DNA of 64,000 nucleotides from Planctomycetota bacterium (lineage in GTDB: Bacteria; Planctomycetota; UBA8742; UBA2392). Numbering within the stretch: position 1 is the stretch's first letter; each line of letters opens with the position of its first letter. The stretch lies in the NCBI GenBank assembly GCA_027493625.1, contig JAOSKM010000003.1, forward strand, positions 599,028-663,027, read 5' to 3'. The translations under genes and the position numbers were made by a program. This document shows, piece after piece, positions 1-64,000 of this stretch. The notes beneath the pieces were generated by a model, which worked only from the letters and a program-made list of their open reading frames with translations, ran no database searches and was not told the DNA's origin.

Positions 1-143
1 TGCGGCAGTAGTTCGCCAAGCTTCATTGCAGCCTGCCGGTAGAGGGCAGTCGCACCGTCCGAATCACCCTTCTTGAGGGACAAGTCTCCCCGAAAGGCAA
101 GTTCTTCGCTCTCGATGCGCAACGGGTGATTCAGGAATTTCAC
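1..143 (-). CDS. partial ORF running off window start; probable third gene of the MTase module (N-term MKFLNHPLRIESEELAFRGDLSLKKGDSDGATALYRQAAMKLGELLP...)
   Basis: Reverse-strand frame open from a GTG at ~143-141 to position 1 with no stop; GTGA start/stop overlap with the upstream 180-aa ORF. Confidence 0.3.
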   Translation of the reverse strand, partial: MKFLNHPLRIESEELAFRGDLSLKKGDSDGATALYRQAAMKLGELLP

Positions 144-682
144 AGTTTCACCCTTTCTGCGTGCATGTGTGATTGCGCGAACCGAGCAACAAATGCCAAT
201 CCCGGAAGATTGGAGTTCCCCTTCAGAATCTGGTCCACTTTTTCGCGTAGTCTCTTGCCTAAGTGGCCATCGGCGATGCCAGACGCCTCCACTCGGACTA
301 TGTCGTCTTCATTGTCCGAGTCCCTTAGCATCCAGAAGTCGGCACCTGTGCCTTGCGGCATTCTACCCACAAGCGTGAAGCCCTCCGTTGCGTGAACAAA
401 AGCGGCAGCCAGTGCGTATGCAGCGTACTCCGTTGCGTCCTTCGAATTCTGGTGCGTTGAAACTTCGAGGTCTGTCGGCTCCCTCCACAGGACCTCGGCG
501 TCTCTCTGTGATCCTGAATCGCCCTCGACCAGCTTTGCCGAGGTAGTTGGAGGTTTGTGATAGCCTGACAGCATCACATACGCAGCCTCCTGCAAATGCG
601 TGCGAAGACCCGCAGACATGACTGTGGTCTTGTCGAGGGCGGTGACATCTAGCTTCGGGACGGAGTTGGTAGAACCGGCCAT
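140..682 (-). CDS. hypothetical protein (180 aa), coupled to the MTase; function unknown, a PD-(D/E)xK nuclease cannot be excluded
   Basis: Six-frame ORF; its ATG overlaps the MTase stop (TAATG) and its stop overlaps the next start (GTGA). Confidence 0.5.
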   Translation of the reverse strand: MAGSTNSVPKLDVTALDKTTVMSAGLRTHLQEAAYVMLSGYHKPPTTSAKLVEGDSGSQRDAEVLWREPTDLEVSTHQNSKDATEYAAYALAAAFVHATEGFTLVGRMPQGTGADFWMLRDSDNEDDIVRVEASGIADGHLGKRLREKVDQILKGNSNLPGLAFVARFAQSHMHAERVKL

Positions 683-3600
683 TACCCAACCTCCATAACG
701 CGCAGGGACTCAATCCCTCGGTCGTCGATGATCTTCACCGCGATGGTGCGTTCTTTGCCTAGCGCGAAGGGCAGCGAAACCGTGCCCCGGTATTGCTCGA
801 TCAGGTCGTCGTCTAGTTCGGCCTTGAGGCTCTTGGCGAGTTTGGCCCAGCCTTCTTCCTTGCCCGCCATCGGGAAGAACACCTGCCTTGGGTACAGGCT
901 GCGCCCGTCGTAGTCGGTGTCGAGCATCCACATGGCGATCTTGTCCGCGCCGCCGCCGTCCACTTTGCCAGTGCGCGGGTCGTAGTAGTCAAAACCCGCG
1001 ACCTCGACGACGTACATGCCCTCCAGAGCCGCTTGCTCGGCCTTGCGGCGCTTCTCGTCGTGGGGCAGTTGCTTTTCCAGCAGCGCCTTCTGGGCCTTGA
1101 TTTCATCCTTGCTCAGCTTGCGCACGGTCACGTCCGGCTGGCCTACCAGCCAGAAGCTCTCGTTGCTGCTGCGCTTCTTCTTGAGGTCGTCGGTCAGCAG
1201 GTCGGTGTTCATCTGCACCTTGAGCACCTGCATCCCGATCTTGTCCGCCTTCAGTTCGTCAATGTCCTTGGCGGCCTCGGGGTCGAACTGGAACGACGCA
1301 AACAGCACGATCTGCGGGCGCGGCTTGAGGTTGTACGCCTCGTCAATCGCCTTCTCGACCTGTCGCTGCTCCAGCGGCGCGTGTTCAGGCCCGAATGAGA
1401 TCACCACGCGCTGTGCGCCAACGCTGGCCGCAGTCAGTTTGCGTGTGTTCGCCCCGGCGACCTTGCCGGTTTTCTTCTTGGGCGCGGCGTCGGCTTCGCG
1501 TGTTTCGGCTTCGGCGTGAAGCCAACGGGTGCCCGCCAGCGGCTCAACGCGGCTGAAATGCAGCATGGCCCCGCCCTTGGCGCGGATGCCGCATTTCAGG
1601 AGTTCGTCGCGCCATTCCTGCTGGCGCAGTGTTTCGCCGGAGCGGGCGACGGAGGCATCGGCCACGGGTTCCGTGAAGCCGATCAAGTTTTTGGCTTGGG
1701 GGTCTTCCATGCCGGGGAGAGTCTTCTTGCCATCGAGGTTGACCAGCTTCTTGCCGCCACGGGCCAGTTCATCGGGCGCAATCGCGGCTGGAGCGGGCAC
1801 GGCTTCGACGGTGAAGGGGCCGGTGACGCGGACCTTGGTCTTGTCCACCTTGGGCTGGTCGTAGAGGGTTTCCTGGTCGGCATGGCGGGCGATGGCCGCG
1901 TCAATCTGCTCGCGTGTCATGCCCGACTTGATCTCCGGGTTGTTGGCGATGGATTTCAGCGTGACGTGCGGGACGGTCTTGTAGATGAAGCCGCTGGCTA
2001 CCCCCTGTTCAGGCCGCGCCATGTCAAAGTAATCAAAGTCGGCGGTCATCAGCCGCTGCTTGGCCAGCGCGACCGCAACACGGCTGGAGTCGCAAGTGAT
2101 CCAGCGCCGTCCCCATTGCTCGGCGACGTAGGCCGTGGTGCCTGACCCACAGGTGGGATCGAACACGAGATCGCCAGGATCGGTGGTCATCAGCAAGCAA
2201 CGTTGAAGAACTGCGTTGCTGGTCTGCACCACGTAAGTCTTGTCGCTCGCGCCACCAACGTCTGTCCATATGTTGTGAAGCGCATAAGCGGGAAAGTCGT
2301 CGAGGTAGCGAACGTAGCGTAGCGCACTGGCTTGGCTGTGGGCTCGTCGCGCTGCAACCAATCTTGCCATACCCTCTTCGTTGGTCTTCCAGCGGTTCTT
2401 CTCGTTCGGCAAGAATGTCTTGCCTTCCACCTCGACAGGGAACCAACACGCTGCGCCCGGCCCCTTGTCTCGACCGACGCTTGCAGACGTGAGGTCGCTC
2501 GCGGTGAATGGGCGCGAACCTGACGGGAGTAGCCGAGGATTTGTTTGCTCATCATCCGACATGCTGCGCCGGGTGCCATCGGGAAGTTCGACCATCCCGT
2601 AATGACCGGCACCATCCGCGCCTAACCCCTTGATGCGGTAAAGCTGGCGGTACTTGGTCTTGGCGACATCCTTCGCGTACCAGATCAGATAGTCACCAAC
2701 TCCGCTCAAGTAGACGTTGGTGGAGCTTGTGGTCTTCTGGACCGTGACAACGGCGACGCAGTTCTTCGCCCCAAACACCTCGTCCATCAGCTCGCGGACG
2801 TGGTGCAGGTTCTCGTCGGAAATCTGGACGAAGCAGGAGCCGCTCTCGTGGAGCAACTGCCGCGCCAGCAGCAAGCGGTCGCGCAGGTAAGTCAGGTAGC
2901 TGTGGATGCCGAGTTCCCAGGTGTCGCGGAAGGCGCGGATCATCTCCGGCTCCTGAGTCAGGTCCTCGTCCTTGCGGTCCTTCACGTCGCGCTTGTTCAC
3001 GAAGGGCTGGAAGTTGCTGCCGTACTTGATGCCGTAGGGCGGGTCGATGTAGACCATCTGCACCTGCCCGCCGAGCCCTTCCTTTTCCAGCAGGCTGTTC
3101 ATCACCAGCAGCGAGTCGCCCGCGATCAGCCGGTTCGACCAGCCGTGGGCGTGGCGGTAGAAGTCGATGGCATCGCGCAGGCCGAGCTTTTCGGACGGGC
3201 GCTCGAACAGGGCAAGCTGCTTGGGGCCGCCGTTCTTGCGTTTGATCGCCTGCATGATGGAGAGCGGGTCGATGCGTTCGTGGACGTGCAGGCTGACGGC
3301 GTCGATGTCGAAGCTTGTGTGCTCGGCCTTGCCTGCCCAGTGAAGCTGGGGGTCAAGGTGCGGGTCGTAGGCGTAGGTCTTTTTGGCGGGCGTCTTGTCG
3401 GGATCGGTCGAGGCGTTGATGAGGCCGACATCGGGGTTGTTCAGGCGCTTGGCTTCGTCGTGGTCGTACTGCTCGATCTCACGCTTCTTTAGCGACCCGC
3501 CAACCTTGGGACCACGCTTCGCCTGCGCGGCCTTGGTGCGCGGCGCAGCCTTGCCAGTCCCGTATGCCGAACGCTGGCCTGCATTGGCTGCCTGCTTGCC

Positions 3601-3708
3601 CCTGCCAACAGATTTCCGCCCCATACCAACCCCAGAATTTCCCGCAACGCTAAGTGGCCGAACAGCATACACACCCGTGCGACATTCCCGCCGCCGCAGG
3701 CCAAGCAA
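682..3708 (-). CDS. Type III Mod-like N6-adenine DNA methyltransferase (beta class) with a ~400-aa C-terminal extension
   Basis: LHWAGK plus MVYIDPPYG (motif IV) followed by FDPTCGSGTT (motif I), the order seen in EcoP15I Mod (LNWLGK, IYIDPPYN); 1008 aa; N-term Lys/Arg/Gly-rich, so the true start may lie up to ~30 codons internal. Confidence 0.8.
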   Translation of the reverse strand: MLGLRRRECRTGVYAVRPLSVAGNSGVGMGRKSVGRGKQAANAGQRSAYGTGKAAPRTKAAQAKRGPKVGGSLKKREIEQYDHDEAKRLNNPDVGLINASTDPDKTPAKKTYAYDPHLDPQLHWAGKAEHTSFDIDAVSLHVHERIDPLSIMQAIKRKNGGPKQLALFERPSEKLGLRDAIDFYRHAHGWSNRLIAGDSLLVMNSLLEKEGLGGQVQMVYIDPPYGIKYGSNFQPFVNKRDVKDRKDEDLTQEPEMIRAFRDTWELGIHSYLTYLRDRLLLARQLLHESGSCFVQISDENLHHVRELMDEVFGAKNCVAVVTVQKTTSSTNVYLSGVGDYLIWYAKDVAKTKYRQLYRIKGLGADGAGHYGMVELPDGTRRSMSDDEQTNPRLLPSGSRPFTASDLTSASVGRDKGPGAACWFPVEVEGKTFLPNEKNRWKTNEEGMARLVAARRAHSQASALRYVRYLDDFPAYALHNIWTDVGGASDKTYVVQTSNAVLQRCLLMTTDPGDLVFDPTCGSGTTAYVAEQWGRRWITCDSSRVAVALAKQRLMTADFDYFDMARPEQGVASGFIYKTVPHVTLKSIANNPEIKSGMTREQIDAAIARHADQETLYDQPKVDKTKVRVTGPFTVEAVPAPAAIAPDELARGGKKLVNLDGKKTLPGMEDPQAKNLIGFTEPVADASVARSGETLRQQEWRDELLKCGIRAKGGAMLHFSRVEPLAGTRWLHAEAETREADAAPKKKTGKVAGANTRKLTAASVGAQRVVISFGPEHAPLEQRQVEKAIDEAYNLKPRPQIVLFASFQFDPEAAKDIDELKADKIGMQVLKVQMNTDLLTDDLKKKRSSNESFWLVGQPDVTVRKLSKDEIKAQKALLEKQLPHDEKRRKAEQAALEGMYVVEVAGFDYYDPRTGKVDGGGADKIAMWMLDTDYDGRSLYPRQVFFPMAGKEEGWAKLAKSLKAELDDDLIEQYRGTVSLPFALGKERTIAVKIIDDRGIESLRVMEVG

Positions 3709-3906
3709 CGCCCGGCGTCGAAGCTCCGGCGCGTCAGGCCCGGCAGAAAGTGGGTGTGCAGCGAAAGCGTTTTACCAAGCCAGAGACGACCGGCCTAGAA
3801 GCACATCCAAAGGCCGGAAAATGGGGGTTTCGTGGGGCAAAAGAAGCTGTTGGAGGCTACGTCAGGCCGCTTACTGCCGATCAGAAACAAAGCCCGTTCA
3901 GGACCG

Positions 3907-4407
3907 CTACTCCTCGAAGATGACGCCGGGAAACGCATTTCGAGCGATTACGAGTTGCTTCTCGAACTTGCCGCGTTTTCCCGGCACGTTCACGTAAGCC
4001 CTGAGGCTCTTCCCCTGCTGCGCAGTTACGCAGACGACGTAGGTCGATTCATCCTCGCCCTTTGCCTCACGTCGCGCAGTCACGAGGTCTTGAAGCTGTT
4101 GGTACGAGATGCAGCAGATTTCACGCGCCCGAACACAGACCAGAACTACAAAGGTCCGCTCGTTCGCTTCGGCAATGCGATCCAGTTCTTCGAGGTGTTC
4201 GGTGGTGAAGCCGAACCTGTACTCGTTGAAGCGGGACTTCGGTTCGTTGCAATACTTGAAGTAGGCGGCGATGTTGTCGTTGATTCGGTAGGCGACCTCA
4301 CTCTTTTTCCCACCAACATTCAGGGCGTTGATGGCTTTGAAGGTTGGATGTTCGGCGATTTGGATCAGGCCCGCCCCGTGGTACATGTGATCGTCGTGGA
4401 TGTGCAT
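3907..4407 (-). CDS. hypothetical protein (166 aa)
   Basis: ORF in a locally lower-GC stretch; the overlapping plus-strand 249-aa ORF looks spurious. Confidence 0.4.
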   Translation of the reverse strand: MHIHDDHMYHGAGLIQIAEHPTFKAINALNVGGKKSEVAYRINDNIAAYFKYCNEPKSRFNEYRFGFTTEHLEELDRIAEANERTFVVLVCVRAREICCISYQQLQDLVTARREAKGEDESTYVVCVTAQQGKSLRAYVNVPGKRGKFEKQLVIARNAFPGVIFEE

Positions 4408-4458
4408 CCGAATTTCTCTCCGGCTTCGACTCGTTCATTTCGCGCAGCAGGTGCTGAA

Positions 4459-6991
4459 CTACGGTACTGCCTGTGCAGAGCCGATTGCGGTGATGCCGAC
4501 CGTATGCCTTTCCAGCGGGAAATTGACCGCCGATGTGGTCGAGCCGCCGACTACAGTTACAGGCGTGGGGATGGTCATTGACGGGTATGCCCCGACCAAA
4601 TCGTTGTGTGTCAGGGAGCCGCTCGTGTCCCGGTCTACGAATCCGACAAGCACGTAGTCCGTCGGGTCCAATCCCGAGATGGTGTAGTTGAAACCTGAGG
4701 CCGCGTCCGTGAACGCCTCTCCATCGGGCTGCCCAGTGGTTGCATTGACTGCTCGGACGCGAACTTGGTAGGTCACCGCCTTGGGAGCCAGCTTGTTCAC
4801 CAGAACCGCAATCACGATGACAGGAGCACTGGAGTCGTTTGTGGAGACTGATGCGACCGCATAGTAGAGATTGCCGTTCGTCAGCAGACCTTGGTTGATC
4901 GACAGCACCACCAAGACCTGTGTGCCGTTCTGTTGCAGCGACACGCCCAACCAGTTCTCCGTGCCGAAGTGCAGCGCCTGCGGGTTGGACACGCTCAATG
5001 TACCGCCACCGATGTTGACGACGCTTGTGTAGGCTGTAGTCGCCCCAGCAGGGACGAGCACAACGCTGTTGGTGACCGCCGCAGTCGGCGGATTCGCGGG
5101 AAGGGTTCCGCCTGCGGCGACAAGCGCAGCCTCTGCCCGCACGAGTCCGAATCCGTACTCTGCGTCGTAGCCAGAGGTACCGAGGTCAAGGGCAGTCCCG
5201 GTCAGCAACGTCCGAACGTTCGTGGGCGTCAGTGCGCCGTTCACAGCGAGCATCAACGCGGCCACGCCCGCCACATGCGGCGCAGCCATCGACGTTCCCT
5301 GTAGCCACTGGTACTTGTTTACGGCGGGCGTCACGGTGTCGTCGCGCCAAGTGCTGAACACACCGTCCTGCGTGGAGAACGGGAAGGTTACTTGGCCCCC
5401 AGGCGCACAAACGGTCGTGCCGCTGGTTGTGTTGCTGTAAATCGCTCGGGAGTAGTTGCGATTGATAGCTCCGACCGCGATGACCTCAGTGTAGGAAGCT
5501 GGGAAATTCGGCGTATTGTCCTGCTGAGCGTCATTTCCGGCCGCGGCTATGATCGTGCAGCCCGCGTTGAACGCCGCAGTTATTGCGTTCTGATACACGG
5601 TCGTGCTGCCTTTGCCGCCGAGCGACATGTTGATGACGTGTGCGCGATTGGGCGGCAGGGTGCCGCTGACGTTGGTCAGCCGAGCGGCATACAGAACGGC
5701 CTCGGCAATGTCGCTCTGCGCGCCACCAGCCGCGCCTAGCACACGAAGTGGCATGATCCTGCAATTCCAGTCAACCCCTGCACCGCCAACGCTGTTGTTC
5801 GACGCAGCGCCGATGGTCCCGGCCACGTGAGTTCCGTGAAAGCTGGAACCCTGTCCGGGCTTATCGCCAGGATCGTCCGGGTTGCTGTCGATGCCGCTGC
5901 CGTCGAGCGCGTTTTGCGGATCGGAAATGAAGTCGTACCCGCCGATGAGCCGCCCTGCGAGGTCTGGATGGCCGAGCACGATGCCGGTGTCAATCACTGC
6001 GACAATCACCGAAGCGGAGCCGGTCGTGATGTTCCACGCCGCTGGTAGGTTCATGGCGTTGTAATGCCACGACTGATAGGCGGAGAAATGGGGGTCGTTC
6101 GGGGTGAGGTAGTGTTCGCAGATGAAATCGGGCTCGGCAACCGCAACGTCGGGATGGAGCGACAAGTGCGCGGAGAGATTTGCCAACTCGACTAGGTGTG
6201 GCAGCGACGAGCGCAACGGGTCGAGCGATGTGGGTTGCTGCCGCTGCGCGACGATAGCTCCGCCTGAGAGCGCCCGAACAGGGGTAAAAGCCGACCGAGG
6301 CGAGGATGTCAACGTAGGCTTGCAGGCTGACGTTCTTTTCAAACGTGACCAGCAAACGATCGGGCACAGCCTCATGCCCAGCGAGAGCGACCTCCATTGC
6401 GTTGTACTCTTCTTTGTAATAGTCAGGCCCCGGCTGCATCATCATAAGGGGGCTGCCACTCAAGACCGTCACGTCCATTCGCCACTGCGTGCCTGCCCCC
6501 GAAAACAGGGTAAGGTCGAAAATGATTGTGGCCCCAGCACCGCCAGCGACGGAAAAGTTCCCGAACTCCGGGTTGGTGGTGCCGTTGAGGGTCAGTAGGT
6601 TTGTTGTGCTCGCCCCGTCGAAACGGCTGACTGTGAGGTCAACGTCTTGGTTTGTCCCGTCAAGCCAACTTATCTTGACGTTGTAGGTTGCCCCGTTGCC
6701 TTCGGTGAAAGTAACGCGGTCCGCTGTGTCGCTGCTGGAAAGAGTTCCGAGCACGAACAGAAGCTCTCCAGCCTTCGGGCCGGTGACCTGCAACGGGCTC
6801 GCGGTTGTGGAGTCAGAAGCCTCCGCGCCAGTGACAACCGGATACTCAGCGAAGGGTGTGATCGTGCCCGAGATGGCCCCTGTTGGCGATCCACCCCCGC
6901 CGCCAGAGCTTCCACCTCCGCCGTCGTCATCTCCTGCACAGCCAGCCAGCATCATTGCGACAAAAACCGCCGACAGTAAGCGGAGTTGCAT
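4459..6991 (-). pseudogene. S8 family subtilisin-like serine peptidase lipoprotein; frameshift at ~6262-6275 (ggcttttacccc)
   Basis: Catalytic triad AVIDTGI..HGTHVAGTI..GTSMAAPHVAG in ORF 4459..6375. Signal/lipobox MQLRLLSAVFVAMMLAGC and an I9-like propeptide (LLVTFEKNVSLQAYVDILASVGF) sit in another frame (ORF 5990..7141); the two join at a T4/C4 run. Confidence 0.75.
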
Positions 6992-7641
6992 GACTACCCC
7001 CACTCCAAAGGTTGTCCCGAGACCGAGTAAATCGCCGATAGGATACGCGAGCCCATACGACTCTGGAAAGCGGAAAAGGTCACCCAACGGCAGATTTGAT
7101 ATGACCGCACGAAGCCTGTTCACGGGTCGAGGGCATCCCAAAGACTCGAACCAACTTTTGCTCGATGGTTGCTTGGTGGCAAGAGGACCGACGAGCCAAC
7201 TACCGTAGACAGAGGAAAACGACGAGCGTGTAAACTGGGATACCGTATCCCAAGCGTCAAGTGGATTGCCGTGGCACTTCCTTGAGGCATTGGCCCCAAG
7301 CGGTTACGCTGGCAGCAGGTTTGGAGACTTGATTGATGGGTTGATCCGGCACTGCCGGAAAAGACGAACGCAATCGCGCACACAACAGCTTTCTGCGGCC
7401 AGAGCAAATCCGCCAGATTTCATATGAGACCGCAGAGCGTGGTGCGCCCCGAAAGGGGCGGCCCGTTCTGCTTCTCATGGGCTCCTGGCGGAGCCTGCTC
7501 TGGGGCGGTTCGGTGTCCGCCCTGTCTTTTTCACTCATGGTGACCGCAGCACGGGTGAGTTCCGGGCGCGGATTCCCGTTCCGCGCTCACTCACGGAGAG
7601 GCGTCCTCTCCGCGTGCTTTCAGCGGGAACAGGAAGAAACA

Positions 7642-8160
7642 ATGACCTACAACGTCATACGGAGTGCGGCGCGTCTGGCAGCACTTCTCACGCTATCGCT
7701 GTCAGTGTTCAGCGGGTGTGCTTCGGGACCCGCACCGATTCCGCGCCTTCAGACTTCGGCGCAGGGGTACTCCGCCGATTTTGATCCTGCCTGGAACGCC
7801 GTCAACGATGTGCTCACGGAAAAGCGGTTGCCAATCAAGGCAATCGAGAAGGAGTCCGGCCTCGTCACCACGGAGTTCGTGAACAGCGGAGCACGATACA
7901 TCTATTGGGGCAAGACAAACGAGGCTGGTCAGGAGATGTCCACGTGGGCGGAAAAGACACGCTACTTCCTGAACATCCGGGTCCGTGAACGCGACGGAGG
8001 GGGCACGACAGTCGATGTCCTGCCACACTTCGAGTACATGCGTTACGAGTACAACTCCGTTCTCAAGCGAAGTGTGGAGGCAGGCTGGGAAGCGTGCGAG
8101 TCCCACGGCGACGTAGAGCGCGAAGTCTACGATGCACTGACGGCAAAGCTAAACCGCTGA
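7642..8160 (+). CDS. lipoprotein, hypothetical
   Basis: Internal start MTYNVIRSAARLAALLTLSLSVFSGC (lipobox) preceded by aggaag. Confidence 0.5.
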   Translation: MTYNVIRSAARLAALLTLSLSVFSGCASGPAPIPRLQTSAQGYSADFDPAWNAVNDVLTEKRLPIKAIEKESGLVTTEFVNSGARYIYWGKTNEAGQEMSTWAEKTRYFLNIRVRERDGGGTTVDVLPHFEYMRYEYNSVLKRSVEAGWEACESHGDVEREVYDALTAKLNR

Positions 8161-8219
8161 ACCATCCGACGGGCGGAGGCACACAAGCTGCCGCCCGCCG
8201 CCGTCAACAGGAGGAGCCG

Positions 8220-9071
8220 ATGACGGTACACGCGATTCGCTGCCCACAATGCAGCGCGGTGCTGGATGTCCAGGCCGGTGCTTCGCTGGTGAGGTGCGGT
8301 TTCTGTTCGACGCCCTGCCGCGTCGATTGGAGCGGTAGTGACCCTGTGGCCACCGAGGAAGCGGGGGAAGTGGCTCGCCTGCTGGACAACATCGATTTCG
8401 ACGCGCTTGAGCAGGGCTTGAAGGAGCTTGAGGAGTACGTTGACCAGCAGAACGCTCGTGACGAACTCGCGTCGAGCGTGGCGCGGCTAGGCACGAGTGA
8501 GCAAATCGACCACCTGGCTGCGCAACTCGCTGCGTCAGGTAAGGCGCATGAATTCATTCAGGGCGTCAGCAACCTGGAAATCGACGAATCCGAAGAACAC
8601 GAAGTCCTGCTTAGGAATCTCCTCGCCCGCGTCGCCGTAAAGGCGGCCACGCAGTCAGATGGCATCGAAACGAGGACGCCTCAACTGAAAGACAATGTCT
8701 TGCACCAGTCAGGTGCGGCAGCGGCACGAACCGACGCCTATCGTGCAGGGTCACGGACCTTCACCGAACCTGCTGCCCCAGACGTCTTTGGCTTGGACGA
8801 GCAGCTTGAGCACAAGGCCAAGCGTTGGCTGTGGCTGCCCTGGGTCGGACTGCTGCTGCTGCCATTAGTCGTGATCGGACTAACCTTCTTGCTGACCATT
8901 GCCATTGCGATCTTGCTGCCACAGCACGAACAAAGGCCCTGGCTGGGTTTGGCCTTCGGTGTTGCAGTGCTCACCTCTCCGGTTGCCGGACTCATCTGGT
9001 TGTGGAGTGGATTGAAAAGACGAAGGTCGTTAGTGGAACAGAGAAGGGCACCACTTGACCGTGCCGGTTGA
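8220..9071 (+). CDS. zinc-ribbon membrane protein, hypothetical
   Basis: MTVHAIRCPQCSAVLD..CGFCSTPC (CxxC x2) with C-terminal TM segments; RBS aggagg. Confidence 0.5.
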   Translation: MTVHAIRCPQCSAVLDVQAGASLVRCGFCSTPCRVDWSGSDPVATEEAGEVARLLDNIDFDALEQGLKELEEYVDQQNARDELASSVARLGTSEQIDHLAAQLAASGKAHEFIQGVSNLEIDESEEHEVLLRNLLARVAVKAATQSDGIETRTPQLKDNVLHQSGAAAARTDAYRAGSRTFTEPAAPDVFGLDEQLEHKAKRWLWLPWVGLLLLPLVVIGLTFLLTIAIAILLPQHEQRPWLGLAFGVAVLTSPVAGLIWLWSGLKRRRSLVEQRRAPLDRAG

Positions 9072-9168
9072 GTTCCCGCCCATCTGATCTTTGACCGCTT
9101 CAAAGACCGGCTGCCGCCACGGGCGTGGCAGCCGGTTTTCCTTTTTCAGGCCCGTACAGGAGATAGTC

Positions 9169-9480
9169 ATGCAGGAGTTCGTTGTGGAGTTCTTCACCGA
9201 GGTGCTTGTGCCTGGGGAGCGTGATCCGCAGCGGGTGTCGCTCAACACATGCATCCTCAGGGGCAAGAGCGAAAGGGCTGTTCAGCTAGAAGCGTTGACG
9301 TTAGTGGACGGAGTTGCAGCCACCGCAGTGGACGCCGTCGGTGATCCGCTGGAGCCTGAGGATGTGCGCGTCGAAGTCACCCCTGTGGACACGTTCCTTG
9401 AACGGCTACGGATAGCGGCGGCCATCGTGCGCAACGATCAGGCCGAGGCGATCAACCGCCACGAGCACGAAGAGGAATAG
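9169..9480 (+). CDS. hypothetical protein
   Basis: ORF with RBS caggagatagtcATG. Confidence 0.35.
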   Translation: MQEFVVEFFTEVLVPGERDPQRVSLNTCILRGKSERAVQLEALTLVDGVAATAVDAVGDPLEPEDVRVEVTPVDTFLERLRIAAAIVRNDQAEAINRHEHEEE

Positions 9481-9553
9481 GCGCAGCCAGCGCAATCGAA
9501 GTTCGTTGACCAGCCGCCGAGTGGCGGCGCTTTTCGTTTTTTAGGAGATCAAC

Positions 9554-9814
9554 ATGACAGACAATCTTGATCGGTTCGACATGGACGCCATCACCGAGGC
9601 GTTCTACAGGTTGGTGACCAGCAAGAAGCCCCAGAAGCTTGGAAAGTTCTTTCGGGACTCTACGGGCCTCCGATGGAAGTACCTTGCGAGGGCCGAAGCC
9701 ACCTATATCGCCAGTCACGGAGAGTTCGGTGTCGTGATGGTCATTCGGGGACAGCCCGACGGCACCAATCAGGTCACGCTCGAACTCAAGAAGTTGCAGG
9801 ACGAGCACAAGTAG
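9554..9814 (+). CDS. hypothetical protein (86 aa)
   Basis: ORF with RBS taggagatcaacATG; lower GC than surroundings. Confidence 0.45.
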   Translation: MTDNLDRFDMDAITEAFYRLVTSKKPQKLGKFFRDSTGLRWKYLARAEATYIASHGEFGVVMVIRGQPDGTNQVTLELKKLQDEHK

Positions 9815-9824
9815 CCTCTGAAAA

Positions 9825-10688
9825 TTGTCGTCGGGTGCGGGTCGCGTTTTGGACTCGCTTCGCTCGTCCAAAACGCGACCCGCACCCGCAGCCATGCAGG
9901 AAACCACGCGAGCAACGCAGGCAGACTTCCACCCGGAAGCCCTGCTGACCGGCGCGTTGGTTTCAGGCACGCACCCGGTATCTGCTCCGGGCGGTCTGCT
10001 CAATCGTGTCTGGCACCTGTTCAACGAAGCCCAGAACAACCGCATCAGCACCGAGCGCGTGCGGGAAATTGTTCGCGGCATTCCTGAACTTCGCCAGATC
10101 GTCGAGCAGTACATCGACCCGGCCACGGGGAAACCACGTGCCGAATGCGCCGACCCGGCTAACCCCGGCATCGTCGCAATGAAAGAGGAAACAGCTTGCT
10201 TCGGCAGGAAGTGCGGTTTCTCAACCGGCTGCTTCCTGCAATGCTCGCTGGGTCCATCACACCGACAGGACGGTCAGCCCCTCGGCGTAGAGGGACAGGC
10301 CCCGGCCTACAACACTGGTGGTCAGCAGCTTGGCCCGGAGCAGTACACAGGCATCCTCAAGGTGGACGAGAACGGCAATCCAAAGAATCCGCCGCGCCAC
10401 CGTGACAACTCGTGCCTGACACTGAGTCTGTTCCTCCGGCTGACGGGCATACCGCCCGCGCATTCAGCCGGGCTGGGAGACAAGCTGTGGGATATTCTCC
10501 CGCAGGCACTGACCGCAGTGGAGCAGGGACTGGCAGCCCAACCACAGCCGACGCCCGCAGCAGCGGCCCCGGCTCCTGCTGTGGGAGACATCAAGCGAGG
10601 TCAGAAGCTCCTTTCCGCTGACCCCTGCACGTGCATTTCGCTGCGCACGTACTGCGTGTCCAGGCGTTGGGATCGGAGGTTGCCATGA
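9825..10688 (+). CDS. hypothetical protein
   Basis: ORF only; start uncertain. Confidence 0.3.
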   Translation: MSSGAGRVLDSLRSSKTRPAPAAMQETTRATQADFHPEALLTGALVSGTHPVSAPGGLLNRVWHLFNEAQNNRISTERVREIVRGIPELRQIVEQYIDPATGKPRAECADPANPGIVAMKEETACFGRKCGFSTGCFLQCSLGPSHRQDGQPLGVEGQAPAYNTGGQQLGPEQYTGILKVDENGNPKNPPRHRDNSCLTLSLFLRLTGIPPAHSAGLGDKLWDILPQALTAVEQGLAAQPQPTPAAAAPAPAVGDIKRGQKLLSADPCTCISLRTYCVSRRWDRRLP

Positions 10689-11644
10689 GCCGGAAGATAG
10701 CGGCGCTGCGCGTACTTTGTGAACGCCGGGTGGCCAAGCGGTTTCAAGAAACGACCAAGGGCATGAAGGCCGAGCAGATCAGCCTCCACCTGCAATCGGT
10801 GTTGGCAGCGGCACTGGTGAATCCCGGCATTGTCGTAGCGGAGATCACTAAGGGAAGGGCGATGGCACTCCAAGTGGGAGGTGTGCGCGGAAGTACGAGG
10901 CCGGTACTGCTTGCGTTGCCATGCAACGGCCAAGAGGAGCGCGAGACTTTTCGGCGACTGGTGATGGCGCTGACCCACGAGGTGTCCGCGCTCGTTACGG
11001 GACCTGTGTTGCCGGATGCCTCAACGGTCGTGCGGGCGCTGATTGCGGAGTGGCTGAAAATCACCACGCTCGAATGGCGCGGCGACCAGTCCGACACCGC
11101 AGAACGCATACGCGGCTCCGTTCCAACGAAGAAGCGAAACGGTCGTTCGCCGAGACGGCGAAGCAAGCCTCGCACCAAGCGTTCCGCACGCACACGACGG
11201 AAAAAGCACATCGAGAAGAAAACCAAGTCGGATTTGGCATCACCACACCCGGACTTTCCAGACGTGAGTGCAAAGCCGATTGACTGGCGACCGGGCAGAC
11301 GAGGGCGACCCCCACGAGGAGCCGTAAGGCGCAGGGACGGAAGCTGGACGATTCCAAAGGGCTTTCGCGTGATCCAGGGAAAGGTGCATCCGCCTCTTAC
11401 GATCACCGGGAAGGCCGTGTCGCTACGGAAAACCTCACCGACATCAAGCCAGAAGGACCGGCACAATCCAGCCCAGCACGCAACCGAAGAGACGGGAAAG
11501 CCCGACACATTCACCTCTGAGGCCGAAGTTCCCCCACAACCGATCTCGGAAGAATCACCGGCCGAGGCACAAACAGAAAAACCTTCGTCATCGGATTCGG
11601 GGACGGAAACGAGTTCCGGCGAAGCCCGCGAAGAGCCCCCATAG
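10687..11644 (+). CDS. hypothetical protein with a Lys/Arg-rich central region
   Basis: ORF; RSPRRRSKPRTKRSARTRRKKHIEKKTK basic tract. Confidence 0.4.
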
Positions 11645-11749
11645 TGCTAGATCGTCACCGCACGGTGTACAGGTCTGCTGACGTTGGCAGAGGCGAGCAC
11701 TAGCTGGCGAGCGGCAGCTTCGTCATCCGTTTCCATCAATCGGTTCAGC

Positions 11750-11830
11750 CCTGTACAAGGTTGCGCCGAGCCGCAAACCTTGTACCCACTACTTGTACCT
11801 ATTGAGTTGGCTCGTGCACTTTCCGTACAA
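11750..11830. repeat. cluster of TGTACA-containing inverted/direct repeats next to the tRNA-Arg 3' end
   Basis: cctgtacaaggttgcg ccgag ccgcaaaccttgtaccc hairpin plus further cttgtacc and ccgtacaag copies. Confidence 0.5.
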
Positions 11831-11833
11831 GCA

Positions 11834-11866
11834 AGCGGCCTCCAGATTGGCTCTGGAGGCCGCTTT
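11834..11866 (+). terminator. rho-independent terminator
   Basis: agcggcctccaga-ttgg-ctctggaggccgc followed by tttt. Confidence 0.7.
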
Positions 11867-11871
11867 TAGGC

Positions 11872-11947
11872 TGGTACACCCGGAAGGAGTCGAACCTTCA
11901 ACCTTCTGATCCGTAGTCAGATGCTCTATCCATTGAGCTACGGGTGC
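11872..11947 (-). tRNA. tRNA-Arg(ACG)
   Basis: GCACCCGTAGCTCAATGGATAGAGCATCTGACTACGGATCAGAAGGTTGAAGGTTCGACTCCTTCCGGGTGTACCA; canonical cloverleaf, encoded CCA. Confidence 0.9.
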
Positions 11948-12149
11948 GTTCGCGGCTGCCTGCGCGGCCGCAAGGGGCAAACGATTACCGCTGTTTGGGG
12001 CGCTTGTCAACTACCGGTCAACCCGGGATACCGCCCCTTGTCCCCGGCCTTACAGGCAACGAATCGCGGTTGCGGCCTGGCGCGGCGGGTCCGTTGACGT
12101 CGCGGCCCTTGCCGGAATAATGGTTGTCTGGATCTTTGCCGGAAACCCG

Positions 12150-13460
12150 ATGTCCGAACGCATCCTGATCGCCGACGACTCCCGTGAGCTCCGCACGGTG
12201 CTGTCCGCCCAGCTTCGCAAGCTGGGTTTCGACGTGCAGGTCGCGGTCGACGGCCAGGACGCGCTGGAGCGCGCCCGCAGCTTCAGGCCCACGCTGATCA
12301 TCATGGACATCATGATGCCGAAGCTCAGCGGCCTGAAGGCCACCAAGAAGATGCGCGACGACCCGGAGCTCGCCCACACGCCGATCATCCTGATGTCCCA
12401 GCTCGGCGAAGAGCAGGACGTGGTGGAAGGCATTGAGGCCGGCGCCGACGAATACCTGGTCAAGCCCTTCCGCCAGGCCGAGCTGGCGGCGCGTGTGCGC
12501 ATCCTGCTGCGCAAGGCTTCCGGTGCCCGGAAGAACCTGGACGAGACCACGGCCCAGGGCCTCGAGTCCGCCGAGGAAAACGATGCGGTACGGCGCTTCA
12601 AGGAAACCGGCCAGATCGTCAGCAAGGACTTCGCGGGCTTCACCATCATCGACAAGCTGGGCCAGGGCGGCTCGGCCACGGTCTACCGCGCCATGGAGCC
12701 GGTGAACCTCAAGCCCGTGGCGCTCAAGATCATCAGCCCCTTCGCCGCGGTCAAAGAGGGTTTCATCAAGCGCCTGGCGCGCAGCAACGAGATCGCCGTG
12801 CGGCTGATCCACCCGCACATCGTGCGCACCTACACCATGGGCGAGTACCAGGACGTGCATTTCATGGTACAGGAACTGGTGGAGGGCCAGGCCCTCGACA
12901 ACTACATCCATGAAGAAGGCGGCCGCCTGCCCGAGGCCAAGGCGCGCCGCTACATGCTGCACATGGCCGAGGCCATCCAGTACCTCGAGCAAAAGGGCCT
13001 GATCCACCGCGACATCAAGCCCGGCAACATTTACGTCAGCCAGGACGACGTCGCCAAGCTGGGCGATTTCGGGCTCTCACGCCAGCGCGACGACCTGGGC
13101 CAGACGGCCGAGGGCTACCTGCTCGGCACGCCGCATTACATCAGCCCGGAGCAGGCTAACGGCGACAAGCAGATCGACAGCCGCAGCGACCTTTACTCGC
13201 TGGGGGCGACCTTCTTCCACCTGCTCAGCGGCCAGCCGCTGTTCCCGGGCGACAACCTGCAGCAGGTGGTGCTCGCGCACCTGACCAAGACGCGCCCGCG
13301 CCTGGCCGACCTGGCGCCCGACACCAGCCCGGAATTCTGCACCATCATCGACAAGCTGGTGGAACGCGAACGGGAACAGCGCCACCAGAGCGCCGCGGCG
13401 CTGATCGAGGCGCTCAACGCCCTGCCGCCGCTGCGCAGCCTGAAGGGCCTCTCCACATAG
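12150..13460 (+). CDS. response-regulator receiver domain fused to a Ser/Thr protein kinase
   Basis: REC motifs (ILIADDS...IIMDIMMP...KPF) then kinase subdomains (GQGGSATVY, ALK, HRDIKPGN, DFG, SPE). Confidence 0.85.
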   Translation: MSERILIADDSRELRTVLSAQLRKLGFDVQVAVDGQDALERARSFRPTLIIMDIMMPKLSGLKATKKMRDDPELAHTPIILMSQLGEEQDVVEGIEAGADEYLVKPFRQAELAARVRILLRKASGARKNLDETTAQGLESAEENDAVRRFKETGQIVSKDFAGFTIIDKLGQGGSATVYRAMEPVNLKPVALKIISPFAAVKEGFIKRLARSNEIAVRLIHPHIVRTYTMGEYQDVHFMVQELVEGQALDNYIHEEGGRLPEAKARRYMLHMAEAIQYLEQKGLIHRDIKPGNIYVSQDDVAKLGDFGLSRQRDDLGQTAEGYLLGTPHYISPEQANGDKQIDSRSDLYSLGATFFHLLSGQPLFPGDNLQQVVLAHLTKTRPRLADLAPDTSPEFCTIIDKLVEREREQRHQSAAALIEALNALPPLRSLKGLST

Positions 13461-13665
13461 CAGCCCGGCGCCCACTGTGCCAACCGGGCGCGCTCGCTCG
13501 ATGAAAATCACCTCACGGTCCGAAACGTCGTGCGGGGGCAGCCGGCACACTTCACCTTGCCCGGGATCGTCCCCTCTTCTTCAAACGCGCTCGGGAAACG
13601 TGACCCGTCACGGGTATACTGTTGCAGCGGCCACCATCACGGTCGCGCGGATCGACAGGTTCAAC

Positions 13666-14322
13666 ATGAAACCAGCCCGCACACTGCGGATCGCCACACT
13701 GGCGCTGTTGCTGCTGGCCGTGAGCGCCTGCCCGGAAGACGTGAAGCAGGAGGAGCGCAAGGCCACCCAGGACCTGCTGCTCGACCAGTTCGACGCCACG
13801 AGCTTCCCGACCTCGACCTGGACCATCACCGGCACCGGCACGCTGGTGCAGGACCTTGCCGTCGGCGCGCCCGCGCCGGCCATGCGCCTGGACAGCACCG
13901 GCACACCGGCCGGGCTGATTTCCGCGCCCCTGGAAGCCGGCGCCCACTTCCGAGTCAGTATCGCCATCGACCCCGCGCCCGGCAGCGGCGCCAGCGCCAG
14001 CTTCGTGCTGCGCAACGCGTCGGGCGGCGCGGTGGTGGCCTCGGTCACCGTAGAAGAAGGGCAGATCACGTACGTGATGGGCGCGGCCGCGCCGGTGGTG
14101 AAGACCTGGACCACCGACGGCGCATTCCATGTGTTCGAGTTCGAGGGCAGCAACTCCAGCGTATCCGGCGGCCACTGGTGGAAGCGCGACGGCAGCCTCG
14201 AGGCCAGCCACCTGCAGCCCACGGGCGCCAGCTATATGACCATGGGCCTGGAAGGCACATCTTCAGGTAACGCCTGGTTCGACCATGCCTGGGTATTCCG
14301 ATACCTGGCCTACCCGCACTGA
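13666..14322 (+). CDS. lipoprotein, hypothetical
   Basis: MKPARTLRIATLALLLLAVSAC lipobox start within ORF 13477..14322. Confidence 0.5.
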   Translation: MKPARTLRIATLALLLLAVSACPEDVKQEERKATQDLLLDQFDATSFPTSTWTITGTGTLVQDLAVGAPAPAMRLDSTGTPAGLISAPLEAGAHFRVSIAIDPAPGSGASASFVLRNASGGAVVASVTVEEGQITYVMGAAAPVVKTWTTDGAFHVFEFEGSNSSVSGGHWWKRDGSLEASHLQPTGASYMTMGLEGTSSGNAWFDHAWVFRYLAYPH

Positions 14323-14369
14323 TAACCGCGCCGAGTTTCAGGCGGCGGAGTGCAGTCAGGGGCCACGAA

Positions 14370-14500
14370 AACACGAAATCACAAAAGGTAAGGCCACAAA
14401 AGTCTCGCTGCGATACTGACGGCCGTCGTGCGATGACGTTCAGCGTTTCGTGCGCTTTACTTTCGTGCTTTTGTGCTTTTGTGGCCCAGGCCGCAGTAAT
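14370..14500. repeat. REP-like imperfect palindrome, same family as the 16.9 and 18.3 kb repeats
   Basis: ggccacgaaaacacgaaatcacaaaagg ... cttttgtgcttttgtggcc. Confidence 0.6.
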
Positions 14501-14542
14501 CCCAGCCCTTCCATGCGGCCGGGGCTTCGGCAAACTGCGCCC

Positions 14543-15503
14543 ATGCGAATCTTCCTGACCGGCGCGGCCGGCTTTATCGGCTCTCACCTGGCCCGGGCCC
14601 TGCTGGCCCGCGGCGACAGCGTGGTGGGCTTTGACGACTTCAACGACTTCTATGACCCCGCCATCAAGCGCCGCAACGTGGAAGATACCCGCAAGCTCGG
14701 CGGCGAGTTTCACGTGATCGAGGGCGACCTGCGTGACGCCGAAGACGTCAACGCCGCGCTCGGCGAGGTGGACGTGGTGGTCAACCTGGCGGCCCGCGCG
14801 GGCGTGCGCCCGTCGCTGGAGCAGCCGGTGCTGTACACGGACACCAACGTGCGCGGCCTGGTGCACATCCTGGAAGCCATGCGCGTGCGCGGCCTCAAAA
14901 AGCTGGTGCACGCCAGCTCCAGCAGCGTCTACGGCGGCCAGGAGAAAGTGCCCTTCAGCGAGGACGACCCCATCAACCTGCCCTGGTCGCCCTACGCCGC
15001 CACTAAGCGCAGCAACGAGCTGATGCTCGCCACCTGGCACCACCTGTACGGCATCGAAAGCCACGCGCTGCGCTTCTTCACCGTGTTCGGCCCGGGCCAG
15101 CGGCCGGACCTGGCGATTGCCAAGTTCATCAGCCTGATCGAGCAGGACAAGCCGATCCCCTTTTTTCGGCGATGGCACCACGGGGCGGGACTACACCTTC
15201 ATCGACGACATCGTGCAGGGCGTGGTCGCCAGTATTGACCGTGTCAGCGGCTGCGAGATCATCAACCTAGGCGGCGACGAGCCGGTGACGCTGACGCAGA
15301 TGGTGGAAACCATTGAGCAGGTGATGGGCAAGAAGGCCAAGCTCGACCGCAAGCCGGTGCAGCCCGGCGACGTGCCGCGCACCATGGCCGACGTAAGCAA
15401 GGCCCGCAGGATGCTGGGTTATGAGCCGAAGACCAGCTTTGCGGAAGGTGTTGCGAAGCAATATGAGTGGTGGAAGCAATTCAAAATTCAAAATGCAAAA
15501 TGA
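14543..15503 (+). CDS. NAD-dependent epimerase/dehydratase (UDP-sugar epimerase-like); frameshifted at the T6 run 15143-15148
   Basis: GAAGFIGSHL Rossmann motif, YAATK; removing one T restores ...[42 protein letters not shown], which is in frame with ORF 15213..15503. Confidence 0.8.
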
Positions 15504-15550
15504 AAAAATGGTCACAGCGGGGCAGTGCCATTTTGAATTTTGAATTTGTC
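15488..15550. promoter_or_regulatory. AT-rich compound inverted repeat (CAAAATG/CATTTTG heptamers around a GC core)
   Basis: caaaattcaaaatg ... cattttgaattttg 14-bp exact arms; overlaps the epimerase stop and lies upstream of 15574. Confidence 0.5.
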
Positions 15551-15573
15551 ATTTTGAATTGATTGGAGTCCGC

Positions 15574-16833
15574 ATGCGAACCACGGTTTGCGTGATCCTG
15601 CTGCTTCTGTTTGCTGTTGAGCCTTTGGCTCGGGCTGACGAAAAGCCCAAGGATACGGCCGTTGCGGTCAAGGCTTTTGAGTCCGAGCACTACCGCCTTT
15701 ACACCAACGTGGACGCCGCGACATCCGAGGAATACTCGCGGGTGATTGAGACCGCGTGGCCGCTGCTGGAAGAATTCTTCGGCGCGGCGCCGAAACTCAA
15801 GAAGGGCGAGAAGCTGGACGTCTACTTCCTCGCCAGCCAGGAGGACTGGCAGGCGCAGATGAAGGGCGACGGGGTCGGCATACCGATGGGTGCCGGCGGC
15901 TATTACTGGCCGGGCAACAAGACCGTCTACCTTTGGAAGCAGCCCACGCTGTACACCTCGCGCCAGTTGCTGCTGCACGAGTGCATGCACCAGTTCCATT
16001 ACCTGGCCTGCTGCGACAACAAGGGGCCGAAGGATGTCTGGTACATCGAGGGCGTCGTCGAGCACCTGTCGCGCCACTACTGGGACGGCGAAAAGCTGAC
16101 CCTCGGCGTGGTGCCGTTCTGCAGCCTGGAAGACTACCCGCGCCTCGCGCTCGAGCTGTACCAGCGCGACGACTACGACCTCGCCGCGCTGATCAGCGGC
16201 GAGCGCGCATCCGCCCGCCCCGAGCAATGGGCCCTGGTGCGCTACCTGCTGCAGCAGGGCGATGCCAAGCAGCTCAAGGCCCTGCGCAAGAAGCTGGACG
16301 GCGGGCAGGAAGGCCGCAACGTGTTCAAGAAGCACTTCGGCGACCCCAAGAAACTGCAGCCCAAAATCCACGAGTGGCTCAAGACCCAGCAGGAGCCCTT
16401 TGTGCCGGTCTGGAACGAATGGCAGGGCCAGGGCGCAAACGCGGTGCTGGGCACGGCCGCGGTCACCAGCGCCTGCCGTGCGCGGGAAGACGCGACCGAA
16501 TTGTCGGCCACGCTGCACGTGCCGGAGGGCGCCTGGAAAGGCGGCCTGCTGGTGGGCTTCAGCGATGCCGACAACTACACCGTGGCGCTGCTGAACAGCG
16601 AGGGCGGCTTCAGCATCAACCAGCGCGCGAACGGAACGTGGAACGTGCTCAAGCGCGGCGACGCGCCGCCGGCCGTGGAGGGCAAGTACCGCCTGAAGGC
16701 CGTGCGCAAGGAAGGCAGCATCAGCATCGGCGCAAACGACGTTGAGCTGGGCAGCTTCGAGCTGAAGGGCGCCAAGCTGGGCGTCTGCCTCGAGAACTGC
16801 TCGCTGCGCTTCACGGACATCACCTGGAAGTAG
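15574..16833 (+). CDS. secreted HExxH-motif protein (putative zinc metallopeptidase-like), hypothetical
   Basis: Signal peptide MRTTVCVILLLLFAVEPLARA; HECMH motif. Confidence 0.55.
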   Translation: MRTTVCVILLLLFAVEPLARADEKPKDTAVAVKAFESEHYRLYTNVDAATSEEYSRVIETAWPLLEEFFGAAPKLKKGEKLDVYFLASQEDWQAQMKGDGVGIPMGAGGYYWPGNKTVYLWKQPTLYTSRQLLLHECMHQFHYLACCDNKGPKDVWYIEGVVEHLSRHYWDGEKLTLGVVPFCSLEDYPRLALELYQRDDYDLAALISGERASARPEQWALVRYLLQQGDAKQLKALRKKLDGGQEGRNVFKKHFGDPKKLQPKIHEWLKTQQEPFVPVWNEWQGQGANAVLGTAAVTSACRAREDATELSATLHVPEGAWKGGLLVGFSDADNYTVALLNSEGGFSINQRANGTWNVLKRGDAPPAVEGKYRLKAVRKEGSISIGANDVELGSFELKGAKLGVCLENCSLRFTDITWK

Positions 16834-16892
16834 CTGGCGCTGCAGCAGTCACAAGTTCTGCCTCCTGCAGAATGGTCCGAAACACAACCTCG

Positions 16893-17392
16893 AAGAACGG
16901 CAACTGCATGCTCACGTGGAGGCGCCAAGGCGCCAAGAACTGCAGTGCTTCTCTTGGCGCCTTGGCGGCTTGGCGTGAGGCCGCTGTGCTTTGGTTTTAG
17001 GGGCCACAAAAGCACGAAAACACAAAAGGTACTGCGCACAAAAGCAGCAGCCTTTTCGTGGCGGTTCCTTTGGTGTTTTCGTGTTTTCGTGGCCTGCTGC
17101 AGTTTCCACGAATCGGTCTGAACCGCGAAGTACCGCCAAGCACCGCCAAGCACCGCGAAGAACGGCAACTGCATGCTCACGCGGAGGCGCCAAGGCGCCA
17201 AGAACTGCAGTGCTTCTCTTGGCGCCTTGGCGGCTTGGCGTGAGTCTGCTGTGTTTCGGTTTTGTGGGCCATAAAAGCACCAAAACACAAAAGGTACTGC
17301 GCACAAAAACAGCGGAGCTTTCGTGGCGGTTCCTTTGGTGCTTTGGTGTTTTCGTGGCCTCCTGCAGTTGCTACGAAACGGCGTGAACCGCG
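16893..17392. repeat. two tandem ~260-bp units of a palindrome-containing repeat family
   Basis: Each unit carries the hairpins ggcgccaaggcgccaaga...tcttggcgccttggcg and ggccacaaaagcacgaaaacacaaaagg...cctttggtgttttcgtgttttcgtggcc. Confidence 0.8.
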
Positions 17393-17436
17393 TCGTTCGA
17401 TGCCTACTACTATGTGAGGACTTGGTTGCCGGCGGA

Positions 17437-18207
17437 CTATAGAGTGATTCCCAGCTTCACCGTGAACCAGCTCCCGCCGCCGTTCTCGAATGCGAACCAG
17501 GTCCAGCCGATGTAGACAAACACCGGCGACAGGGGGCGGCCAAGCCTGATGCCCGCGCTGATCTCGGGCTCCGCGAACACCCCAGGGTCGAAGTTGAGGT
17601 TCAAGGCGCCATCCAGGCGGAACTCGACCACACCGACCCCGAAGAACGCCCAGTGTTGCAGCCGCAGGGCGGCGCGGTGGTCCAAGCCTCCTTCACTATG
17701 TGCGAACTGCGTCCCCTCGCCATAGTGGAACCCCAGAGCCAGTCCGGTGCCTCCACTGAACAGTGTCGAGCGCTGCAGCGGGAAGCCGCCGCTGCGTGAC
17801 AGCGACACCTTCCATTCACCCGGTTCGTCTCCGAAGTAATCGACGCCAAAAGAATAACCGCTTGTAATCCAGGCGCGCATCGGGTTGGGACTGACGCCGA
17901 AGCCGCGTTCCCAACCCGCATCGAAAGTCAATTGATGCGGCGCAAGAAGTTTCTGGTTGAAGCTCAACATCGGACCGAACACACGATCCACACCCACCCG
18001 GAACTGCACCTCCGCGCCGTACCAGCCTGAAGAGTCAAAGTCGGAGCGAAACTGCCCTGCGGCATCCAGCAGGAACGGCAACCGCCACGGCGGTGCGATC
18101 TCTGTAGGTGGCGCAGGTGGCTGCGGTGCAGGGGGTACGGGCGGCTGGCCAGCGCATGCTGCGGATAGAAGAACCGAGACAATCAGGATGGCCAGGCGCG
18201 GAAGCAT
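17437..18207 (-). CDS. lipoprotein / outer-membrane-like protein, hypothetical
   Basis: MLPRLAILIVSVLLSAAC lipobox; Gly/aromatic-rich. Confidence 0.55.
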   Translation of the reverse strand: MLPRLAILIVSVLLSAACAGQPPVPPAPQPPAPPTEIAPPWRLPFLLDAAGQFRSDFDSSGWYGAEVQFRVGVDRVFGPMLSFNQKLLAPHQLTFDAGWERGFGVSPNPMRAWITSGYSFGVDYFGDEPGEWKVSLSRSGGFPLQRSTLFSGGTGLALGFHYGEGTQFAHSEGGLDHRAALRLQHWAFFGVGVVEFRLDGALNLNFDPGVFAEPEISAGIRLGRPLSPVFVYIGWTWFAFENGGGSWFTVKLGITL

Positions 18208-18261
18208 CCTCAGGACCTTCGCAGATCGCGGATCAGCGAGGAGTCTAGCAAGACGGAAGCA

Positions 18262-18790
18262 TCATGCTCAACACCAATGACACGGAGCTTGGCTGCCTCG
18301 AGCTGAAGGGCGCTAAGAACTGCAGAGTTGTTCTTGGCGGCTTGGCGTGAGTCTGCTGTGCTTCAGTGTTAGGGGCCACAAAAACACGAAAACACAAAAG
18401 GTACTGCGCACAAAACAGCGGGGCTTTCGTGGCGCTTCCTTTGGTGCTTCCGTGTTTTCGTGGCCTGCTGCAGTTGCCACGAAACGGTTTGAACCGCGAA
18501 GTACCGCCAAGCACCGCGAAGAACGGCAACTGCGTGCTCACGCGGAGGCGCAAAGGCGCCAAGAACTGCAGTGCTTCTCTTGGCGCCTTGGCGTGAGGCC
18601 GCTGTGTTTCGGTTTTATGGGCCATAAAAGCACGAAAACACAGAAGGTACTGCGCACAAAACAGCGAGGCTTTCGTGGCGCTTCCTTTGGTGCTTCCGCG
18701 TTTTCGTGGCCTGCAGCAGTTGCCACGAAACGGCGTGAACCTCGTGGTTCGGAAACTGCATGCCTCGTTTCACCGATAGCACCTGGAAGC
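18262..18790. repeat. second block of two ~260-bp repeat units, flanked by a degenerate copy of the 3' end of gene 15574..16833
   Basis: Direct-orientation copy of 16893..17392; its ends resemble ...SFELKGAK and ENCSLRFTDITWK coding sequence. Confidence 0.8.
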
Positions 18791-18812
18791 GGCGCGGTGC
18801 TGGAAACCACGG

Positions 18813-20777
18813 GTGAACACAGATAAACACGGGCGTGTGGTTCCGTGTCCTTCCGTGTCCCTTGGTGGCTCACTTTCAATGAAGCTGATCGTCGAAATCT
18901 CGCAGGGCCTGGGCAACTGCGTGCAGGGCACGCCGCTGCTGCACGCGCTGTGGCTGATGGGTCACGAGGTTGACCTCTACATCAACAGCCCGATCGCCGA
19001 CAAGCTCAAGCCCCTGTGGGAGAAGTGGGAAATCCTCGGCCGTATCTTCACGCACCACGAGCAGCTCAACATCAAGGACTACGACTTCGGCGTCAGCGCC
19101 TACGGGCGCCGCCAGCTGGTGCGCATGCTCCCTCCCGGCCTGTGCCTGAAGGTCGAGAAGCGCCACGTGCAGCGCCAGAGTGAAACAGAAGCCAACGTCG
19201 AGCTCGCCCGCTGGCTCGGTTATTCCGGGCCCACGCCGCGCTCGCATGTGATCGGTCATGACCCGAACCTGGAACGCCCGCCCGAGCACCGCCACAAGCG
19301 CACCGCGCCGACCGGCGCCGTGGTGGTGCACGCCGGCTGCGACCCCAGCAATGCAGTGAAGCGCTGGCCCTTCTGGCCGGAGATCTGCCGGCGCATCGCG
19401 GACACCGGGCGCGACGTGATCATCGTCGGCACCCACGACGACCGCAGCGAAGAGAACTGGGAAGATGAGTTCGTCTCGCGCTTCCACATGGAACTGCCCG
19501 AGCTGGCGGCGCTGCTTGACGTGTCAAGCTTATACCTGGGCAATGACTCCGGCGTGGGGCACGTGGCGGCCGCCGTCGGCCTGCCGGGCCTGATGCTGTA
19601 CGGCCCCAGCAACCCGGTGAAGAACGCGCCGAACTCAAGCGTGATGCGCACGCTGGTCGCGCCCGGCGAGCAAGGCGAAGAGCGCGACGTGAAGGCCGCC
19701 CGCCCGGTGCCGATCGAGCGCCTGACCGTGGACCAGGTATGGAGCGAGGTCGAGAAGCTTCTCGCCAACCCGCAGCGCGAGCCGGAGCGCGAGCTGCCGC
19801 AGCGCGTGCAGGACTCGCCCGAGGCGCGCTGGGAGCACTACGTGCACATGACCCAGGCGCAGCCGGAGGTGCCCGGCGTTGAAGAACGGGGACAGTCCCC
19901 TGCGGGGACAGTCCCCAAGGTCAGTGTGGTGATCCCCAGCTACAACCGCGCGGACAACCTGGAGCGCGCCGTGAAATCGGCCTTGGCGCAGACCATGACC
20001 GATCTCGAGGTGCTGGTCGTGGACGACGGCAGCACGGACGACACGCCCACGCGCTTCGCCAGCCCGCCGGCGCGCGTGCGCTACATCCGCAAGCCCAACG
20101 GTGGCGCCAGCAGCGCCCGCAACGCCGGCTTGCGCCGCGCGCGCGGCGAATGGATCGCGCTGCTGGACTCCGACGACGAGTGGATGCCCGAAAAACTTGC
20201 CGTGCAGCTCGTGGCCATCGGCGAGCAGTACGTCGCGGCCGCCTCGCGCCACGTGCACGTCAACGCCGACGGCTCGCGCGAGACCAAGCCGGAAATCCTG
20301 CCCGGCCGTGACAACCACCTGTTCCGCGACCTGTACGAGAATCTGTCATTGAAGACCAGCAGCCTGCTGTTCAAACGCCACCTGCTGGAGAAAATGGGCC
20401 TGTTCAACGAGCGCTTTCCCATTTCAAACGACTGGGACTTTTTCCTGAGGCTGGCCCGCGCGGTCAGCAACTCCGGCATGCGCATGGTTGAGCAGGCCCT
20501 GCTGACCGTGCACCGCAGCCCGGACAGCATCAGCAAGGTCGGGCGCGAACGCGCGCTGGAAGAGGCCTACAGCCGCATCTGCATGGTGAACGCCCTGCTG
20601 CACAACCACGACGAGCAGGCCATCCGCATGCACGTCAACCGTGCCGCCCGCAAGCACCTGGAGCTCTCGCGCGCCTACCGCAAGGCCGGCGACAAACACC
20701 AGGCCAAGCACCACGCGAAAGAAGCCATCCGCGCCGGCCTGATGTTGAAGGGCATCTGGCGCTGGCTGCAGGCGTGA
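18813..20777 (+). CDS. bifunctional glycosyltransferase: GT9 (heptosyltransferase-like) N-domain fused to a GT2 C-domain
   Basis: GT9-like ...VVHAGCDPSNAVKRWP..LYLGNDSGVGHVAA; GT2 VSVVIPSYNRADNLERAV..VVDDGSTDDT..DSDDEW; alternative start MKLIVE at 18879. Confidence 0.7.
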   Translation: MNTDKHGRVVPCPSVSLGGSLSMKLIVEISQGLGNCVQGTPLLHALWLMGHEVDLYINSPIADKLKPLWEKWEILGRIFTHHEQLNIKDYDFGVSAYGRRQLVRMLPPGLCLKVEKRHVQRQSETEANVELARWLGYSGPTPRSHVIGHDPNLERPPEHRHKRTAPTGAVVVHAGCDPSNAVKRWPFWPEICRRIADTGRDVIIVGTHDDRSEENWEDEFVSRFHMELPELAALLDVSSLYLGNDSGVGHVAAAVGLPGLMLYGPSNPVKNAPNSSVMRTLVAPGEQGEERDVKAARPVPIERLTVDQVWSEVEKLLANPQREPERELPQRVQDSPEARWEHYVHMTQAQPEVPGVEERGQSPAGTVPKVSVVIPSYNRADNLERAVKSALAQTMTDLEVLVVDDGSTDDTPTRFASPPARVRYIRKPNGGASSARNAGLRRARGEWIALLDSDDEWMPEKLAVQLVAIGEQYVAAASRHVHVNADGSRETKPEILPGRDNHLFRDLYENLSLKTSSLLFKRHLLEKMGLFNERFPISNDWDFFLRLARAVSNSGMRMVEQALLTVHRSPDSISKVGRERALEEAYSRICMVNALLHNHDEQAIRMHVNRAARKHLELSRAYRKAGDKHQAKHHAKEAIRAGLMLKGIWRWLQA

Positions 20778-20996
20778 CGGATCGCGGGCGCCCGCCCGCA
20801 AAAACCCGGGCTGCAAAGCCCCGGGGATCAGGCGCGGGTGGGTCGGATTTCCATCTCGATCATCAGAGGGAATGTTCTCCGCTTTGGTGTGAGCCTTTAC
20901 AGGTGGTTCCCGGTCATGCCCGATCCCCGGCCGTTGCCGGCCGGGCTTTGGCGCAGGGGGCTACACGCCTGCGTGGTTTGAACGTACATTCCCGGC

Positions 20997-21731
20997 GTGA
21001 CGACGAACCCGGAATCGGTTGCCGAAGCCTTCGCGGACGGGCCTCTCAAGGCCACGCACAAGGCCACGGTGCGCGACGGCAAAAAGCGCGAGAAGCGCCT
21101 GGACCGCCTGCGTCTGCAGGGCTTCTGGCCGGTGTACGCCGCCTTCATCGCGCTGGCGTTGCGCCCACCGCTGGCTGAGGAGCATGTCGCGCTGGTGGTC
21201 ATGCGCTTTGTCGGCCTGGGTTTCGCCCTGCTGGGCGTGGCCATGCGCATCTGGTCTATGGGCTACCTGCTGAAGAAGACCGAACTCGCCACCGCGGGCC
21301 CCTACGGGCGCACGCGCAACCCGCTGTACGTCGGCACCTGGCTGATCGGCTGCGGGCTGGCCCTGCTGGCGGCGTGGCCCTTTAACCTGATACTGCTCAC
21401 GATCTACAACGCGCTGTTTTTCGTGATCTATCGGCTGCAGATCGGCATCGAAGAGGAGATGCTGTCCAGCATCTACGGCGAGCCCTACCGGGTGTACTGC
21501 GCGAACGTGCCGCGCTTCTTCCCGCAGTTGAAGGCCTGGCGCGTGGGCGACGTCAGCCGATTCAGCCTCAAGCGCGCCTTCCAGAATCGCGCCTGGGAGC
21601 CGGTGCTGGGTCTGCTGTTGCTGCTGGCCCTTCAGGTTGCGGCCTGGGGCCTGGTATGGCCGGCGATCAAGGGCGCGGACTTAGGGCAGGCCTGGCGACA
21701 GTTCATCGCCGGCGGCTGGCTGGGCTTCTAG
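20997..21731 (+). CDS. ICMT/PEMT-like membrane methyltransferase family protein
   Basis: Multi-TM with RNPLYVG...EEEML..YGEPY motif region. Confidence 0.55.
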   Translation: MTTNPESVAEAFADGPLKATHKATVRDGKKREKRLDRLRLQGFWPVYAAFIALALRPPLAEEHVALVVMRFVGLGFALLGVAMRIWSMGYLLKKTELATAGPYGRTRNPLYVGTWLIGCGLALLAAWPFNLILLTIYNALFFVIYRLQIGIEEEMLSSIYGEPYRVYCANVPRFFPQLKAWRVGDVSRFSLKRAFQNRAWEPVLGLLLLLALQVAAWGLVWPAIKGADLGQAWRQFIAGGWLGF

Positions 21732-21880
21732 TCCGGTTCCTGCAGAAGCAGCCCCCGAACGAGCTTCAGCAGCCAAGTCCCGCTCACTCCTCCGAAAAAG
21801 GACTTCAAGGCAGACGTCGATCCGCATCTGTCATTTGCCTGCACCGGATTCGCCGGTTAGTGTGCTGTTGAAAAGGGGGC

Positions 21881-22819
21881 GTGATGACTATCGGTGAGAA
21901 CCTGACTGAATTTGCGGGCTTGCCCGTCGAGGACTTCCGGATGTCCGAGGGCATTTCCAGGCCGGAAAGCGTCTGCTACCGCGTCAGGCTGGACTGGGAC
22001 GAGCACGAGGCGGGCACAACCTTCATGGAGGTGCTCAATCGATTCCTTGACGACCCCAATCTGCCGCGTGTGAAGTCCTTCGTGATCGGCCTGTGGGCGC
22101 CGGAAATGGAGGGGGACGCGCTGCTGGTTGTCAGCAGCCTTGCGTCCGCGGCCGACAGATTGAGGAACCTGGAGGCCCTGTTCGTCGGCGACATCACCTT
22201 CGAAGAGCAGGAGATCTCGTGGATCCAGCAGACGGACATCACGCCGCTGTTTGATTCGCTGCCCAAGCTGAAGACGCTTCGCGTACGCGGCAGTGACGGC
22301 CTGCGCATGGCGTCAGTCCCGCACGCCAACCTGCGCGAGTTTGCCCTGGAGTCCGGCGGCCTGCCGTCACACGTGATCCAGGCCGTGCTCGGCTGCGACT
22401 TCCCGGCACTTGAGCATCTGGAGTTGTGGCTTGGAGACAGCGGCTACGGCTGGGATGGAACCGTCGAACTCCTCGATCCCCTGCTGCAGGGAAAGCTGTT
22501 CCCGAATCTCAAGTACCTGGGCCTGCGAAACTCAGAGATCTCCGACGAAATTGCCGAGGCCATCTCCACGGCGCCCATTCTCGAGAGACTGGAGGTGCTG
22601 GACCTCTCCATGGGAACCCTGGGCGACCGCGGCGCCGACGCGCTGCTGAAGGCCCCGGCGCTAGCTAAGCTCAAGAAGCTGGATGTTCACCACCACTACA
22701 TCTCTGACGACAGGGTCCGGCAGCTGGGCAACAGCGTCAAAGAACTCAATGCCGGTGACAAGCAGGAACCCGATGACTGGGGCGGCGAACAGCATCGCTA
22801 CGTCGCCGTCGCTGAATAG
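21881..22819 (+). CDS. STM4015-family-like protein (leucine-rich-repeat-like)
   Basis: Repeated L-rich units; family recalled, not searched. Confidence 0.5.
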   Translation: MMTIGENLTEFAGLPVEDFRMSEGISRPESVCYRVRLDWDEHEAGTTFMEVLNRFLDDPNLPRVKSFVIGLWAPEMEGDALLVVSSLASAADRLRNLEALFVGDITFEEQEISWIQQTDITPLFDSLPKLKTLRVRGSDGLRMASVPHANLREFALESGGLPSHVIQAVLGCDFPALEHLELWLGDSGYGWDGTVELLDPLLQGKLFPNLKYLGLRNSEISDEIAEAISTAPILERLEVLDLSMGTLGDRGADALLKAPALAKLKKLDVHHHYISDDRVRQLGNSVKELNAGDKQEPDDWGGEQHRYVAVAE

Positions 22820-22841
22820 CGCGGGCGGCAGGCGCTCATGG

Positions 22842-23912
22842 GTGGTTGTCGGCGATCCGGCCGATAACCGCGTGGCGCTTTTTCTGCAGGCGTGCCGCGA
22901 GGCAGATGCACGGGCAGAGGTACTCGACTATCGCGCCGTCCTCGACGACAGCGAGCTCCTCGACGCAATCCCGGACCACACGTTCGTGCGGCTGGAGTCT
23001 CCCGGACGTGCGCCGGATCTCTACCTGCGCCTCCTCGAGATAGGCGGCGGATGCCCGCCGGCGCGAATCCCGAAGGGTCTGATCCTGCAGCCCGACGCCT
23101 GGTTCAGGGGCTTTCATTCGATGCTGCGCGAGATCGGCGGGCGCCTGCAAGGCCGCGTGACCTGGACCGCCCACCCCGACGACATCGTCCACCTGTTCGA
23201 CAAGCCCCGGTGCCAGGCAACCCTGGCGGCGGCGGGCATCGCCGTCCCAAGACAGCTTGGCGCCATCCGCGCCTATGACGAGTTGCGGCGGCGGATGCGA
23301 ACCAATGAGGTCAGCCGCGTGTTCGTCAAGCTCCGCAGCGGCTCTGCGGCTTCCGGCGTCATCGCGTTGCGGACGGCGGGCGACCGCGTGCAGGCCGTCA
23401 CCACCGTGGAGCAGACCGAGTCAGGCCTGTTCAATTCGCGGCGCATCCGCGAGCTGTCCACCGAACGGGACGCGGCCGCCCTGGTGGATGCCCTTTGTGC
23501 TCACCAGGTGTTCGCCGAGGAATGGATCCCGAAGGCAGGGCTGCGCGGACGTACATTTGACATTCGCATCGTGACCGTAGCCGGCGACCCGCAGCACGCC
23601 GTGGTGCGGCTTTCAAAGCACACCATGACCAACCTGCACCTGCTCAACGACCGGGCAAGCGTGGACGAGCTGCGCGGGCGGATGACCGGCGAGGCCTGGG
23701 ATTCCCTGCTGGACTCGTGCCGGCGCGTGGCGCGCCTGTTTCCGCGTACGCTTCAACTGGGACTTGATGTCGCGGTGCTGCCGGGCATGCGTTCCCACCG
23801 GGTGCTCGAAGTCAACGCGTTCGGCGACCTGCTCAAGGGCGTGACCCACGGCGGCCGCAACACCTATGACGCGCAGCTGGCTGCGGTACAGGAGGGCTGG
23901 CGCGGTGAGTGA
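22842..23912 (+). CDS. STM4014-family-like protein (ATP-grasp-like)
   Basis: Start inferred at the in-frame GTG after the upstream stop; family recalled from memory. Confidence 0.45.
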   Translation: MVVGDPADNRVALFLQACREADARAEVLDYRAVLDDSELLDAIPDHTFVRLESPGRAPDLYLRLLEIGGGCPPARIPKGLILQPDAWFRGFHSMLREIGGRLQGRVTWTAHPDDIVHLFDKPRCQATLAAAGIAVPRQLGAIRAYDELRRRMRTNEVSRVFVKLRSGSAASGVIALRTAGDRVQAVTTVEQTESGLFNSRRIRELSTERDAAALVDALCAHQVFAEEWIPKAGLRGRTFDIRIVTVAGDPQHAVVRLSKHTMTNLHLLNDRASVDELRGRMTGEAWDSLLDSCRRVARLFPRTLQLGLDVAVLPGMRSHRVLEVNAFGDLLKGVTHGGRNTYDAQLAAVQEGWRGE

Positions 23913-24513
23913 TTTCGAACTGCTGGTGTTCGACCTCGACGGAACGCTGATCGACCGCGACGGCGCGCTGCTTTCCGCGTGCGAAAAACTCCTCGGTCCG
24001 CGTCCGGCGGAGGCGCAGGGCGAACTCGCTTCGCTGGTGGCAGCTTCCGGCAGTATCCGACGCCTCGCGGCACGGTTCCGATTGCCGGCCGATCAACTGC
24101 GCAAGGCCATGCTGGAGGAGCTTCGCCCGCGGGCGGAAGTTCGGCAGCTGCTGGTGCGGCTGCGAAAGGATCACGGCCTCGTGTTGTACACCAACGGGTC
24201 CGCAGCGGTGCAGCATGCAAAGATTCGCGCGGCCGGCCTGGATGGCTGTTTCGACCGTTACCTGGTGTCAGGCGAGGTCGGACTGCGCAAACCGGACACC
24301 GCGTTCCTGAAGCTCGCCCTCGGCGGAACGCCGGCTGCAGACGCGCTGGTGGTCGGCGACGACCCGCGGCTGGACATCGCGCCGGCCGTCAGTCTGGGCG
24401 CTGCGACCTGCCTGGTGGGAAGCGCGGCGAAGCACGAGGCCGCGCAATCCCGATTTCACGTGGACGATGTGCTGGAGCTCACGGAGGTGTTGGCATGTCC
24501 AGCTTCGACATGA
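23905..24513 (+). CDS. HAD-superfamily hydrolase
   Basis: LLVFDLDGTLID motif I; GTGAGTGA start/stop overlap with the upstream gene. Confidence 0.7.
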   Translation: MSDFELLVFDLDGTLIDRDGALLSACEKLLGPRPAEAQGELASLVAASGSIRRLAARFRLPADQLRKAMLEELRPRAEVRQLLVRLRKDHGLVLYTNGSAAVQHAKIRAAGLDGCFDRYLVSGEVGLRKPDTAFLKLALGGTPAADALVVGDDPRLDIAPAVSLGAATCLVGSAAKHEAAQSRFHVDDVLELTEVLACPAST

Positions 24514-25292
24514 ACGCCATCGTGGGCACGCACGACATTCTGTGGATCACGCTCGATACGCTGCGCTTTGACGTTGCCCGAAAAGCGCTTGCCGAAGGGC
24601 GCACTCCCAACCTGGCCGCGCTGGTTCGTGACGGCTGGGAGCGCCGCCACACACCCGGGAACTTCACGCTTGCCTCGCACGCCGCCTTCTTTGCCGGTTT
24701 TCTTCCGACGCCGGCCACGCCCGGGCCGCACCCGCGGCTGTTCGCGGCCGCGTTCGAGGGCAGCGAAACCACCAGCCCGCACACCTGGGTGTATGAAGCG
24801 GCGGACGTCCCCGGCGGGCTTGCCCGCGCGGGTTACCACACGGTATGCATCGGCGGCGTCGGCTTCTTCAACAAGCGCACCCCTCTCGGCTGCGTGCTGC
24901 CGGGTCTGTTTCGCGAGAGCTTCTGGGAACCTTCTTTCGGGGTGACCGGCCGGGACTCCACCCGGAACCAGGTCGATTGCGCGCTGAACGTGATCCAGCG
25001 CGTGAGGCCATCTCTGCGACTGCTGCTGTTCCTGAACGTGTCCGCCCTGCACCAGCCGAACTGCATCTTCGTGGACGGCCAGACAACGGACAGCCCGCAC
25101 ACGATGGAGGCCGCGCTGTGCTATGTTGATTCACAACTGCAGCCGCTGGTCCGCGCGATGAAGGCACGCGCGCCTCTGTTTTTCATGATCATGTCCGATC
25201 ACGGCACGGCCTACGGCGAGGACGGCTATCGCGGCCATCGTCTCGGCCACCCGGTCGTCTGGGAGGTACCCTATGCCCACGGTATCGCCTGA
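24496..25292 (+). CDS. STM4013/SEN3800-family-like hydrolase (alkaline phosphatase / sulfatase superfamily)
   Basis: Start MSSFDMNAIVGTHDILWITLDTLRFD with RBS ggagg; ...MSDHGTAYGEDGYRGH. Confidence 0.55.
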
Positions 25293-26634
25293 ACCGAAGC
25301 CGGCCATGAGAGCGGCCGCGGCAAGCATGCAGCAGTTGCTCGCCGGCACGTCGTACGTCAGCTACAGCTACGGCTATCCGCACAAGACGGCATACCGTGC
25401 GCTGAGTCCGCGCAGGCTGCAGGAAGTATGGAACGCCGAGCCGCGGGACGCATTGTTCCTGTACGTTCACATTCCCTTCTGCTCCGTGCGCTGCGGCTTC
25501 TGCAACCTGCTGGCCACAACCGGCGCCGAGGCAAGCCTCGTCCGGCGCTACATCGACACGCTTGAGCGCCAGGCCGTGGCCACCCGCGAGGCAGTCGGGC
25601 GCCGGACCTTCGTGCGGGCCGCCCTGGGCGGCGGCACACCCACCTTTCTGCAACCCGCAGAGCTGCGGCGCGTCCTGGATGTGATGCGCAACACCATGGG
25701 CGCGGACCTGGCCGCAATCCCGACGGGCGTAGAGGTTTCGCCCGAGACTACGGATGGGGAGCGCCTGGCCGTGCTGCAGGAGTTCGGCGTTGACCGCGTC
25801 AGCATCGGCGTGCAGTCATTTGACCAGCGCGAGGCCGGCGCGATGGGCCGCCCGCAGCGCGACGCCGACGTGCACCGGGCCCTGCGACTCATCCGCGACC
25901 ACCACTTCCCGACGTTGAACATCGACCTGATTTATGGCGGTGCCGACCAGACCACCGCCAGCTGGCTGGCCTCGATCCGCACCGCGATCGAGTACCGCCC
26001 TGAAGAACTCTACCTCTACCCCCTGTACGTGCGGCCGCTGACCGGTCTGGGCCGGCGCGGCCAGTCGTGGGATGAACAGAGGATCAGCCTCTACCGGGCG
26101 GGGCGCGACTTCCTGCTCGAGCAGGGCTATCAGCAGGTGTCCATGCGGATGTTCCGCGCGCCCCACGCGCCGACATGCACCGCGCCCGTCTACTGCTGCC
26201 AGCAGGACGGGATGGTGGGCCTGGGTGCGGGGGCGCGCTCGTATACACGCGAGCTGCACTACTCCACGCGTTATGCCGTCGGCAGAGCGGGCGTAAGCGC
26301 CGTGATTGAAGACTATGTCAGCCAGGATGCCGCGGCGCTGGCGACCGTCGACTACGGCTTTGAGATGGACGACGGTGAACGGCGGCGAAGGTTCGTGATC
26401 CAGAGCCTGCTGCAGGCCGAGGGCCTTTCGCGTACGGAGTACCGCGGCGCCTTCGGCTCGGACGCGCTCAATGAAATGCCGGCGCTGCAGGAGCTGCAGC
26501 AGCACGCGCTCGCGACCGTCACCCAGGACCGGGTCTGCCTTACGCCTGCGGGCCTTGAACGGTCAGATGCGATCGGTCCCTGGCTCTACTCGGCCCGCGT
26601 CGGCCGCCTGATGGAGGAGTTCGCGTGGACATAG
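25273..26634 (+). CDS. HemN-like radical SAM protein (STM4012-family-like)
   Basis: CSVRCGFCN (CxxxCxxC) and HemN-like downstream architecture. Confidence 0.7.
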   Translation: MPTVSPEPKPAMRAAAASMQQLLAGTSYVSYSYGYPHKTAYRALSPRRLQEVWNAEPRDALFLYVHIPFCSVRCGFCNLLATTGAEASLVRRYIDTLERQAVATREAVGRRTFVRAALGGGTPTFLQPAELRRVLDVMRNTMGADLAAIPTGVEVSPETTDGERLAVLQEFGVDRVSIGVQSFDQREAGAMGRPQRDADVHRALRLIRDHHFPTLNIDLIYGGADQTTASWLASIRTAIEYRPEELYLYPLYVRPLTGLGRRGQSWDEQRISLYRAGRDFLLEQGYQQVSMRMFRAPHAPTCTAPVYCCQQDGMVGLGAGARSYTRELHYSTRYAVGRAGVSAVIEDYVSQDAAALATVDYGFEMDDGERRRRFVIQSLLQAEGLSRTEYRGAFGSDALNEMPALQELQQHALATVTQDRVCLTPAGLERSDAIGPWLYSARVGRLMEEFAWT

Positions 26635-27734
26635 GCTTCGACCTGGCGATCCTGTACCGCGGCTCCCTCGAGAGCTGCAACTACGATTGCTGGTACTGCC
26701 CGTTTGCCAAGGCGCAGGACTCGGCGGATTCGCTGGCGGCGGATGCCGCTGGGTTGCAGCGCTTCGTCGACTGGGTCGCAGCCAACCCCACGCGTCGACT
26801 CGGCATTCTGTTCACCCCGTGGGGTGAGGCGCTGGTGCGCGAGTACTACCGCGAAGCGCTGGTTGAGTTGAGCCACCTCCCGCACGTGACGCGCGTGGTG
26901 GCGCAGACCAATCTGTCATATCCGCTCGATTGGCTTGAAAGCGCCGATCGCCGTAGCGCGGCGCTCTGGTGCAGCTATCACCCGAGCCAGACTTCACGCG
27001 AGCGATTCCTGAGCCAGACCGCACGCCTGCGCGAACTCGGCATTCGGCACACCGTGGGAATGGTCGGCCTGAAAGAGGACCTGCCTGAAATCGAGTCGAT
27101 GAGGGCCGCACTGCCGGAACAGACGACGCTTTGGATCAACGCCTACAAGCGTGAAGCGAACTACTACACGGCCGACCAGGTCGCCCGCCTGGGCGCCATT
27201 GACCGGTTCTTCCCGTTGAACAACACGTATCATCCCAGCCGCGGAAAGGCATGCGAAGCGGGCGCGCGCACAATCACGGTCGACGAAAGCGGCGAAGTTC
27301 ACCGATGCCACTTCGTCAACCAGCGCCTGGGCAATCTGTACACCGACGACCTGGCAGCCATGTTGAAGCCCCCCGCGCCCCCGAATAAAAACCCCCCCTC
27401 CCCCAACCGAACCCCCCCGGGGGGGGGGAGGGCACGCCCCCGCCCCGCACGGGGGGCACCGACCCCGGCAAAAGAACCGGAGCCCCGAACCACGCTCGGG
27501 TTATGCCGCGCCGGCCGGGATGAGATTCCGAAGTCTCGCGCGAAGCCTGTCCGGGTAGCGCAACGCGCACTCCCACACCACTGCAACGCGCCACGCTCCT
27601 GGACGCTCTGGAACGGACCGGGCAGGAGTGGCCAGAGACGACGTTTTCCGCCATCTTGCGTATTGTCCGCTGTGAAAGAGCCTGCCCCGGGGCGGCATCC
27701 AACCCACTGCCGGGCCGCCTCGCATCAGCAGTAA
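26625..27734 (+). CDS. radical SAM protein (STM4011-family-like); 3' end beyond ~27360 corrupted by a low-complexity tract
   Basis: CNYDCWYCPF (CxxxCxxC) near the N-terminus; after ...NLYTDDLAAML the frame reads through poly-C/poly-G (PPAPPNKNPPSPNRTPPGGG...). Confidence 0.65.
   Translation: MDIGFDLAILYRGSLESCNYDCWYCPFAKAQDSADSLAADAAGLQRFVDWVAANPTRRLGILFTPWGEALVREYYREALVELSHLPHVTRVVAQTNLSYPLDWLESADRRSAALWCSYHPSQTSRERFLSQTARLRELGIRHTVGMVGLKEDLPEIESMRAALPEQTTLWINAYKREANYYTADQVARLGAIDRFFPLNNTYHPSRGKACEAGARTITVDESGEVHRCHFVNQRLGNLYTDDLAAMLKPPAPPNKNPPSPNRTPPGGGRARPRPARGAPTPAKEPEPRTTLGLCRAGRDEIPKSRAKPVRVAQRALPHHCNAPRSWTLWNGPGRSGQRRRFPPSCVLSAVKEPAPGRHPTHCRAASHQQ
27361..27480. other. C/G homopolymer-rich low-complexity tract (probable assembly artefact or chimeric junction)
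   Basis: cccccgcgcccccgaataaaaaccccccctcccccaaccgaacccccccgggggggggg... Confidence 0.6.
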
Positions 27735-27747
27735 GTCTGCGTTCAAG

Positions 27748-27785
27748 GCTGGAGCCACCTGTCGGATTTGAACCGACGACCTGCC
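27748..27785 (-). repeat. partial 3'-half duplicate of tRNA-Thr(CGT), att-like
   Basis: 36-nt exact copy ggctggagccacctgtcggatttgaaccgacgacct about 165 bp downstream of the intact tRNA. Confidence 0.75.
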
Positions 27786-27951
27786 AGCAGCCCGGTGGGC
27801 TGTCGGCACAGCGAAGCAGCCGGCCGAAGCGCCCGCGTAAGCGAAGCGGCGCGGGCGCAGCCCGCAGGTCGGCGGCGGAAAAAAGAAGAGGCGTGCCGAC
27901 ACATTCGGCACGCCTCTAGCCTGGCCTGCCGGCCGAAGCCTTGGCGAAGGC

Positions 27952-28026
27952 TGGAGCCACCTGTCGGATTTGAACCGACGACCTACGCTTTACGAAAGCG
28001 TTGCTCTACCGCTGAGCTAAGGTGGC
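27952..28026 (-). tRNA. tRNA-Thr(CGT)
   Basis: GCCACCTTAGCTCAGCGGTAGAGCAACGCTTTCGTAAAGCGTAGGTCGTCGGTTCAAATCCGACAGGTGGCTCCA. Confidence 0.85.
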
Positions 28027-28140
28027 TGATTGTCGCGCCTTGGCCGCGCTTGCGCCGCCTGAGGCGTGGGCATGGTCCAATCCACTCCCCCGCCCGTCAA
28101 TGGGGGCAGCCGCACTCCGCTGATTGAACTCGCTGCTGTT

Positions 28141-28722
28141 TCAGCGGGCCGGGGTTTTCAGGCAGTGCTGGGCGATCTCTATAAAATGCTCCAGCGTGGG
28201 CGTTGTGCGGCCGGGGGTTTTGGCGCGGTCGTCCCAGCGCCTTACTGCTATCGCCTGCTGCGCCCAGGGGTTGGCTTCGAACTCCTGCAGCTCCGCCTTG
28301 CCCATGGGGCCGCCCTGCAGTTGCAGCACGTGCACGGACGCGGCCGTGAGCTGGTTTTCGTAGCCGGGCTCGGTGGCGGCCAGATAGCGCTTGGCGGCGA
28401 CGTGCCAGCGGATGGGCTGGGTCACTTCTTCGGGGAATGCGCGCGCCAGCCACTTCTCGGCCACCAGCTCGTGGCCGTCGTCCTGGTTCCAGAAACCCAC
28501 GTAGTTGACGTCCTCCAGCGGCAGGTTGTGGACCATGTGGCCGATGTCGTGCAGCAGCGCCGCGGTGATCATGGCCTCGGGGGCGCGGGCCTTTTCGGCC
28601 TCGCGCGCGGTCTGCAGCGCGTGCTCGAGCTGCGTGACGACTTCGCCGAGGTAGGGTATGTGCCGGTACTTGAAGAAGACCTGCTCGATTTCGGTAAGGA
28701 TCTGCATGGCCGCACCGGCCAC
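28141..28722 (-). CDS. HD-domain phosphohydrolase
   Basis: LLHDIGH motif; ~190 aa. Confidence 0.65.
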   Translation of the reverse strand: MAGAAMQILTEIEQVFFKYRHIPYLGEVVTQLEHALQTAREAEKARAPEAMITAALLHDIGHMVHNLPLEDVNYVGFWNQDDGHELVAEKWLARAFPEEVTQPIRWHVAAKRYLAATEPGYENQLTAASVHVLQLQGGPMGKAELQEFEANPWAQQAIAVRRWDDRAKTPGRTTPTLEHFIEIAQHCLKTPAR

Positions 28723-28803
28723 ATTGTAAGCGAAATCACACCCGAAAGGTCATTAAGGAACGAAAAATCCGGGGCCGCGTGGGCGGCCCCGGTTGTTCGT
28801 GGA

Positions 28804-31593
28804 TCAGCGCATCTGGAAGAGTCGCAGGCGCGGCGTGCCGCTGATGTCCATCACGGCGCCGGCCATGACGCGCATGGTGCCGTCGACTTCGGTCCAGTCC
28901 GGGTTGATGGCGAACTGGGTATTGAAGCCGGGCACGGTCGTGTTGCCGGGGTTGGCCAGGTCAATGTAGACCGCGTTGGTGCCGACGCCGGTCGTGGCGT
29001 TCCAGCCGGGCACCGTGCTGTCGTAGAGGCGCAGGCGCAGGGTGATGGTGGGAACGACGATCGCGCTGTTGAGCCGCGCGCCGATGCACATGGCGTCACC
29101 GGTGCGGTCCGGGTAGACGATGCCGGTCACCTTGGCCTCGACCGTGCCCGCGAGAGACGTGGCCGTATCCGTGCCGTCAACCACGTCCGGTTCGTGCGGC
29201 GTGACCCAGGTAGAGTTCAGCCAATCGGCATTGTTGCCGTTCAGCATCGCGACGCCGATCTGGGGCCCGCCGGCCGTCGAGCGCTGGGCGCGATAGCTGA
29301 TCACGGCCGTCGCGGCGCCCAGCCCCTGGAACGAGAACAGCTTCGGCGGCGTCGGGAAGACGATCGGATTGCCGGCCAGGGTCTGGTTGTACTCGAGCAG
29401 CACGTCGTCGCCGTTGACGCAGTTGTCGACCACGGTCGGGGTTGCGCTGAAGCTCTGCGACGAGTGCTGATACAGCACGCCATAGAGCCGCACGTCGCCG
29501 GCGCCATCGGCCTGCGTGAAGGTGAGGATGCCGTTGCCGTTCAGGTTGTGGTTGATCTCGGCGTAGGTGACGTGGTTGGTGGTGCCGTTGTCGACGCGCG
29601 TGAGCGTCAGCGCGGCCGCGTCGCTGGCGTCTTCCACCGCCCAGCTGCTGCCGTCGAAGGTGTTGACGAACAGCGCCCACTCGCCGGTTGTGTTGACCTC
29701 CTGCTGCCACACGACCGCCCGTCCGGCGAGACGCGGGTTGTTCTTGTTCAGCAGGTCGGTGTTGAAGAACAGGCGTTCCACCCTGGTTGCAGCCTGGTTG
29801 TCGTCGATGAAGAGGCAGCCCTGCCAGGCGGCGCTGTCGTCTTCTTCGTCGGCGTCCCAGTAGTTGGCCAGGCCGCGGCGCACGGCGTTCACGTCCTGGC
29901 AGAACATCGCCAGCACGTGCGCGCCGCGCAGGATGGTCTGCTGGAAGAATTCCGTGCCGCCGCCGAAGATGCGCCCGCCGTAGTTCTGGGCGCCGAGGTC
30001 GGTGCTGTGGCGTGTGGCGTCTCCGGCGCCCGCGCCGCTGTAGGTGATGCGCTGTGCGGCTGAGAAGCTGTCGTTGTGGGCGCTGTAGAACACGTGCCAG
30101 AACGCCTCCACGCTGCCGTCGTCAGCGCCGAACACGATGTGCGCGTTGCCCGCGAGCGTGAACTCGATCGAGAAAATGCTGACGTCAATGCCGCCCGCCG
30201 GGGTGCCCGCGGGCGTCAGCGCCTGGCGCGCCGTGAAACTGCCGGCCGTGTCGTCCCAGCACGACGCGTACAGGTTGTTCGCGGGTCCGTCGACCCACAC
30301 GGCGATCACCTTGCCGCTGCGGTGGGCCTCGATGTGTCCGCGCACGCCGTACATGCCGGTATCGATCTGCGTGGGCGTTGAATACGCGCCGGCTGCCGGG
30401 GTGAAGCGCGTCGCGAACACGGCGCCGCCCGTTTCGCGGAACATCAGGGCGTGCACGTCACCGGCGCTTGCGTCCCATACCACTTCGTGGTCGGCCGCCG
30501 GCGCGGCGGCCGTCAGCGGCGTGATCGCGCCCAGCGTAGGCGACGCAGCCGAGTCGAAGGTGCGATACAGCAGGCGCTCGTTGCTGTTGCCGCTGTCCGG
30601 CTGGCGGAACACGACGGTGCCGCCCGCGGAGTCGCCGTAGTGCACCCAGACACCGGACGTGTTGCCCCAGGTGCCCGGATTGTGGTCGATGTTGCCGAGG
30701 TCGGCGGCGGTCATGCCCGCGAACACGCCGCGGGTGGGCGCCGCAACGTTGTCCACGGCGAAACTGCCCGTGGTGAATGCCGTGCCGACCGTCGTGTTGA
30801 TCGGTGTGAACCGCAGCAGCACACTGTTGGCCGTGCCGGCGATGTCCGCGGCGGTGTCCCAGACAAACATATGGTCTCGGCCCCGCGTGGTGGCCAGCAG
30901 GCCCGTGGTACCGGAGCTGACGGGGTCAGCGGCCTCGGTGCAGTCATTCCAGTTCGCGCCGCTGTCGGTCGAGAACTCGATCTGCACGGTGTTCGCGGGC
31001 TGTTGCGTCGCGTTGGTCTCAATCAGTGAGAACGGCACGAACGCGTTGCCGTAAAGCGTGCGGTCGGGCGTGGGCGCGTACACCTGCGATGCGGTGACCG
31101 TGCTGCCGCCGCCGCTGTTGTCGATTGTGAAGGCGGTGCTGGTCACGGCCGTGCCGGCGCCCGTGCCGTCGCTGGGCGTAATGCGCACGACAAACGAAAC
31201 CGGCGCGGACGTCGCGACAGCACTGGTATTCCACACGAAGACGTGCGCCTCGCCTGCGGCACTGGCGCTGAGCCCGGTGACGCCATCGCTGCCCGTGCCC
31301 TGGGCGCCGCTGATGTCGACGAAGGGGTTGCCGGCGGAGGACTGGTCCTGCACCTCGATGGCAATGTCCACGCCGGCGGAATCCGGGTCCGTGATCGTGT
31401 ACAGGATCGCGACGTCGCCGCTGCTGCCGTTGGCGGGCAACTGGGTGATGGTCACAACCGGCAGGATGCCGCCTCCGCCACCACCGCCGCCACTGCCGCC
31501 ACCGCCATCGTCGTCGTCACCCGGGCAACCGGCGACGAAAGCGAACAGCGCCGTCAGGACCAGCCAATAACGAATCTTCTGAACAGCCGGCAT
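28804..31593 (-). CDS. large secreted lipoprotein (929 aa) with poly-Gly/Asp linker, hypothetical
   Basis: MPAVQKIRYWLVLTALFAFVAGCPGDDDDGGGGSGGGGGGGG...; the long plus-strand ORF 28066..30063 is antisense and rejected. Confidence 0.7.
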   Translation of the reverse strand: MPAVQKIRYWLVLTALFAFVAGCPGDDDDGGGGSGGGGGGGGILPVVTITQLPANGSSGDVAILYTITDPDSAGVDIAIEVQDQSSAGNPFVDISGAQGTGSDGVTGLSASAAGEAHVFVWNTSAVATSAPVSFVVRITPSDGTGAGTAVTSTAFTIDNSGGGSTVTASQVYAPTPDRTLYGNAFVPFSLIETNATQQPANTVQIEFSTDSGANWNDCTEAADPVSSGTTGLLATTRGRDHMFVWDTAADIAGTANSVLLRFTPINTTVGTAFTTGSFAVDNVAAPTRGVFAGMTAADLGNIDHNPGTWGNTSGVWVHYGDSAGGTVVFRQPDSGNSNERLLYRTFDSAASPTLGAITPLTAAAPAADHEVVWDASAGDVHALMFRETGGAVFATRFTPAAGAYSTPTQIDTGMYGVRGHIEAHRSGKVIAVWVDGPANNLYASCWDDTAGSFTARQALTPAGTPAGGIDVSIFSIEFTLAGNAHIVFGADDGSVEAFWHVFYSAHNDSFSAAQRITYSGAGAGDATRHSTDLGAQNYGGRIFGGGTEFFQQTILRGAHVLAMFCQDVNAVRRGLANYWDADEEDDSAAWQGCLFIDDNQAATRVERLFFNTDLLNKNNPRLAGRAVVWQQEVNTTGEWALFVNTFDGSSWAVEDASDAAALTLTRVDNGTTNHVTYAEINHNLNGNGILTFTQADGAGDVRLYGVLYQHSSQSFSATPTVVDNCVNGDDVLLEYNQTLAGNPIVFPTPPKLFSFQGLGAATAVISYRAQRSTAGGPQIGVAMLNGNNADWLNSTWVTPHEPDVVDGTDTATSLAGTVEAKVTGIVYPDRTGDAMCIGARLNSAIVVPTITLRLRLYDSTVPGWNATTGVGTNAVYIDLANPGNTTVPGFNTQFAINPDWTEVDGTMRVMAGAVMDISGTPRLRLFQMR

Positions 31594-31681
31594 GCTCTCC
31601 CCCTCTTGGTCCGTTTGTGAGAATGAGGGACAACAATAGGCTCACGCCCGTGAGGTGTAAATCAGAAATCACAAGCCCTGC

Positions 31682-33448
31682 TCAGTTCCTCGGAAGATGC
31701 AATACAAAGCAACACGAGGACGGGCATGCCGCTTCGTGCCGAAGCTCGCCGCCCATGGCCCGCGCCAGCCGGCGGCTCAGCGTCAGGCCCAAACCCACGC
31801 CCGGGGCGGAGTTCGCGGCCGCCTGCGCCGACTTGCGGAAGGGCTTGAACATGCGCGTGCCTTCTTCGCGGCTGATGCCGGGGCCGTGGTCGCGCACCAC
31901 CAGGCGCACTTCGCGCGCGTCGAGTTCGCACTCGATGTGGACGCGCTTGTCGTCAGCGCTCGCGGCGTACTTGCAGGCGTTGTCCACCAGGTTGAAGACG
32001 ATCTGCTCCACGGCGCCGGGGTCGGCGCGCACGCTGACCTCCTGCGGGCAGGGCTCGACCACCAGCTGCATGCCGGCCTGCTCCGTGCGCAGGCGCAGGC
32101 GCTCCGTGGCGCGCTCCAGCAGGCGCGGCAGGGCCAGCGTCTCGATGCGCCCGGCCGGCGAGGAATTCTCCAGCCGCGCGTAGGCCAGCACGTTTTCGAC
32201 CAGATGGCCGAGGCGCAGCGCCTCCGAGTGCAGGGTGTTGAGGTATTCGAGGCGCGTCTGTTCGTCGCGGATGCGCCCGGCGGCCAGCATCTCGGTGTAC
32301 ATGCGGAAGGTGGTCAGCGGCGTGCGCAGCTCGTGTGAAACCGCCGACACGAACTCCGCCCGGCGCTGCGCCAGCCCCAGCGTGCGCTGCAGCACGAACG
32401 CGAGCCCCAGCGCCACCAGCGCCAGGCAGGCCCACGCCACGTACATCGTGAGGCGCAGCGGCGAGCGCCCCTCGGGCGCCGCCACTGGCACCTCGCCGGG
32501 CAGCACCTCGATGGGCAGCGCCGCCAGCCGGTGCACGTTGGCAGCCTCAACTGTGGTGGGGTCCATGGGCGCGGCGCGAAAGCTGGCGTTCGGCAGCGCC
32601 TCGGCGCCGGCCGCGCGCAGGTCGGCCTCGATGCGCGCGCGATCAAGCAGGCAACCCTGCACGTACTCGGAGTCGCCCAGGCTGATGCGCCGCGCCAGCA
32701 GCAGGTTGTCGCCGACCCACACGGCCGTCATGGGGCCTTCGCGCACGTCGATTGGCTTCTGCAGGGTGTTCAGCTGGTACTGGCCGGCCTGCTCGATCCT
32801 GCGTTTGACGGCCTGCTGCTTGTAGGCGTCGGCGCGCTGCTGGTACTCGGCCTGGTTGACGGTGTTCTGCGCGGCCCAGCTTTCGTCGGCGAGCACCATC
32901 TCGGGCAGCACCGGGTCTCGCAGCTCGAGCTTGCGCTCGGGCAGCAGGGTCAGCAGCTGCTCGCGACTGGTGGCGGCGCCTACACGCGCGAGCTGTTTGT
33001 TCGCGTCGTCGATCTGTTGCTGGCTCAGGAAGCGCAGGGCGGCCATGGTGCGCCACTCGCCGCGCGGGACCTGGGGCGAAGTCAGCGAGCCGTCGGGCTC
33101 GAACTGGAAGTGCACCACGATCTGCGGCACCTGGTTGCGCAGCAGCGGCGAGGGCAGCAGCACGTCGCCTTCCTGCATGTCGTTGAACATGCGGGTGTAG
33201 GCCCCCTCGGCCGGGAAGAACGGCACGTACTGGAAGTAGGGGCGCGCGGCCTCGTCGGTGACGACCGGCGCTAGCTCACCGTCCATCTGCCAGAGCGCGA
33301 GGCGGATGTTTTCCTCGGCCAGGGCCCGGCGGGTGTTTTCGGCCTGGGCGTCTTCAAGCGCCATCAACCGCACGCTGACGTACGCCATCAGGCCGCCCGC
33401 AAGCAGCAGGCCCAGCGCGAAGACACTCCAGAGCAGGCTGGTCTTCAT
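31682..33448 (-). CDS. sensor histidine kinase
   Basis: N-terminal TM, H-box SHELRTPLTT, HATPase C-terminus; 4-nt overlap with the upstream regulator. Confidence 0.85.
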   Translation of the reverse strand: MKTSLLWSVFALGLLLAGGLMAYVSVRLMALEDAQAENTRRALAEENIRLALWQMDGELAPVVTDEAARPYFQYVPFFPAEGAYTRMFNDMQEGDVLLPSPLLRNQVPQIVVHFQFEPDGSLTSPQVPRGEWRTMAALRFLSQQQIDDANKQLARVGAATSREQLLTLLPERKLELRDPVLPEMVLADESWAAQNTVNQAEYQQRADAYKQQAVKRRIEQAGQYQLNTLQKPIDVREGPMTAVWVGDNLLLARRISLGDSEYVQGCLLDRARIEADLRAAGAEALPNASFRAAPMDPTTVEAANVHRLAALPIEVLPGEVPVAAPEGRSPLRLTMYVAWACLALVALGLAFVLQRTLGLAQRRAEFVSAVSHELRTPLTTFRMYTEMLAAGRIRDEQTRLEYLNTLHSEALRLGHLVENVLAYARLENSSPAGRIETLALPRLLERATERLRLRTEQAGMQLVVEPCPQEVSVRADPGAVEQIVFNLVDNACKYAASADDKRVHIECELDAREVRLVVRDHGPGISREEGTRMFKPFRKSAQAAANSAPGVGLGLTLSRRLARAMGGELRHEAACPSSCCFVLHLPRN

Positions 33449-34140
33449 GACGCCACCGCCAGCATGTAGCCCTTGCCGCGCACGGTCAGCAGGATGCGCG
33501 GGTCATCGCCGGAATCGCGCAGCTTGTCGCGCAGGCGCGCCACGTGCATGTCGATGGTGCGCGTGCTGATGCCCGAGGGGTCGATGCGCCACACGCGGCT
33601 TAATATCTCGTCGCGCGAAATGGCACGGCCGGGGTTGACCACGAAATAGCGCAGCAGCTCGCGTTCGCGCTCGGACAGCTCAACGCGGGTGCCGTCGTGG
33701 TAGCGGATTTCGCAACGGGCGAGGTCGGCGACGCCCTCGGCGAATTCGAACTCCTGCACGTCCTGCGGACGCTCCGGCGAGCGGCGCATCACGGCCTCGA
33801 CGCGCGCCATCAGCTCGACGACGCTGAAGGGTTTGACCACGTAGTCGTCGGCGCCGAGTTTTAAACCCGCAACGCGGTCTTTCTCGTTGCCCAAGGCGGT
33901 CAGCACGATCACGGGCAGGGTGGGGCGCACGCGGCGGACTTCGCGCAGGATTTCAAGGCCGTGGAGTTTGGGCAGGGCAAGGTCAAGCAGCACCAGGTCG
34001 CAATCCACCTGCAGGGCGGATTTCAGGCCGGCCTCGCCGTCGGCGGCCTCCAGCGCGGTGAAGCCCTCGAACTTCAGGGCGTCCACCACGCCGCGGCGGA
34101 TGGCGGCGTCGTCTTCAATCACCAGCACAGTACGCAACAT
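33445..34140 (-). CDS. OmpR-family response regulator
   Basis: MLRTVLVIEDD...DLVLLDLALP...KPF plus winged-helix C-terminus. Confidence 0.85.
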   Translation of the reverse strand: MLRTVLVIEDDAAIRRGVVDALKFEGFTALEAADGEAGLKSALQVDCDLVLLDLALPKLHGLEILREVRRVRPTLPVIVLTALGNEKDRVAGLKLGADDYVVKPFSVVELMARVEAVMRRSPERPQDVQEFEFAEGVADLARCEIRYHDGTRVELSERERELLRYFVVNPGRAISRDEILSRVWRIDPSGISTRTIDMHVARLRDKLRDSGDDPRILLTVRGKGYMLAVAS

Positions 34141-34316
34141 GCGCCCATTGTAAGGAAGCGGCGTCGCCCGCGCCTGAGAATTGAAGGTGGTCTGCACAAA
34201 GCCTCCATCTCGACTGCACACAAATGATAGGCCGTGCCGGGCATCACCCGTGTAACAACGCTGTAAAAGCCGCGGCAGTCAACTTATAAATGTAGTAGCA
34301 GATGCGAGGAGTCGGT

Positions 34317-35939
34317 ATGAAATGGCAGCCAATCCTGTTCGTCGCTTTGCTGCTGCTTGTGGTTGGGTTGGTAGCGCTATGGATTTTGAACGCTGACGGA
34401 CCAGATTCTACGACTTCACCCGCCTTCGGGTTTGACGGGCAGACTGCAAGCAACTCCGCACCACTCGCGCAAGGTGAACGCACGCCCTCGGCACCCGAGT
34501 TAGCGGAGCCGAAGTCGGATCAACCTGCCACAACTCCGCCGGTTGAGGGGCCGCCTGAGCTTCCCTCCATGCCAGAAGCGCCTGTCGAGACTGCGGTCCT
34601 CAGCGGTGAGTTGTGGGTACCGCTGGCCTATGGAGATGCTGTGTTCGATGTCTTCCATTGGGCTGGCATCGAGACCCCGGCAACCCGCGCCGAGTGGGAA
34701 CACGGCGGTACCCGGCTGATTGTTCAGGACAATCGATTCAGTCTCGAGGGTGTCAAACCGGGGGCCTGCAGCCTGGCAGTGTTTCAAGGCGATCTGCTTC
34801 TTGTTTCGGAAGCGGTCGTGGTCGAACCGGTCGGCAAACACGTAGTCATCAAGTTGCCCGAGCCGGACCCCGGCTTCCTCGTCATTCACGTCTTCGACCC
34901 TGACGGTGGTCCTGCATCCGACGTGAGCGTTAATGTCTGGGTGGAGGCACCGCGCGGTGGATTGCACGTAGGACGAGCCGAGTTGCAACCCGACATGACC
35001 TATCGGATACGGCGCGTCAAGGAAAGTGAAGTCCTGGCCCGGCGCGGGAAACGCGAGCAGGTCGATCAGTGGGTCTATTCAGTTGCGGTAGGGAACTCTG
35101 CTTACGGTGAGTTGAAGGTGGAGCACCCCTGGCTGTCGGTTGAGGATCCGACAGTCCGGCTTACGCCTCCTGCCTTCCTCAACATCACGCTGACTGGAGA
35201 ATCCGTCGACGCGGACCCTGTTCGCTATGCATTTGCTCTACACCGCATGACTGGCGGCAGGGGAGTTTCATCGGTAATAGCTCCTGCTACGGACACCCCC
35301 ATCCGGCTCGGGCCAGTCCAGAGCGGCAGGTGTCTTTTAAGACTCTCGCTACTGTTCCGCAGCAACCGGAACGATTTCGACGGATACGCAATAGACAGTC
35401 GTGAGATCGAACTGCAGCCCGGTGAGAACCAGTACGAATTTGCCCTGCCCCTGCTGCATGCCGTGCGTTTTCACTACGCCCAGGAGCGCAAGGCGAGAAT
35501 CGAGCTAACTCTGCGGGAAGAGGTCGGCCTGCCGCTCACTTGGGACGCCGACGGATTCTCCGCTTTTGACGGCCTGCCAGCCGGCAAGTGGAAGCTCGTG
35601 GATCGCCTGTACGGCGAGATGGAGTTCGAAGTGCCGACTGCGGGCGATGTGGAAGTCGTGCTGCGCCCCTACGATGCCCTGGTAATCACCGCCTGCGATG
35701 AAGACGCCGAGGCGTTCCGGCAAGGCTTGCGCCAGGGCGACATCATTGTTGCGATCGAGGGGGTGCGTTTCACCAGCGCTCTGGATGCGGGTAGACGATT
35801 TGCCGAAGCGGCCGAGCAGGCCAATCCACGACTCACCATTATCCGCGATGGCACGGAGCAACAGGTGACGCTTACGGATCCAAAGCAGGCTGTCCGCGAC
35901 CGGACGCTGCGCAAAGAGTACGGCTACCGCCCGCAGTAG
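34317..35939 (+). CDS. membrane-anchored protein with C-terminal PDZ domain (paralog 1, intact)
   Basis: MKWQPILFVALLLLVVGLVALWIL anchor, Pro-rich linker, C-terminal GLRQGDIIVAIEGV PDZ-like motif. Confidence 0.65.
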   Translation: MKWQPILFVALLLLVVGLVALWILNADGPDSTTSPAFGFDGQTASNSAPLAQGERTPSAPELAEPKSDQPATTPPVEGPPELPSMPEAPVETAVLSGELWVPLAYGDAVFDVFHWAGIETPATRAEWEHGGTRLIVQDNRFSLEGVKPGACSLAVFQGDLLLVSEAVVVEPVGKHVVIKLPEPDPGFLVIHVFDPDGGPASDVSVNVWVEAPRGGLHVGRAELQPDMTYRIRRVKESEVLARRGKREQVDQWVYSVAVGNSAYGELKVEHPWLSVEDPTVRLTPPAFLNITLTGESVDADPVRYAFALHRMTGGRGVSSVIAPATDTPIRLGPVQSGRCLLRLSLLFRSNRNDFDGYAIDSREIELQPGENQYEFALPLLHAVRFHYAQERKARIELTLREEVGLPLTWDADGFSAFDGLPAGKWKLVDRLYGEMEFEVPTAGDVEVVLRPYDALVITACDEDAEAFRQGLRQGDIIVAIEGVRFTSALDAGRRFAEAAEQANPRLTIIRDGTEQQVTLTDPKQAVRDRTLRKEYGYRPQ

Positions 35940-35953
35940 CTGACAGGAGCTAG

Positions 35954-38220
35954 CATGAACAAGGCAGTACACGTCGCGCTTGGGCTGGTGCTGGGGCTGC
36001 TGGCCGGCCTGGCGATTGGTGTGGCCGTGACGCAACGGGCGCCTGGCGCCCATGGTCGCTGACGCCCTGCCCGCAGCCGACGAGCCGCTTGCCGACACGC
36101 CGCCGCCGGAAGCGCTGCCGACCGAAACATCGCCTGAGCCCACGAGGGAGTCCGCGAAAAAGCCCGCGGCCGGCAGCAGCCTTGCGGATCTCATCGCCGC
36201 CGCGGACACGCTGCCACTGCCCAAGGGGGACGGCGTGATCACCGGCGTGGTGCGCACGCAGGCGGGCGAGCCGCTGGCGGGAGTGACGATTACCGCCACG
36301 CCCAGCTACCCCGAAGAGCGCAACTGGAGCGGCCTGGACACGGAGGCGCGCATCCGTGAGCAGATCCGCTACGAGAAGTGGCGCGAACTCGCACGCCGCA
36401 ACGTCGTCACGGGGGCGGACGGCAACTACCGTCTCGAAGGACTGGCGCTCAAGACCGATTACAGCGTGTGGGCGGAACTGGAGGGCTGGCGCTTCGAGCG
36501 CACACCGCACCGCAACTATTTCCAGGCCGGCATGGAGGCGAATTTCAAAGCACTGGTGAACATCATGGTGCCCTTGGAAGTGCGGTTGCCGGACGGCCGC
36601 GCGCCGCGGCAGGCGGAAGTCAAGTTCCACAAGGCGGGAGAAGAGAACTCGGTGTTCGCCACCCGCCCGCGCAACGGCACGGGCGTAATCGGCCTGGAAC
36701 CGGGCGACTGGGTCGCCAGCGCCAAGGCCGGCGACGCATGGGAGTACGAGTCAGAATTGGTCACCTTCAAACTCGCGGCCGGCCAGGCGCCGCCTGCGCT
36801 GGTGTTCGAGCTGAAGGGGCGCTCGGGCTTGCAGGGCAAGGTCTCGGTTCCCGCTGGTTATCGCTTTGAGTCCCTCGAGGTCGTGGTGCTGCCGGGGGAA
36901 GGAGTCGAGCCGCCGCCGCTTCTGACAGCCAGTATGCTGGAGAGCAAGGTTGCCGAAGTCGTGGTGTGGCCGCGTGAAGCATGGTCGTTCCAGGTCCTGG
37001 ATCTCGCGCCCGCAACCTACCGTGTCGTGCTGCACTATGGAAACCGCGTCCTGGACTGGCGCAATGTCACGGTCGGCGGCGACCTGGCAGCCTGTGACCT
37101 CGCCGTCCCGCCCGCCCGCGCCGAAGACTACTTCGCAGTTCGCGTCTACGATCCAGAGGGTGAAGCGACCGACGCCGTTCAGGTCTATCTGGCCGTGACA
37201 TCAGATCAGCACGGCTACAGTGGCTGGAGTGAACAGTACCGACCGGAGCCGGACACCAGGTTGATCTGGATTCGACGCGTGACGCTTGAAGAACTGATCG
37301 GAGAGCATGCGGAACAGTGGATGTACACCATCACTGTCAGGAGCAAGAAGTACGGCCAGCTCAGCCAGCCCTATGCCCCGACCGACCGGCACGAGCTGGT
37401 ATTCCGTTTCCAGCACCCCGCCCACGTCACAGTGACTGTGCCCGGCTACAACGAGCATGATCTTCGCGAGCGCCTGACCTGGAGCGTGGTCGAAGTCGGC
37501 AAGGAGGGACGACTCTTCAGGCGCTGGGAGCGTGAACGCCTGGGCACGAGCTGGAACGTCGCGCCGCTCAAGTTTGGCCCGCTCGTCCCCGGCCGATATG
37601 AACTGGTGCTGATGTTTGAGATGAAACACAGCAAACGCGAGCTGCTGCGCCGCCCCATCGACCTGGCGGGGGGTGAAAACGCGGTCAGCGCGGAAGTGCC
37701 GAGCCTCTACACGCTGACAGTGCGCTGCCGGACCAAGGCCGAGGCCGAGGGCGTCTCCCTCTATCGCGGGACGTCGAGGTACGCGACCTGGGAGGATGAA
37801 GTGGTCCGCGAGGGCGCGGTGGCGCGATTCCTGGAGTTACCGGAGGGCGAGTACCGGCTGGAGACCGGCGCCGGCACATTGGCGCTGGAGCTGTCCGCCG
37901 ACAAAGAGGTGGATTTCGCGCCCCGGGTCTACGACTGCCTGGTGATCAGCGGCATCAAGCCGGGTGGTTTGATCGAGGGGCTGGGCCTGTGCAACGGCGA
38001 CAAGCTGATCGCCGTGGACGGCAATCCCTGCGAGGACCTGAAGCTGTTCCGCGCGCACCTTGACGTGTCAAAGGGCAAGGACAGCACCACCTGGACCGTG
38101 CTACGCAACGGCGTGCCCATCGACGTGACCTTCAGCGGCAAACAACTCACTGAAATCCTGAAGAACCGCAGCGAGAACAGCGAAGACATCGACCTCGACC
38201 GCGCCTATCGCGACGACTGA
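35954..38220 (+). CDS. membrane-anchored PDZ-domain protein (paralog 2); frameshift near 36040
   Basis: MNKAVHVALGLVLGLLAGLAIGVAVTQRAP in one frame, then ADALPAADEPLADTPPPEALPTETSPEP... (ORF 36052..38220) in another; carboxypeptidase-regulatory-like and PDZ (GLCNGDKLIAVDG) regions. Confidence 0.6.
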
Positions 38221-38233
38221 ACAGGAGGTTGGC

Positions 38234-40488
38234 ATGAACGGGAAACTGGCGATTTCCACCGCGCTTGGGCTGGTGCTGGGGCTGCTGATCGGCCTGGCGA
38301 TTGGTGTGGCCGTGACGCAACGGGCGCCGGCGCCCACAGTCGCTGACGCCCGGCCGGCAGCCGACGAGCCGCTTGCCCACACGCCGCCGCCGGAAGCGCT
38401 GCCGACCGAAACATCGCCTGAGCCCGCAAAAGAGCCCGCGAAAAGCCCGCGGCCGGCGCCAGCCTGACGGAGATCATCGCCGCCGCCGAGATTCCCGAGG
38501 TCCCCCGTGGCAACGGCGTGATCTCGGGTTCGGTGAAGACCATCGACGGCGCACCCGTCGAGGGCGTGCTGGTGTACGTCTCCAGCGATTACCCGGAACG
38601 GCGCTACTACCAGGGTATGGCCGCCGAGGAGCGCGTCAGGCAGGAGATCCGCTACGCGCGCTGGCTTGAACTCGCGCAGCGGCAGGTTGCCACGGACGCT
38701 GAGGGCAACTATCGCGTCGAGGGGCTGGCGGAGAACGTCCGCTACGCCGTGCGGGCGGAGTCCCCTGCCTGGAGCATCGAGTCCGCGAATTCCAACCGTG
38801 GTCGCACCAGGCCGCCTGCGGAAATTCAATTCATTGCGCGGCCTGCAACGACCCTGCTGGTTCAGGTGCGGTATGAAGACGGCAAACACGTGGAACACGC
38901 GACCATCAAGTACCGCGCCCGCGCGCTCAGCAGGGAGAGCGAAAGCTACACGCGGGACGCAGGGCCCGCAGAACTCCGGCTCACGCCGGGAGAGTGGATC
39001 ATCTACGCCACTTCGGATCAGTTCGGCGCTGACGACTCACGGCTGCGCTATCGTTCGTCCGAGGTCGAGGTCCGTTTCGAGGCGGGCCAGACACTGCAGC
39101 CGATCGAGCTCACGCTGATCCGCACGCCCGGCATCGGCGGAATCATCGAGACACCCAAGGGCTTCAGCAGGTTGCCCCTTGATGTAAAGGTACAGCAGGA
39201 TCCGCCCAGCGAACCGCCGAACAGCGAGAACGTGGAGCGCACCCTCCGAAGCGACGTGTGGTCCGACGGCGACGTGCTGCGCTGGCGCTGTCACGACCTG
39301 GAGCCCGGCTGCTACCGCGTCATGCTGTTCGGGGAAGAGCGGGTGCTGGACTGGGCGGACGTCACCCTGGCGGGCAACGATGCGGAGCACAACCTGCGCA
39401 TGCCCCAGCCCAGCACTGAAACCCACATCGTCATCCGCGTGTACTCGCCCGAGGGCGAACTGCTGCGCGACCCGAACATAAGCGTTGATGCGTACTCGAA
39501 AGGCGGCTCCCACGGGTACACGCCACGGGTCATGCCGGCCGAAGACGGCAGCATCTGGCTGGCGCGCAATGCCCGAGGACGGGATGTCGAGTACCAGTAC
39601 TACGACATCACGGTATCTCACACCGAGCACGGTCAGCGCACCGTTCGCTACGAAGCTTCTTCACGCGAGGTGCTGGACATCCACCTGCAGAAGCCGGCCT
39701 GGCTGCTGCTGAACGTCACCAACGGCAAGGATCACCCGGCCGGCAACGTCCTGGAATGGAGCCTCTGGCAGTCTGACGGAGACCGAGGTTCATACCGGCG
39801 GCTGGACAAGCACGGCGGGAGGTCCGCTGCACCCATCCGCATGGGCCCCGTGGCACCCGGTGAGTATGAGCTGATGCTGGAACTCAGTATCGGGCAATTC
39901 GAGTCGTACACGCTTCTGAGGAGCACGGTCAGCTTACGGCAGGGAGACAACGAGTTCAGCGAAAGCATTCCCGAACTGTGCAGCCTGACGATCCGCGCCG
40001 AGGATGAGTCGAAGCCGCCCAATCTGGACCTGAAATCCACCACGGGCGGACTGAATGTCGACGTGTCCCGGGGCAACTTCAGGCAAGGAGTGCTTACCAT
40101 CCCGTTTCTTCCGGCCGGAACCTATCTGTTGAAATCGAGCGTTGGCCAGATGAAGGTTACACTGCCGACCTCGTCAGAGGTCGTGTTCCGCCCGCGCCCG
40201 TGGGACTGCCTGAAGCTTGAGATCCAGCCCGAAGGCGGAGTGATTGAGGCGCTGGGCGTGAAAGACGGCGACCTGCTGATCGAGATCGACGGGAAGGCCG
40301 TCGGGGGCGAACGCGAATCCCTCGAGTTGCAGGCGTCATTTACCAGGCAGAGCACCACCTGGGTGGTGATGCGAAACGGAGTGCGCACCGACGTCACCTT
40401 CGACGGCACGGCGCTCTACGCAATCATGACGAACCGTGACCGTGATTCGCGTGAGTACCTGCACGCCGAGCGCTGGGTGCGAGACTGA
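38234..40488 (+). CDS. membrane-anchored PDZ-domain protein (paralog 3); frameshift at the A4 run ~38448
   Basis: MNGKLAISTALGLVLGLLIGLAIGVAVTQRAP...AKEPAKSPRPAPA* versus the paralog 2 sequence gcgaaaaagcccgcggcc (A5 vs A4); continues in ORF 38518..40488, ending with PDZ GVKDGDLLIEIDG. Confidence 0.6.
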
Positions 40489-40501
40489 GACTGACCCGGT
40501 T

Positions 40502-41512
40502 TCAGCCTGCCGCGTCGCAGGTGATCACCACTTTGCCGAAGTGCCGGCCTGTGGTCAGGCGCTCGAAGGCTTTGGGGGCTTGTTCGAACGGCACCAGATC
40601 ATCCAGCAGGCCGGCTATGTTCAGCTGCTCTGTGAACGCGTTCATGGCCAGGAAATCCTGCTTGCTGCCCACGAACACGCCCCTCAGCGTGGCGGCCTTG
40701 TAGACCAGGCCGTGCACATTGACCCCGCTGGCGACGCCGGTCAGCCTGCCCACCATGCTGACCTGGCCCCCGGGCGCGAGCGCGTTGATGCTGCGCTCCA
40801 GCGTGGCGGCGCCGCCGGTTTCCACCACCAGGTCCACGCCGCGGCCGTCGGTCAGATTCAGCACCTCTTCGTCCCAGTCCTCGTAGCGCCGGTAGTTGAC
40901 GCCGTGGTCGGCGCCCAGCTTGCCCGCGCGCTCCAGCTTGGCGTCGTCGCTGCTGGTGATGATCACCCTCGCCCCGCTGGCCCTGGCGAACTGCAGGGCG
41001 AACAGGCTCACGCCGCCGGTGCCCAGCAGCAGCACGGTATGGCCGCGCGACAGGTGCGGCACGGTGGCGTTGAAGGCCGTCACGCCCGCGCAGGGCAGGG
41101 TGGCGCCCTCGGCGAAACTCAGGTAGCGCGGCAGCTTCACCAGCGCGGCCTGCGGAAACACGCGCAGCTCGCTCAGCACGCCCTGCAGGCCGAAGCCGAG
41201 GTCGCTGCCGTACACGCCGGCGTGCAGCCGCCCGGCCTGCCAGTTCTGGAAGAAGCAGGCGGCCACGCGGTCGCCCTTGCTGAATTCGTCGGCGCCTTCG
41301 CCCAGGGCGAGCACTTCGCCGGCGCAGTCGGAAAGCGGCACCAGCGGGGTGTGTTTGAAGGCGCCGTATTCGCCGCGCTGGATCATCAGGTCGCGGTAGT
41401 TGAGCGCGCAGGCGCGCACGCGCACCAGCACCTCGCCGGGGCCGGGCACGGGCTCGGGTGCTGATTCGACGCGCAGCTCGGCGCCGGGTTTGTCCAGCAG
41501 GTATCGCCGCAT
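40502..41512 (-). CDS. zinc-binding alcohol dehydrogenase / quinone oxidoreductase (MDR family)
   Basis: GEVLVRVRACALNYRD, LLLGTGGVSLFALQFA nucleotide-binding motif. Confidence 0.8.
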   Translation of the reverse strand: MRRYLLDKPGAELRVESAPEPVPGPGEVLVRVRACALNYRDLMIQRGEYGAFKHTPLVPLSDCAGEVLALGEGADEFSKGDRVAACFFQNWQAGRLHAGVYGSDLGFGLQGVLSELRVFPQAALVKLPRYLSFAEGATLPCAGVTAFNATVPHLSRGHTVLLLGTGGVSLFALQFARASGARVIITSSDDAKLERAGKLGADHGVNYRRYEDWDEEVLNLTDGRGVDLVVETGGAATLERSINALAPGGQVSMVGRLTGVASGVNVHGLVYKAATLRGVFVGSKQDFLAMNAFTEQLNIAGLLDDLVPFEQAPKAFERLTTGRHFGKVVITCDAAG

Positions 41513-41569
41513 GACCCCAGAATAGAAAACGGGGAGGCCGAAGCCTCCCCGTTCTTGCTGTCTTTGCTG

Positions 41570-44500
41570 CTAGGCTCGGCGCCTGCGGATGGCAACCAGG
41601 CTGACCAGCGCCAGTGCCAGCAGGGCGAACAGCGGGGTGCTGCTGTCGCCCGCGACGCAACCGCCGCCGCCGCCACCACCGCCGCCTCCGCCGCTGACGC
41701 CGCCCAGTGCGGCCGTGCCGGAGACGTTGATGTCGTAGGGGCTTTCATCCGGGTCGTCGCTGGTGATCGCGATCGCGAACGAGAACAAGCCGTCGGCGGT
41801 GGGTGTGACGCTGACCGTGAAGGTGGTGCTGGTACCCGGCGCGACAGTTGCAGCCGGGGCGGCACTGAGGCTGACGGTGCAGTTCACGGTCGCCGAGGTG
41901 TTGACGCCGGTGATGTTGAGGTCGACGTTGCCGGTGTTGGCGACGGTGTAGGTGACCAGCGTGGCCTGGCCGGTGTTGCGGGTTCCCAGGTTGTCGGTGC
42001 CGCCGTCAGGGATGACGGTCGATGCGGCGTCGCTGACCTCGATGTCGGGGGCCCCGCGGCGGTGCCGTTGACCGAGAAGTCGTAGGGGTTTTCGTTGACG
42101 TCGTCGTTGTTGATCGAGATGTCGAAGCTGAAGGCGCCCGGAACGGTGGGCGTCACGCTGACGGTGAAGGTGGTGGAACCGGCCAGGGCGACAGGCGAAC
42201 CGGGGTTGGAGGTCACGCTGGCGGCGCAGTTCACGGTGTTGGAGATGACCACGGTGGTGATGTTCAACTCGGCGCTGCCGTTGTTCTCGATGGTGTAGGT
42301 GATCGGCAGGGCCTGCCCGGTCTGGGCGCCGGTCACGGTGTCGCTGCCGCCGACGGGGATGGCGGTCGCGGTGGCGTTCAGGACGTCGATCTCCGGCGTC
42401 ACCACTTCAACCGCCACGAACAGCGTGGTGGTGTTGGTTCCGTCGGTGACATCCACCTCGAACACGTGGGTTCCCAGGTCCGCGAGCTGCAGCGCCGCGG
42501 TGGGTGTGGCCACGATCGAGCCCGCCACCAGGCTGATGTTGAAGCCCGAGCCGCCGGCGGGGTTGCCCGCGTCGGGCGTGACGGTACCCAGCGCCGGGTT
42601 CTGGCCGGTGTTCGGGTCATCCACGTCGGCCAGGGTCAGCGCGGCGACGCTGCCGACCAGGGCCTGTCCGGTGTAGGCGGTGCCGGAGGTCTGGCCGGTG
42701 CCCGCGCCGGCGTCGACGCCGATGGCGTGGGTCGGCGCGAGGTCGAGGATGATGATGGAGGCCGTGAAGTTCACGGTGTTGATGCCGTCGTTGACGGAGA
42801 TCTGCCAGGTGTAGCTGCCCGGCGTGTTGGAGGCGTCGGCGGTGCCGGTCCAGTTGAGGGTAATGGGCCCTGCAGTCGGGGTGGCGATGCTGGCCGGCGC
42901 GCTGGTGATGGTGGTGGGGGTGGCTCCCGGCGGGGTGACGGTGACGGTCATGTCGTCGGGCGTGGGGTCATCGACTTCCAGGTCGTCGTTGTAGGCGGCG
43001 CCCGGGTTCAGCGTCAGCTCATAGTTGCCGCCGTTGTTCACCCAGTTCGAGCCGGTGGGGATGGTCACGGAAGGCGGGGTGTTCGCCACGCCGGTGCCGG
43101 TGACTGTGAAGGTGTAGGGGTTCTCGTCGGGGTCGTTGTTGGCGATGCTGACGGTGAAGCTGAAGGCGCCCGCCGCCTGCGGCGCGACGTTGACGACGAA
43201 CGAGCTGGTGCCCGCCGCCGCGATGGGGCTGGTGGGGTTGGTCGTGACGCTGACGTTCACGTTGCTGACCGGGTTGACCGCGACCAGCGGCGTGCCCGTG
43301 AGGTTGAGGTTCACGCCGCCCAGGTTCTCGATGTCCCAGGTGAAGTTCTGGCCGACGGTCATCACGCCGCCGATGGCATCGGTGCCGCCGTTGGACACGC
43401 TGGCCGACGTCGCGTTGTTCTTGACGTTCATGTCGGGTGAATCGCTGAGCGAGAAGTCATCAAGCGCCACGTCGTGGCTGGTGCTGCTGCCGTGGCTCTG
43501 GATGCGGAACTGCAGCTGGACGATCCCCACCGTCACGCTGGACAGGTCCACCACGTGCTCGGTCCAGCCGGAGTTGGCCTGCAGCGCGGTGATGATGTCG
43601 TTGGTGATCGTCTTGCTCATCACGTCAACCAGGTCGACGTGCAGGATGTTGGGACCGGCGGTGGTGCTGGCGTTCACCGAGTGCAGCCAGAAGCGGAACG
43701 CCGGCAGGCTCAGCGCCGAGATGTCGAACGGCGGCGTGCGCATGCGCTGTTCCGCCGTGTAGGAGTTGGAGTCTTCGAAGTAGATGTAGCGGCCGGAAGT
43801 GGTGCCCGGGTTGTGGTCGGTGGCGGGACCGGTGCCGCCGGTCGGGGTGCCGTTGTTGTCCACGTACCAGTCGTTCGTGCCGTCGCTGGTGTCGTTCCAC
43901 CAGCCGTTGGTCAGCGGAACCGGGTTGGTGGAATCCAGCGCCAGGGTCTCCAGGTTGTCGGTCCAGGGGAACGACGCCACCAGGTACACGGTGTGGATGG
44001 TGGTGACCAGGGCGGTGGTGACGCGCACCGGGCCCGGCGTGGCCGAGATGTCCGAGGCCGGGGAAAGAGTCGCGCCGAAGGTGGTGCCGTTGTTGATGCC
44101 GGTGCCCAGCGAGTAAGTGACCACGTAGGAACGCGTCTGGCTGGAGGTCAGCGAGTTCAGCGGCGAGCCGCTGATGGTCAGCGTGCCGCCCGAGAAGGTC
44201 TGGGGCGAGCCGAGCTGGGTTTCGCCGGTGTCCACGAAACCGTTGCCGTTGGCGTCATCCCACAGCTTCACGGCGGTGATGTCGGTGTCGCTGATGGTGC
44301 CGGTGCGGGTCAGCGTGATGCTGTTGATGTCCTGGTTCGCGACGGATGAAGCCGTCAGGGAGAAGGACTGCACCACGTGGTCGGTGATGCCGGACGGCAC
44401 CACGCCCGGCGCGTAAACGGTCTTGCCGTCGAAGGTGACCTCGGGCGCGATGATGTAGACGCCGAGGATCGTGGCGGAAGGCACGCCCAGCACCGCCGAA

Positions 44501-45928
44501 GTACCGGCGGAACTGCCCGCCTGCACCGCGTAGTTGAACGTCTCGGTGACGCTGGCGGTGCCGCCCAGCTTGATGACGATGAAGTAGGTCTTGGTCTCAC
44601 TGGCCGCGAAAGTCGCTTCGCCGCCCGAGAACGGGATGGTCGCCTCGGCCGGGCTGCCGGCGAAGGTAGCCGTGCTGATCAGCGCGTCGCCCGCGTCGTA
44701 CGAACCCACGGTGCCGCTGGCGGTCTGGTCGCGGTACACCGCGAACTCGGCATAGTCGTTCAGGTGGTCGCCGGTGCCGCTGCCCCGGATGGTGAGCGAG
44801 TTCAGCGTCACGCTGCTGAAGGCGTTCGCCGTGACCGTGAACCTGCCGGCCTCAAAACCGATGCCGCCGCCGGTCTCATTGTTCTGCACCGGCTCGGCTG
44901 TGCCGACCACCGCGGATACCGTCACGGCCGGACCGTTGATGACCAGTCCTTCCATGGTGCGGCTGGGGACGTTGAAAATGGTGGCGCTGGCGCCGGTGGC
45001 AAGCGCGGCAACCTTGTACTTGAAGGTCTGCGCCGTGATCGCCGTGCCGTTCAGCTGCACCACGATGAAGAAGCGCTTGTCGGCGGCCGGGGCAAAGGTC
45101 TGTTCGCTGACCGGCACACTGATGGTGGCCTGGGGCGGTCCGCCGCTGAAGGTGCCGCTGCCGATCAGCACGTCACCGGCGTCGTAGGATCCGGACGGTG
45201 CCGCTGGCGGTCTGGTCACGATAGAGCTGGAAGCTGGTGTAGGCGGTTCCGTGGTCGCCGGTGCCCAGGCCTTCGATGGTGATGCTGCTGATGTCGTCAC
45301 TGGCGTTGCCGTTATTCAGGATGCGGAAGGTGGCGGCCTGGTAGCCGATGCCGCCGCCGTTTTCGTTGTTAAGCACGGACGCCGCGGTGCCCTTGATGGC
45401 ATCCACGTCCAGGCCCGGGTCAACGCGTTCGGCGACCGTGAAGTTGGCGGCAACACCGCCGTTCAAGGTGCCGGCAAGCGTGGACCACAGCAGCTGGCCC
45501 TGGGGCAGGTTGGCAGTGGACGTCCCGCGCCAGTGCAGCGCGTCGCCGATGCCGCTCGGCGTCCAGTAATCCAGCACGTAGCTGAAGGTGGGGCCGTTGT
45601 GCCCGCCACCCGAGCTGCTCATGCCGGTCCAGGGACCGACGGGCAACTGACCCGACGAGATCTGCCAGGCCGTGAGCGGTGATGAGGTGGCGTGATCACC
45701 GAAGATCAGCCAGCGCCAGGCCTGACCGGGTTGGTAGGTCATGTCGTTGTTGTCGACCACCAGCACGAAGTCGTACTGGTAAGTGCCGGTTCCAAGATCT
45801 TTGACCTGGTACTTGAGGGTCAGAGGGACGGCTGCGAGCGACCCTGCACCGAGCAGTATGGCCGCAAGCAGCACAACCCGCAGTGTGCGGGTGCTGAAAC
45901 AGTGCATCATGATTGTTTGACTCCCCAC
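41570..45928 (-). CDS. giant secreted surface protein (~1450 aa) with repeated choice-of-anchor-D-type domains and a MYXO-CTERM-like tail; two apparent 1-bp frameshifts
   Basis: Signal peptide MMHCFSTRTLRVVLLAAILLGAGSLAA. Repeats ...TFTVSVTPT..G.FSF.I.I.NDDPDENPY.F.V.GT. C-terminal GGGGGGGGGGGCVAGDSSTPLFALLALALVSLVAIRRRRA. The frame breaks at gtccggatcc (~45190) and gggcccccg (~42045). Confidence 0.7.
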
Positions 45929-46175
45929 GTCGTCAATTGAACTTCATTCTTACATCCAGGAGCTCGCCACCAAACGTGGTATCGGACAGCATGGATGCAA
46001 GTGAGCGGTCATTATGTCCGCAATCCTTGCCAGTTCAAGGGTTCGCACGCATGGTCGTTGGCTTTTCCCATCGGAGAAAGAGAAATAAGTCATACACTAG
46101 TCGTGTGCGTGCTGGGCAAGATGCCGGCCAGCAATCGTGGGACTTCATTGGTTAATAGTAGGAAGCAACCGCTCC

Positions 46176-46245
46176 TGGCAGGACGTGAGAGAGTCGAACT
46201 CCCCCGGCCGGCTTTGGAGACCGGCCCGGCCCCGGGCCCCGTCCT
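46176..46245 (-). pseudogene. degenerate tRNA-like element (70 nt, T-arm and acceptor recognisable, no clean anticodon arm)
   Basis: ...GGGAGTTCGACTCTCTCACGTCCTGCCA with the 5' strand AGGACGG. Confidence 0.25.
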
Positions 46246-46246
46246 G

Positions 46247-46271
46247 TGGTTCGCAGGCAAGGATTCGAACC
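46247..46271 (-). repeat. partial 3'-end copy of tRNA-Gln (25/26 nt), att-like
   Basis: tggttcgcaggcaaggattcgaacc versus tggttcgcgggcaaggattcgaacc at 46400. Confidence 0.7.
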
Positions 46272-46399
46272 CCGAAACAGTCCAGCGGACTGTTTCGGAC
46301 CCGCAGCAGGCCGGCCAAAGCTCGCCGGAAGGGCGAGCGACGCCGGCCGTAAGCGGAGGGGTCGCCCTATCAGGCCGGCATTCCCTTCATCTAGAGGCT

Positions 46400-46474
46400 T
46401 GGTTCGCGGGCAAGGATTCGAACCTTGATTTCCTGGTTCAGAGCCAGGCGTCCTACCAGTTGGACGACCCGCGA
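46400..46474 (-). tRNA. tRNA-Gln(CTG)
   Basis: TCGCGGGTCGTCCAACTGGTAGGACGCCTGGCTCTGAACCAGGAAATCAAGGTTCGAATCCTTGCCCGCGAACCA. Confidence 0.8.
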
Positions 46475-46571
46475 GCGGTGTAGGGACACGCTGCCGCGTG
46501 TCCCTACGTTCCCGGTTTTCGCTTTCGAAGGACGGGGACAGTCCCGAACTTCCGAGACAGTCCCCTTCCGA

Positions 46572-47186
46572 TCAGATGCCCGACAGGATTGTCGGGCCCA
46601 CCCGGTCCTTCAGAAACGCCTTCCAGCTCTCCTGCAGCGCTACTCCACCAAGGATCAGCTGGTCGCGCGTCGGCTGGAACGGCTGGCGGCGCAGCGCCAG
46701 GCCGGCCTCAACCGGCGTGCGGTCGGCCTTCTGGTTATTGCAGCGGCCGCAGGCCAGCACGCAGTTCAGCCAGCTGGTGCCGCCGCCGCGCGAGAGCGGC
46801 TGCACGTGGTCGATCGTCATTGCGCGCTTGTGCACGAAAATGCCGCAGTACTGGCACTGGCCGTTGTCGCGCTCGAACACGCCGCGGCGCGAGTAGGGCA
46901 CGCCGGTGTTGGGGTAGCCGGCGAAGCGGGCGAGTGTGATGACCTCCGGCTTGCGCACCTGCAGATGCGCCGTGCGGATGTAGTCGTGCTCGATTACATG
47001 CGCATCGGCCGGCACGGCCTTCTCGCTCAGCCACTGGGCCCAGTCGAACAGCTGGTAAGTCTCCGGGCACACGACGCGCGCGCGGCCGCGGAAAACCAGT
47101 GTCAGGGCCTGCTTGACGACCACGGTGGTGATCGGCTGCCACACGCGGTTGAGTGTCAGCACACGCTCGAGTTCAACACGCGTCAT
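46572..47186 (-). CDS. HNH endonuclease embedded in the tRNA array
   Basis: GQCQYCG...MTIDHVQPLSRGG...NCVLACGRCNNQKADR HNH motif; start MTRVELERVL within ORF 46572..47336. Confidence 0.8.
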   Translation of the reverse strand: MTRVELERVLTLNRVWQPITTVVVKQALTLVFRGRARVVCPETYQLFDWAQWLSEKAVPADAHVIEHDYIRTAHLQVRKPEVITLARFAGYPNTGVPYSRRGVFERDNGQCQYCGIFVHKRAMTIDHVQPLSRGGGTSWLNCVLACGRCNNQKADRTPVEAGLALRRQPFQPTRDQLILGGVALQESWKAFLKDRVGPTILSGI

Positions 47187-47202
47187 ACAGCCTCCTTTCA
47201 GG

Positions 47203-47253
47203 GTCAGGGTCAGGCTCAATTTCGGCCGGCACGGACGAAATTGTGCCTGACCC
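47203..47253. repeat. long hairpin at the HNH gene 5' end; related copy at 48813..48848
   Basis: gggtcaggctcaatttcg gccggcacgga cgaaattgtgcctgaccc. Confidence 0.6.
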
Positions 47254-47267
47254 TTTTGAGCGTTCGT

Positions 47268-47341
47268 TTGGTAGCGGCGGCCGGAATCGAACCGGCTGGG
47301 TTGGGCGTATGAAACCCACCCGCGTCCAACGCGCACCGCAG
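47268..47341 (-). tRNA. tRNA-like, possible tRNA-Met(CAT); poor acceptor and D-arm, may be a pseudo-tRNA
   Basis: Good T-arm/3' acceptor GCCGGTTCGATTCCGGCCGCCGCTACCA and anticodon arm TGGGT-TTCATAC-GCCCA. Confidence 0.3.
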
Positions 47342-47344
47342 TGA

Positions 47345-47424
47345 TGTTTGGGCGATTGGGTGAATGTGACCTTCACCTATCGAAGGGAAAGCGGTGCTTT
47401 CCCTTCGATACAATCGCTTCGCGA
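47345..47424 (-). ncRNA. conserved spacer element with a covarying hairpin, immediately 3' of tRNA-Lys; homolog at 48076..48154
   Basis: accttcacctatcg-[aagggaaagc ggtg gctttccctt]-cgatacaatcgcttcgcgattgg. Confidence 0.4.
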
Positions 47425-47498
47425 TTGGTCCGCCCGGCGGGACTTGAACCCGCATCTGACCGGGTAAGAACCGGCCGCTCTGCATTGAGCTACAGGCG
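47425..47498 (-). tRNA. tRNA-Lys(CTT)
   Basis: TCGCCTGTAGCTCAATGCAGAGCGGCCGGTTCTTACCCGGTCAGATGCGGGTTCAAGTCCCGCCGGGCGGACCA; two G-U pairs in the acceptor stem, short D-loop. Confidence 0.7.
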
Positions 47499-47502
47499 AA
47501 TA

Positions 47503-47576
47503 GTGGAGCCGCTGGTGGGAATCCAACCCACGTCTCACCGTTACGAAGGGTGGGTCCTTGCATTGGACGACAGCGA
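47503..47576 (-). tRNA. tRNA-Thr(CGT), array copy, unlike the host tRNA-Thr at 27952
   Basis: GTCGCTGTCGTCCAATGCAAGGACCCACCCTTCGTAACGGTGAGACGTGGGTTGGATTCCCACCAGCGGCTCCA. Confidence 0.65.
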
Positions 47577-47635
47577 CGTAGGGGCCGCCCTGTGTGGCGG
47601 CCCGGCGAGAGGGCACATGGGCCCGCCCCTGCAGA

Positions 47636-47709
47636 TTGGACCCCAGTGAGTGAATCGAACACTCGTCTCTTCTTTGTAAGAGAAGCGTCTTGCCATTGGA
47701 CGAACCGGG
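47636..47709 (-). tRNA. tRNA-Val(TAC)
   Basis: CCCCGGTTCGTCCAATGGCAAGACGCTTCTCTTACAAAGAAGAGACGAGTGTTCGATTCACTCACTGGGGTCCA. Confidence 0.75.
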
Positions 47710-47710
47710 G

Positions 47711-47781
47711 GTCGCGATGACAGGACTCGAACCTGCGTTCTCCTGCTCCCGAAGCAGGCGTCCTTCCCTGGACCACATCGC
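47711..47781 (-). tRNA. tRNA-Pro(CGG), CCA not encoded, abuts tRNA-Val
   Basis: CGCGATGTGGTCCAGGGAAGGACGCCTGCTTCGGGAGCAGGAGAACGCAGGTTCGAGTCCTGTCATCGCGA. Confidence 0.75.
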
Positions 47782-47788
47782 GTTGTGT

Positions 47789-47863
47789 TTGGTCGGCTCG
47801 GCCGGAATCAAACCGGCGTTTCGGCTTTCGGAGAGCCGCGTCCTGTTCCCTGGACGACGAGCC
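47789..47863 (-). tRNA. tRNA-Arg(CCG)
   Basis: CGGCTCGTCGTCCAGGGAACAGGACGCGGCTCTCCGAAAGCCGAAACGCCGGTTTGATTCCGGCCGAGCCGACCA; perfect stems. Confidence 0.8.
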
Positions 47864-47920
47864 GGAAAGGGGTCTGGCTCCGCGCAGCGGTGCCTGACCC
47901 CTTTCCGGCGGTCGCCGCGA

Positions 47921-47995
47921 ATGGCGAGCGTACGGGGATTCGAACCCCGACCGTCTGGTTGAGAACCAGAAGTCCTTGCCGTTAGACGATACGCC
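47921..47995 (-). tRNA. tRNA-Glu(CTC)
   Basis: GGGCGTATCGTCTAACGGCAAGGACTTCTGGTTCTCAACCAGACGGTCGGGGTTCGAATCCCCGTACGCTCGCCA. Confidence 0.8.
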
Positions 47996-48000
47996 CGAAG

Positions 48001-48075
48001 CTGGCGACCCCACGGGGAGTTGAACCCCGACCTTCCCGGAGACAACGGGAAATCATAGCCGTTAGACCATGGGGC
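48001..48075 (-). tRNA. tRNA-Asp(GTC)
   Basis: GGCCCCATGGTCTAACGGCTATGATTTCCCGTTGTCTCCGGGAAGGTCGGGGTTCAACTCCCCGTGGGGTCGCCA. Confidence 0.7.
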
Positions 48076-48154
48076 CATGCCTTGGATGAGCTGTGGCAAC
48101 CTTCACCTATCGCGGGCAGAGCAGTGCTCTGCCCGCGATACATTCGCTGCGCGA
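48076..48154 (-). ncRNA. conserved spacer element with a covarying hairpin, 3' of tRNA-Ile
   Basis: accttcacctatcg-[cgggcagagc agtg ctctgcccgcg]-atacattcgctgcgcgaatgg; the stem sequence differs from the 47345 copy but pairing is preserved. Confidence 0.4.
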
Positions 48155-48228
48155 ATGGTAGAGACACGCGGAATCGAACCACGATCTGCCGGTTATCAAC
48201 CGGCTGCTCTGCCATTGAGCTATGTCTC
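48155..48228 (-). tRNA. tRNA-Ile(GAT)
   Basis: AGAGACATAGCTCAATGGCAGAGCAGCCGGTTGATAACCGGCAGATCGTGGTTCGATTCCGCGTGTCTCTACCA. Confidence 0.8.
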
Positions 48229-48234
48229 TGCAGG

Positions 48235-48306
48235 GCTGGCTCGGCAGGACTCGAACCTGCATCGCAGACTTCGCACGCCTGTATCCTTCCGGTTAGACGA
48301 CGAGCC
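48235..48306 (-). tRNA. tRNA-like, anticodon possibly GCG (Arg); no encoded CCA, G at position 32
   Basis: TGGCTCGTCGTCTAACCGGAAGGATACAGGCGTGCGAAGTCTGCGATGCAGGTTCGAGTCCTGCCGAGCCA. Confidence 0.35.
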
Positions 48307-48399
48307 ATTGGTTGTTTGCGCCAACGGCCGCTCATGCAGAGCCGCGCCCATGTGCCGGGATCGGATGGCCTGCCATGAGCGGGCCGAAGGCGAGTGAAA

Positions 48400-48473
48400 T
48401 GGTAGACCGGCTGGGATTTCAACCCAGACTGCACGCTTGCAGGGCGTGTGTGCTCGCGTTGACACTACCGGCC
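48400..48473 (-). tRNA. tRNA-like (anticodon arm CACGC-CCTGCAA-GCGTG, TGC?); mismatched acceptor, probable pseudo-tRNA
   Basis: Good T-arm and CCA; the 5' acceptor strand GGCCGGT does not pair with 3' CCGGTCT. Confidence 0.25.
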
Positions 48474-48533
48474 CGTAGCGCAGGCGCCCCGCCTGCACCG
48501 GCCGGGGCGCCTCGCCCCCGGCGGTTGGTTCGT

Positions 48534-48608
48534 TGGAGCCCCCGGGCGGAATCAAACCGACCGTCTTCTGAATGGCAATCAGAGATTCTGTCACTGAACT
48601 ACGGAGGC
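48534..48608 (-). tRNA. tRNA-Gly(GCC)
   Basis: GCCTCCGTAGTTCAGTGACAGAATCTCTGATTGCCATTCAGAAGACGGTCGGTTTGATTCCGCCCGGGGGCTCCA. Confidence 0.7.
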
Positions 48609-48720
48609 AAGCGGCGGCAAAGCCGCCTTGAGAATTGCGCCCCCGCCCAGGCGGGGGCGTGTACTGACTCAGCACCGTTGTCAAAGAACTGGCCTGCCCG
48701 CCATAGCCTTGGCGAAGGCG

Positions 48721-48794
48721 GGTGGAACAGCCTGGACTCGAACCAGGATCTTCCGGTTTTCAGCCGGACGCTCTGCCCGTTGAGCTACCGATCC
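48721..48794 (-). tRNA. tRNA-Phe(GAA), 3' tail ACCC
   Basis: GGATCGGTAGCTCAACGGGCAGAGCGTCCGGCTGAAAACCGGAAGATCCTGGTTCGAGTCCAGGCTGTTCCA. Confidence 0.65.
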
Positions 48795-48812
48795 GTTCTC
48801 CCGCCATCGGGA

Positions 48813-48848
48813 GGGGGTCAGGCACAATTTCGTTCCGAAATTGAGCCA
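48813..48848. repeat. hairpin related to 47203..47253, flanking the 5' side of the tRNA array
   Basis: ggtcaggcacaatttcg ttc cgaaattgagccagacc. Confidence 0.55.
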
Positions 48849-49139
48849 GACCCCAAGCTGGGTGCAGGCGCAGAGTCAAACTGCCCCTCCGCGGTCACAA
48901 CGCGGCGTGCTTTCGCTACACCAACCCGCACATGAATTCCCCAAACGAAAGCGGGGACCCCGCATGGAGTCCCCGCCGCGTAAAACCGGGCATTTCAGCC
49001 CCGCGGTGGACTCCTCAATTCGCGATCATGGCCCGCTTCCGGCCGTGGACCGCGCAGACTCGCCTGGATACCTCGCTTCGACATGACTCTGCTTTCTGGC
49101 TCAACCTGCTTCGTTCGGTACCACACAGATACACCATGC

Positions 49140-49175
49140 ATATTGACACGTCAATACTATTCTTGACGTGTCAAT
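49140..49175. promoter_or_regulatory. AT-rich perfect palindrome with TTGACA-like hexamers; candidate promoter/operator for leftward transcription into the tRNA array
   Basis: ttgacacgtcaa tactattc ttgacgtgtcaa. Confidence 0.45.
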
Positions 49176-49223
49176 ATAAACGCGGTTGCCGGCCGCGCGG
49201 TTTCAAAAAAACTGCCGGCGCTT

Positions 49224-49634
49224 CTACTGGCGGCGCCGGCGACCCGTCAGGAATCCGCCTCCTCCTCCGATCAGCCCGCCCAGGATCAGCCCCAGCACGC
49301 CCTCGAGGTAGCTGTCCTGCGCCCGGGCGCGCTCCAGCTCGCCCTTGGCGGTTTCGAAGGCGTTGCGGGTCTGCTCGAACTTCAGCTCGCGGCTGCGGCG
49401 CTCGTCCTCTGCTGCCTGCAGCGCGGCCAGCGCCGCCTGCACGCGGTCGCCTTCGCCTTCCTTCAGCGCCTCGATGTACGCGCCGCGCGTTTTCTCGGCC
49501 ACTTCCATGGCGTCGCGCAGCTCGGCGCCGGCTTGCTCCATGGCGTCGCGGGTGCGCTCGGCGGTTTCCAGGGCGTACTGCAGGCTGCTGCAGCCCGCCA
49601 GCACAACAAACAACAGGGGGATGACGTACTTCAT
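49224..49634 (-). CDS. lipoprotein with coiled-coil and C-terminal TM segment (unimolecular-spanin-like architecture)
   Basis: MKYVIPLLFVVLAGC lipobox; C-terminal GVLGLILGGLIGGGGGFLTGRRRRQ. Confidence 0.45.
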   Translation of the reverse strand: MKYVIPLLFVVLAGCSSLQYALETAERTRDAMEQAGAELRDAMEVAEKTRGAYIEALKEGEGDRVQAALAALQAAEDERRSRELKFEQTRNAFETAKGELERARAQDSYLEGVLGLILGGLIGGGGGFLTGRRRRQ

Positions 49635-49658
49635 GGGGAACTCCTTTCGGGATGGGTG

Positions 49659-49877
49659 TCAGCGGGTTTCCAGCACGGCCAGGCGCTCGGCGTGTTCGCT
49701 GCTGGCGCGATACAGCTCACGGATGTCGTCGCGCTGCAGCTCGGACTGCTTGGCCAGCGCGTCCACCACGCCGGCCAGCTTCAGCACCGCGTTGTTCAGT
49801 CGCAGGCACACGCCGATCAGCCCGATGCCGATCGCGCCGATCCACGCGCTGGCCACGCTGATGATCACGGCTTCCAT
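49659..49877 (-). CDS. small membrane protein (72 aa), holin-like
   Basis: N-terminal TM MEAVIISVASAWIGAIGIGLIGVCL plus charged C-terminus; ATGA coupling to the upstream ORF. Confidence 0.4.
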   Translation of the reverse strand: MEAVIISVASAWIGAIGIGLIGVCLRLNNAVLKLAGVVDALAKQSELQRDDIRELYRASSEHAERLAVLETR

Positions 49878-50134
49878 TACCGGCCTCCCAGCAGTGCGAT
49901 GTCTTCGGCGCTGGCGCCCAGGGCCAGCAGGCGTTGCTCGGCGGCGAACACCCGGTCGCGCTTCGCCAGCTCGCTCCGCAGGCGCTCGGCCTCCGCGCGC
50001 GCGTCCGTGTTGATGGCGGCGCGGAACTCAACCAGCAGCGAGGGCCAGGCCTGCTCGAAGTCAAACCCCGGCTCGAAGCTGCGCGCCGTCAGTACCAGGT
50101 TCAGGAGTTGGGTTGCCGCTGCCTGCCAGTCCAT
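49877..50134 (-). CDS. hypothetical protein (85 aa)
   Basis: ORF in operon context. Confidence 0.3.
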   Translation of the reverse strand: MDWQAAATQLLNLVLTARSFEPGFDFEQAWPSLLVEFRAAINTDARAEAERLRSELAKRDRVFAAEQRLLALGASAEDIALLGGR

Positions 50135-50143
50135 TGGATTTCC

Positions 50144-53100
50144 TCAGGTTGGAGTGCCGATCACCAGCAGGCGGAACGCGACACCGCTCGCGTTCCAGGC
50201 GCCGTTGGTGCTGTTGATTGTCAGGGTTTGCGCGCTGCCGGCGCCCGGGGCGTTCAGGCTCCAGGTCGCCCAGTGAGAGCCGTCGGCGTCGTACTTCAGG
50301 TTGATCGTGCCCGTGCCGCCCATCGGCCAGCTTGAACTGGGGCCGCTGCCGCTGCCGTCGCGGCACTGGTAAATGAAGTGCGCGCGGTTGATGCCGGTCA
50401 GCGCCACCGTCTTGCCGCTCACGCCGCTGCCGCTGTACTCGACCACGCTGGCGACCAGGTTGGCGCCGGCCGGATGCAGGTCCTCGAACTTCGCGAACTT
50501 CGCCACCCCCGCGTCATCGATCACCAGCAGCTTGTAGCCGTCAGTGACGGCCGAGAGCTGGCCGAGCCCCGCCACCGTGGCCAGCAGGTGCTGCAGTTGC
50601 GACTTGCGCCCGACCAGGCTGGTGCGGACCATGAATTCATCGGTGGGGCTTAGCGTGGAGTCTGAGGTGGCGTTATTGATCAGCTCGTTGATGGCGCCGT
50701 CTGCGCTGCTCGCGGCGGTTCCGCCGTTGGCCAGCGACAGCGGCAGGGCGGGCAGCTCGCTGCTGTAGGCCAGCTTGTTCGCGCCGTGGTAGAGGCGCGA
50801 GTCGCTGCTCTTGATCCAGGCCGTGTTCGCCGCCACGCCGCCCGGATTGGCGCTCTGCGGCGTGAGTTCAAGCCCCGTGGGGTCGATCAGCCCGGCCACG
50901 CCCAGCTTGCCCCCGACTTCCAGGTTGCCGTCCGTACGCAGGGTGTTTGATCCGTCGCGATAAAGCTCGACGTCCTTGCCGAATGCGATGCCCTCGTCGT
51001 CACCGGCCCCCAGCCGCAGCGCCTGGCTGTCGCCGAAGTTCGCATCCGCCGGCCCGACCTGCAGGTGACCCGTAACGTGCACGCCGCGCGACAACCCGGC
51101 CGGCGTTGACGCGTCAACATCTCGCGGCAGCAGTTCAAGATGACCGCCCGATGTGGCAAGGCGCACGTCCCAGCCCGAGTGCACACGGCCGGCGGCGAAG
51201 TGCGGGTGGCCGAACGCCAGCACCACTTCGGGGTGCAGCGCGAGGAACGTCTGGCGCGCCCCCGAATCGAGTTGCGCGGCGGGCATGGCGACGCCCGGCG
51301 GCAGGTAGATGCAGCCGCCGCCGAGGCTGGGGTCGGGTACGCCGTTCGCTTCGCCGGCCCAGCCTTGGCTCTTGATGCTGGGGCCGGGGTAGGGCGTTTC
51401 GCGCTCCTGCCCGCGTTCGCTGGGCGCCGGCACCCAGTCGTGGCTGGGCGCCCACAGCTCGTACTCGCTGACCGCCGGCCGAATGTCGTACGGCACGCAC
51501 AGCATGGTCGGCACGTAGGGCGGCGGCGGGTCCTCGACCGGCGGCGCGGGCGGCGGGCCGATCGGCGGCTTCCAGGTGGGCGGGATCTCGGGCAGGAAAG
51601 GCACCCGGTACTGGATCTTCCAGCGCCCTTCGCGTTGCGTGTGGTTCCAGGGGTGGCGCTCGGCGGCGTCGTACTTGAGCTGCGCCTCATAGGGCGGCCA
51701 GGGCGGGATGCCGCCCGCAAATGGCTCAGCGTAGAACTTCACGGGCGCGTCGTGCACCGCGTCGCCCGGGACCTTGAAGAACGCGTCCGTGCTGATGTGC
51801 CCCGCGCTCTCGCGGTACACGCCGTCCTTCACGGCTGTGCCGTACAGGTGTTTGCTGCACGCGTCGGCGTCGGCCAGTATCGGCCCTCCCTGCAGCGTAG
51901 CCGTGAGGCGGCCGAGCGAGCGCCCGTCGGTTTCCGCGAACAGCCCGCGCCCGAGCACTTCCGGGTTGGCGGTGTCGCCTTCGCGCAGGTTCAGCGCCGG
52001 GGCCCAGCCGCCGTCGCGGGCGCCTTCCTGCCGGTGCGCGGGGCTGAGCGCCAGCACGCTCAGGAACTGCAGCCCGCCGCGCCGGCCCAGGCTTGACCCG
52101 TCAAGGTCATAGACCAGGCTGGAAGATGCACCCGGCTCAGGCCCACGTGCGTCGGCAACCAGCGGCCCGCAATCCACGAAGTGCGGCTCGTCGCCAAGGC
52201 TCACAATCAGGCCGCGCATAGCCTGCGGCAAAACGTGGCGGGCTTCGAACAATTGTTTGGGCGCAATCTCCGCGTGGCGTTCGTCCGGCGCCAGCACGCG
52301 CAGCCGGCCGGAGTCTACGACCTCCACGCCGGCGACGAAGAACCAGCGCCCGAACTTCGCGGCGTCGCTGCTTTCGAGAAAGAACGGAAACGCCAGCGGG
52401 CCCGGGTGGCGCAGCTCCAGCGCGCCTGTGTCGTCGCGGCGGTGCAGCGCTTCCACCGCGAGCACGCTTTCGCCTTCGGGTGCTTCGCCGCTCGCGCGCA
52501 GCACCAGCGGCCCCGCACGGAAAGCGTTGATCGGCTGGTGCAGCCCGCTAGGTGTCGGCGCCGACGAGCGCGAACCCGCCAGGCGCGGAGCGCCAGCGTC
52601 AGGCGCGGCCGGCAGAACATGCGCGCGCTCGCTGATGGTGCTGACCAGCCCATCGGGGCCGGCCTCGATAACCACACGTTCGACCGCACCCTGGGCCAGC
52701 GCTTCGCAGACACCTGCCAGCTTCGCCACGCGCCGTGAATGCACGTGTTGGTGAACGGCGGCAAGTTCGGAGGCCGCCGCGCGCAGGGCGCCGGCGTTCA
52801 CCACCGCGCCGCTTTTGTACAGCGCAACCAGGTGCTGCGCGTGCAGCGTGATCGGCTCACCTTCGCCGCCGGGGAAGTCCGCCGTAAAAGGCGGGCGCGT
52901 CGCAACGTGCGCAACGCGCAGGCTCAGCTTCGCGGCGCCGCTCAGGCGGCGATCCTGCAGCGTGGGATCGTCGGCGCCGCCGCCTGGCTGAAGCAGCGCA
53001 AACGGCGGCCGCGGCAGGTAGACCAGGCCGGCGTCGGCCTCCAGCTCAAAACCCTCAATCGGCTCGGCAACCGTCTCTTCAATACTGCGCTGCGCCGGGT

Positions 53101-54061
53101 GTTTCGGCGCCGTGTTCAGTGGCCGTGCGATGTGTGCCGTGAGCGACGGCGGCTGAAAGGTGCCGTCCTCATTCAATCCGCCCACGGGCAGCCAGGGCAG
53201 CGTCACCCCGCGCGCGCGGAACAGCCGGAACGCGTAGCGCTTCAGCGCCGCCAGGCGCGCAGCACCGTTGGGAGCCGTGGCGGGCAGCAGCGTCTCGAAG
53301 CCGCCGTCGCTGAGGCAGGCCTGGCGCGCGACGTGCTCGCTGACTCCCCACTGCGCAAGCACCTCGGCCAGTGGCTGCAGCGCGCCGCTGTCGTCCGGTA
53401 GCACCGGCTCGAAGTCGGTCAGCTCGGACAGCTCCAGTGCAGGGCCGCCGACCACCGTCACGCTCGAGGGCCGCTGTGCCTGCGAGGCACTGATCTCGAT
53501 CAGCCGTGTTTCATTCAGCGCCGCAGTTGTCTCGGCTGAAGCAACTGCAACCTGGCCCTCGTCATTTACCGTGCAGCTCAGACCCACGCTTGCCAGCAGG
53601 GCCTCGACGGCATGGCCAAGATCGCCGTTGGCGCGCAGGTTGACCGGCGCCGCCGTGCCGCCCGGCAGGCGCGGCGCTTCTGTCGCGTCCAGGCCGGCGG
53701 CCTCGAACAGGCGTTCGATCGCGGCCTGGGCGCTCAGTGGCTCGCCCTCGCGCCAGGCCGTGCCGTCGCCGACGGGCGCGTTGATTTCGCATCGCACCGG
53801 CCGGCGCCAGCTTTCGCGCAGATCGCTGCCGGTCACGCGCACGCGGCCGTCACCCAGCGCTTCGACACGCCGGGCGGTGAACTGGCTGAAGGTGCGCCGT
53901 GTTTCGGCGTCCGCAACGTGCAGCACCACCGGCCCCGTCTGCGCGATGGCGCTGGGCGGCAATACGGCTTCAAAGCTGGAAGCGCTGCCGCCGCGCCGCA
54001 GCTCGATGCGCAGGCCGAGCAGCGATTGCCCGTTGAGTGTGGCTGTGACGTGCTCGTTCAT
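50144..54061 (-). CDS. phage tail fibre / host-specificity-like protein (1305 aa)
   Basis: Large size; ...ELYRDGSNTLRTDGNLEVGGKLGVAGLIDPTGLELTP... fibre-like motifs. Confidence 0.55.
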   Translation of the reverse strand: MNEHVTATLNGQSLLGLRIELRRGGSASSFEAVLPPSAIAQTGPVVLHVADAETRRTFSQFTARRVEALGDGRVRVTGSDLRESWRRPVRCEINAPVGDGTAWREGEPLSAQAAIERLFEAAGLDATEAPRLPGGTAAPVNLRANGDLGHAVEALLASVGLSCTVNDEGQVAVASAETTAALNETRLIEISASQAQRPSSVTVVGGPALELSELTDFEPVLPDDSGALQPLAEVLAQWGVSEHVARQACLSDGGFETLLPATAPNGAARLAALKRYAFRLFRARGVTLPWLPVGGLNEDGTFQPPSLTAHIARPLNTAPKHPAQRSIEETVAEPIEGFELEADAGLVYLPRPPFALLQPGGGADDPTLQDRRLSGAAKLSLRVAHVATRPPFTADFPGGEGEPITLHAQHLVALYKSGAVVNAGALRAAASELAAVHQHVHSRRVAKLAGVCEALAQGAVERVVIEAGPDGLVSTISERAHVLPAAPDAGAPRLAGSRSSAPTPSGLHQPINAFRAGPLVLRASGEAPEGESVLAVEALHRRDDTGALELRHPGPLAFPFFLESSDAAKFGRWFFVAGVEVVDSGRLRVLAPDERHAEIAPKQLFEARHVLPQAMRGLIVSLGDEPHFVDCGPLVADARGPEPGASSSLVYDLDGSSLGRRGGLQFLSVLALSPAHRQEGARDGGWAPALNLREGDTANPEVLGRGLFAETDGRSLGRLTATLQGGPILADADACSKHLYGTAVKDGVYRESAGHISTDAFFKVPGDAVHDAPVKFYAEPFAGGIPPWPPYEAQLKYDAAERHPWNHTQREGRWKIQYRVPFLPEIPPTWKPPIGPPPAPPVEDPPPPYVPTMLCVPYDIRPAVSEYELWAPSHDWVPAPSERGQERETPYPGPSIKSQGWAGEANGVPDPSLGGGCIYLPPGVAMPAAQLDSGARQTFLALHPEVVLAFGHPHFAAGRVHSGWDVRLATSGGHLELLPRDVDASTPAGLSRGVHVTGHLQVGPADANFGDSQALRLGAGDDEGIAFGKDVELYRDGSNTLRTDGNLEVGGKLGVAGLIDPTGLELTPQSANPGGVAANTAWIKSSDSRLYHGANKLAYSSELPALPLSLANGGTAASSADGAINELINNATSDSTLSPTDEFMVRTSLVGRKSQLQHLLATVAGLGQLSAVTDGYKLLVIDDAGVAKFAKFEDLHPAGANLVASVVEYSGSGVSGKTVALTGINRAHFIYQCRDGSGSGPSSSWPMGGTGTINLKYDADGSHWATWSLNAPGAGSAQTLTINSTNGAWNASGVAFRLLVIGTPT

Positions 54062-55195
54062 CTAAACCTCCGGCGCCAGCTCGACCATGGCCGCGCGCCC
54101 GCGCGAAACGTAGCGCCAGCTGGTGACCCAGCGGCGGTCGGCGGGCAGGCCCCCGTGCGGCAGTGAGTACTCGACGTGCCGCTCGATAAGCTCGGCGGCG
54201 TAGCGCGGCGCGGGCGGGCTGACGTGGCGGCCGTCGCCGACCGCGCTGCCCTGCTGAATGATCTCCGTCTGCGGCGCGCCCACCTGCTGGCGATATGCTG
54301 GCAGCGCGGTGTCGAGCAGCGGGTGGTCGATAACGCGCCGCGTGGTGGTGAACGAAAGCGTTTCGGTCAGCGCCAGGCTGCCGGCCTCTTCCAGCAGTTC
54401 CACGAACTCGAAATCAACGCGCCGCGTGAACGGGTTCGCCGCGATGCGCGTCGAGACCAGCCGCTCACCGGCCGGGCGCAACTCCAGCGCGCGGGCCCGG
54501 GCCGAGGCGCCCACGAAGAAGCCGCTCAGGGCCCGCACCGTGCGGCCTTCGGCATCTGTGAACTCGCTGGCGACATAGTGGCCGTCGTCCACGCCGCCGG
54601 GCAGCGGCGTGAACACCTGCTCATCTTCGACTTCGTACTCGAGCGCGGGTACCACCGTGTCGCGCGTGACCACCGTGCGCACGCGCCGCCAACCGGCGCC
54701 CAGCACGGGCTGCAGCAGCGCCTCGAAGTCGGCGGGGTTCTCGTTGCGGCGCAAGATTGCCAGCCCCTTGGTGACCAGCCTGGCGGGCTGGCCGGCGGCC
54801 GTCGCCTCGCGCACCGTGTACTGGTGCGACTGCACGGCGCTCGCGGACTCCTGCAACGTGGCGCGGAATTCCAGCGTCACCCCGCGCCGGTTGTGGGCCT
54901 GGCCGGGCACGCGCTCGCGCTCCGTGACCGCGTGCAGCGTGGGGCCGAGCCGGCAGTCCGCGACAGTCAGCACGCGCACGTCCGTGCCGTCGGCCTGCAG
55001 CTTCAGGTCGCCGCCGCTTCCCTGCGCGTCGCGCAGGCTCTGCAAGGCGGATTCCAGGGCGGCGGGCGTGGCTGCTTCGACTTCCAGCTCGATCAGCCAG
55101 CGCTCGGTCACCTCTGGTGACTTGCCCGTGCGGCAGACGTCCAGGCTGGTAGCGGCGCCGAGTGCGGCGCCGTTAAAATGCAGTGCGAGTGTCAT
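54062..55195 (-). CDS. phage virion-associated protein, hypothetical (377 aa)
   Basis: ORF coupled to the tail-fibre gene. Confidence 0.45.
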   Translation of the reverse strand: MTLALHFNGAALGAATSLDVCRTGKSPEVTERWLIELEVEAATPAALESALQSLRDAQGSGGDLKLQADGTDVRVLTVADCRLGPTLHAVTERERVPGQAHNRRGVTLEFRATLQESASAVQSHQYTVREATAAGQPARLVTKGLAILRRNENPADFEALLQPVLGAGWRRVRTVVTRDTVVPALEYEVEDEQVFTPLPGGVDDGHYVASEFTDAEGRTVRALSGFFVGASARARALELRPAGERLVSTRIAANPFTRRVDFEFVELLEEAGSLALTETLSFTTTRRVIDHPLLDTALPAYRQQVGAPQTEIIQQGSAVGDGRHVSPPAPRYAAELIERHVEYSLPHGGLPADRRWVTSWRYVSRGRAAMVELAPEV

Positions 55196-55197
55196 GG

Positions 55198-56508
55198 CTA
55201 CTCCGCCAGGGTGTCCGAGATGGTGGGCGTGCCGGACGACGGCAGGGCGATCTCCAGGCGCTCGCGCGCGAACACCTGGAACGCGCCGGCCTCGTCACTG
55301 GTGCTGTCCAGCGTGAAGCGGTCGGCGACAGGCGCAGTCTGCGGGGCCGCGGCGCCTTGAAAGATCGCCAGCCGCAGGCCCGCATGGGGCACTTCGGTCG
55401 CGGGCGCCAGCGACACGCCGTCCAGGTACACCGCGCCGTTGAAGGTCGCGCCGCAGCGGATGCGCACCTTCACCTTGTTGGGGAAGCTGCCGCGCGGCAG
55501 GTATTGCAGGCCGCCGAGGTGCAGCCACTGGCCCGTGGGTGTTGACCCGTCAATGGTGAGCGTCAGCGCCGAGGCCGCACCGTCGATCAGCAGGTCCAGC
55601 TTCACGTCGCCGCCGGAGTAGCTGCCGACGTACACCCAGGCGCCCAGGGCCCAGAAACGGCCGGATTCCAGGGGCGGGTCGCGATCGGCCAGGTCCTGCT
55701 GCAACTCGCCGGACGTGGCGCCGTTGCCGGTGATCTTCAGTGATCCGCCGCCGAAGAGCTTGGTGGCGGTATCGCGGCTGAACGCGCTGCCGCCGCTGAT
55801 CACGCTCCAGTGGTCCAGCACGCCCGCGGTATCGTCCTCGAAGGCGCCGTCCGTCACCACGTTGCGCGCGTCCGTGATCGCCCCGTAGGTCACCGGGATC
55901 GCGCGGGTGCTGACCGGCGGGCCGACTTCCGGCCGAATGCGGAACTCTTCCTGCCCCACGGGCACGCGGTGGCGCGGGTTGTCGCGCACGCACTCGATGC
56001 AGATGCGCTGGTTCACGATGCGCTCGTCATCGACCAGGTTCTCAGCGGCGTCCACGGTCTGCTTGCTGACGTAGCAGGCCGCGTCGCCGGCGTTGGCGAC
56101 GTCCGCGCTGACTGCACCCAGGCTGACCGCGTTGGCGGCCACGCTCTCGGCGTCGGCCAGCATGGCGCGTTGCAGCTCACGCAGCAGCTCGGCGCGAGAA
56201 GCGCCCTCGGAATTCAGCTCGGCGGCCAGGGCATCGCGGATCCAGGCGTCGAGGGACTGCTGCAGCTGCGCGCCCCAGCCGCGGGCCACGCGGGCGGCGT
56301 CGGCCAGCACGCCCACCGCGTCAAGGCGGTCGCGCTCGGCGGGTGCGTCATTGAGCACATCCACGAACTCTTCGCGCAGCTTGTCCAGGCTGCGGAAAAC
56401 CTCGCCGCCGCTGCTGAAGCTCAGGTTGCGCTCGGCCAGGTTGTCGAGCTGCGTGAAGGCGCGGGCGTACTGGCCCAGCACCTGGAAGATCGTCGTGTAG
56501 TTCGGCAT
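55198..56508 (-). CDS. phage virion-associated protein, hypothetical (436 aa)
   Basis: ORF in a co-directional cluster. Confidence 0.45.
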   Translation of the reverse strand: MPNYTTIFQVLGQYARAFTQLDNLAERNLSFSSGGEVFRSLDKLREEFVDVLNDAPAERDRLDAVGVLADAARVARGWGAQLQQSLDAWIRDALAAELNSEGASRAELLRELQRAMLADAESVAANAVSLGAVSADVANAGDAACYVSKQTVDAAENLVDDERIVNQRICIECVRDNPRHRVPVGQEEFRIRPEVGPPVSTRAIPVTYGAITDARNVVTDGAFEDDTAGVLDHWSVISGGSAFSRDTATKLFGGGSLKITGNGATSGELQQDLADRDPPLESGRFWALGAWVYVGSYSGGDVKLDLLIDGAASALTLTIDGSTPTGQWLHLGGLQYLPRGSFPNKVKVRIRCGATFNGAVYLDGVSLAPATEVPHAGLRLAIFQGAAAPQTAPVADRFTLDSTSDEAGAFQVFARERLEIALPSSGTPTISDTLAE

Positions 56509-56514
56509 GGGAAC

Positions 56515-57177
56515 CTAGCTGCGCAGGATCTGCGCGGTGAAGGGTTGGACCACCTGCCCGGCCACTGACACGCGTACGCGCGGCAGGCTCATCCGCGCCT
56601 CGCAGCGCCAGCGCGCGGCCAGGTACGCCGAGGGGTCGTCGGCGCGGCTGCTGAGGTGGTCATAGAGGAAGAAAAGGGCGTAGCGCGCTGTGACGTCGGC
56701 CAGCGGCTGCAGGCTGTCGGCGCGCCAGCCCTGCGGGAAGCGGGCGTTCAACAGGGCGTCCAGCACGCGCTTGGCGCGGGCCAGCGGGTCGGCGAAGCCG
56801 GGGCGGTTCGCAAACTGGCCGTTCGCAAGAAACGCGCTGATGCCCTTGTGCAGTGCGGCGAGGTCGTCGTCATCGGCGTAGAAGGCGTCGATCACGGCCT
56901 CGAAGGGCGTCGCGTCCGTGATGCGCACGCTGCCGCTGAGGCCGCTGGCGTTCTGGGCCGCGAGGCTGACGTCGCCGGTGTCGGCATCGAGCGTGCCTTG
57001 GGCCACCATGGTTGAGCGCGCGGCGTCGCTGAACAGGCTGACGGTGAAGTTGCCGCCGGCCTCCGTGATGCGCGTGTACAGGCGCCCGTGGTCGGTGTTG
57101 GCGCGGCTGGCGCCGTCGAGCACCCAGCGCGAGAACACGCCGTGCGGGTCGTCATGTGTGGTTACGTATTCGAGCAT
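56515..57177 (-). CDS. phage virion-associated protein, hypothetical (220 aa)
   Basis: ORF in a co-directional cluster. Confidence 0.45.
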   Translation of the reverse strand: MLEYVTTHDDPHGVFSRWVLDGASRANTDHGRLYTRITEAGGNFTVSLFSDAARSTMVAQGTLDADTGDVSLAAQNASGLSGSVRITDATPFEAVIDAFYADDDDLAALHKGISAFLANGQFANRPGFADPLARAKRVLDALLNARFPQGWRADSLQPLADVTARYALFFLYDHLSSRADDPSAYLAARWRCEARMSLPRVRVSVAGQVVQPFTAQILRS

Positions 57178-57245
57178 GGTTCACTTTGGGGAAGGCGCCG
57201 GGGCGGACAGGCCTGCCCGCCCCGGCCGGGGACATCCTGCGCGGC

Positions 57246-58382
57246 CTAGCTGGTGGCCAGGTTGGTGATGACGCCATGGCCGCCGTCACCGCCGTTCAGG
57301 ATTTCGAGGGTGTACTCGCCGATCAGCTGCGCCTTGCGGAAGTCGCCGCTTTCGGCCAGGGGCTTCACGAAGAAGCTGCGCCCCTGCAGGGGCATGACCT
57401 GCAGCTTGTCGAGATCCAGCAGCAGGATCTTGTCCGCGGGCACCCAGCGGCTCAGGATCACGCGCTGCACGCCGAAGTCGGACTCGTAGACATCCACCAC
57501 GTTGCGCAGGGCTGCGCTCTCCGGCTCGTAGCGCCGGCTGCTCTGGATGAAGCTGCTGATCTTGCGTTTCTGGAAGCCGTTGCAGACGATGGCCGTGGGG
57601 CGCCCGCCCTTCTCCCACACGTTGCGCAGGCTGGCGTTCAGCAGCGCTTCATCGAGCGCCGCGGCGCCGGCGTCGTCCACGCTGCCGGTGATGAACTGCA
57701 GCAGCCCGCCCATGGTGCGGCGCACGGAAGCGCTGCCCTGCGGGTTGGCGGCCGCCTTGAAGCCGCAGATCACCGTCTGCTCGAGGCTGCGCATCAGCTC
57801 GCGCAGGCGCTGGATCACCTGGTAGTCGAACTCGCGCTCCACGGCGTGCAGGCCGACGGCATCCATGCTGCCGCTGATCGTCACGGTCTCGGTGAAGATC
57901 TGGCTGAAGTTTTCCTTCCGCACGCGGGCGCGGTAGTTGGCGGCCGCGGCGTCTTCGCCTTCGAGTGCCGCGTGGCCGATCACGCTGACTTTCTGGTTGT
58001 CGACCACGGCCTCGGCCGTGCTGCCGCCGTAGCCGCGCGTGACGGTGAGTGTGTTGGTGCTGATGCCCGTGACCTGCAGGACTTCGTCGCTGCCCTCGGG
58101 GCGGATGATGTCGCCGACGCGGAAGACGCTGCCGTCGTCAACGACCCAGCTGGTGGCGACGTCGTCGTAGCCGGCGCCGTTGTTGACGGCGCTGAAGTTG
58201 GGGTTGAGCTGGTCTTCGAACCACTCGTGGCGCGTCGACTTCGCGCTGTAGCGCGGGCTGCCGATGGCATCGAGCAGCGGTGTGTCGAAGGGCGAGATCA
58301 GTCCGACGAGGTCGCTGACGTCGTCGACCAGCTCGGGCAGGCTTGCGCCCGCGTCGTAGGTTGCTTTGCCGGTGAAACTCAT
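57246..58382 (-). CDS. major capsid-like protein (378 aa)
   Basis: Size and position after scaffold-like and portal-like genes; no motif-level proof. Confidence 0.45.
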   Translation of the reverse strand: MSFTGKATYDAGASLPELVDDVSDLVGLISPFDTPLLDAIGSPRYSAKSTRHEWFEDQLNPNFSAVNNGAGYDDVATSWVVDDGSVFRVGDIIRPEGSDEVLQVTGISTNTLTVTRGYGGSTAEAVVDNQKVSVIGHAALEGEDAAAANYRARVRKENFSQIFTETVTISGSMDAVGLHAVEREFDYQVIQRLRELMRSLEQTVICGFKAAANPQGSASVRRTMGGLLQFITGSVDDAGAAALDEALLNASLRNVWEKGGRPTAIVCNGFQKRKISSFIQSSRRYEPESAALRNVVDVYESDFGVQRVILSRWVPADKILLLDLDKLQVMPLQGRSFFVKPLAESGDFRKAQLIGEYTLEILNGGDGGHGVITNLATS

Positions 58383-58463
58383 GGGGTTTGCTCCTTATGG
58401 GGTGGATGGGATGTTCGGGGTGCGTGAGGGTCCGACTTCGCCAAGGCTTCGTCGGACAGGAAA

Positions 58464-58880
58464 TCAGCGCCTGCGGCGTCTGATCTCCTGCACTTGACGT
58501 GTCAAGCTTCCGTGCCGGAGCTGCGTTGGGGCCGGCGCGGGCTCGGACAGCTTCTGGTTGGCGGGCGAAACCGGGGACCGGGCAAACAGGTAAGGGCGGG
58601 AGGACCGCAGGGAGCTGAACACGTCCTCGAGTGCCTGTGCGGTGTCCCCGGCCTCGCGCAGCCGGTTGACGACGTCCTCGAGCTTGAGGGCGTCGCCCGG
58701 GTAGAGCAGGCCTTCGCGCGGCGCGCGGTCGTAGAAGGCGCGCTCGACGCGGGCCTGCTCCAGGGTCGCGGCGTGCTCGTGCTCGAGGCGCGCGACCTGC
58801 TCAATGGCGGTGGTGATCTCGTCCGTCGGCTCCGGCAGCAAAGCGCGGAGCTGGTCGGTGATGGATGGGGGTTTGTTCAT
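58464..58880 (-). CDS. scaffold / head-decoration-like protein
   Basis: Start MNKPPSITDQ with RBS aaggacacaatcATG; acidic, helical. Confidence 0.4.
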   Translation of the reverse strand: MNKPPSITDQLRALLPEPTDEITTAIEQVARLEHEHAATLEQARVERAFYDRAPREGLLYPGDALKLEDVVNRLREAGDTAQALEDVFSSLRSSRPYLFARSPVSPANQKLSEPAPAPTQLRHGSLTRQVQEIRRRRR

Positions 58881-60271
58881 GATTGTGTCCTTTGGGGATG
58901 GTTCTGGTTCCTGAGCCAGGCCTGGCGTGCGGCCTCGAGTGTGGGCCAGGCGTCGGGGTCGTCGCGGCGCATGATCTCCCACGGTGTGGTCATGCCCTGA
59001 TTCAGGCGCCAGTCGTCCACCTGCATGCGCTCGGCGGCGCTTTGCTCGAGTTGCGGCTCGGGGTAGTTGACGTGCAGGCGGGCGTCACCGTGCAAGCCTT
59101 CGTGCTCGCGCAGCACGGCCAGGGTCACGTCGATCAGCTGCTGCTCAAAAGCGCGGAACACCTGCTGGCGCTCGACGCGGTCTTCCAGCACCGGCGTCTG
59201 CTGGGCCAGCACGCTGACGCCGCTTACGTTGGCGCCCACGTTGACGCTCAGCACGCTTTCGGGGATGCGCTGCGTGCGCAGCAGGGTCTGCAGCAGGAAC
59301 TCGAGGTCGGCGATCAGCTCACTGATCGGCGCGTTGGGCGACTTGAAGTTCACGCCAAAGGGCTCGTTGCCGCTGACATTGAAGCTGATCGCGCGCGCCG
59401 GCCCGATGGCGATGGGCTGGGCCGGGTCCGGGTTCACGATCTCCATCACGCCGAAGCCCTGCATGGCCACGGTGTGCGCGAGCTCGGACAGCTTGGCGTT
59501 GAACTCGGCGTTGGCCAGCGCAACGGCGCGCCCGCGGCCCTCCGTCCAGAAGCCGTCCACGGGCAGGCGGTCGTGCACGAAGGCGAAGGGCACGCGCCCC
59601 AGCCCGTGCTCTTGCTCTGTCAAGACTCGACCGCCGGCGACGGTGGCGACACTTTCGGAGGACCACACGTGTGCAAGGGAGCCGTCGCCGGCGGCGAATG
59701 CGATCACCGCGGCCGGGGTGTCCGGGCGGTTGAAGTCAGGAATCACGGCCAGGCGGTGCGCGGGCCAGGGCCACCAGCAGACCTCGCCATGCTCATAGCT
59801 GACGCGCACGGCCGACACGCCCTGCAGGCGGGTGAGGCGGTCGAGATTGAGCAGCAGCAGGTCCGGGGAGTTGCGGTCCCAGACGCGCTGGATACGCTCG
59901 CGCACGCGCTGGTCGGCCTCAAGGCTGCGCTCCACGGGGCGGCGGTAGAGCTGGCTGAGCACGTCGATCACGACGCGGGTGATGTTCAGGAATTGCTTGT
60001 GGGGGCGGCGCAGGAACTCGCCCGCGGGCTCGCCGGGCAGGCGCGGGATGTGGCGCAGCTGGTCGCCGCGGTACATGTCCCAGGTGAAGCGGCACTGCTC
60101 GCGGAATGCGTCGTCGCCCTCGGCAGTGTAGAGTGCGAACAGCTCTTCGGGCGTGGCCGCCGCCGGGCGCGGTTTGCGCAGCAGCGGCGCGGTGTGCTCG
60201 AGGGCGACTGACAACGCTTGGGTGAACGGGTCCGGCATCGGCTTGCTCCGCGGGGGCAACCTGCCCCTCAC
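58877..60271 (-). CDS. portal-like protein (464 aa)
   Basis: Size and position; no Walker A, so not a terminase. Confidence 0.4.
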   Translation of the reverse strand: MRGRLPPRSKPMPDPFTQALSVALEHTAPLLRKPRPAAATPEELFALYTAEGDDAFREQCRFTWDMYRGDQLRHIPRLPGEPAGEFLRRPHKQFLNITRVVIDVLSQLYRRPVERSLEADQRVRERIQRVWDRNSPDLLLLNLDRLTRLQGVSAVRVSYEHGEVCWWPWPAHRLAVIPDFNRPDTPAAVIAFAAGDGSLAHVWSSESVATVAGGRVLTEQEHGLGRVPFAFVHDRLPVDGFWTEGRGRAVALANAEFNAKLSELAHTVAMQGFGVMEIVNPDPAQPIAIGPARAISFNVSGNEPFGVNFKSPNAPISELIADLEFLLQTLLRTQRIPESVLSVNVGANVSGVSVLAQQTPVLEDRVERQQVFRAFEQQLIDVTLAVLREHEGLHGDARLHVNYPEPQLEQSAAERMQVDDWRLNQGMTTPWEIMRRDDPDAWPTLEAARQAWLRNQNHPQRTQS

Positions 60272-60318
60272 CCCCTTGCGGCCGATGGAGTCGGATTTCG
60301 GTCAAAACGAGGCGAAAC

Positions 60319-62281
60319 GATGGGCTTTCTCGAAGACAGGGTCGCGGCCGAAATGGCCCAGTGGGGCGGGTTTGCGGCCGGCGGCATCGACGCGGAAAAA
60401 ATATCCGGGAATTTTTCGCGCCCCCCGAAGCCCGAGCTCGGGGACCTGGCGTTTGCCACCTTCAAGTTCGCCAAGGACGCCGGCCTGAAGCCCAACGAGC
60501 TGGCGGCGAAGTTGATCGAGGGCGCGAAGCCCGAAGGGCTGGTGGTCGAAGTCAACGCGGCGGGGCCCTACGTCAACGTGCGACTCAACCGCACGCTGGC
60601 CGCCAAGGCGGTGCTGGAGGAAGTCGAAATGCGCTCGGCCGGCGCCGAGCCGCAGGACTGGCGCTTCGGCGACGGCGAGGCCGGTCGCGGCAAGACGCTG
60701 GTCATTGACCTGTCAAGCCCGAACATCGCCAAGCCCCTGGCCGTGCACCACCTGCGCTCGACCATGATCGGCTACAGCATCAAGAAGCTGCGCGAGAGCC
60801 AGGGCTGGCGCGTGATCGGCATCAACCACCTGGGCGACTGGGGCACCGGCTTCGGCAAGCTGATCGCCGGCATCAAGAAGTACTTCCCGCAACTGGCCGA
60901 GGCCGCGAAGACCAGCGACCGGCCGCTCGGCGCCATGACGGTGCAGGAGCTGAACGAAACCTACGCTCGCTTCAACCAGGAAGCGAAAGACGACGAAGGG
61001 CTGGCCGAAGCCGGGCGCGACGAGTTCGCGGTGCTGGAGCGCTACATCGAGGCGCTGCTTACCAAGCCCGCTGGGGGCGAAGGCAATCGTCTGGATGAGC
61101 AGGCGCGCGAAAGCGGTGTCGTCAACTTCCGCATCTGGGAGCACGCCCGCGAAATCAGCCTCACCGAGTTCGAGCGCATGTACGCACACCTCGGCCTCAG
61201 CTTCCGCATGTGGCCGGTCGTCGATGAAGTGCACGCGAAAGTGCTGACCGAAGAACCCGAGGCCTTCTACCGCGAGCACTGCATCTACGTGGGCGAAAGC
61301 TACTACGTCACGGCTGAGGACCTGTGCCGCCGTCTGATCGCCGACGCCGTGGCCAACAAGGTCGCCGAGGAAAGCGAAGGCGCGCTGGTGATCTTCACCC
61401 ACGGTGCGAAGAAGCCGCCGCTGATGCTGGTCAAGAACGACGGCGCTACCAGCTACCACGCGCGCGACATGGCCGCGGCCCTGTACCGCAAGCGGCACTG
61501 GGGGCTCGACGAAATGACCTACGTGGTCGGCGGCGAGCAGAAGCTGCACTTCGAGCAGCTGTTCAAGGCGCTCGAGTTGCTGGGCCACGACTTCGCGAAA
61601 CACTGCACGCACACCGACTTCGGCCTGCTGCTGTTCCAGCAGACGGACGGCAAGTGGGCCAAGACCAGCACCCGCAAGGGCACCGCCATCATGCTGGAAG
61701 ACCTGCTGGATGAGGCCGTGCAGGCCGTGCGCGACATCATCGCCGAGAAAAACCCGGAGCTTGCCCAGGACGCCAGCCTGCGCGAGCACATCGCGCACGC
61801 GGTAGGCGTGGGCGCCGTGGTGTTCAACGATTTGAAGAACGGGCGGCGGAACAACATCAAGTTCGACTGGGACGCGGTGCTCGATTTCCAGGGCGAAAGC
61901 GGCCCCTACATGCAGATGCAGTACGTGCGCATGGGCAGCGTGACCGAGAGATTCCGCGAGGTGTACGGAGAGCCGGTGTTCGAGGACGGCAACGCCGACC
62001 GCCTGGGCCTCGAGGAAGAGTGGCGCATCGTGCAGCAGCTCGCGGGCTTCCCGGACGCTGTGGCGAAAGCCAGCAGCGAGTTCGAACCCAGCATCGTCGC
62101 GCGCCACCTGGTTGAGCTCGCCGGCCTGGCCTCAAGCTGGTGGACGGCCACCAAGGACACCCGCATCGTCGGCGACGACCGCGAGCTGAGCCTCGCGCGC
62201 CTGCGCCTTGTGAACGCGATCCGCAAGGTGCTGGGCCGGGGCCTGCAACTGCTGGGCATGGAGTTGGTCGAGCGCATGTAG
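60319..62281 (+). CDS. argS: arginine--tRNA ligase
   Basis: HHLRS class-I signature, GDWGTGF; start MGFLEDRVAAEMAQ is internal to ORF 60218..62281. Confidence 0.9.
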
Positions 62282-62282
62282 C

Positions 62283-63461
62283 TCAAACGGGCAGCGCGCC
62301 GTCTTCACTCAGCGGCGGCAGGCCCGCGAGCTTGAGCGCGTGGTTCATGCCGCTGCGCATGTGCATGGTGGTGTAGGCGTCGTTGCGCGCCACGGTTGCC
62401 GCCCATGCCGGCCCCCACAGCCTGCGCGCTTCCTCCATGCGCCCGGCCTGCGCCAGCGCGGCGGCCAGGTAGGCCTCGGCGAATTCGCGCCGAACGTCCA
62501 GCCCGTTGGCGGCGGCACGCGCAATCACGTCGCGATAGAGCTTCTCGGCGAGTTCCAGCCGGCTGGTCTGGCGATACAGGTTGGCAAGGCTGCACGACCA
62601 GCTGAGTTCAACCGGCAGGTTGCGCGAATCGCGGGCGATCTCGATCGCGCGCTTCAGCCCCGCTTCAGCATCTTGAACCCGTCCGTCCATGGAATCCAGC
62701 ATCGCCAGCGTGCCGACGGCCGCGTCCTCGGCGCGCCGGTAGCCGGTTTCGCGGGCACGAGCGATCACTCCCTGCAGAGTTTCGCGGGCGATGTCGTGGT
62801 CGCCCTTCTCGCAATGCCAGACGGCGAAATTGATCAGCGACAACAGCTGCTTCTTCAGGTCGCCGCGCTCGCCCCAGAACCTGGCGGCTTCCGCGTGCGC
62901 CGCCGCGACCTGAGGGCCATTGTCCGTGTGCGACTCCACGATGACCCGGTTCGACTTGAGAACCATGTAACCCGGGAGATCCCGAACCGGGTCGATCAGC
63001 GTTTCCGCCTTGGCGAATTCCTCGAGCGCCGCCGGCAGGTCACCGAGGCGATAGCGCAGCATGCCGCCATCGAGCAGAGCCACGGCGCGCAGGTAGTTGC
63101 CGGCGGCGGGGTGGGCTGCCAGTTTCGTGAAGAGATGCAGGGCCGAGAGGTGGCGGAAGCCGCGGCTCTCCAGCTCGGCGGCGCGGTACAGGTACAGCGC
63201 CGCCTTGCCTGCGGCACGCTCGCCGGCAAGTTCCGCGTGTTCGGCCAACTCCAGTGCATAGCTGTCGGTGGGGTGCGGATCGAATTGATCCGTCCAGCGG
63301 GACTCCGCGAATCCCGGCGCGCCGCCGCACAGCTCCTCAAGGATCCCCAGCGCCAGCGCGTGCAGTGCCGCGCGCTCGCCGGGCGGCTGCAGCTCATAGG
63401 CCGCCTCGCGCACCAGCGCGTGGCGGAACAGGTAGGCAGTCTCGGCCGGGATCTCGTTCAC
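62283..63461 (-). CDS. TPR-repeat protein, possibly the C-terminal part of a larger regulator
   Basis: Repetitive TPR-like helices. Confidence 0.45.
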   Translation of the reverse strand: MNEIPAETAYLFRHALVREAAYELQPPGERAALHALALGILEELCGGAPGFAESRWTDQFDPHPTDSYALELAEHAELAGERAAGKAALYLYRAAELESRGFRHLSALHLFTKLAAHPAAGNYLRAVALLDGGMLRYRLGDLPAALEEFAKAETLIDPVRDLPGYMVLKSNRVIVESHTDNGPQVAAAHAEAARFWGERGDLKKQLLSLINFAVWHCEKGDHDIARETLQGVIARARETGYRRAEDAAVGTLAMLDSMDGRVQDAEAGLKRAIEIARDSRNLPVELSWSCSLANLYRQTSRLELAEKLYRDVIARAAANGLDVRREFAEAYLAAALAQAGRMEEARRLWGPAWAATVARNDAYTTMHMRSGMNHALKLAGLPPLSEDGALPV

Positions 63462-63470
63462 GCGCGGATT

Positions 63471-64000
63471 CTAGTCGCCCTGCCCGTCGCGGTCAGGTGT
63501 GCCGGGGAATCGCTCCCGCAACTCCGCCTCCAGTCGCCCGATCGCGGCCAGGTCGCCTGATTGGCGGATGAATTCAATGCCGCGCCGCCACTCGGCCTGG
63601 TCCGGTGCGACGTTGTCACGCCGCGCAAGCGTCATCACGCGATGGCACACCGTGTAGCCCTGCAGGCGCGGGTCGCGGACCTGTTCCGCGAGCAGCGCCG
63701 CGCGCTCCAGCTCGCGCAAGGCTTCCTCGAAGTCTCCGTCTTCGAAAAGCGTGTCCGACAGGTTCAAGCGCCCCACGCACTCGGCGCCTGCATCACCGCT
63801 CGCCTGGTGCATCGCGAGCGACTCGCGGGTAAGGCGCAGCGCCTCCGCCTTGCGTCCGGTGCGGAAGTACAGCACGCCCAGGTTGCCCAGTGTTGTCGCC
63901 AGCTTGCCCAGGTTGCGGGTTTCGCGATGCAGCTCGATCGCGTCGCGCATGGCGGTCTCGGCTTCACTGAAGCGCTCGGCTTCCGTCAGCGCGTGGCCGC
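63471..64000 (-). CDS. TPR-repeat protein; may continue beyond the window and may be the same gene as 62283..63461 split by a frameshift
   Basis: TPR-like repeats (LGNLGVLYFRTGRKAEALRL...). Confidence 0.4.
   Translation of the reverse strand, partial: GHALTEAERFSEAETAMRDAIELHRETRNLGKLATTLGNLGVLYFRTGRKAEALRLTRESLAMHQASGDAGAECVGRLNLSDTLFEDGDFEEALRELERAALLAEQVRDPRLQGYTVCHRVMTLARRDNVAPDQAEWRRGIEFIRQSGDLAAIGRLEAELRERFPGTPDRDGQGD

Follow-up and report, generated by a model that had tools for sequence, protein, structure and literature searches.

The noncoding repeats that bracket a lipoprotein gene in the window (the whole stretch of 64,000 nucleotides that we analyzed) probably belong to a family of 3'-end hairpins of the REP/BIME and ERIC kind, present here in a local tandem form and doubling as substrates for recombination. 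We regard this locus, from an uncultured sludge planctomycete, as a real, well-documented, but rather ordinary example of genome rearrangement associated with repeats.

Four units of ~245 to 265 bp form two blocks, A and B, which share one orientation and lie on either side of the lipoprotein gene (Table 1), as the initial annotation had described. TRF found a 265-bp period across positions 16887 to 17392 (1.9 copies, 90% matches, score 851), and a repeat search of the window gave 90% identity between A1 (16887 to 17127) and A2 (17152 to 17392) and 89% identity between B1 (18306 to 18498) and B2 (18552 to 18744). Mean column identity was 83% in an alignment of all four units; the first ~45 nt of B1 are absent. 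Unit A2, which ends 45 nt from the stop codon of the lipoprotein gene, has its closest cross-species match (92%) in the single A unit of a sister MAG. Every reading frame is interrupted in at least one of the nine units compared (seven from this locus in two lineages and two from another locus of MAG Bin_90R), and neither NCBI nor JGI calls genes in the units, which bears out the earlier view that open reading frames called inside the repeats are artifacts.

Table 1. Coordinates of the features discussed, numbered from the first nucleotide of the window
Feature	Positions	Strand	Description
Solo hairpin-2 module	14358-14487		Arms at about 14361-14403 and 14445-14487; enlarged loop
HExxH protein gene, 419 aa	15574-16833	+	Last ~43 codons (16706-16833, P1 + P2) duplicated downstream
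Spacer A	16834-16886	+	From HExxH stop codon to first unit; 3' part similar to unit tail
Unit A1	16887-17151	+	Hairpin 1 arms 16911-16938 and 16952-16979; hairpin 2 arms 17002-17044 and 17052-17094; then tail
Unit A1 10-nt word linker	17122-17160	+	ACCGCSAAGN, four times
Unit A2	17152-17392	+	Hairpin 1 17168-17252; hairpin 2 17267-17359
Lipoprotein gene, 256 aa	17437-18207	-	Signal peptide, lipobox LSAAC; cargo of the insertion
Pseudo-copy P1'	18248-18317	+	Copy of 16706-16776; runs straight into unit B1 on the loop side of its hairpin 1
Unit B1, 5' truncated	18318-18512	+	Hairpin-1 remnant to 18347; hairpin 2 18374-18465; linker 18493-18527
Unit B2	18513-18748	+	Hairpin 1 18537-18597 (8 nt shorter); hairpin 2 18620-18711
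Remnant P2''	18749-18789	+	Original last ~13 HExxH codons; stop codon mutated in the window lineage
Original HExxH-glycosyltransferase spacer	18790-18878	+	Own unrelated word-periodic hairpin at about 18800-18860

The family is specific to a narrow group of uncultured Planctomycetota, and its modules (hairpin 1, hairpin 2, and a 10-nt linker) each also occur alone. When the MAGs of sister species were scanned, a strict hairpin-2 pattern was found in 13 stretches of Bin_90R and 4 of HK-STAS-PLAN-36. BLAST located full tandem units at two loci (L006 and L008); hairpin 2 stood alone at more than 10 loci and hairpin 1 at L013. The unit has no match in plasmids or viral contigs. It thus has other genomic copies in sister species, and the lineages also differ structurally at this locus (below), contrary to the uniqueness that would have refuted the earlier reading. 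Of 19 places examined, 12 have the element beginning no more than 70 nt downstream of a stop codon, in many cases between convergent genes; the other seven have no stop codon close by. Block B does not lie 3' of an intact gene. The degenerate copy noted earlier upstream of the HExxH gene is real, but it lies at 14358 to 14487 rather than at 14370 to 14500 and consists of a hairpin-2 module only, 36 nt 3' of the stop codon of a 218-aa lipoprotein gene and 55 nt 5' of the epimerase start. This module is kept in a sister MAG (L008, 7272 to 7398), and the whole segment that holds it is deleted in lineage J.

Both hairpins claimed for each unit were recovered. The predicted fold of the unit has a free energy of -133 kcal/mol (z = -6.3) on either strand, with hairpin 1 (span ~70 nt, arms of 28 to 36 nt) and hairpin 2 (span ~93 to 105 nt, arms of 43 nt) both formed; their feet read GCTCACGCGGAGG...GGCGTGAG and GGGGCCAC...GTGGCC. 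The hairpin-2 arm motif occurs six times in the window at up to three mismatches, against none expected from 100 shuffles, and the hairpin-1 arm motif nine times, against 0.21 expected; within the window, both are confined to the repeat locus. By analogy with REP/BIME and ERIC, we infer that the hairpins may serve in transcripts as terminators or as barriers to 3' exonucleases. The family hairpins have no T-run, and a scan of the window for consensus terminators gave seven sites against 6.8 expected in shuffles. In Rfam 15, only tRNAs reached the gathering score in the window, and the best hits between 14300 and 18900 were chance matches to microRNA precursors (E = 0.2 to 0.5).

Between species, the arms differ at 0.02 to 0.08 per site, against 0.25 to 0.29 in the loops and the spacer between the hairpins, and pS in the neighboring genes is 0.23 to 0.26; the arms change 3 to 10 times more slowly than the loops or neighboring synonymous sites. 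Covariation gave no support for the fold, with a double change at 1 of 27 predicted pairs and most pairs invariant. Mismatches at fixed positions recur in about half of the copies, and there is no strand asymmetry between G.U and A.C (24 versus 26), so that what is constrained could be the sequence, for instance a site bound by a protein, and not the RNA structure.

The blocks lie in a segment that is a lineage-specific insertion. In more distant relatives (67 to 77% HExxH identity), the HExxH gene is followed directly by the glycosyltransferase gene, with neither units nor lipoprotein gene, which implies that everything from block A to block B, including the lipoprotein gene and the pseudo 3' end, arrived as an insertion of ~1.9 kb. 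All 91 HExxH homologues found are from Planctomycetota and are ~420 aa long, and conservation of the C-terminal coding sequence extends to outgroups. The cargo lipoprotein has no match in Pfam or NCBIfam and none to integrases; its homologues form only three clusters among 5.8 billion proteins, and in relatives their genes adjoin an ECF sigma factor gene, with no units nearby. Its gene has a dN/dS of 0.075, and no unit-bearing assembly has a variant lacking it. The HExxH-glycosyltransferase junction of one distant relative (L056) holds other cargo, a DUF6165 gene.

Block B had been described as embedded in a degenerate copy of the HExxH gene end, and two pieces of the 3' end do flank it. Positions 18248 to 18317 match 16706 to 16776 at 75% (E = 3e-7, within the window) and 18754 to 18789 match 16795 to 16830 at 78% (E = 0.006, within the window); these are the best two nonself matches in the 64 kb, and both their order and their orientation are correct. 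The distal piece, however, is the original gene end, stranded beside its old spacer, with 89 nt between it and the glycosyltransferase start (18879), much as the real gene end is placed in insertion-free relatives (77 to 98 nt). Lineage J keeps its stop codon as TAG, with 89.8% identity to the functional end. Nor does a single copy split by the block hold as a general layout: two sister lineages (L008 and J) have an unbroken proximal pseudo-copy (P1'P2' with spacer) and, 3' of the units, a distinct remnant. The split appears only in the window lineage, where P1' joins B1 (GGCGCTAAG|AACTGCAG) at a 9-nt repeat, GGCGCYAAG, common to the gene and the hairpin-1 arm, and either the split or the contiguous form may be ancestral.

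The three sister lineages vary in junction structure and also in unit number, with 2 and 1.8 units in blocks A and B of the window, 1 and 2 in Bin_90R, and 1 and 1 in lineage J. Derived bases are common to every unit of one genome in both blocks, and lineage-specific states are common to functional and pseudo gene ends. Furthermore, a tract of ~450 nt is ~99% identical between two lineages and ends within a unit, whereas its flanks are 80 to 92% identical. Gene conversion, change in unit copy number, and microhomology deletions are thus documented at the locus. Being long and repeated, the hairpins would be substrates for homologous and microhomology-mediated recombination. Recombination between the blocks had been proposed to delete the lipoprotein gene and swap the HExxH C terminus. 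A crossover within units (86 to 92% identical) would indeed delete the gene, but the C terminus would stay as it is, since the units follow the HExxH stop codon. For the C terminus to change, the crossover would have to fall in the P1/P1' stretch (66 nt, 74% identical), and the result would be a truncated tail ending in ELKGAKNCRVVLGGLA followed by a stop.

We infer the following course for the events that founded the locus. The ancestral order would have been epimerase, HExxH, a spacer of ~80 to 100 nt, and glycosyltransferase. Before the three sister lineages separated, their common ancestor would have received, within the last ~40 HExxH codons, a segment of ~1.9 kb made up of repeat units and of a lipoprotein gene that had moved there from another place, the gene end staying intact because its final ~130 nt had been duplicated. 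What was displaced would then have decayed into the pseudo 3' end and the stranded original end, and gene conversion between blocks, gain and loss of units, and internal deletions at short repeats followed.

We also considered that the family might be selfish, MITE-like DNA with no host function, mobilized by a transposase in trans, and the locus mere insertion debris. This reading, which we consider unlikely but the most credible of the alternatives, accords with a dispersed, noncoding, palindromic family limited to a narrow clade, whose long arms could be terminal inverted repeats. The solo module at 14358 is missing from the corresponding 38- to 40-nt spacer of more distant relatives, implying that it was inserted at some point, and AACTGC/GCAGTT recurs at module borders like a preferred target or cleavage site, although this motif may belong to the element itself. 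However, the flanks of 25 oriented copies hold no variable direct repeat and no solo copy has a clean empty site for comparison, so that a target-site duplication is not definable, and there is no transposase near the locus in the window or in any copy-bearing locus examined. Some copies occupy orthologous sites in more than one species (L003/L014 and window/L008/J), which implies that they are old and not recently mobile, and the slow change of the arms would be unexpected if the DNA were inert.

Alternatively, the modules could be arrays of double-stranded DNA (or single-stranded RNA) binding sites for a putative clade-specific protein that reads CRCNAAR, the palindromes being head-to-head site arrays. 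Hairpin 1, hairpin 2, and the linker are all tandem CRCNAAR arrays with 8- or 10-nt spacing; arrays of at least three words occur 10 times in the window, in this family only, against none in 200 shuffles. The CAC and AAA triplets are invariant in 17 hairpin-2 copies, with the N and R positions often unpaired, the two arms are unequally conserved (entropy of 0.20 versus 0.40), and outgroup genomes have independent hairpins built from CRCNAAR words. We nevertheless think this improbable, since no candidate protein is known, 8-nt spacing puts sites off a single helix face, and other intergenic hairpins of the clade are made of quite unlike words, as would be expected more of a mutational process that builds hairpins than of one binding protein.

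Still more doubtful is the idea that the lipoprotein gene and units are a site-specifically integrated cassette, of the integron or icd type, with a replacement 3' end. In Escherichia coli, e14 and phage 21 insert in the 3' end of icd and bring a replacement end. The locus here has a similar layout, classic for 3'-end integration: copies of the target 3' end lie at both insert junctions (16706 to 16833, 18248 to 18317, and 18749 to 18789), the proximal copy keeps the gene intact, and the displaced original end survives as the distal pseudo-fragment. The cargo is one small gene with a 3' palindromic element, and the junction of L056 carries other cargo. As in integron attC/CALIN arrays, a small, promoterless-looking open reading frame is followed by an imperfect palindrome, with repeats flanking it. 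However, there are three end copies rather than two, the cargo is one gene plus repeats, and no tyrosine or serine recombinase or icd-type integrase lies in the insert or nearby, where no att core was defined. On our reading of the sequence, the attC-type R'/R'' cores (RYYYAAC/GTTRRRY) are absent from the hairpin feet, and positions 1 to 22 kb of the window and L018 hold no integrase or intI. Family elements also follow ordinary housekeeping genes, and the flanks include a duplicated piece of a neighboring gene. No second locus pairs a duplicated gene end with units, and the 218-aa gene with its hairpin 2, another candidate for such a cassette, is an ancestral resident deleted in one lineage. 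With spacer and units included in the duplicated block, homologous or duplicative recombination is the better fit.

An assembly or sequencing artifact is refuted, even though the epimerase gene of the window has at least one homopolymer error (T6 versus T5) and short-read assemblies break off at the units, because two independent assemblies (an NCBI MAG contig and a JGI metagenome contig) are 99.95% identical to the window across the whole 2.2 kb (16700 to 18900; one mismatch, no gaps) and two sister lineages have the same architecture with their own substitutions.

Returning to the 3'-end hairpin family that we favor, three known systems invite comparison. BOX of Streptococcus pneumoniae (boxA-boxB(n)-boxC) is intergenic, modular, and variable in module number, with a stable fold, and is transcribed (PMC3184786). 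The family here is likewise modular and variable in number and combination, but it has no homology to BOX and another module logic, and whereas an IS transposase is thought to mobilize BOX, none was identified here.

ERIC (enterobacterial repetitive intergenic consensus) is an imperfect intergenic palindrome of ~127 bp (PMC3184786). The family resembles it in the size of hairpin 2, the long imperfect palindrome, the probable placement in transcribed intergenic regions, and the moderate copy number, but it differs in sequence and phylum, and ERIC has neither tandem heptad words nor 265-bp two-hairpin tandem units. TA-flanked ends and target duplications are described for ERIC; none are definable here. 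Wilson and Sharp (2006) reportedly found internal insertions in ERIC and orthologous conservation between species, and the present family, too, has mid-element insertion variants (window 14358 to 14487 and L003/L014) and retained orthologous copies.

REP sequences and BIMEs (bacterial interspersed mosaic elements), known from enterobacteria and pseudomonads, are extragenic, dispersed palindromes, single or in mosaic clusters, biased toward 3' ends and convergent genes and implicated in mRNA stability and recombination (PMC3184786, PMC3733652); a GTAG or CGTC tetranucleotide is conserved at one palindrome end of REP (PMC3733652). REPs are G+C-rich, measure 20 to 40 bp, and are often linked to a RAYT (a Y1 transposase flanked by the same repeats), whereas the hairpins here span 65 to 105 nt, have no GTAG/CGTC tag at their feet, and show no sequence similarity to REP/BIME. 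The only Y1 transposase seen, which a relative (L029) carries, has GTAG-type hairpins of another sequence on its flanks, not members of this family, and tblastn with this Y1_Tnp (2764 to 3243) found none in the window or in copy-bearing loci. Like REP/BIME, however, the family is extragenic and dispersed, its modules stand alone or combined (17 stretches in two MAGs), and most of the places examined lie just past a stop codon.

Two blocks of palindromic repeats flank the lipoprotein gene, block A (units A1 and A2) at lower coordinates and block B (units B1 and B2) at higher ones, with all four units in the same orientation. Each unit consists of hairpin 1, hairpin 2 and a linker of 10-nt words. 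Tandem Repeats Finder assigned block A a 265-bp period (1.9 copies, 90% matches), and a repeat search of the window gave 90% identity between A1 and A2 and 89% between B1 and B2; in an alignment of the four units, mean column identity was 83% and B1 was missing its first ~45 nt. The initial annotation had placed these repeats correctly apart from small coordinate corrections. It had also listed a degenerate copy further upstream, which is indeed a repeat copy, made up of hairpin 2 only and with an enlarged loop. Within the window both arm motifs were confined to this locus: the hairpin-2 arm occurred six times at ≤3 mismatches (versus none in shuffles) and the hairpin-1 arm nine times (versus 0.21 expected). 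A single unit was predicted to fold at -133 kcal/mol on either strand (z = -6.3), with both hairpins formed. Open reading frames of up to 243 aa run within the units, and these are artifacts, as had been proposed: no frame was open across all nine units compared (seven at this locus in the window and the sister metagenome-assembled genome [MAG] Bin_90R, plus two at L006, another Bin_90R locus), and public gene calls pass over the units.

Coordinates of features in the window, with features of relatives where indicated
Feature	Position	Strand	Details
Hairpin-1 words			CGCCAAGG.CGCCAAGA
Hairpin-2 words			CACAAAAG.CACGAAAA.CACAAAAGG
Linker word			ACCGCGAAGN, 3 to 4 times
Perfect inverted repeat	9832-9888		23 nt, CGGGTGCGGGTCGCGTTTTGGAC / complement, 11-nt loop
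Lower-G+C region	1-12000		57-63% G+C
tRNA-Arg gene	11872-11947		end of lower-G+C region
218-aa lipoprotein gene plus hairpin 2	13470-14500		
Hairpin-2-only module	14358-14487		
Epimerase gene	14543-15503		T6 run at 15159-15164
HExxH gene	15574-16833	+	419 aa; last ~43 codons from 16706
Block A	16887-17392		A1, 16887-17127; A2, 17152-17392
Lipoprotein gene	17437-18207	-	
Proximal match to HExxH gene end	18248-18317		E = 3e-7
Block B	18318-18748		aligned parts: B1, 18306-18498; B2, 18552-18744
Distal fragment	18749-18789		match at 18754-18789, E = 0.006
Glycosyltransferase gene	from 18879		
Other word-built hairpin	15474-15564		
Other word-built hairpin	18800-18860		
Other word-built hairpin	about 7290-7370		distant relative L029
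Other word-built hairpin	about 1435-1520		distant relative L028
tRNA array	46177-48931	-	15 genes in 2.8 kb: Trp, Gln, Met, Lys, Val, Pro, Arg, Glu, Asp, Ile, Arg, Ala, Gly, Phe, His
Hairpins in tRNA-array spacers	47206-47254; 47861-47909		short

The stretch from 16700 to 18900 differed by one base, with no gaps, from both an NCBI MAG contig (GCA_013328875.1) and a JGI metagenome contig, and the arrangement is therefore not an assembly artifact. The units do break short-read assemblies: of the 10 contigs shown for the HExxH gene, eight stop 34 nt inside A1, and in many samples the lipoprotein gene lies alone on contigs of ~1.2 kb. Separately, the epimerase gene upstream of the HExxH gene is frameshifted in the window by its T6 run, where three further assemblies of this organism show T5 and encode an uninterrupted epimerase of 319 aa; the run is probably a homopolymer sequencing error.

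When the last 134 nt of the HExxH gene were compared with the window, the best non-self matches were the two segments on either side of block B. All 91 homologues of the HExxH protein come from Planctomycetota and are ~420 aa long. In three more distant relatives (L028, L029 and L030; 67 to 77% HExxH identity), the gene order is epimerase, HExxH, a spacer of 77 to 130 nt with its own unrelated hairpin, glycosyltransferase and PEMT, and neither the units nor the lipoprotein gene are present between HExxH and glycosyltransferase. The insert of ~1.9 kb between these genes was found in the window lineage, in Bin_90R (L008), whose proteins are 91 to 97% identical to those of the window, and in J (L051 and L053), a third sister lineage known from JGI metagenomes. 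The distal fragment, 89 nt before the glycosyltransferase start, precedes a spacer hairpin shared with the sister lineages; its J counterpart has 89.8% identity to the functional end and has retained the TAG. Together, these features identify the fragment as the original end of the HExxH gene. The functional end is followed by a spacer, the units of block A and, about 45 nt from them, the lipoprotein gene on the opposite strand, and a pseudo-copy of the gene end begins about 40 nt past the lipoprotein start codon, at the equivalent of position 16706. This junction differs in gene content across the phylum: one distant relative has a DUF6165 gene between HExxH and glycosyltransferase (L056, 6703-10304), and another has the epimerase directly followed by the glycosyltransferase, with HExxH absent (L055, 5680-8580).

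The pseudo-copy is organized differently in the three lineages. In Bin_90R and J both of its parts are contiguous (P1'P2') and are followed by a spacer homologous to the J spacer that adjoins the functional end, then by the units, with the original remnant separate and after them. In the window it ends at GGCGCTAAG, fused directly to the loop side of hairpin 1, and the junction falls at a 9-nt repeat common to the gene and the hairpin arm. Under one scenario, the contiguous pseudo-copy would be ancestral and the window would have undergone a microhomology deletion; under the other, the split form would be ancestral, and gene conversion from block A would have refilled it in the ancestor shared by Bin_90R and J. 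Fewer events are required by the second scenario, which would account in one step for the derived CAG.G.AAC states, the good preservation of P2' and the spacer of block A type. With the three lineages at roughly equal distances from one another and a mosaic locus, parsimony gives no choice of ancestral state.

Homologues of the lipoprotein form only three clusters among 5.8 billion proteins. In relatives, the gene is divergent beside an ECF sigma factor gene, with no units nearby, implying that it was relocated or copied into the present site. The gene is under purifying selection (dN/dS, 0.075). Its dS between the window and Bin_90R (L008, 3683-4456) is 0.86, versus 0.28 to 0.32 for its neighbors, and its GC3 is 0.73, versus 0.89 to 0.92. 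Pairwise identities were 91.7% (window and J), 89.2% (Bin_90R and J) and 82.6% (window and Bin_90R). Mosaic ancestry or relaxed codon bias could be the cause.

The insert has continued to change. The numbers of units in blocks A and B are 2 and 1.8 in the window, 1 and 2 in Bin_90R, and 1 and 1 in J, where hairpin 2 is internally deleted. Derived bases recur in every unit of a given genome, whichever the block, and the functional gene end and its pseudo-copy have lineage-specific states in common. Between Bin_90R and J, a tract of ~450 nt covering the lipoprotein 5' end, the pseudo-copy, the spacer before block B and the initial 50 nt of a unit is ~99% identical (L051, 7260-7710, versus L008, reverse strand), whereas its flanks are 80 to 92% identical; from this pattern, it is probably a recent inter-lineage recombination import that ends inside a unit. 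It had been predicted that recombination between the blocks would delete the lipoprotein gene and swap the C terminus of the HExxH protein. A crossover within the units would indeed delete the lipoprotein gene, along with P1', and would leave the HExxH protein unaltered; only a crossover in the 66-nt, 74%-identical stretch shared by P1 and P1' would alter it, giving a truncated tail. Exact-protein look-ups, a weak test since short-read contigs break at the units, revealed no lipoprotein-less variant among unit-bearing assemblies and returned only the window arrangement or contigs broken at units; the glycosyltransferase protein was not on record. A metagenome scan gave a single locus, L028 (HExxH 67% identical), in which HExxH is directly followed by the glycosyltransferase.

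A second difference concerns the 218-aa lipoprotein gene and its hairpin-2 copy, both missing from J. The J junction (L051, about 3926-3945) reads TAGCAGCCC|AGCCCTTCC, so that short CCC/AGCCC repeats lie at the ends of the missing segment. More distant relatives have the 218-aa gene directly upstream of the epimerase, which indicates a deletion in J and not an insertion in the others, and rules out a cassette of gene plus 3' hairpin. Elsewhere in the window, the lower-G+C region encodes a 1,008-aa DNA methylase, a subtilase and several ORFs without a family, and may be a genomic island at tRNA-Arg. The perfect inverted repeat within it is the only perfect long hairpin in the window. J has a phage-type integrase and a DUF4145 gene upstream of the kinase (L051, 1-1647).

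We scanned one genome per prokaryotic species with a strict IUPAC pattern for the hairpin-2 arm, and it matched only two Planctomycetota MAGs, the sisters Bin_90R (13 stretches on 10 contigs) and HK-STAS-PLAN-36 (four stretches). BLAST of the unit against the pattern-matched loci found tandem full two-hairpin units in L006 and L008, solo hairpin 2 at more than 10 places, solo hairpin 1 in L013, and the 10-nt word linker adjoining many solo copies. Arms come in two subtypes and flanks in two types, variously combined, which makes the family a mosaic of a few motifs. At 12 of the 19 places examined, a long, high-GC3 ORF has its stop codon ≤70 nt before the start of the element, and the genes on either side are often convergent. 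No duplicated gene ends were found beside units at other family loci. The hexamer AACTGC (or GCAGTT) is found repeatedly: at the start of the unit, in the loop of hairpin 1 and in the unit tail (e.g., 16902-16907, 16936-16941 and, reversed, 17100-17105), on both sides of solo hairpin-2 elements (L004, L009 and L013), and in the 3' end of the HExxH gene itself, precisely at the boundary between the array and the original remnant; it may serve in recombination or as a target.

Hairpin 1, hairpin 2 and the linker are all tandem arrays of a single heptad, CRCNAAR. Arrays of at least three words occurred 10 times in the window, in family copies only, and 200 shuffles gave none. Comparison of 17 hairpin-2 copies showed no variation in the CAC and AAA triplets, unpaired N and R positions in about half of the copies, and better conservation of one arm than of the other. 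Outgroup genomes hold independent hairpins built of CRCNAAR words, and the orthologous spacers of other species hold hairpins with quite different periodic words, the HExxH-glycosyltransferase spacer having a different word-built hairpin in each species. Other intergenic hairpins of the clade have arms of 7- to 10-nt direct repeats (TTCAAAA, CACGGGTGAA, GGTTGATAGT and CACGAAT). The heptad-word build is the one real oddity of the family, and it is concrete and testable. It is a long shot that a clade-specific nucleic-acid-binding protein or recombinase recognizes CRCNAAR as its target word and that the arrays are functional protein-loading sites and not mere terminator hairpins. If so, they could serve, for example, a hairpin-dependent recombination or gene-relocation system, one that brought the lipoprotein gene into the tail of HExxH and restored the gene end in the process.

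The hairpin arms of the window and Bin_90R differ at 0.02 to 0.08 per site, compared with 0.25 to 0.29 for the loops and inter-hairpin spacer, the latter matching the synonymous difference proportion of the HExxH and glycosyltransferase genes (0.23 to 0.26); the arms are thus constrained. This constraint and the position after stop codons favor a role as 3'-end structures, in which the hairpins would act in termination or in protection from 3' exonucleases. A sequence-specific binding protein would explain the fixed mismatch positions at least as well. Covariation is essentially absent (1 of 27 pairs with a double change), the pairs being invariant; there is no T-run at the hairpins, and a scan for consensus terminators showed no enrichment. 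A strand-specific RNA signal was rejected on the balance of G.U and A.C mismatches (24 versus 26); the counts for the two orientations relative to the one gene reading into the element were 6 versus 2, which is not significant.

The family has no match in Rfam or in plasmids, and neither hairpin matched in viral contigs; a known RNA family and a plasmid or phage origin were rejected on these searches. No transposase was found near any copy examined. The sole Y1 transposase seen, a 159-aa protein (PF01797) in the distant relative L029 (2700-3330), lies between its own inverted GTAG-type hairpins, GTAGCCCCCGGCGT.AGCTGGGGGCAT; that is a classic REP/RAYT-like unit, unrelated to the present family, and no RAYT link can be drawn from it.

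These results add a characterized extragenic palindromic repeat family, with defined modules, comparative evidence of arm constraint and one locus of datable history, for poorly known uncultured Planctomycetota of activated sludge. At that locus, palindromic repeats accompanied the gain of a gene inside the tail of a conserved gene, which was not destroyed, and later drove conversion, copy-number change and microhomology deletions. In E. coli, some elements integrate into the 3' end of icd; the duplicated gene end is similar here, but there is no recombinase. The family differs from integron cassettes in having neither attC cores nor an integrase, and from REPs in size, tag and RAYT. As to MITE status, no target duplication or parent IS could be defined from the flanks and loci examined. 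Roles of 3'-end hairpins in termination or 3' exonuclease protection have been described for REP/BIME and ERIC elements (PMC3184786). The present family works like REP/BIME, ERIC or BOX elements while being a member of none of these, and we classify it as extragenic mosaic palindromic repeats at a repeat-associated insertion.

Follow-up and report, generated by a model that had tools for sequence, protein, structure and literature searches.

What do the STM4011-STM4015 genes do, and which of their neighbours act with them? The question is raised by a 64,000-nt stretch of contig JAOSKM010000003.1 from a Planctomycetota bacterium (hereafter the window), where a row of co-directional genes occupies the + strand from 18813 to about 27480. 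An earlier note on this DNA described nine such genes, closely spaced or overlapping. The row itself is borne out, but it counts eight genes, and only those from STM4015 to STM4011 are tightly packed, with overlaps or spacing of ≤20 nt. The ORF at 20774-21178 was rejected as a ninth gene: its GC3 is 0.54, versus 0.76-0.90 in the real genes.

All five cassette proteins exceed their curated NCBIfam cut-offs and follow the canonical order of the STM4011-4015 cluster, 4015-4014-4013-4012-4011, with a HAD gene added. The matches, all on the + strand, are STM4015 (21881-22819, 312 aa; NF038076, 334 bits, cut-off 275), STM4014 (22839-23912, alternative start ATG 22773; NF038074, 353 bits, cut-off 175), STM4013/SEN3800 (24498-25292; NF038075, 394 bits, cut-off 250), STM4012 (25273-26634; NF006067, 586 bits, cut-off 380) and STM4011 as read (26625-27734; NF038073, 328 bits, cut-off 200). 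The models confirm the cluster membership proposed earlier from the letters of the DNA, and the accompanying labels (LRR-like, ATP-grasp-like, alkaline phosphatase/sulfatase-like, HemN-like and a second radical SAM enzyme) are correct family assignments. The statement that the core cluster has no known function also holds: literature searches returned only incidental mentions and no published function. The locus is a genuine copy of a widespread, uncharacterised bacterial cassette of the STM4011-4015 type, here enlarged by a phosphatase; its six genes, STM4015, STM4014, HAD, STM4013, STM4012 and STM4011, form one unit from 21881 to about 27482.

The cassette has a wide but patchy distribution over many phyla and also occurs on plasmids. 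All five genes are present, mostly in the same order, in 66 of 80 genome loci. Conservation of 4013, 4012 and 4011 across phyla is very high (49-61% identity), and STM4013 is the most conserved component, with a median identity of 61% over the 80 loci. The Salmonella enterica STM4011-STM4015 genes share the five families, their order and strand, a Glu-ended STM4015 and an attached HAD phosphatase with the window, but represent a divergent branch: their STM4013 is about 36% identical, compared with about 60% for most other phyla.

STM4015 is the protein that we propose as substrate or scaffold of the cassette enzymes. In the window it consists of a ribonuclease-inhibitor-type LRR domain, an acidic linker and a C-terminal tail ending in HRYVAVAE. 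Glutamate is the exact last residue in 234 of 237 family proteins; every tandem paralogue conforms, and so does the divergent Salmonella protein, which ends in YMNAMYTE where the window has RYVAVAE. The tail consensus is R-Y/F-V/I-A-V-S/G/A-E, with an aromatic residue at -6 in 233/234 and Arg at -7 in 208/234 proteins, and D/E make up 27% of the linker versus 8% for K/R; the feature as we define it here, R-[YF]-x-[AS]-[VL]-x followed by the final Glu, is present in the window protein. Two to six STM4015 paralogues, often in tandem, occupy 33 of 72 loci, and in 41 of 80 the cassette has linked genes of another LRR family, DUF6745; in the window there is just one LRR gene, and DUF6745 is absent. 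The AF2 model of STM4015 (mean pLDDT 94) has its best Foldseek match in PDB 2RA8 (TM-score 0.80, 34% identity); next come NLRP3, ribonuclease inhibitor and F-box LRR proteins. 2RA8, a structural genomics entry for Bacteroides fragilis Q64V53, is a direct homologue (hmmsearch E-value 3.5e-73, profile positions 26-299), which offers a structure alone; its profile alignment ends before the tail and is silent on the C-terminus. Because AF2 places most of the tail fairly confidently (pLDDT about 91 for residues 301-310, dropping to 67 for the last two), the tail could be a structural cap and not a free substrate arm.

For 64 of 72 STM4014 genes, an STM4015 gene lies directly upstream on the same strand (median gap 28 nt), and the two stay together even where the pair is inverted relative to 4013-4011 (L025, L036, L059, L067 and L071). 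Judged by their lengths, none of the listed homologues is a 4015-4014 fusion, which would fit a need for a free C-terminus. The AF2 model of STM4014 has a mean pLDDT of 94.7, and its best PDB matches in Foldseek are ArgX-LysW (3vpb), PsnB, RimK (including the RimK-RpsF complex), LysX and MdnC. In a profile search of PDB sequences LysX, RimK and ArgX rank first, with marginal E-values of about 0.03; identity to ArgX, LysX and RimK is about 10-19%, and PsnB and Ddl score similarly. By predicted fold and profile, the closest relatives thus appear to be ArgX/LysX, RimK and PsnB, all of them ligases whose substrates are carboxylates of proteins or peptides. The substrate class is not firmly settled by these matches, since the sequence-profile hits are marginal and D-Ala-D-Ala ligases trail the best Foldseek hits by a factor of only about 100 in E-value. 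Residues K122, K164, D310, E324 and N326 of STM4014 are invariant.

Two phosphatase-type proteins accompany the pair. STM4013, of the alkaline phosphatase superfamily, matches sulfatase and NPP structures weakly around the S-D-H-G metal motif, and its invariant residues include D16, T53, H57, D230, H231 and H243. Between STM4014 and STM4013 lies an accessory HAD-IA phosphatase gene (23905-24513, + strand; PF00702, PF13419 and TIGR01549 above cut-offs), whose ORF opens at 23866 and whose homologues are called as 202 aa. The HAD phosphatase had earlier been described as an insertion here. Its presence is as described, but it is not peculiar to the window: a HAD-IA gene occupies the same position in the relatives L081, L085 and L086 and in three distant lineages (L007, L009 and L072), so that this is a recurrent form of the cassette. 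In Salmonella a non-orthologous, Cof-type HAD-IIB phosphatase is fused onto the operon end, after 4011. HAD phosphatases of different subfamilies were recruited at least twice, at different positions.

The last two genes encode radical SAM enzymes. In PDB sequences the HemN-like STM4012 matches HemN 1OLT (4e-27, 98 bits) and the thiopeptide class C methyltransferase NocN (5e-21). STM4011 as read covers only positions 2-245 of the 278 in its profile, with homology to about 27385. Its end had been placed at 27480, where there is no stop codon; the ORF stays open to 27734, and the expected stop is at 27480-27482. A C/G-homopolymer patch of ~125 nt (27370-27500) replaces the final ~38 codons together with the stop. 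The coding GC3 signal is lost after 27366, and the conserved Cys-rich C-terminal motif C-x4-C-x-C-H-I-G-Y...LERIP, carried by nearly all of 73 homologues, does not occur in any frame of the window. Outside the patch, 23992-27774 matches Logan contig L088 at 99.5% identity: 58 mismatches fall within 27370-27500, against 18 in the other ~3650 nt. STM4011 of this contig is an intact 288-aa protein (379 bits, profile positions 2-278), and its TAG aligns with GAG at 27480-27482 of the window. Relative to L088, the T count in the patch falls from 21 to 3 and 9 nt are lost on balance, while the reading frame is kept. A DGR-like origin of the patch was rejected, as all base types are affected. Since a contig so nearly identical elsewhere carries STM4011 intact, the patch and the damaged gene end are probably a sequence artefact. 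The weak secondary matches of the intact protein (nif11-maturase 2e-5, PapB 4e-4, SPASM 0.01-0.05; residues 134-265, with the SPASM domain match itself at 210-247) are every one to peptide-maturase SPASM radical SAM enzymes.

Our preferred reading, held tentatively and at somewhat short of even odds, is that the cassette is a protein C-terminal-tail modification system with its own LRR protein as substrate. We infer the tail as substrate, the chemistry and the order of steps as follows. STM4015 would present its invariant tail, R-Y/F-V/I-A-V-S/G/A-Glu-COOH, behind the acidic linker. STM4014 would convert a carboxylate of the terminal Glu to an acyl-phosphate and join it to an amine, as LysX and ArgX do on LysW and RimK does, analogously, on ribosomal protein S6. 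HemN-like STM4012 and small STM4011, with its SPASM-like Cys-rich end, would perform C-H chemistry (methylation, cross-linking or decarboxylation, for example), with either the tail or its adduct, or else the amine before ligation, as the target. With help here from the HAD phosphatase, STM4013 would dephosphorylate a phosphoester-bearing precursor or intermediate. The LRR body would serve as the variable target-binding part and the modified tail as the constant functional group.

We count in favour of tail modification the five NCBIfam matches, the 66 complete loci, the near-universal terminal Glu with its conserved tail and acidic linker, the 4015-4014 adjacency and the lack of fusions among listed homologues. 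To these we add the STM4014 relatives ArgX, PsnB and RimK, the loading of LysW on its C-terminal Glu by LysX and ArgX (PMC10433800, PMC12998189), the SPASM-maturase matches of STM4011 and the NocN match of STM4012, the repeated recruitment of HAD phosphatases, and the STM4015 paralogues, which resemble precursor genes of RiPP clusters. Counted against it are the AF2 confidence in the tail, the Foldseek matches to D-Ala-D-Ala ligases and marginal profile hits of STM4014, a RiPP recognition element that was not detected, the Cys-rich end lacking from the window STM4011 as sequenced, and the alkaline phosphatase and HAD enzymes, which have no obvious role in pure peptide modification. The 4013-4012-4011 trio may also have a protein-independent function, because some genomes (L003, L014 and L077) have just that trio, or just 4013, within 10 kb.

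The likeness to RiPP pathways extends to enzyme classes and nearest relatives (the graspetide ligases PsnB and MdnC, radical SAM-SPASM maturases and class C radical SAM methyltransferases of the NocN/NosN type), as well as to several tandem 'precursor' paralogues with a common conserved modification motif. By contrast, the 'precursor' here would be a folded protein of 300 aa that lacks a leader peptide, and phosphatases belong to the set. Pfam and NCBIfam scans find no RRE or PqqD domain in the cassette, and no protease or exporter is conserved nearby.

The cassette resembles the LysW-LysX/ArgX and RimK-S6 systems in placing an ATP-grasp enzyme, apparently of the RimK/LysX fold, beside a Glu-ended protein with an acidic segment before the Glu (PMC10433800, PMC12998189). 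LysX and ArgX load LysW on its C-terminal Glu (PMC10433800, PMC12998189), and STM4015 might likewise be a carrier of the LysW or pearlin kind: an amine precursor would be attached to its Glu, tailored by the radical SAM enzymes and phosphatases and released as a free metabolite, and the scaffold regenerated. The apparent kinship of STM4014 to ArgX/LysX and the Glu-ended partner would suit such a pathway, as would the very high conservation of 4013, 4012 and 4011 if the substrate were small and universal. A DDWGGE element in the window STM4015 even recalls the EDWGE motif of LysW (PMC10433800), but with D-x-W-G-G-E in only 10-40 of the 234 proteins, the element does not characterise the family. 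The LysW partner is a ~54-aa zinc ribbon ending in EDWGE, whereas that of the cassette is a ~310-aa LRR protein with a hydrophobic tail, RYVAVSE; a carrier gives no reason for a 300-aa LRR body or for 2-6 diverged paralogues. The neighbourhoods contain no homologues of LysZ, LysY, LysJ or LysK, and the cassette lacks a conserved amidase or peptidase that could free a product; unlike the LysW system, it has two radical SAM enzymes and an alkaline-phosphatase-type hydrolase. We consider a carrier role unlikely.

The patchy spread over phyla and plasmids, together with the diverged tandem LRR paralogues and the linked DUF6745 family, could also be expected of a conflict or immune system in which the LRR and LRR-DUF6745 proteins sense invaders and the enzymes make or activate a toxic or signalling molecule. 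One such molecule might be nucleotide-derived and dephosphorylated by STM4013 and the HAD enzyme; this role can coexist with tail modification. Some relatives have defence-like neighbours (PLD/MZB/helicase in L085, SIR2 in L084), and STM4015 stands in the results table of a Salmonella positive-selection screen, for the Typhi lineage, with a value of 0.0693 (PMC2784778). These neighbours do not recur, however; the sole match among PADLOC 2.0 defence models is a 22-bit match of the radical SAM enzyme STM4012 to PDC-M51A, matches in phage collections are only Salmonella or E. coli fragments, and the window itself has neither a second LRR gene nor DUF6745. We regard a conflict system as improbable.

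A haem or tetrapyrrole function, with STM4012 as a HemN/HemW/ChuW-type enzyme acting on a porphyrin and the other proteins as accessories, would account for the 98-bit match to HemN 1OLT and for sub-threshold matches to the corresponding models. The model matches all fall below the equivalog cut-offs (HemW 130.7/205, ChuW 128.8/400, HemN 124.1/325), as against 586 bits to its own family, and no genes for haem biosynthesis, uptake or degradation recur in the 80 neighbourhoods. Such a function would also leave the ATP-grasp enzyme, the Glu-tailed LRR protein and the phosphatases unexplained; we find it very improbable. The earlier suggestion of a pathway modifying "a glycoconjugate or peptide rather than haem" is reasonable in its last part, because STM4012 fails these cut-offs and haem genes are not linked; peptide is the better half of the remainder, and glycoconjugate is not supported.

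The glycoconjugate idea had been drawn from two upstream genes, both of which were correctly recognised. The first (18813-20777, + strand, likely start 18879, MKLIV...; GC3 0.90) encodes a fusion of a heptosyltransferase-like GT9 domain (PF01075, residues 159-282) and a GT2 glycosyltransferase domain (PF00535, residues 371-510). The second (20997-21731, + strand) encodes a membrane methyltransferase of the PEMT/ICMT superfamily (PF04191, 37 bits, cut-off 25), which stays far below the cut-offs of the specific ICMT and LmtA models (NF040696 41.7 bits, cut-off 160; LmtA 40.5 bits, cut-off 325). Across 80 genomes drawn from many phyla, neither gene occurs within 10 kb of the cassette. In L081, the nearest relative that is informative (STM4013 71% identical), the genes upstream are DUF2568 and glnA, and a metagenome scan with the GT fusion yielded generic GT2 relatives only, with no cassette genes close by. 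The arrangement recurs only in near-identical strains (contig L087, 96% identical). Because of this missing linkage, the absence from L081 and the spacers of 219 nt (GT fusion to ICMT-like gene) and 149 nt (ICMT-like gene to STM4015), the two genes are most probably unrelated neighbours outside the conserved cassette. ICMT-family enzymes methylate C-terminal carboxylates. The extended operon previously proposed, in which both enzymes and the cassette would modify a glycoconjugate, LPS or lipid, can thus call on co-directional genes, a scan that found no strong + strand terminator between them, the shared arrangement in L087 and, by analogy, an intriguing possible link between carboxylate methylation and the Glu tail, but we give it hardly any credence against the long gaps, which contrast with overlaps inside the cassette, an unusually structured 219-nt spacer (z = -2.4), the unlinked loci, the unrelated genes that flank the Salmonella and Paenibacillus cassettes, and Pfam/NCBIfam scans showing cassette proteins without signal peptides or envelope-related domains.

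Modification of the STM4015 tail is thus the reading we carry forward. A bolder form of it, which we put forward as a possibility with less confidence, is that STM4015 proteins are folded products of the ribosome that form a class of their own, in which enzymes derivatise the invariant C-terminal Glu: an ArgX/RimK-like ATP-grasp enzyme would ligate an adduct to it, and two radical SAM enzymes would tailor it. HemN turns propionate into vinyl groups, and by analogy the HemN-like one of the two might even have the propionate side chain of the glutamate as its target. If true, STM4015 would be a family of diversifiable LRR binders all bearing one common chemical group, and the cassette would represent a previously undescribed way of modifying proteins after translation, with a possible use in conflict between genomes.

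Between 18813 and about 27.7 kb, the plus strand of the window carries eight real genes with GC3 values of 0.76-0.90; the earlier note counted nine, but a ninth ORF (20774-21178) has a GC3 of 0.54 and is non-coding. The row opens with a GT9-GT2 glycosyltransferase fusion (starting at 18813 or 18879 and ending at 20777; Pfam PF01075 and PF00535) and a membrane methyltransferase of the PEMT/ICMT superfamily (20997-21731; PF04191, 37 bits against a cut-off of 25), which scores far under the cut-offs of the specific ICMT and LmtA models. The cassette proper follows: the leucine-rich repeat (LRR) protein STM4015 (21881-22819; NF038076, 334 bits, cut-off 275), the ATP-grasp protein STM4014 (about 22839-23912; NF038074, 353 bits, cut-off 175), a HAD-IA hydrolase (about 23905-24513; PF00702, PF13419 and TIGR01549), the alkaline-phosphatase-superfamily protein STM4013 (about 24498-25292; NF038075, 394 bits, cut-off 250), the HemN-like radical SAM enzyme STM4012 (25273-26634; NF006067, 586 bits, cut-off 380) and the second radical SAM enzyme STM4011 (from 26625, in an ORF running to 27734; NF038073, 328 bits, cut-off 200). 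Since all five NCBIfam scores exceed their cut-offs in the HMM check that the earlier note had proposed, its family assignments are correct.

A survey limited to a single genome for each species, queried with an STM4013 alignment, gave at least 519 relatives, of which 80 loci were kept, from Acidobacteriota, Cyanobacteria, Planctomycetota, Actinomycetota, Chloroflexota, Myxococcota, Desulfobacterales and Proteobacteria. STM4013 counts more than 6000 non-redundant proteins and retains about 60% identity across phyla. All five families are present in 66 of the 80 loci, with median best identities to the window proteins of 61% (STM4013), 52% (STM4012), 49% (STM4011), 42% (STM4015) and 39% (STM4014). 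The cassette behaves as two modules, a 4015-4014 pair and a 4013-4012-4011 set: the pair stays intact even where it is inverted relative to the set (loci L025, L036, L059, L067 and L071), and an STM4015 gene immediately precedes 64/72 STM4014 genes (median gap, 28 nt). Some genomes hold 4013-4011 or 4013 alone (L003, L014, L077). Two to six tandem, diverged STM4015 paralogues occur in 33 of 72 loci. Plasmids, mostly large replicons, carry the cassette in Methylobacterium, Streptomyces, Deinococcus, Paenibacillus and Salmonella. The namesake Salmonella cassette is a divergent branch, its STM4013 sharing about 36% identity with that of the window; on plasmid 3 of Salmonella Senftenberg (L169) it occupies 5050-10641, between ompL and typA.

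The HAD gene is inserted in the cassette, as the earlier note had it, and lies between STM4014 and STM4013, but is not peculiar to the window. L081, L085 and L086 have it in the same place, as do a Desulfobacterales MAG, Myxococcus and a Bradymonadales MAG (L007, L009, L072); the window cassette is a member of a recurrent six-gene HAD-IA variant. Salmonella has a different HAD, of Cof type IIB, which overlaps the STM4011 stop and was not found among the other 80 loci. Two independent recruitments of HAD phosphatases beside an alkaline-phosphatase-superfamily enzyme suggest a phosphorylated precursor or intermediate.

Several neighbours accompany the cassette elsewhere. Genes of the DUF6745 family adjoin it in 41/80 loci (within L004-L080; e.g. 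L044:5004-6086, minus strand; L025:9029-9955, plus strand) and occur also at L084:13765-14778; as the family is absent from the window, it was not retained as a sixth component. Its proteins often carry N-terminal LRRs and all end in Y-x-P-x-x-[EQ]-T, bar one spurious clustered ORF (L031). DUF6745 is thus a second family of LRR type in the system whose C-terminus is conserved exactly. A set of PLD, MZB and helicase genes, DISARM-like in look, stands beside the cassette in the relative L085 (5665-11774), and in another relative, L084, STM4015 is immediately preceded by a SIR2 gene, with a DUF4253 gene downstream (7174-7902, 12983-13753); these defence-like neighbours do not recur across the loci. 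In 11 cyanobacterial loci (L010-L064; e.g. L013:204-1763 and L019:3352-4005, both minus strand), multi-copy STM4015 arrays are accompanied by putative genes for an Hsp70/actin-like ATPase and for a coiled-coil protein, the latter called from the look of its sequence. Many Nostocales loci have an extra STM4015 copy between STM4012 and STM4011.

The key new observation is the exact Glu terminus of STM4015. Among 237 STM4015 proteins (120 database homologues and 117 from the loci), 234 end exactly in Glu, every tandem paralogue included. Counted back from the C-terminus, the tails of these 234 have E at -1 (234), S/G/A at -2 (218), V at -3 (216), A at -4 (175), V/I at -5 (187), Y/F at -6 (233) and R at -7 (208), preceded by an acidic linker (D/E 27% vs K/R 8%). 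The window protein ends in HRYVAVAE, and even the divergent Salmonella protein is Glu-terminated (YMNAMYTE). An AF2 model of STM4015 predicts an LRR solenoid (pLDDT 94), homologous to PDB 2RA8 (34% identity, TM-score 0.80) and similar to ribonuclease-inhibitor and NLRP3 LRRs, in which solenoid model the linker forms a small hairpin and the last seven residues are non-regular, with confidence falling to 67 at the very end. A likeness of the window protein's DDWGGE to the EDWGE motif of LysW was dropped as evidence because it is not conserved across the family.

The AF2 model of STM4014 (pLDDT 94.7) has its best matches in ArgX with bound LysW (3vpb), in PsnB, a graspetide ligase, in RimK, the complex with RpsF among them, and in LysX and MdnC; behind these, about 100-fold weaker, come D-Ala-D-Ala ligases. 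Searched against PDB sequences, the family profile also places LysX, RimK and ArgX first, at a marginal E of about 0.03. Its invariant residues K122, K164, D310, E324 and N326 presumably correspond to the nucleotide and Mg ligands of the ATP-grasp fold. RimK extends ribosomal protein S6 at its C-terminal Glu. LysW is loaded at its own C-terminal Glu by LysX and ArgX (PMC10433800, PMC12998189). STM4012 is HemN-like (1OLT, 4e-27) and also matches the thiopeptide methyltransferase NocN (5e-21). Secondary matches of STM4011, all sub-threshold, are to SPASM radical SAM enzymes of peptide maturation (nif11 2e-5, PapB 4e-4, SPASM 0.01-0.05) and fall within residues 134-265 (SPASM 210-247); a PDB sequence search with STM4011 gave no meaningful match. 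STM4013 displays the invariant pattern D...T-x3-H...S-D-H-G...H and weak NPP and sulfatase matches. Judged by the known NPP motif, its T53 is a candidate NPP-type nucleophile.

We tentatively favour the reading that the product of the cassette may be the LRR protein itself, modified at its C-terminal Glu. STM4014 would activate the terminal Glu of STM4015 and ligate at it, the radical SAM pair STM4012 and STM4011 would either act as tailoring enzymes on the tail or adduct or make the amine beforehand, and STM4013 and the HAD would take off a phosphoester. The exactness of the Glu terminus argues for this, as do the 4015-4014 coupling, the multiple STM4015 paralogues and the peptide and protein affinities that the three enzyme classes all show. 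Against it stand the tail, predicted to be partly ordered, the modest discrimination among ATP-grasp folds, the failure to find an RRE, a phosphatase role that it leaves unexplained and the genomes with 4013-4011 or 4013 alone. Alternatively, STM4015 might be a LysW-like carrier for a metabolite that is later released; the ArgX-LysW match would suit a carrier as well, no release hydrolase is conserved with the cassette, which counts in favour of modification of the LRR protein itself, and we consider a carrier unlikely. A conflict system with an LRR sensor is about as doubtful, and would be compatible with Glu-tail modification. A haem-related role, to which the 1OLT match might point, is improbable; STM4012 scores under every HemN, HemW and ChuW cut-off.

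The earlier note had read the two upstream genes as part of an extended operon for a glycoconjugate. The close spacing it described holds from STM4015 to STM4011, where genes overlap or lie at most 20 nt apart, but not for the upstream genes, which are set off by a structured 219-nt spacer (z = -2.4) between glycosyltransferase and methyltransferase and by 149 nt (z = -0.8) before STM4015. Neighbourhood comparison across phyla revealed no conserved linkage: among the 80 loci, neither a GT9/GT2 fusion nor an ICMT-like gene occurs within 10 kb of the cassette. The closest informative relative, a planctomycete MAG (L081) with 71% identical STM4013 and the same six genes, HAD included, has DUF2568 and glnA upstream instead; the methyltransferase gene is shared in this place only with a 96%-identical strain contig (L087). 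A metagenome scan with the fusion returned only generic GT2 domains (30-45% identity), with no GT9-GT2 fusions or cassette genes, and is uninformative on linkage. Neither sigma-70-like sites nor plus-strand terminators were found between the genes, weak evidence either way at 65% GC, and no riboswitch or known RNA was found in the spacers. On the gaps, the survey and these two relatives, the extended operon and the glycoconjugate drawn from it are unsupported and most improbable of all; the two genes are probably unrelated to the cassette. The ICMT family classically methylates protein C-terminal carboxylates, and the presence of a distant member next to a Glu-tailed protein is a curious coincidence, with linkage at strain level only. 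An intergenic repeat family (17001-17392 and 18306-18744), four copies of 127-193 nt at 65-96% identity, each with internal hairpins and no Rfam match, flanks a minus-strand 256-aa ORF without a Pfam hit (17437-18207) and takes up about 470 nt upstream of the glycosyltransferase gene.

As sequenced in the window, STM4011 covers only profile positions 2-245 of 278 and has no stop codon at 27480, its ORF staying open to 27734. The Cys-rich end P-R-x-C-x4-C-x-C-H-I-G-Y-V-H...L-E-R-I-P, conserved in nearly all of 73 homologues, was not found in any frame of the window. A Logan contig (L088), which comes from a different sample, is colinear with 23992-27774 and 99.5% identical outside 27370-27500 (18 mismatches in about 3650 nt), with 58 mismatches inside this stretch of about 125 nt. 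There the window bases are smeared to C, G and A runs, only 3 Ts remain of 21, and 9 nt are lost on balance with the frame kept. The contig's STM4011 is intact (288 aa, 379 bits, positions 2-278), its TAG aligning with window GAG at 27480-27482, so that the patch removes both stop codon and Cys motif. It is probably a low-quality, assembly or base-calling artefact of the source genome rather than biology. Truncation by an integrating element, suggested by the broken 3' end together with the tRNA-Thr repeat described below, was rejected because the contig is colinear throughout and only the homopolymer-smear patch differs, and DGR-type hypermutation because the substitutions involve all four bases.

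Nearby, 38 nt of a tRNA-Thr 3' end recur as a perfect direct repeat (27745-27782 and 27947-27984), 202 nt from the gene itself, which is tRNA-Thr(CGT) at 27952-28026 on the minus strand; between the two copies stands a strong terminator hairpin on the minus strand (13-bp stem, 27917-27887). The repeat has the look of a scar left by integrase-mediated insertion at the tRNA followed by excision, with no integrase nearby, and is a small feature separate from the STM4011 patch. Elsewhere, the window holds 15 tRNA genes in 2.75 kb (46177-48931, minus strand: Trp, Gln, Met, Lys, Val, Pro, two Arg, Glu, Asp, Ile, Ala, Gly, Phe and His) and, on the plus strand at 12120-13460, a fusion of response-regulator receiver and Ser/Thr protein kinase domains.

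The cassette was already catalogued by 'hypothetical equivalog' models of NCBIfam, while PADLOC has no model for it. Literature searches by gene, family and structure names and by enzyme combinations found no functional study, in agreement with the earlier note, and only incidental mentions: a sigma-54 ChIP site within STM4013, and table entries for STM4011 (RNA-seq) and STM4015 (positive selection). For the source genome, the annotation gains a cassette set apart from probably unrelated glycosyltransferase and methyltransferase genes and a probable sequence error flagged in its last gene. The window instance is ordinary; the family, a large and strikingly conserved cassette with two radical SAM enzymes and no assigned function even in Salmonella, is a genuine open problem. 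The link between the Glu tail and the ATP-grasp enzyme offers a direct experimental handle on it. If true, Glu-tail modification would be a new type of protein C-terminal modification, and would carry the LysW/RimK principle, in which an ATP-grasp enzyme works on a C-terminal Glu, over to a new class of proteins.

Follow-up and report, generated by a model that had tools for sequence, protein, structure and literature searches.

The window, the whole 64-kb stretch of Planctomycetota DNA that was analyzed, carries on its minus strand, between 46176 and 48931, 16 tRNA genes in a single orientation, each with a different anticodon and together covering 15 amino acids, as identified by ARAGORN and Rfam RF00005 together. 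The density reaches 5.8 tRNAs per kb over the 2.76 kb of the array, compared with 2 tRNAs in the remaining 61 kb of the window. ARAGORN called 15 minus-strand tRNAs across this interval, 13 of which passed the RF00005 gathering score, and a tRNA-Thr(CGT) that ARAGORN missed was picked up by Rfam alone, as a match at 47507-47577. The parts of the array are given below in order of transcription (tRNAs called by ARAGORN unless stated; bits are Rfam scores).

48860-48931, minus: tRNA-His(GTG), 35.2 bits, G-1:C73 and CCA encoded
48721-48794, minus: tRNA-Phe(GAA), 66.3 bits, CCA unencoded
48534-48608, minus: tRNA-Gly(GCC), 49.9 bits
48400-48474, minus: tRNA-Ala(TGC), 44.7 bits, G3:U70 pair
48234-48307, minus: tRNA-Arg(GCG), 51.1 bits, CCA unencoded
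48156-48229, minus: tRNA-Ile(GAT), 69.3 bits
48077-48155, minus: double-hairpin spacer element of about 80 nt, copy 1, resembling a miniature mobile repeat (repeat family D6)
48002-48076, minus: tRNA-Asp(GTC), 48.9 bits
47922-47996, minus: tRNA-Glu(CTC), 59.7 bits
47790-47864, minus: tRNA-Arg(CCG), 55.5 bits
47710-47782, minus: tRNA-Pro(CGG), 65.3 bits, CCA unencoded, abutting tRNA-Val
47637-47710, minus: tRNA-Val(TAC), 55.5 bits
47504-47577, minus: tRNA-Thr(CGT), array copy, 43.9 bits, no ARAGORN call
47426-47499, minus: tRNA-Lys(CTT), 57.4 bits
47343-47425, minus: double-hairpin spacer element of about 80 nt, copy 2, found by repeat comparison with copy 1
47269-47342, minus: compact, initiator-like tRNA(CAT), short D-loop UUGGA, CCA encoded
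46572-47186, minus: HNH endonuclease gene, 204 aa, co-oriented and within the array, Pfam HNH 6e-16, PHROG 16726
46400-46474, minus: tRNA-Gln(CTG), 67.4 bits
46247-46399, minus: 153-nt insertion with a 25-nt duplicate of the tRNA-Gln 3' end at its end (46247-46271), found by repeat comparison
46176-46246, minus: compact tRNA-Trp(CCA), 4-bp D-stem and 4-nt loop, G73, CCA encoded

The original prediction had placed a dense co-oriented array of at least 13 tRNA genes at 46170-48850; the array is there with its 16 genes, although tRNA-His(GTG) falls just beyond that range. All 11 anticodons it gave with confidence were correct, and the three it held uncertain (Arg-GCG, Ala-TGC and the compact, Met-like CAT) proved to be real. 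It had also described the set as non-redundant, with D-loops lacking GG, CCA not always encoded, and a Thr-CGT unlike the chromosomal copy at 27952. Each of these features was recovered: no anticodon is repeated, GG is missing from the D-loop of 5 of the 16 tRNAs (two further ones have very short D-arms), CCA is absent from three genes (Pro, Arg-GCG and Phe), and the two Thr-CGT genes are only 59% identical. The degenerate tRNA copy that it reported corresponds to the 25-nt tRNA-Gln duplicate, and the 153-nt insertion is either such a degenerate copy or an old integration scar. The compact tRNA-Trp(CCA) and the HNH reading frame had been omitted.

These genes form a distinct set of supernumerary, atypical tRNAs and, as had been claimed, do not represent a housekeeping cluster linked to rRNA genes. 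Their Rfam scores range from 35 to 69 bits, compared with 71-74 for housekeeping genes, and the set includes no tRNA for Leu, Ser, Tyr, Asn or Cys. Identity elements are kept for His (G-1:C73), Ala (G3:U70) and Trp (G73). The compact tRNA(CAT) had no Rfam match in the window, whereas its orthologues were matched at 29-32 bits, show D-stem covariation and retain a 1:72 mismatch in nine of nine cases, as U.U, C.C or A.C. The compact tRNA-Trp(CCA), for which the top Rfam match was tRNA-Sec at 34.5 bits, under threshold, is conserved in nine related loci.

The region ahead of the first tRNA is itself conserved and contains the following features.

49163-49174, minus: palindromic box 1, TTGACACGTCAA on the transcribed strand, upstream of the array
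49143-49154, minus: palindromic box 2, overlapping a -35-like TTGACG, with a conserved TAT(T/C)-type -10-like hexamer 17 nt later
48932-49142, minus: conserved leader, from the boxes to the first tRNA, alignable across 8 loci
48995-49084, minus: putative leader ORF of 29 codons, MSKRGIQASLRGPRPEAGHDRELRSPPRG then stop; ORF and Shine-Dalgarno-like stretch conserved in relatives
49008-49014, minus: segment 2, GGAGUCC, candidate antiterminator strand within the final leader-ORF codons, complementary to the 5' arm of hairpin P3
48951-48976, minus: hairpin P3, GCGGGGACUCC-AUGC-GGGGUCCCCGC, then a U-rich tail; invariant, terminator-like, a candidate intrinsic terminator

Tandem TTGACNNGTCAA boxes spaced 20-21 bp apart stand at the array head in the window and in L008, L010, L044, L107, L108, L109 and L110, and the palindrome also occurs singly at scattered sites within genes. 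A promoter at about 49140-49175 probably drives the array as a single precursor, and the two palindromic boxes may be operator-like parts of this putative promoter. From 49183 to 48859 the window is 90.6% identical to L008. A leader ORF of 28-35 codons, with a purine-rich Shine-Dalgarno-like stretch upstream, was present in all eight loci, and its stop lies 15-19 nt ahead of P3; a codon-position test gave a weak signal, leaving the ORF only putatively coding. Segment 2 and the P3 5' arm covary across the eight loci, and the 2:3 fold reaches -21 to -29 kcal/mol compared with about -13 to -20 in shuffled controls. P3 occurs as one copy per locus, always at the array head (8/8 loci), and its U-tract is weak in some relatives. 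This combination of boxes, short ORF and terminator/antiterminator pair suggests control by translation status. We found no description of such a conserved leader.

The same array, with its HNH gene and at the same chromosomal place, was found in at least nine related Planctomycetota assemblies (the loci sharing array, HNH and tRNA-Gln are L008-L011, L044, L045 and L107-L110). The downstream flank is syntenic, with genes for an ADH, a response regulator/histidine kinase, an HD protein and the housekeeping tRNA-Thr. Directly upstream of the array, rtcB was present in six of six relatives with upstream sequence (L008, L010, L107, L108, L109 and L110) and was accompanied by rtcA in five of them; neither gene is present in the 64 kb of the window genome. 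L008 also has a Ro60/TROVE gene near the array. Divergence of the HNH protein follows the same rank order as that of the ADH and the response regulator, and HNH and RtcB show about half the synonymous divergence of these flanking genes. The syntenic locus in at least nine assemblies and the host-like rank order of HNH divergence speak against a recent mobile insertion. The original prediction had named identical arrays in all relatives at an rRNA operon as the case that would speak against it; the relatives come near to this picture, but the locus is not an rRNA operon. Rather, these comparisons show an old array, vertically inherited at a fixed locus in a Planctomycetota lineage, with an ancestral position immediately after the RNA-repair genes rtcB-rtcA.

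The tRNAs themselves change rapidly while keeping their folds. Among 326 stem pairs there were 42 compensatory changes, 24 G-U-type changes and 21 with a break, and the anticodon stem of tRNA-Asp(GTC) showed full compensation. Orthologues of the array Thr-CGT are 65-74% identical, compared with 96-99% for the housekeeping gene; the array copy evolves several times faster, its stems kept by compensatory changes. Array size among relatives ranges from about 6 to 16 tRNAs, with about 6 retained in L108. The tRNA-Gly(GCC) of the window differs completely from the Gly gene of the close relative L008 (HNH proteins 97% identical), which indicates turnover, and the L010 orthologue of tRNA-Arg(CCG) has anticodon CCA and G73, that is, an Arg gene turned Trp. 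The two spacer elements are 80% identical; copy 1 is absent at the corresponding position of the same-species L044, and at the loci examined the element is confined to arrays, at shifting positions. L044 shares the 153-nt insertion and L009 has it enlarged by about 815 nt; in L008 it is missing, and Gln lies next to Trp without a gap.

For 10 of the 13 degenerate amino acids, the codon that the host uses most is exactly matched by an array anticodon; tRNA-Arg(GCG), for instance, reads CGC, the commonest Arg codon (63% of Arg codons). The array is tuned to the host's own preferred codons, and C at position 34, read in the original prediction as a foreign sign, loses that meaning. The tRNAs also appear to be spare copies of decoders present elsewhere in the cell, shown directly only for Thr-CGT, which has a second gene 18 kb away at 27952; redundancy for Arg is indirect (GCG in the array, ACG at 11872).

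The predicted HNH model (pLDDT 87) has a C-terminal domain that resembles Cas9/IscB/McrA-type HNH domains. Its catalytic and zinc-binding residues are invariant, and with a dN/dS of 0.17-0.41 the gene is under purifying selection here. A family member on pCC7120delta of Nostoc PCC 7120 lies beside the 24-tRNA trn array (33% identity, 89% coverage, E 9e-18); others are inside a 28-tRNA array of an M. intracellulare plasmid and a 25-tRNA Variovorax array, immediately 3' of phage tRNAs (Mimi and Mx1), and, as a 59%-identical copy, between two tRNAs of a 167-kb phage contig. The family marks horizontally spread tRNA arrays of plasmids and large phages, and the protein is most likely a homing-type DNA endonuclease carried along with such arrays.

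The original prediction tied the array to the adjacent phage genes, making it cargo of a prophage or remnant that would aid phage translation or counter tRNA-cleaving host defences. Tail-like genes and a capsid gene of SU10 type do lie 300 nt upstream of the array, large phages often carry members of the HNH family beside their tRNAs, and the array tRNAs score below housekeeping ones. However, the 11-kb capsid/tail block (49224-60190) is bounded by the host ArgRS, contains no integrase, terminase or replication genes, and matches the host in codon usage. Homology between the window and its relatives runs from 46176 to 49183 and breaks at about 49184, with the block on one side and the array promoter on the other; all six relatives with the upstream side available have the array without phage genes there and with rtcB instead, and array divergence follows that of host genes. 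Phage cargo is therefore highly unlikely. The block is a separate cryptic remnant, unrelated to the array, that took the upstream place held ancestrally by rtcB-rtcA. What survives of the phage- or mobile-type claim is the HNH family, shared with arrays of mobile plasmids and large phages; the array is neither part of a phage nor a recent insertion.

It is also quite unlikely that the array is the ordinary housekeeping tRNA operon of the lineage, with the main genes for these anticodons merely clustered. Such an operon would account for the single conserved chromosomal locus across the clade, the fit to most-used codons, the CCA encoded in most genes and the kept identity elements, but not for the separate, highly conserved tRNA-Thr(CGT), the faster change of the array copy, the low Rfam scores, the five amino acids left without a tRNA, or the free loss and remoulding of members seen in L108, in L010 and in the wholly different Gly genes. 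We regard as fairly unlikely a selfish passenger, in which the homing endonuclease maintains or spreads itself and adjacent tRNAs that are neutral or nearly silent and bring no host benefit. Replicons of very different kinds do have arrays with this HNH family, homing endonucleases are known to spread tRNA regions (T4 SegB, cited in PMC8421152), and the reduced synonymous divergence of HNH and RtcB would allow for occasional exchange; yet many compensatory changes maintain the tRNA stems, a dedicated promoter, leader and hairpin are conserved in 8/8 loci, the array keeps one position and diverges in step with its hosts, the low HNH dN/dS extends across long divergence, and no array-less relative was seen among those examined.

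We consider it reasonably probable that the locus represents an L-array-type accessory tRNA operon on the chromosome, with 16 tRNA genes and an embedded HNH gene, an assignment based on the link of the HNH family to the Anabaena trn L-array and mycobacterial plasmid arrays. According to Santamaria-Gomez et al. (2021; PMC8421152), L-arrays are supernumerary and HNH-linked, share regulation with rtcB and are switched on by translational stress; their occurrence in Planctomycetes has also been noted before. The best fit is a new variant of this known type, which has precedents in cyanobacteria and mycobacteria. Like cyanobacterial L-arrays (Anabaena/Nostoc PCC 7120 trn), the window array is a long, non-periodic series of co-oriented supernumerary tRNAs with an HNH gene of the same family, rtcB in the neighborhood (here in relatives) and paired repeat boxes at the promoter. 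Unlike them, it has 16 rather than 23-26 tRNAs, its HNH gene lies inside rather than upstream of the array, rtcB-rtcA is physically fused to the unit in its relatives, its anticodons are biased to the GC-rich codons of the host, it carries in addition a leader containing a short ORF and terminator/antiterminator pair, and its boxes are palindromes rather than the direct repeats of TrcR, the repressor of the Anabaena trn operon (Wang et al., 2023; PMC10272220). Whereas the cyanobacterial arrays are sporadic, horizontally transferred or plasmid-borne, the window array is chromosomal and vertically inherited in its clade, which counts against the assignment, as a sporadic, horizontal distribution defines L-arrays.

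Enterobacterial RNA-repair operons take the form rtcBA or rsr-Y RNA-rtcBA. In the relatives the array immediately follows rtcB-rtcA, with the Ro60/TROVE gene near in L008, and rescue of damaged tRNA is the shared theme; the array loci differ in having a set of full tRNAs as the partner and no RtcR-like regulator or Y RNA detected (Rfam searches). Large phages such as T5 have tRNA gene regions with homing endonucleases. A nuclease gene directly 3' of or between tRNA genes is common to the array and large-phage tRNA regions (T4 segB as cited in PMC8421152; Mimi; Mx1), and Arthrobacter phage Mimi, Myxococcus phage Mx1 and the jumbo contigs L017 and L113 share the HNH family. The window array, however, is not in a phage genome, making a phage anti-defence use inapplicable, and its anticodons mirror host-preferred codons rather than rare ones, unlike those of L113 (Lys-TTT, Ile-TAT). 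Mycobacterial array units, known from plasmids, phages and chromosomes (Tran et al., 2016, PMC4758250; PMC12803027), likewise have a single embedded HNH gene after tRNA-Met (L103), as in the giant-plasmid arrays of Mycobacterium avium (PMC12803027); their tRNAs duplicate chromosomal genes and vary in the D and anticodon arms. They differ in carrying 28 or more tRNAs for 19-20 amino acids at various sites on mobile replicons, as opposed to 16 at a fixed chromosomal site.

By analogy with Anabaena trn, and given the anatomy of the leader, a repressor bound to the boxes and the P3 terminator before the first tRNA would keep the operon low in normal growth. Damage to translation or to the tRNA pool would then turn the operon on, and the induced array may top up or replace the most demanded tRNAs, beside repair by RtcB/RtcA. 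We infer that the array may serve these Planctomycetota as a stress-induced backup.

ARAGORN predicted 15 tRNA genes on the minus strand of the window at 46177-48931, 13 of which lay above the Rfam gathering score for tRNA, and Rfam recovered one gene that ARAGORN had missed (47507-47577, anticodon CGT, 43.9 bits). In total, the array packs 16 tRNA genes, each with its own anticodon and together serving 15 amino acids, into 2.76 kb (5.8 tRNA genes per kb), along with an embedded endonuclease gene.

Gene order of the array (minus strand, 5' to 3')
First section: His-GTG, Phe-GAA, Gly-GCC, Ala-TGC, Arg-GCG, Ile-GAT, Asp-GTC
Middle, after Asp-GTC: Glu-CTC, Arg-CCG, Pro-CGG, Val-TAC, Thr-CGT, Lys-CTT, compact CAT tRNA
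End, after the CAT tRNA: HNH endonuclease ORF (46572-47186, minus strand; Pfam HNH, 6e-16), Gln-CTG, 25-nt duplicate of the Gln 3' end, compact Trp-CCA

The tRNA-to-tRNA spacers are 0-112 nt long, and the sole larger gap (about 800 nt, between tRNA(CAT) and tRNA-Gln) contains the HNH gene. Leu, Ser, Tyr, Asn and Cys are missing from the set. These data confirmed the dense, co-oriented and non-redundant array of the original prediction, the anticodon assignments of which were all correct; the tRNAs it listed are real, but it missed tRNA-His, left tRNA-Trp unlisted and did not mention the nuclease gene. As it had also noted, CCA is not always encoded (13 of the 16 genes have it) and several D-loops, five in all, lack GG. 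Identity elements are present in the His (G-1:C73) and Ala (G3:U70) tRNAs. The array tRNAs scored 35-69 bits in Rfam, lower than the 71-72 bits of the two housekeeping tRNAs of the window, Arg-ACG at 11872 and Thr-CGT at 27952, which are its only other tRNA genes. Rfam detected no rRNA genes in the 64-kb window, and no Y RNA or other known RNA above threshold in the array or its relatives.

Relatives of the array were anchored on the HNH protein. A scan of species-representative genomes found it at 81-97% identity in four Planctomycetota MAGs (L008-L011), a metagenome scan added L044 and L045, and more distant homologues, at 63-83% identity, added L107-L110. Every one of these loci carries a tRNA array around the HNH gene in the same gene order, with array sizes from about 6 to 16 tRNAs and members gained and lost. 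Wherever enough sequence was available, the downstream side was syntenic with the window (surface protein, zinc alcohol dehydrogenase, response regulator/histidine kinase, HD protein and the housekeeping tRNA-Thr(CGT)). The upstream side was covered in six relatives (L008, L010, L107, L108, L109 and L110): rtcB lies there in all six and rtcA also in five, in the same orientation as the array and with 30-310 nt between their end and the control region. The window itself has no rtcB, rtcA, Ro60 or NrdJ. Near rtcB-rtcA and the array, L008 additionally has a Ro60/TROVE-vWA gene and a class II ribonucleotide reductase gene (990-2540, 5205-7546); Rfam detected no Y RNA in this locus.

The identity of the HNH protein to that of the window ranks the relatives as the flanking alcohol dehydrogenase and response regulator do (L008 > L009/L010/L011/L107/L108 > L109 > L110), and its dN/dS is 0.17-0.41. 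At synonymous sites, HNH and RtcB have diverged about half as much as the flanking genes, which could reflect codon bias or occasional exchange. Within this clade, the array is not sporadically and horizontally distributed: it is syntenic in every relative examined and co-diverges with its flanks. A deeper horizontal origin is possible, since a 59%-identical HNH protein is encoded on a phage contig (L113).

Two repeated elements were observed inside the array. One, of about 80 nt and forming a double hairpin, occurs at 47343-47425 and 48077-48155 in the window and also in L008, L009, L011, L045 and L108. It sits right behind the CCA end of differing tRNAs in differing genomes, is missing from those positions in L044 and, among the examined loci, was seen solely inside arrays; it behaves like a miniature mobile repeat. 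The other is a long, near-perfect hairpin with the common motif GGGTCAGGC, present three times (47206-47254, 47861-47909 and 48808-48853), one copy being just upstream of the HNH ribosome-binding site. These hairpins may be processing or termination signals.

Beside the leading end of the array lies a block of phage genes.

Phage block
49224-60190, minus strand, as the array: eight genes, upstream of the array
Genes: 453-aa protein, scaffold-like protein, SU10-type major capsid protein (PF17236, 2e-81), small lipoprotein
Further genes: four proteins without assigned function, including a 1305-aa tail-fibre-like protein

Host genes come next (a full-length arginyl-tRNA synthetase, ArgRS, and TPR proteins; outside the window, contigs from other samples continue with MauG and TetR genes), so the block is only about 11 kb long, and since it contains no integrase, terminase or replication genes we regard it as a cryptic remnant. 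The window shares the block only with L044, apparently the same species (97-99% DNA identity), and there the block proteins are about 94% identical to those of the window, below the flanking host genes. Aligned with L008, the window is homologous at the DNA level over 46176-49183, and this homology ends exactly at the start of the block.

The adjacency of array and block raised the possibility of a prophage-borne tRNA cluster, which was the sense of the original prediction's phage- or mobile-type reading. Six relatives, however, carry the array without the block, the breakpoint falls at 49184, and the block has neither integrase nor terminase. Because relatives have the array alone and homology stops at 49183, the array must be older than the block and independent of it; to judge from these comparisons, it is unrelated to the neighbouring remnant, and their adjacency is a derived rearrangement in the window's species. 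The earlier reading is thus supported in part: what stands is a distinct set of accessory tRNAs, which we found to include an HNH family gene, and what does not is the tie to the adjacent phage genes; the array is vertically inherited. A prophage attachment site at the 25-nt repeat of the tRNA-Gln 3' end was likewise rejected, as the repeat flanks only 128 nt and does not delimit the block; L044 and L009 share this scar, and L008 lacks it. In searches among phages, the capsid protein had one distant match in IMG/VR (26% identity), without tRNAs, and array DNA gave only single-tRNA-sized matches to phage genomes, at 76-85% identity.

Codon usage also bears on whether the array serves the phage genes. 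Of the degenerate amino acids, 13 are represented, and for ten of them (Arg, Asp, Gln, Glu, Gly, His, Ile, Lys, Phe and Pro) the array anticodon is the Watson-Crick cognate of the host's top codon, and the comparison of phage with host genes that the original prediction had proposed found near-identical codon usage. Codon compensation for the block is therefore ruled out: the block has host usage, and the array fits host-preferred codons. The frequent C at position 34, which had been taken as a foreign signature, instead follows the GC-rich codon preference of the host, since the anticodons match its top codons. At the other extreme, a housekeeping or rRNA-linked tRNA operon does not fit a window that is free of rRNA genes and an array tRNA-Thr that evolves several times faster than its housekeeping counterpart.

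On its other side, the array is followed by a large surface protein, the zinc alcohol dehydrogenase and PDZ-type proteins. In the window, the surface protein gene (41884-45928, minus strand) is broken up into a 251-aa and a 1138-aa ORF that overlap; several Logan contigs and L044 have it intact, as a 1446-aa ORF. The split is either a sequencing error or a frameshift within a repeated domain. The plus strand at 34302-40488 carries a tandem of three paralogues (545, 722 and 656 aa) for large secreted proteins that are PDZ-like at the C terminus, and the number and identity of these paralogues vary among relatives.

Comparison of orthologous array tRNAs in five aligned genomes yielded 326 stem pairs, 243 of them invariant; the changes comprised 42 compensatory double changes, 24 of G-U type and 21 with a break. 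This pattern of invariant pairs and compensatory changes argues that the cloverleaf is under selection. The sequences nevertheless diverge quickly. Array Thr-CGT of the window is 74% identical to that of L109 and 65% to that of L110, compared with 96-99% for housekeeping Thr-CGT among the window, L108 and L109, so the array gene evolves several times faster. The two Thr-CGT genes of the window share only 59% identity, in line with the marked difference originally described, and Gly-GCC is wholly different between the window and L008 despite HNH proteins that are 97% identical. An array anticodon has a second copy in the case of Thr-CGT (at 27952, kept in L108 and L109); for Arg the evidence is indirect (ACG at 11872). 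A supernumerary status is supported by the fast evolution of the array and its loss of members, and together the sequence data suggest that the array tRNAs are functional but accessory.

Anticodon switches were observed inside orthologous array tRNAs. The Arg-CCG orthologue of L010 (9633-9710) has anticodon CCA and G73, i.e., is Trp-like, and the compact Trp tRNA of L108 (about 10697-10771) has anticodon UCA and would read UGA. This compact Trp tRNA, with a 4-bp D-stem, a 4-nt loop, G73 and CCA, is kept in nine related loci. In the CAT tRNA, the D-stem covaries and a 1:72 mismatch (U.U, C.C or A.C) is found in all nine orthologues; such a mismatch is a hallmark of bacterial initiator tRNA.

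The embedded HNH protein links the array to known tRNA arrays. Over 89% of its length and with 33% identity (E 9e-18), it matches the product of a gene on the Nostoc PCC 7120 plasmid pCC7120delta whose place, 200 nt upstream of the trn array with its 24 tRNAs, is the one given in the literature for all8564. A Mycobacterium intracellulare plasmid has a further family member within its 28-tRNA array, straight after tRNA-Met as in the window, and another is embedded in a 25-tRNA Variovorax array. The closest non-chromosomal relative, the 59%-identical protein of L113 (ENA ERZ25073254 ctg88376; 166.8 kb, circular), is encoded between tRNA-Lys(TTT) and tRNA-Ile(TAT) on a jumbo-phage contig with a T4-type portal and an intein-containing gene. 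The contig may belong to a phage of the same bacterial lineage and could hint at where the HNH-tRNA module came from. Copies behind tRNAs were also found in Arthrobacter phage Mimi, Myxococcus phage Mx1 and jumbo IMG/VR contigs. The family is not exclusive to arrays: tRNA genes are lacking around the more distant homologues of Isosphaera, Alienimonas, Curtobacterium and Persicobacter (32-44% identity) and at most viral loci. In the structure model (pLDDT 87), the C-terminal domain is of the Cas9/IscB/McrA-type HNH fold by comparison with the PDB, with invariant zinc and catalytic residues; the N-terminal ~95 residues gave no informative match there. PADLOC and NCBIfam returned only generic HNH-domain matches for this protein and the phage-block proteins.

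Long supernumerary tRNA operons, or L-arrays, have spread horizontally in several phyla including Planctomycetes, have a conserved HNH gene beside them and, in some species, a nearby rtcB that is co-regulated via tandem promoter repeats (Santamaria-Gomez et al., 2021, PMC8421152). In Anabaena, ribosome-targeting antibiotics induce the otherwise silent trn operon (PMC8421152), and TrcR is its repressor (Wang et al., 2023, PMC10272220). In M. avium, array units combine one conserved embedded HNH gene with redundant tRNAs (PMC12803027). The window array resembles L-arrays in being long, same-strand, short-spaced and non-periodic, in its linked HNH homing-type endonuclease, and in the common theme of array, HNH and, in its relatives, rtcB. 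It differs from them in its 16 genes, its long vertical inheritance at one locus, the physical fusion of the relatives' copies to rtcB-rtcA, and its control region. Against the definition of a tRNA array unit, at least 20 tRNAs at a minimum of 2 per kb (Tran et al., 2016, PMC4758250), it is dense enough, at 5.8 per kb, but with 16 genes too small. The description that fits the array best is a variant of the known L-array type that is chromosomal, is inherited vertically, contains an HNH gene and was ancestrally coupled to rtcB-rtcA.

The array is headed, in all eight loci that cover the region, by a pair of palindromic boxes, TTGACNNGTCAA, 20-21 bp apart, the second overlapping a -35-like hexamer; they differ from the TrcR repeats in sequence and symmetry. 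A leader of about 190 nt follows and ends in a hairpin, P3.

Palindrome copies and candidate terminator in the window
TTGACNNGTCAA copies: 19516, 38060, 49143, 49163, 51106, 52093, 55542, 58494, 60705
48951-48976: P3, candidate terminator (terminator scan), GCGGGGACyC-loop-GGGUCCCCGC, with a U-rich tail just ahead of the first tRNA

The nine window copies of TTGACNNGTCAA compare with 0.01 expected. Outside the tandem pair at the putative array promoter they are single and mostly within genes; the phage block has four, including one some 110 nt ahead of the capsid gene, and the ArgRS gene has one. The motif could be bound by a regulator, take part in recombination or simply recur across the genome. 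We also observed that Logan short-read contigs from many samples break off at about 50279 on one side and resume at 48504 on the other, so the stretch from about 48505 to 50279 (lipoprotein gene, control region and His, Phe and Gly tRNAs) is rarely assembled; it is also the most variable part of the array relative to L008.

P3 has the form of an intrinsic terminator directly upstream of the tRNA genes. Its sequence is invariant and occurs once per locus in the eight loci, with a weak U-tract in L110, and it was the only solid element when RNAalifold was run on the whole leader. In IMG/VR, the P3 pattern retrieved 103 generic GC hairpins, none of which heads a tRNA array or adjoins the boxes. 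Upstream, a segment (segment 2; GGAGUCC, GGGUCC or GGGGUCC) can pair with the 5' arm of P3 in all eight loci and covaries with it: one pair is A-U in the window, L044 and L110 and G-C in L107-L109, with an extra pair in L108. With the 3' arm omitted, this alternative fold has -21 to -29 kcal/mol in every locus, similar to the -23 to -26 of P3 alone, and is about 3 sd better than controls in which segment 2 was shuffled, indicating a conserved, mutually exclusive pairing of the kind expected of an antiterminator. All eight loci also have a putative leader ORF of 28-35 codons that stops 15-19 nt ahead of P3, has a purine-rich, Shine-Dalgarno-like stretch upstream of its start (AAGGAG in L109) and includes segment 2 in its last codons. 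Substitutions by codon position (0.31/0.35/0.39) are only slightly enriched at the third, a weak coding signal, and the ORF has no obvious regulatory codon run.

From this anatomy we infer a leader-peptide attenuator, which, if real, would turn the array on when translation is impaired. A ribosome completing the 29-codon leader ORF would cover segment 2, leaving P3 to fold and halt transcription before tRNA-His; with stalled ribosomes or scarce charged tRNAs, segment 2 would pair with the P3 5' arm and the sixteen tRNAs would be made. We found no published description of such attenuator logic for tRNA genes. It is conceivable, though on balance rather unlikely, that the conserved leader is a translation-sensing attenuator of a spare-tRNA operon and forms, with the ancestral rtcB-rtcA fusion, a self-contained module to "repair or replace the tRNA pool". 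By analogy, and given the leader anatomy, the array may be induced under stress to back up the tRNA pool.

Accessory tRNA arrays are usually viewed as recently transferred and often silent cargo. Arrays of the type found here have long been kept at a single chromosomal site in a Planctomycetota lineage, with their own conserved control region and joined to RtcB/RtcA genes. For annotation, they caution that a tRNA array beside phage genes need not be phage-borne. For the biology of these arrays, they strengthen the idea of a regulated backup, so far tested in Anabaena alone, and provide a second, independent system with a testable cis-element (boxes, leader ORF and terminator/antiterminator).
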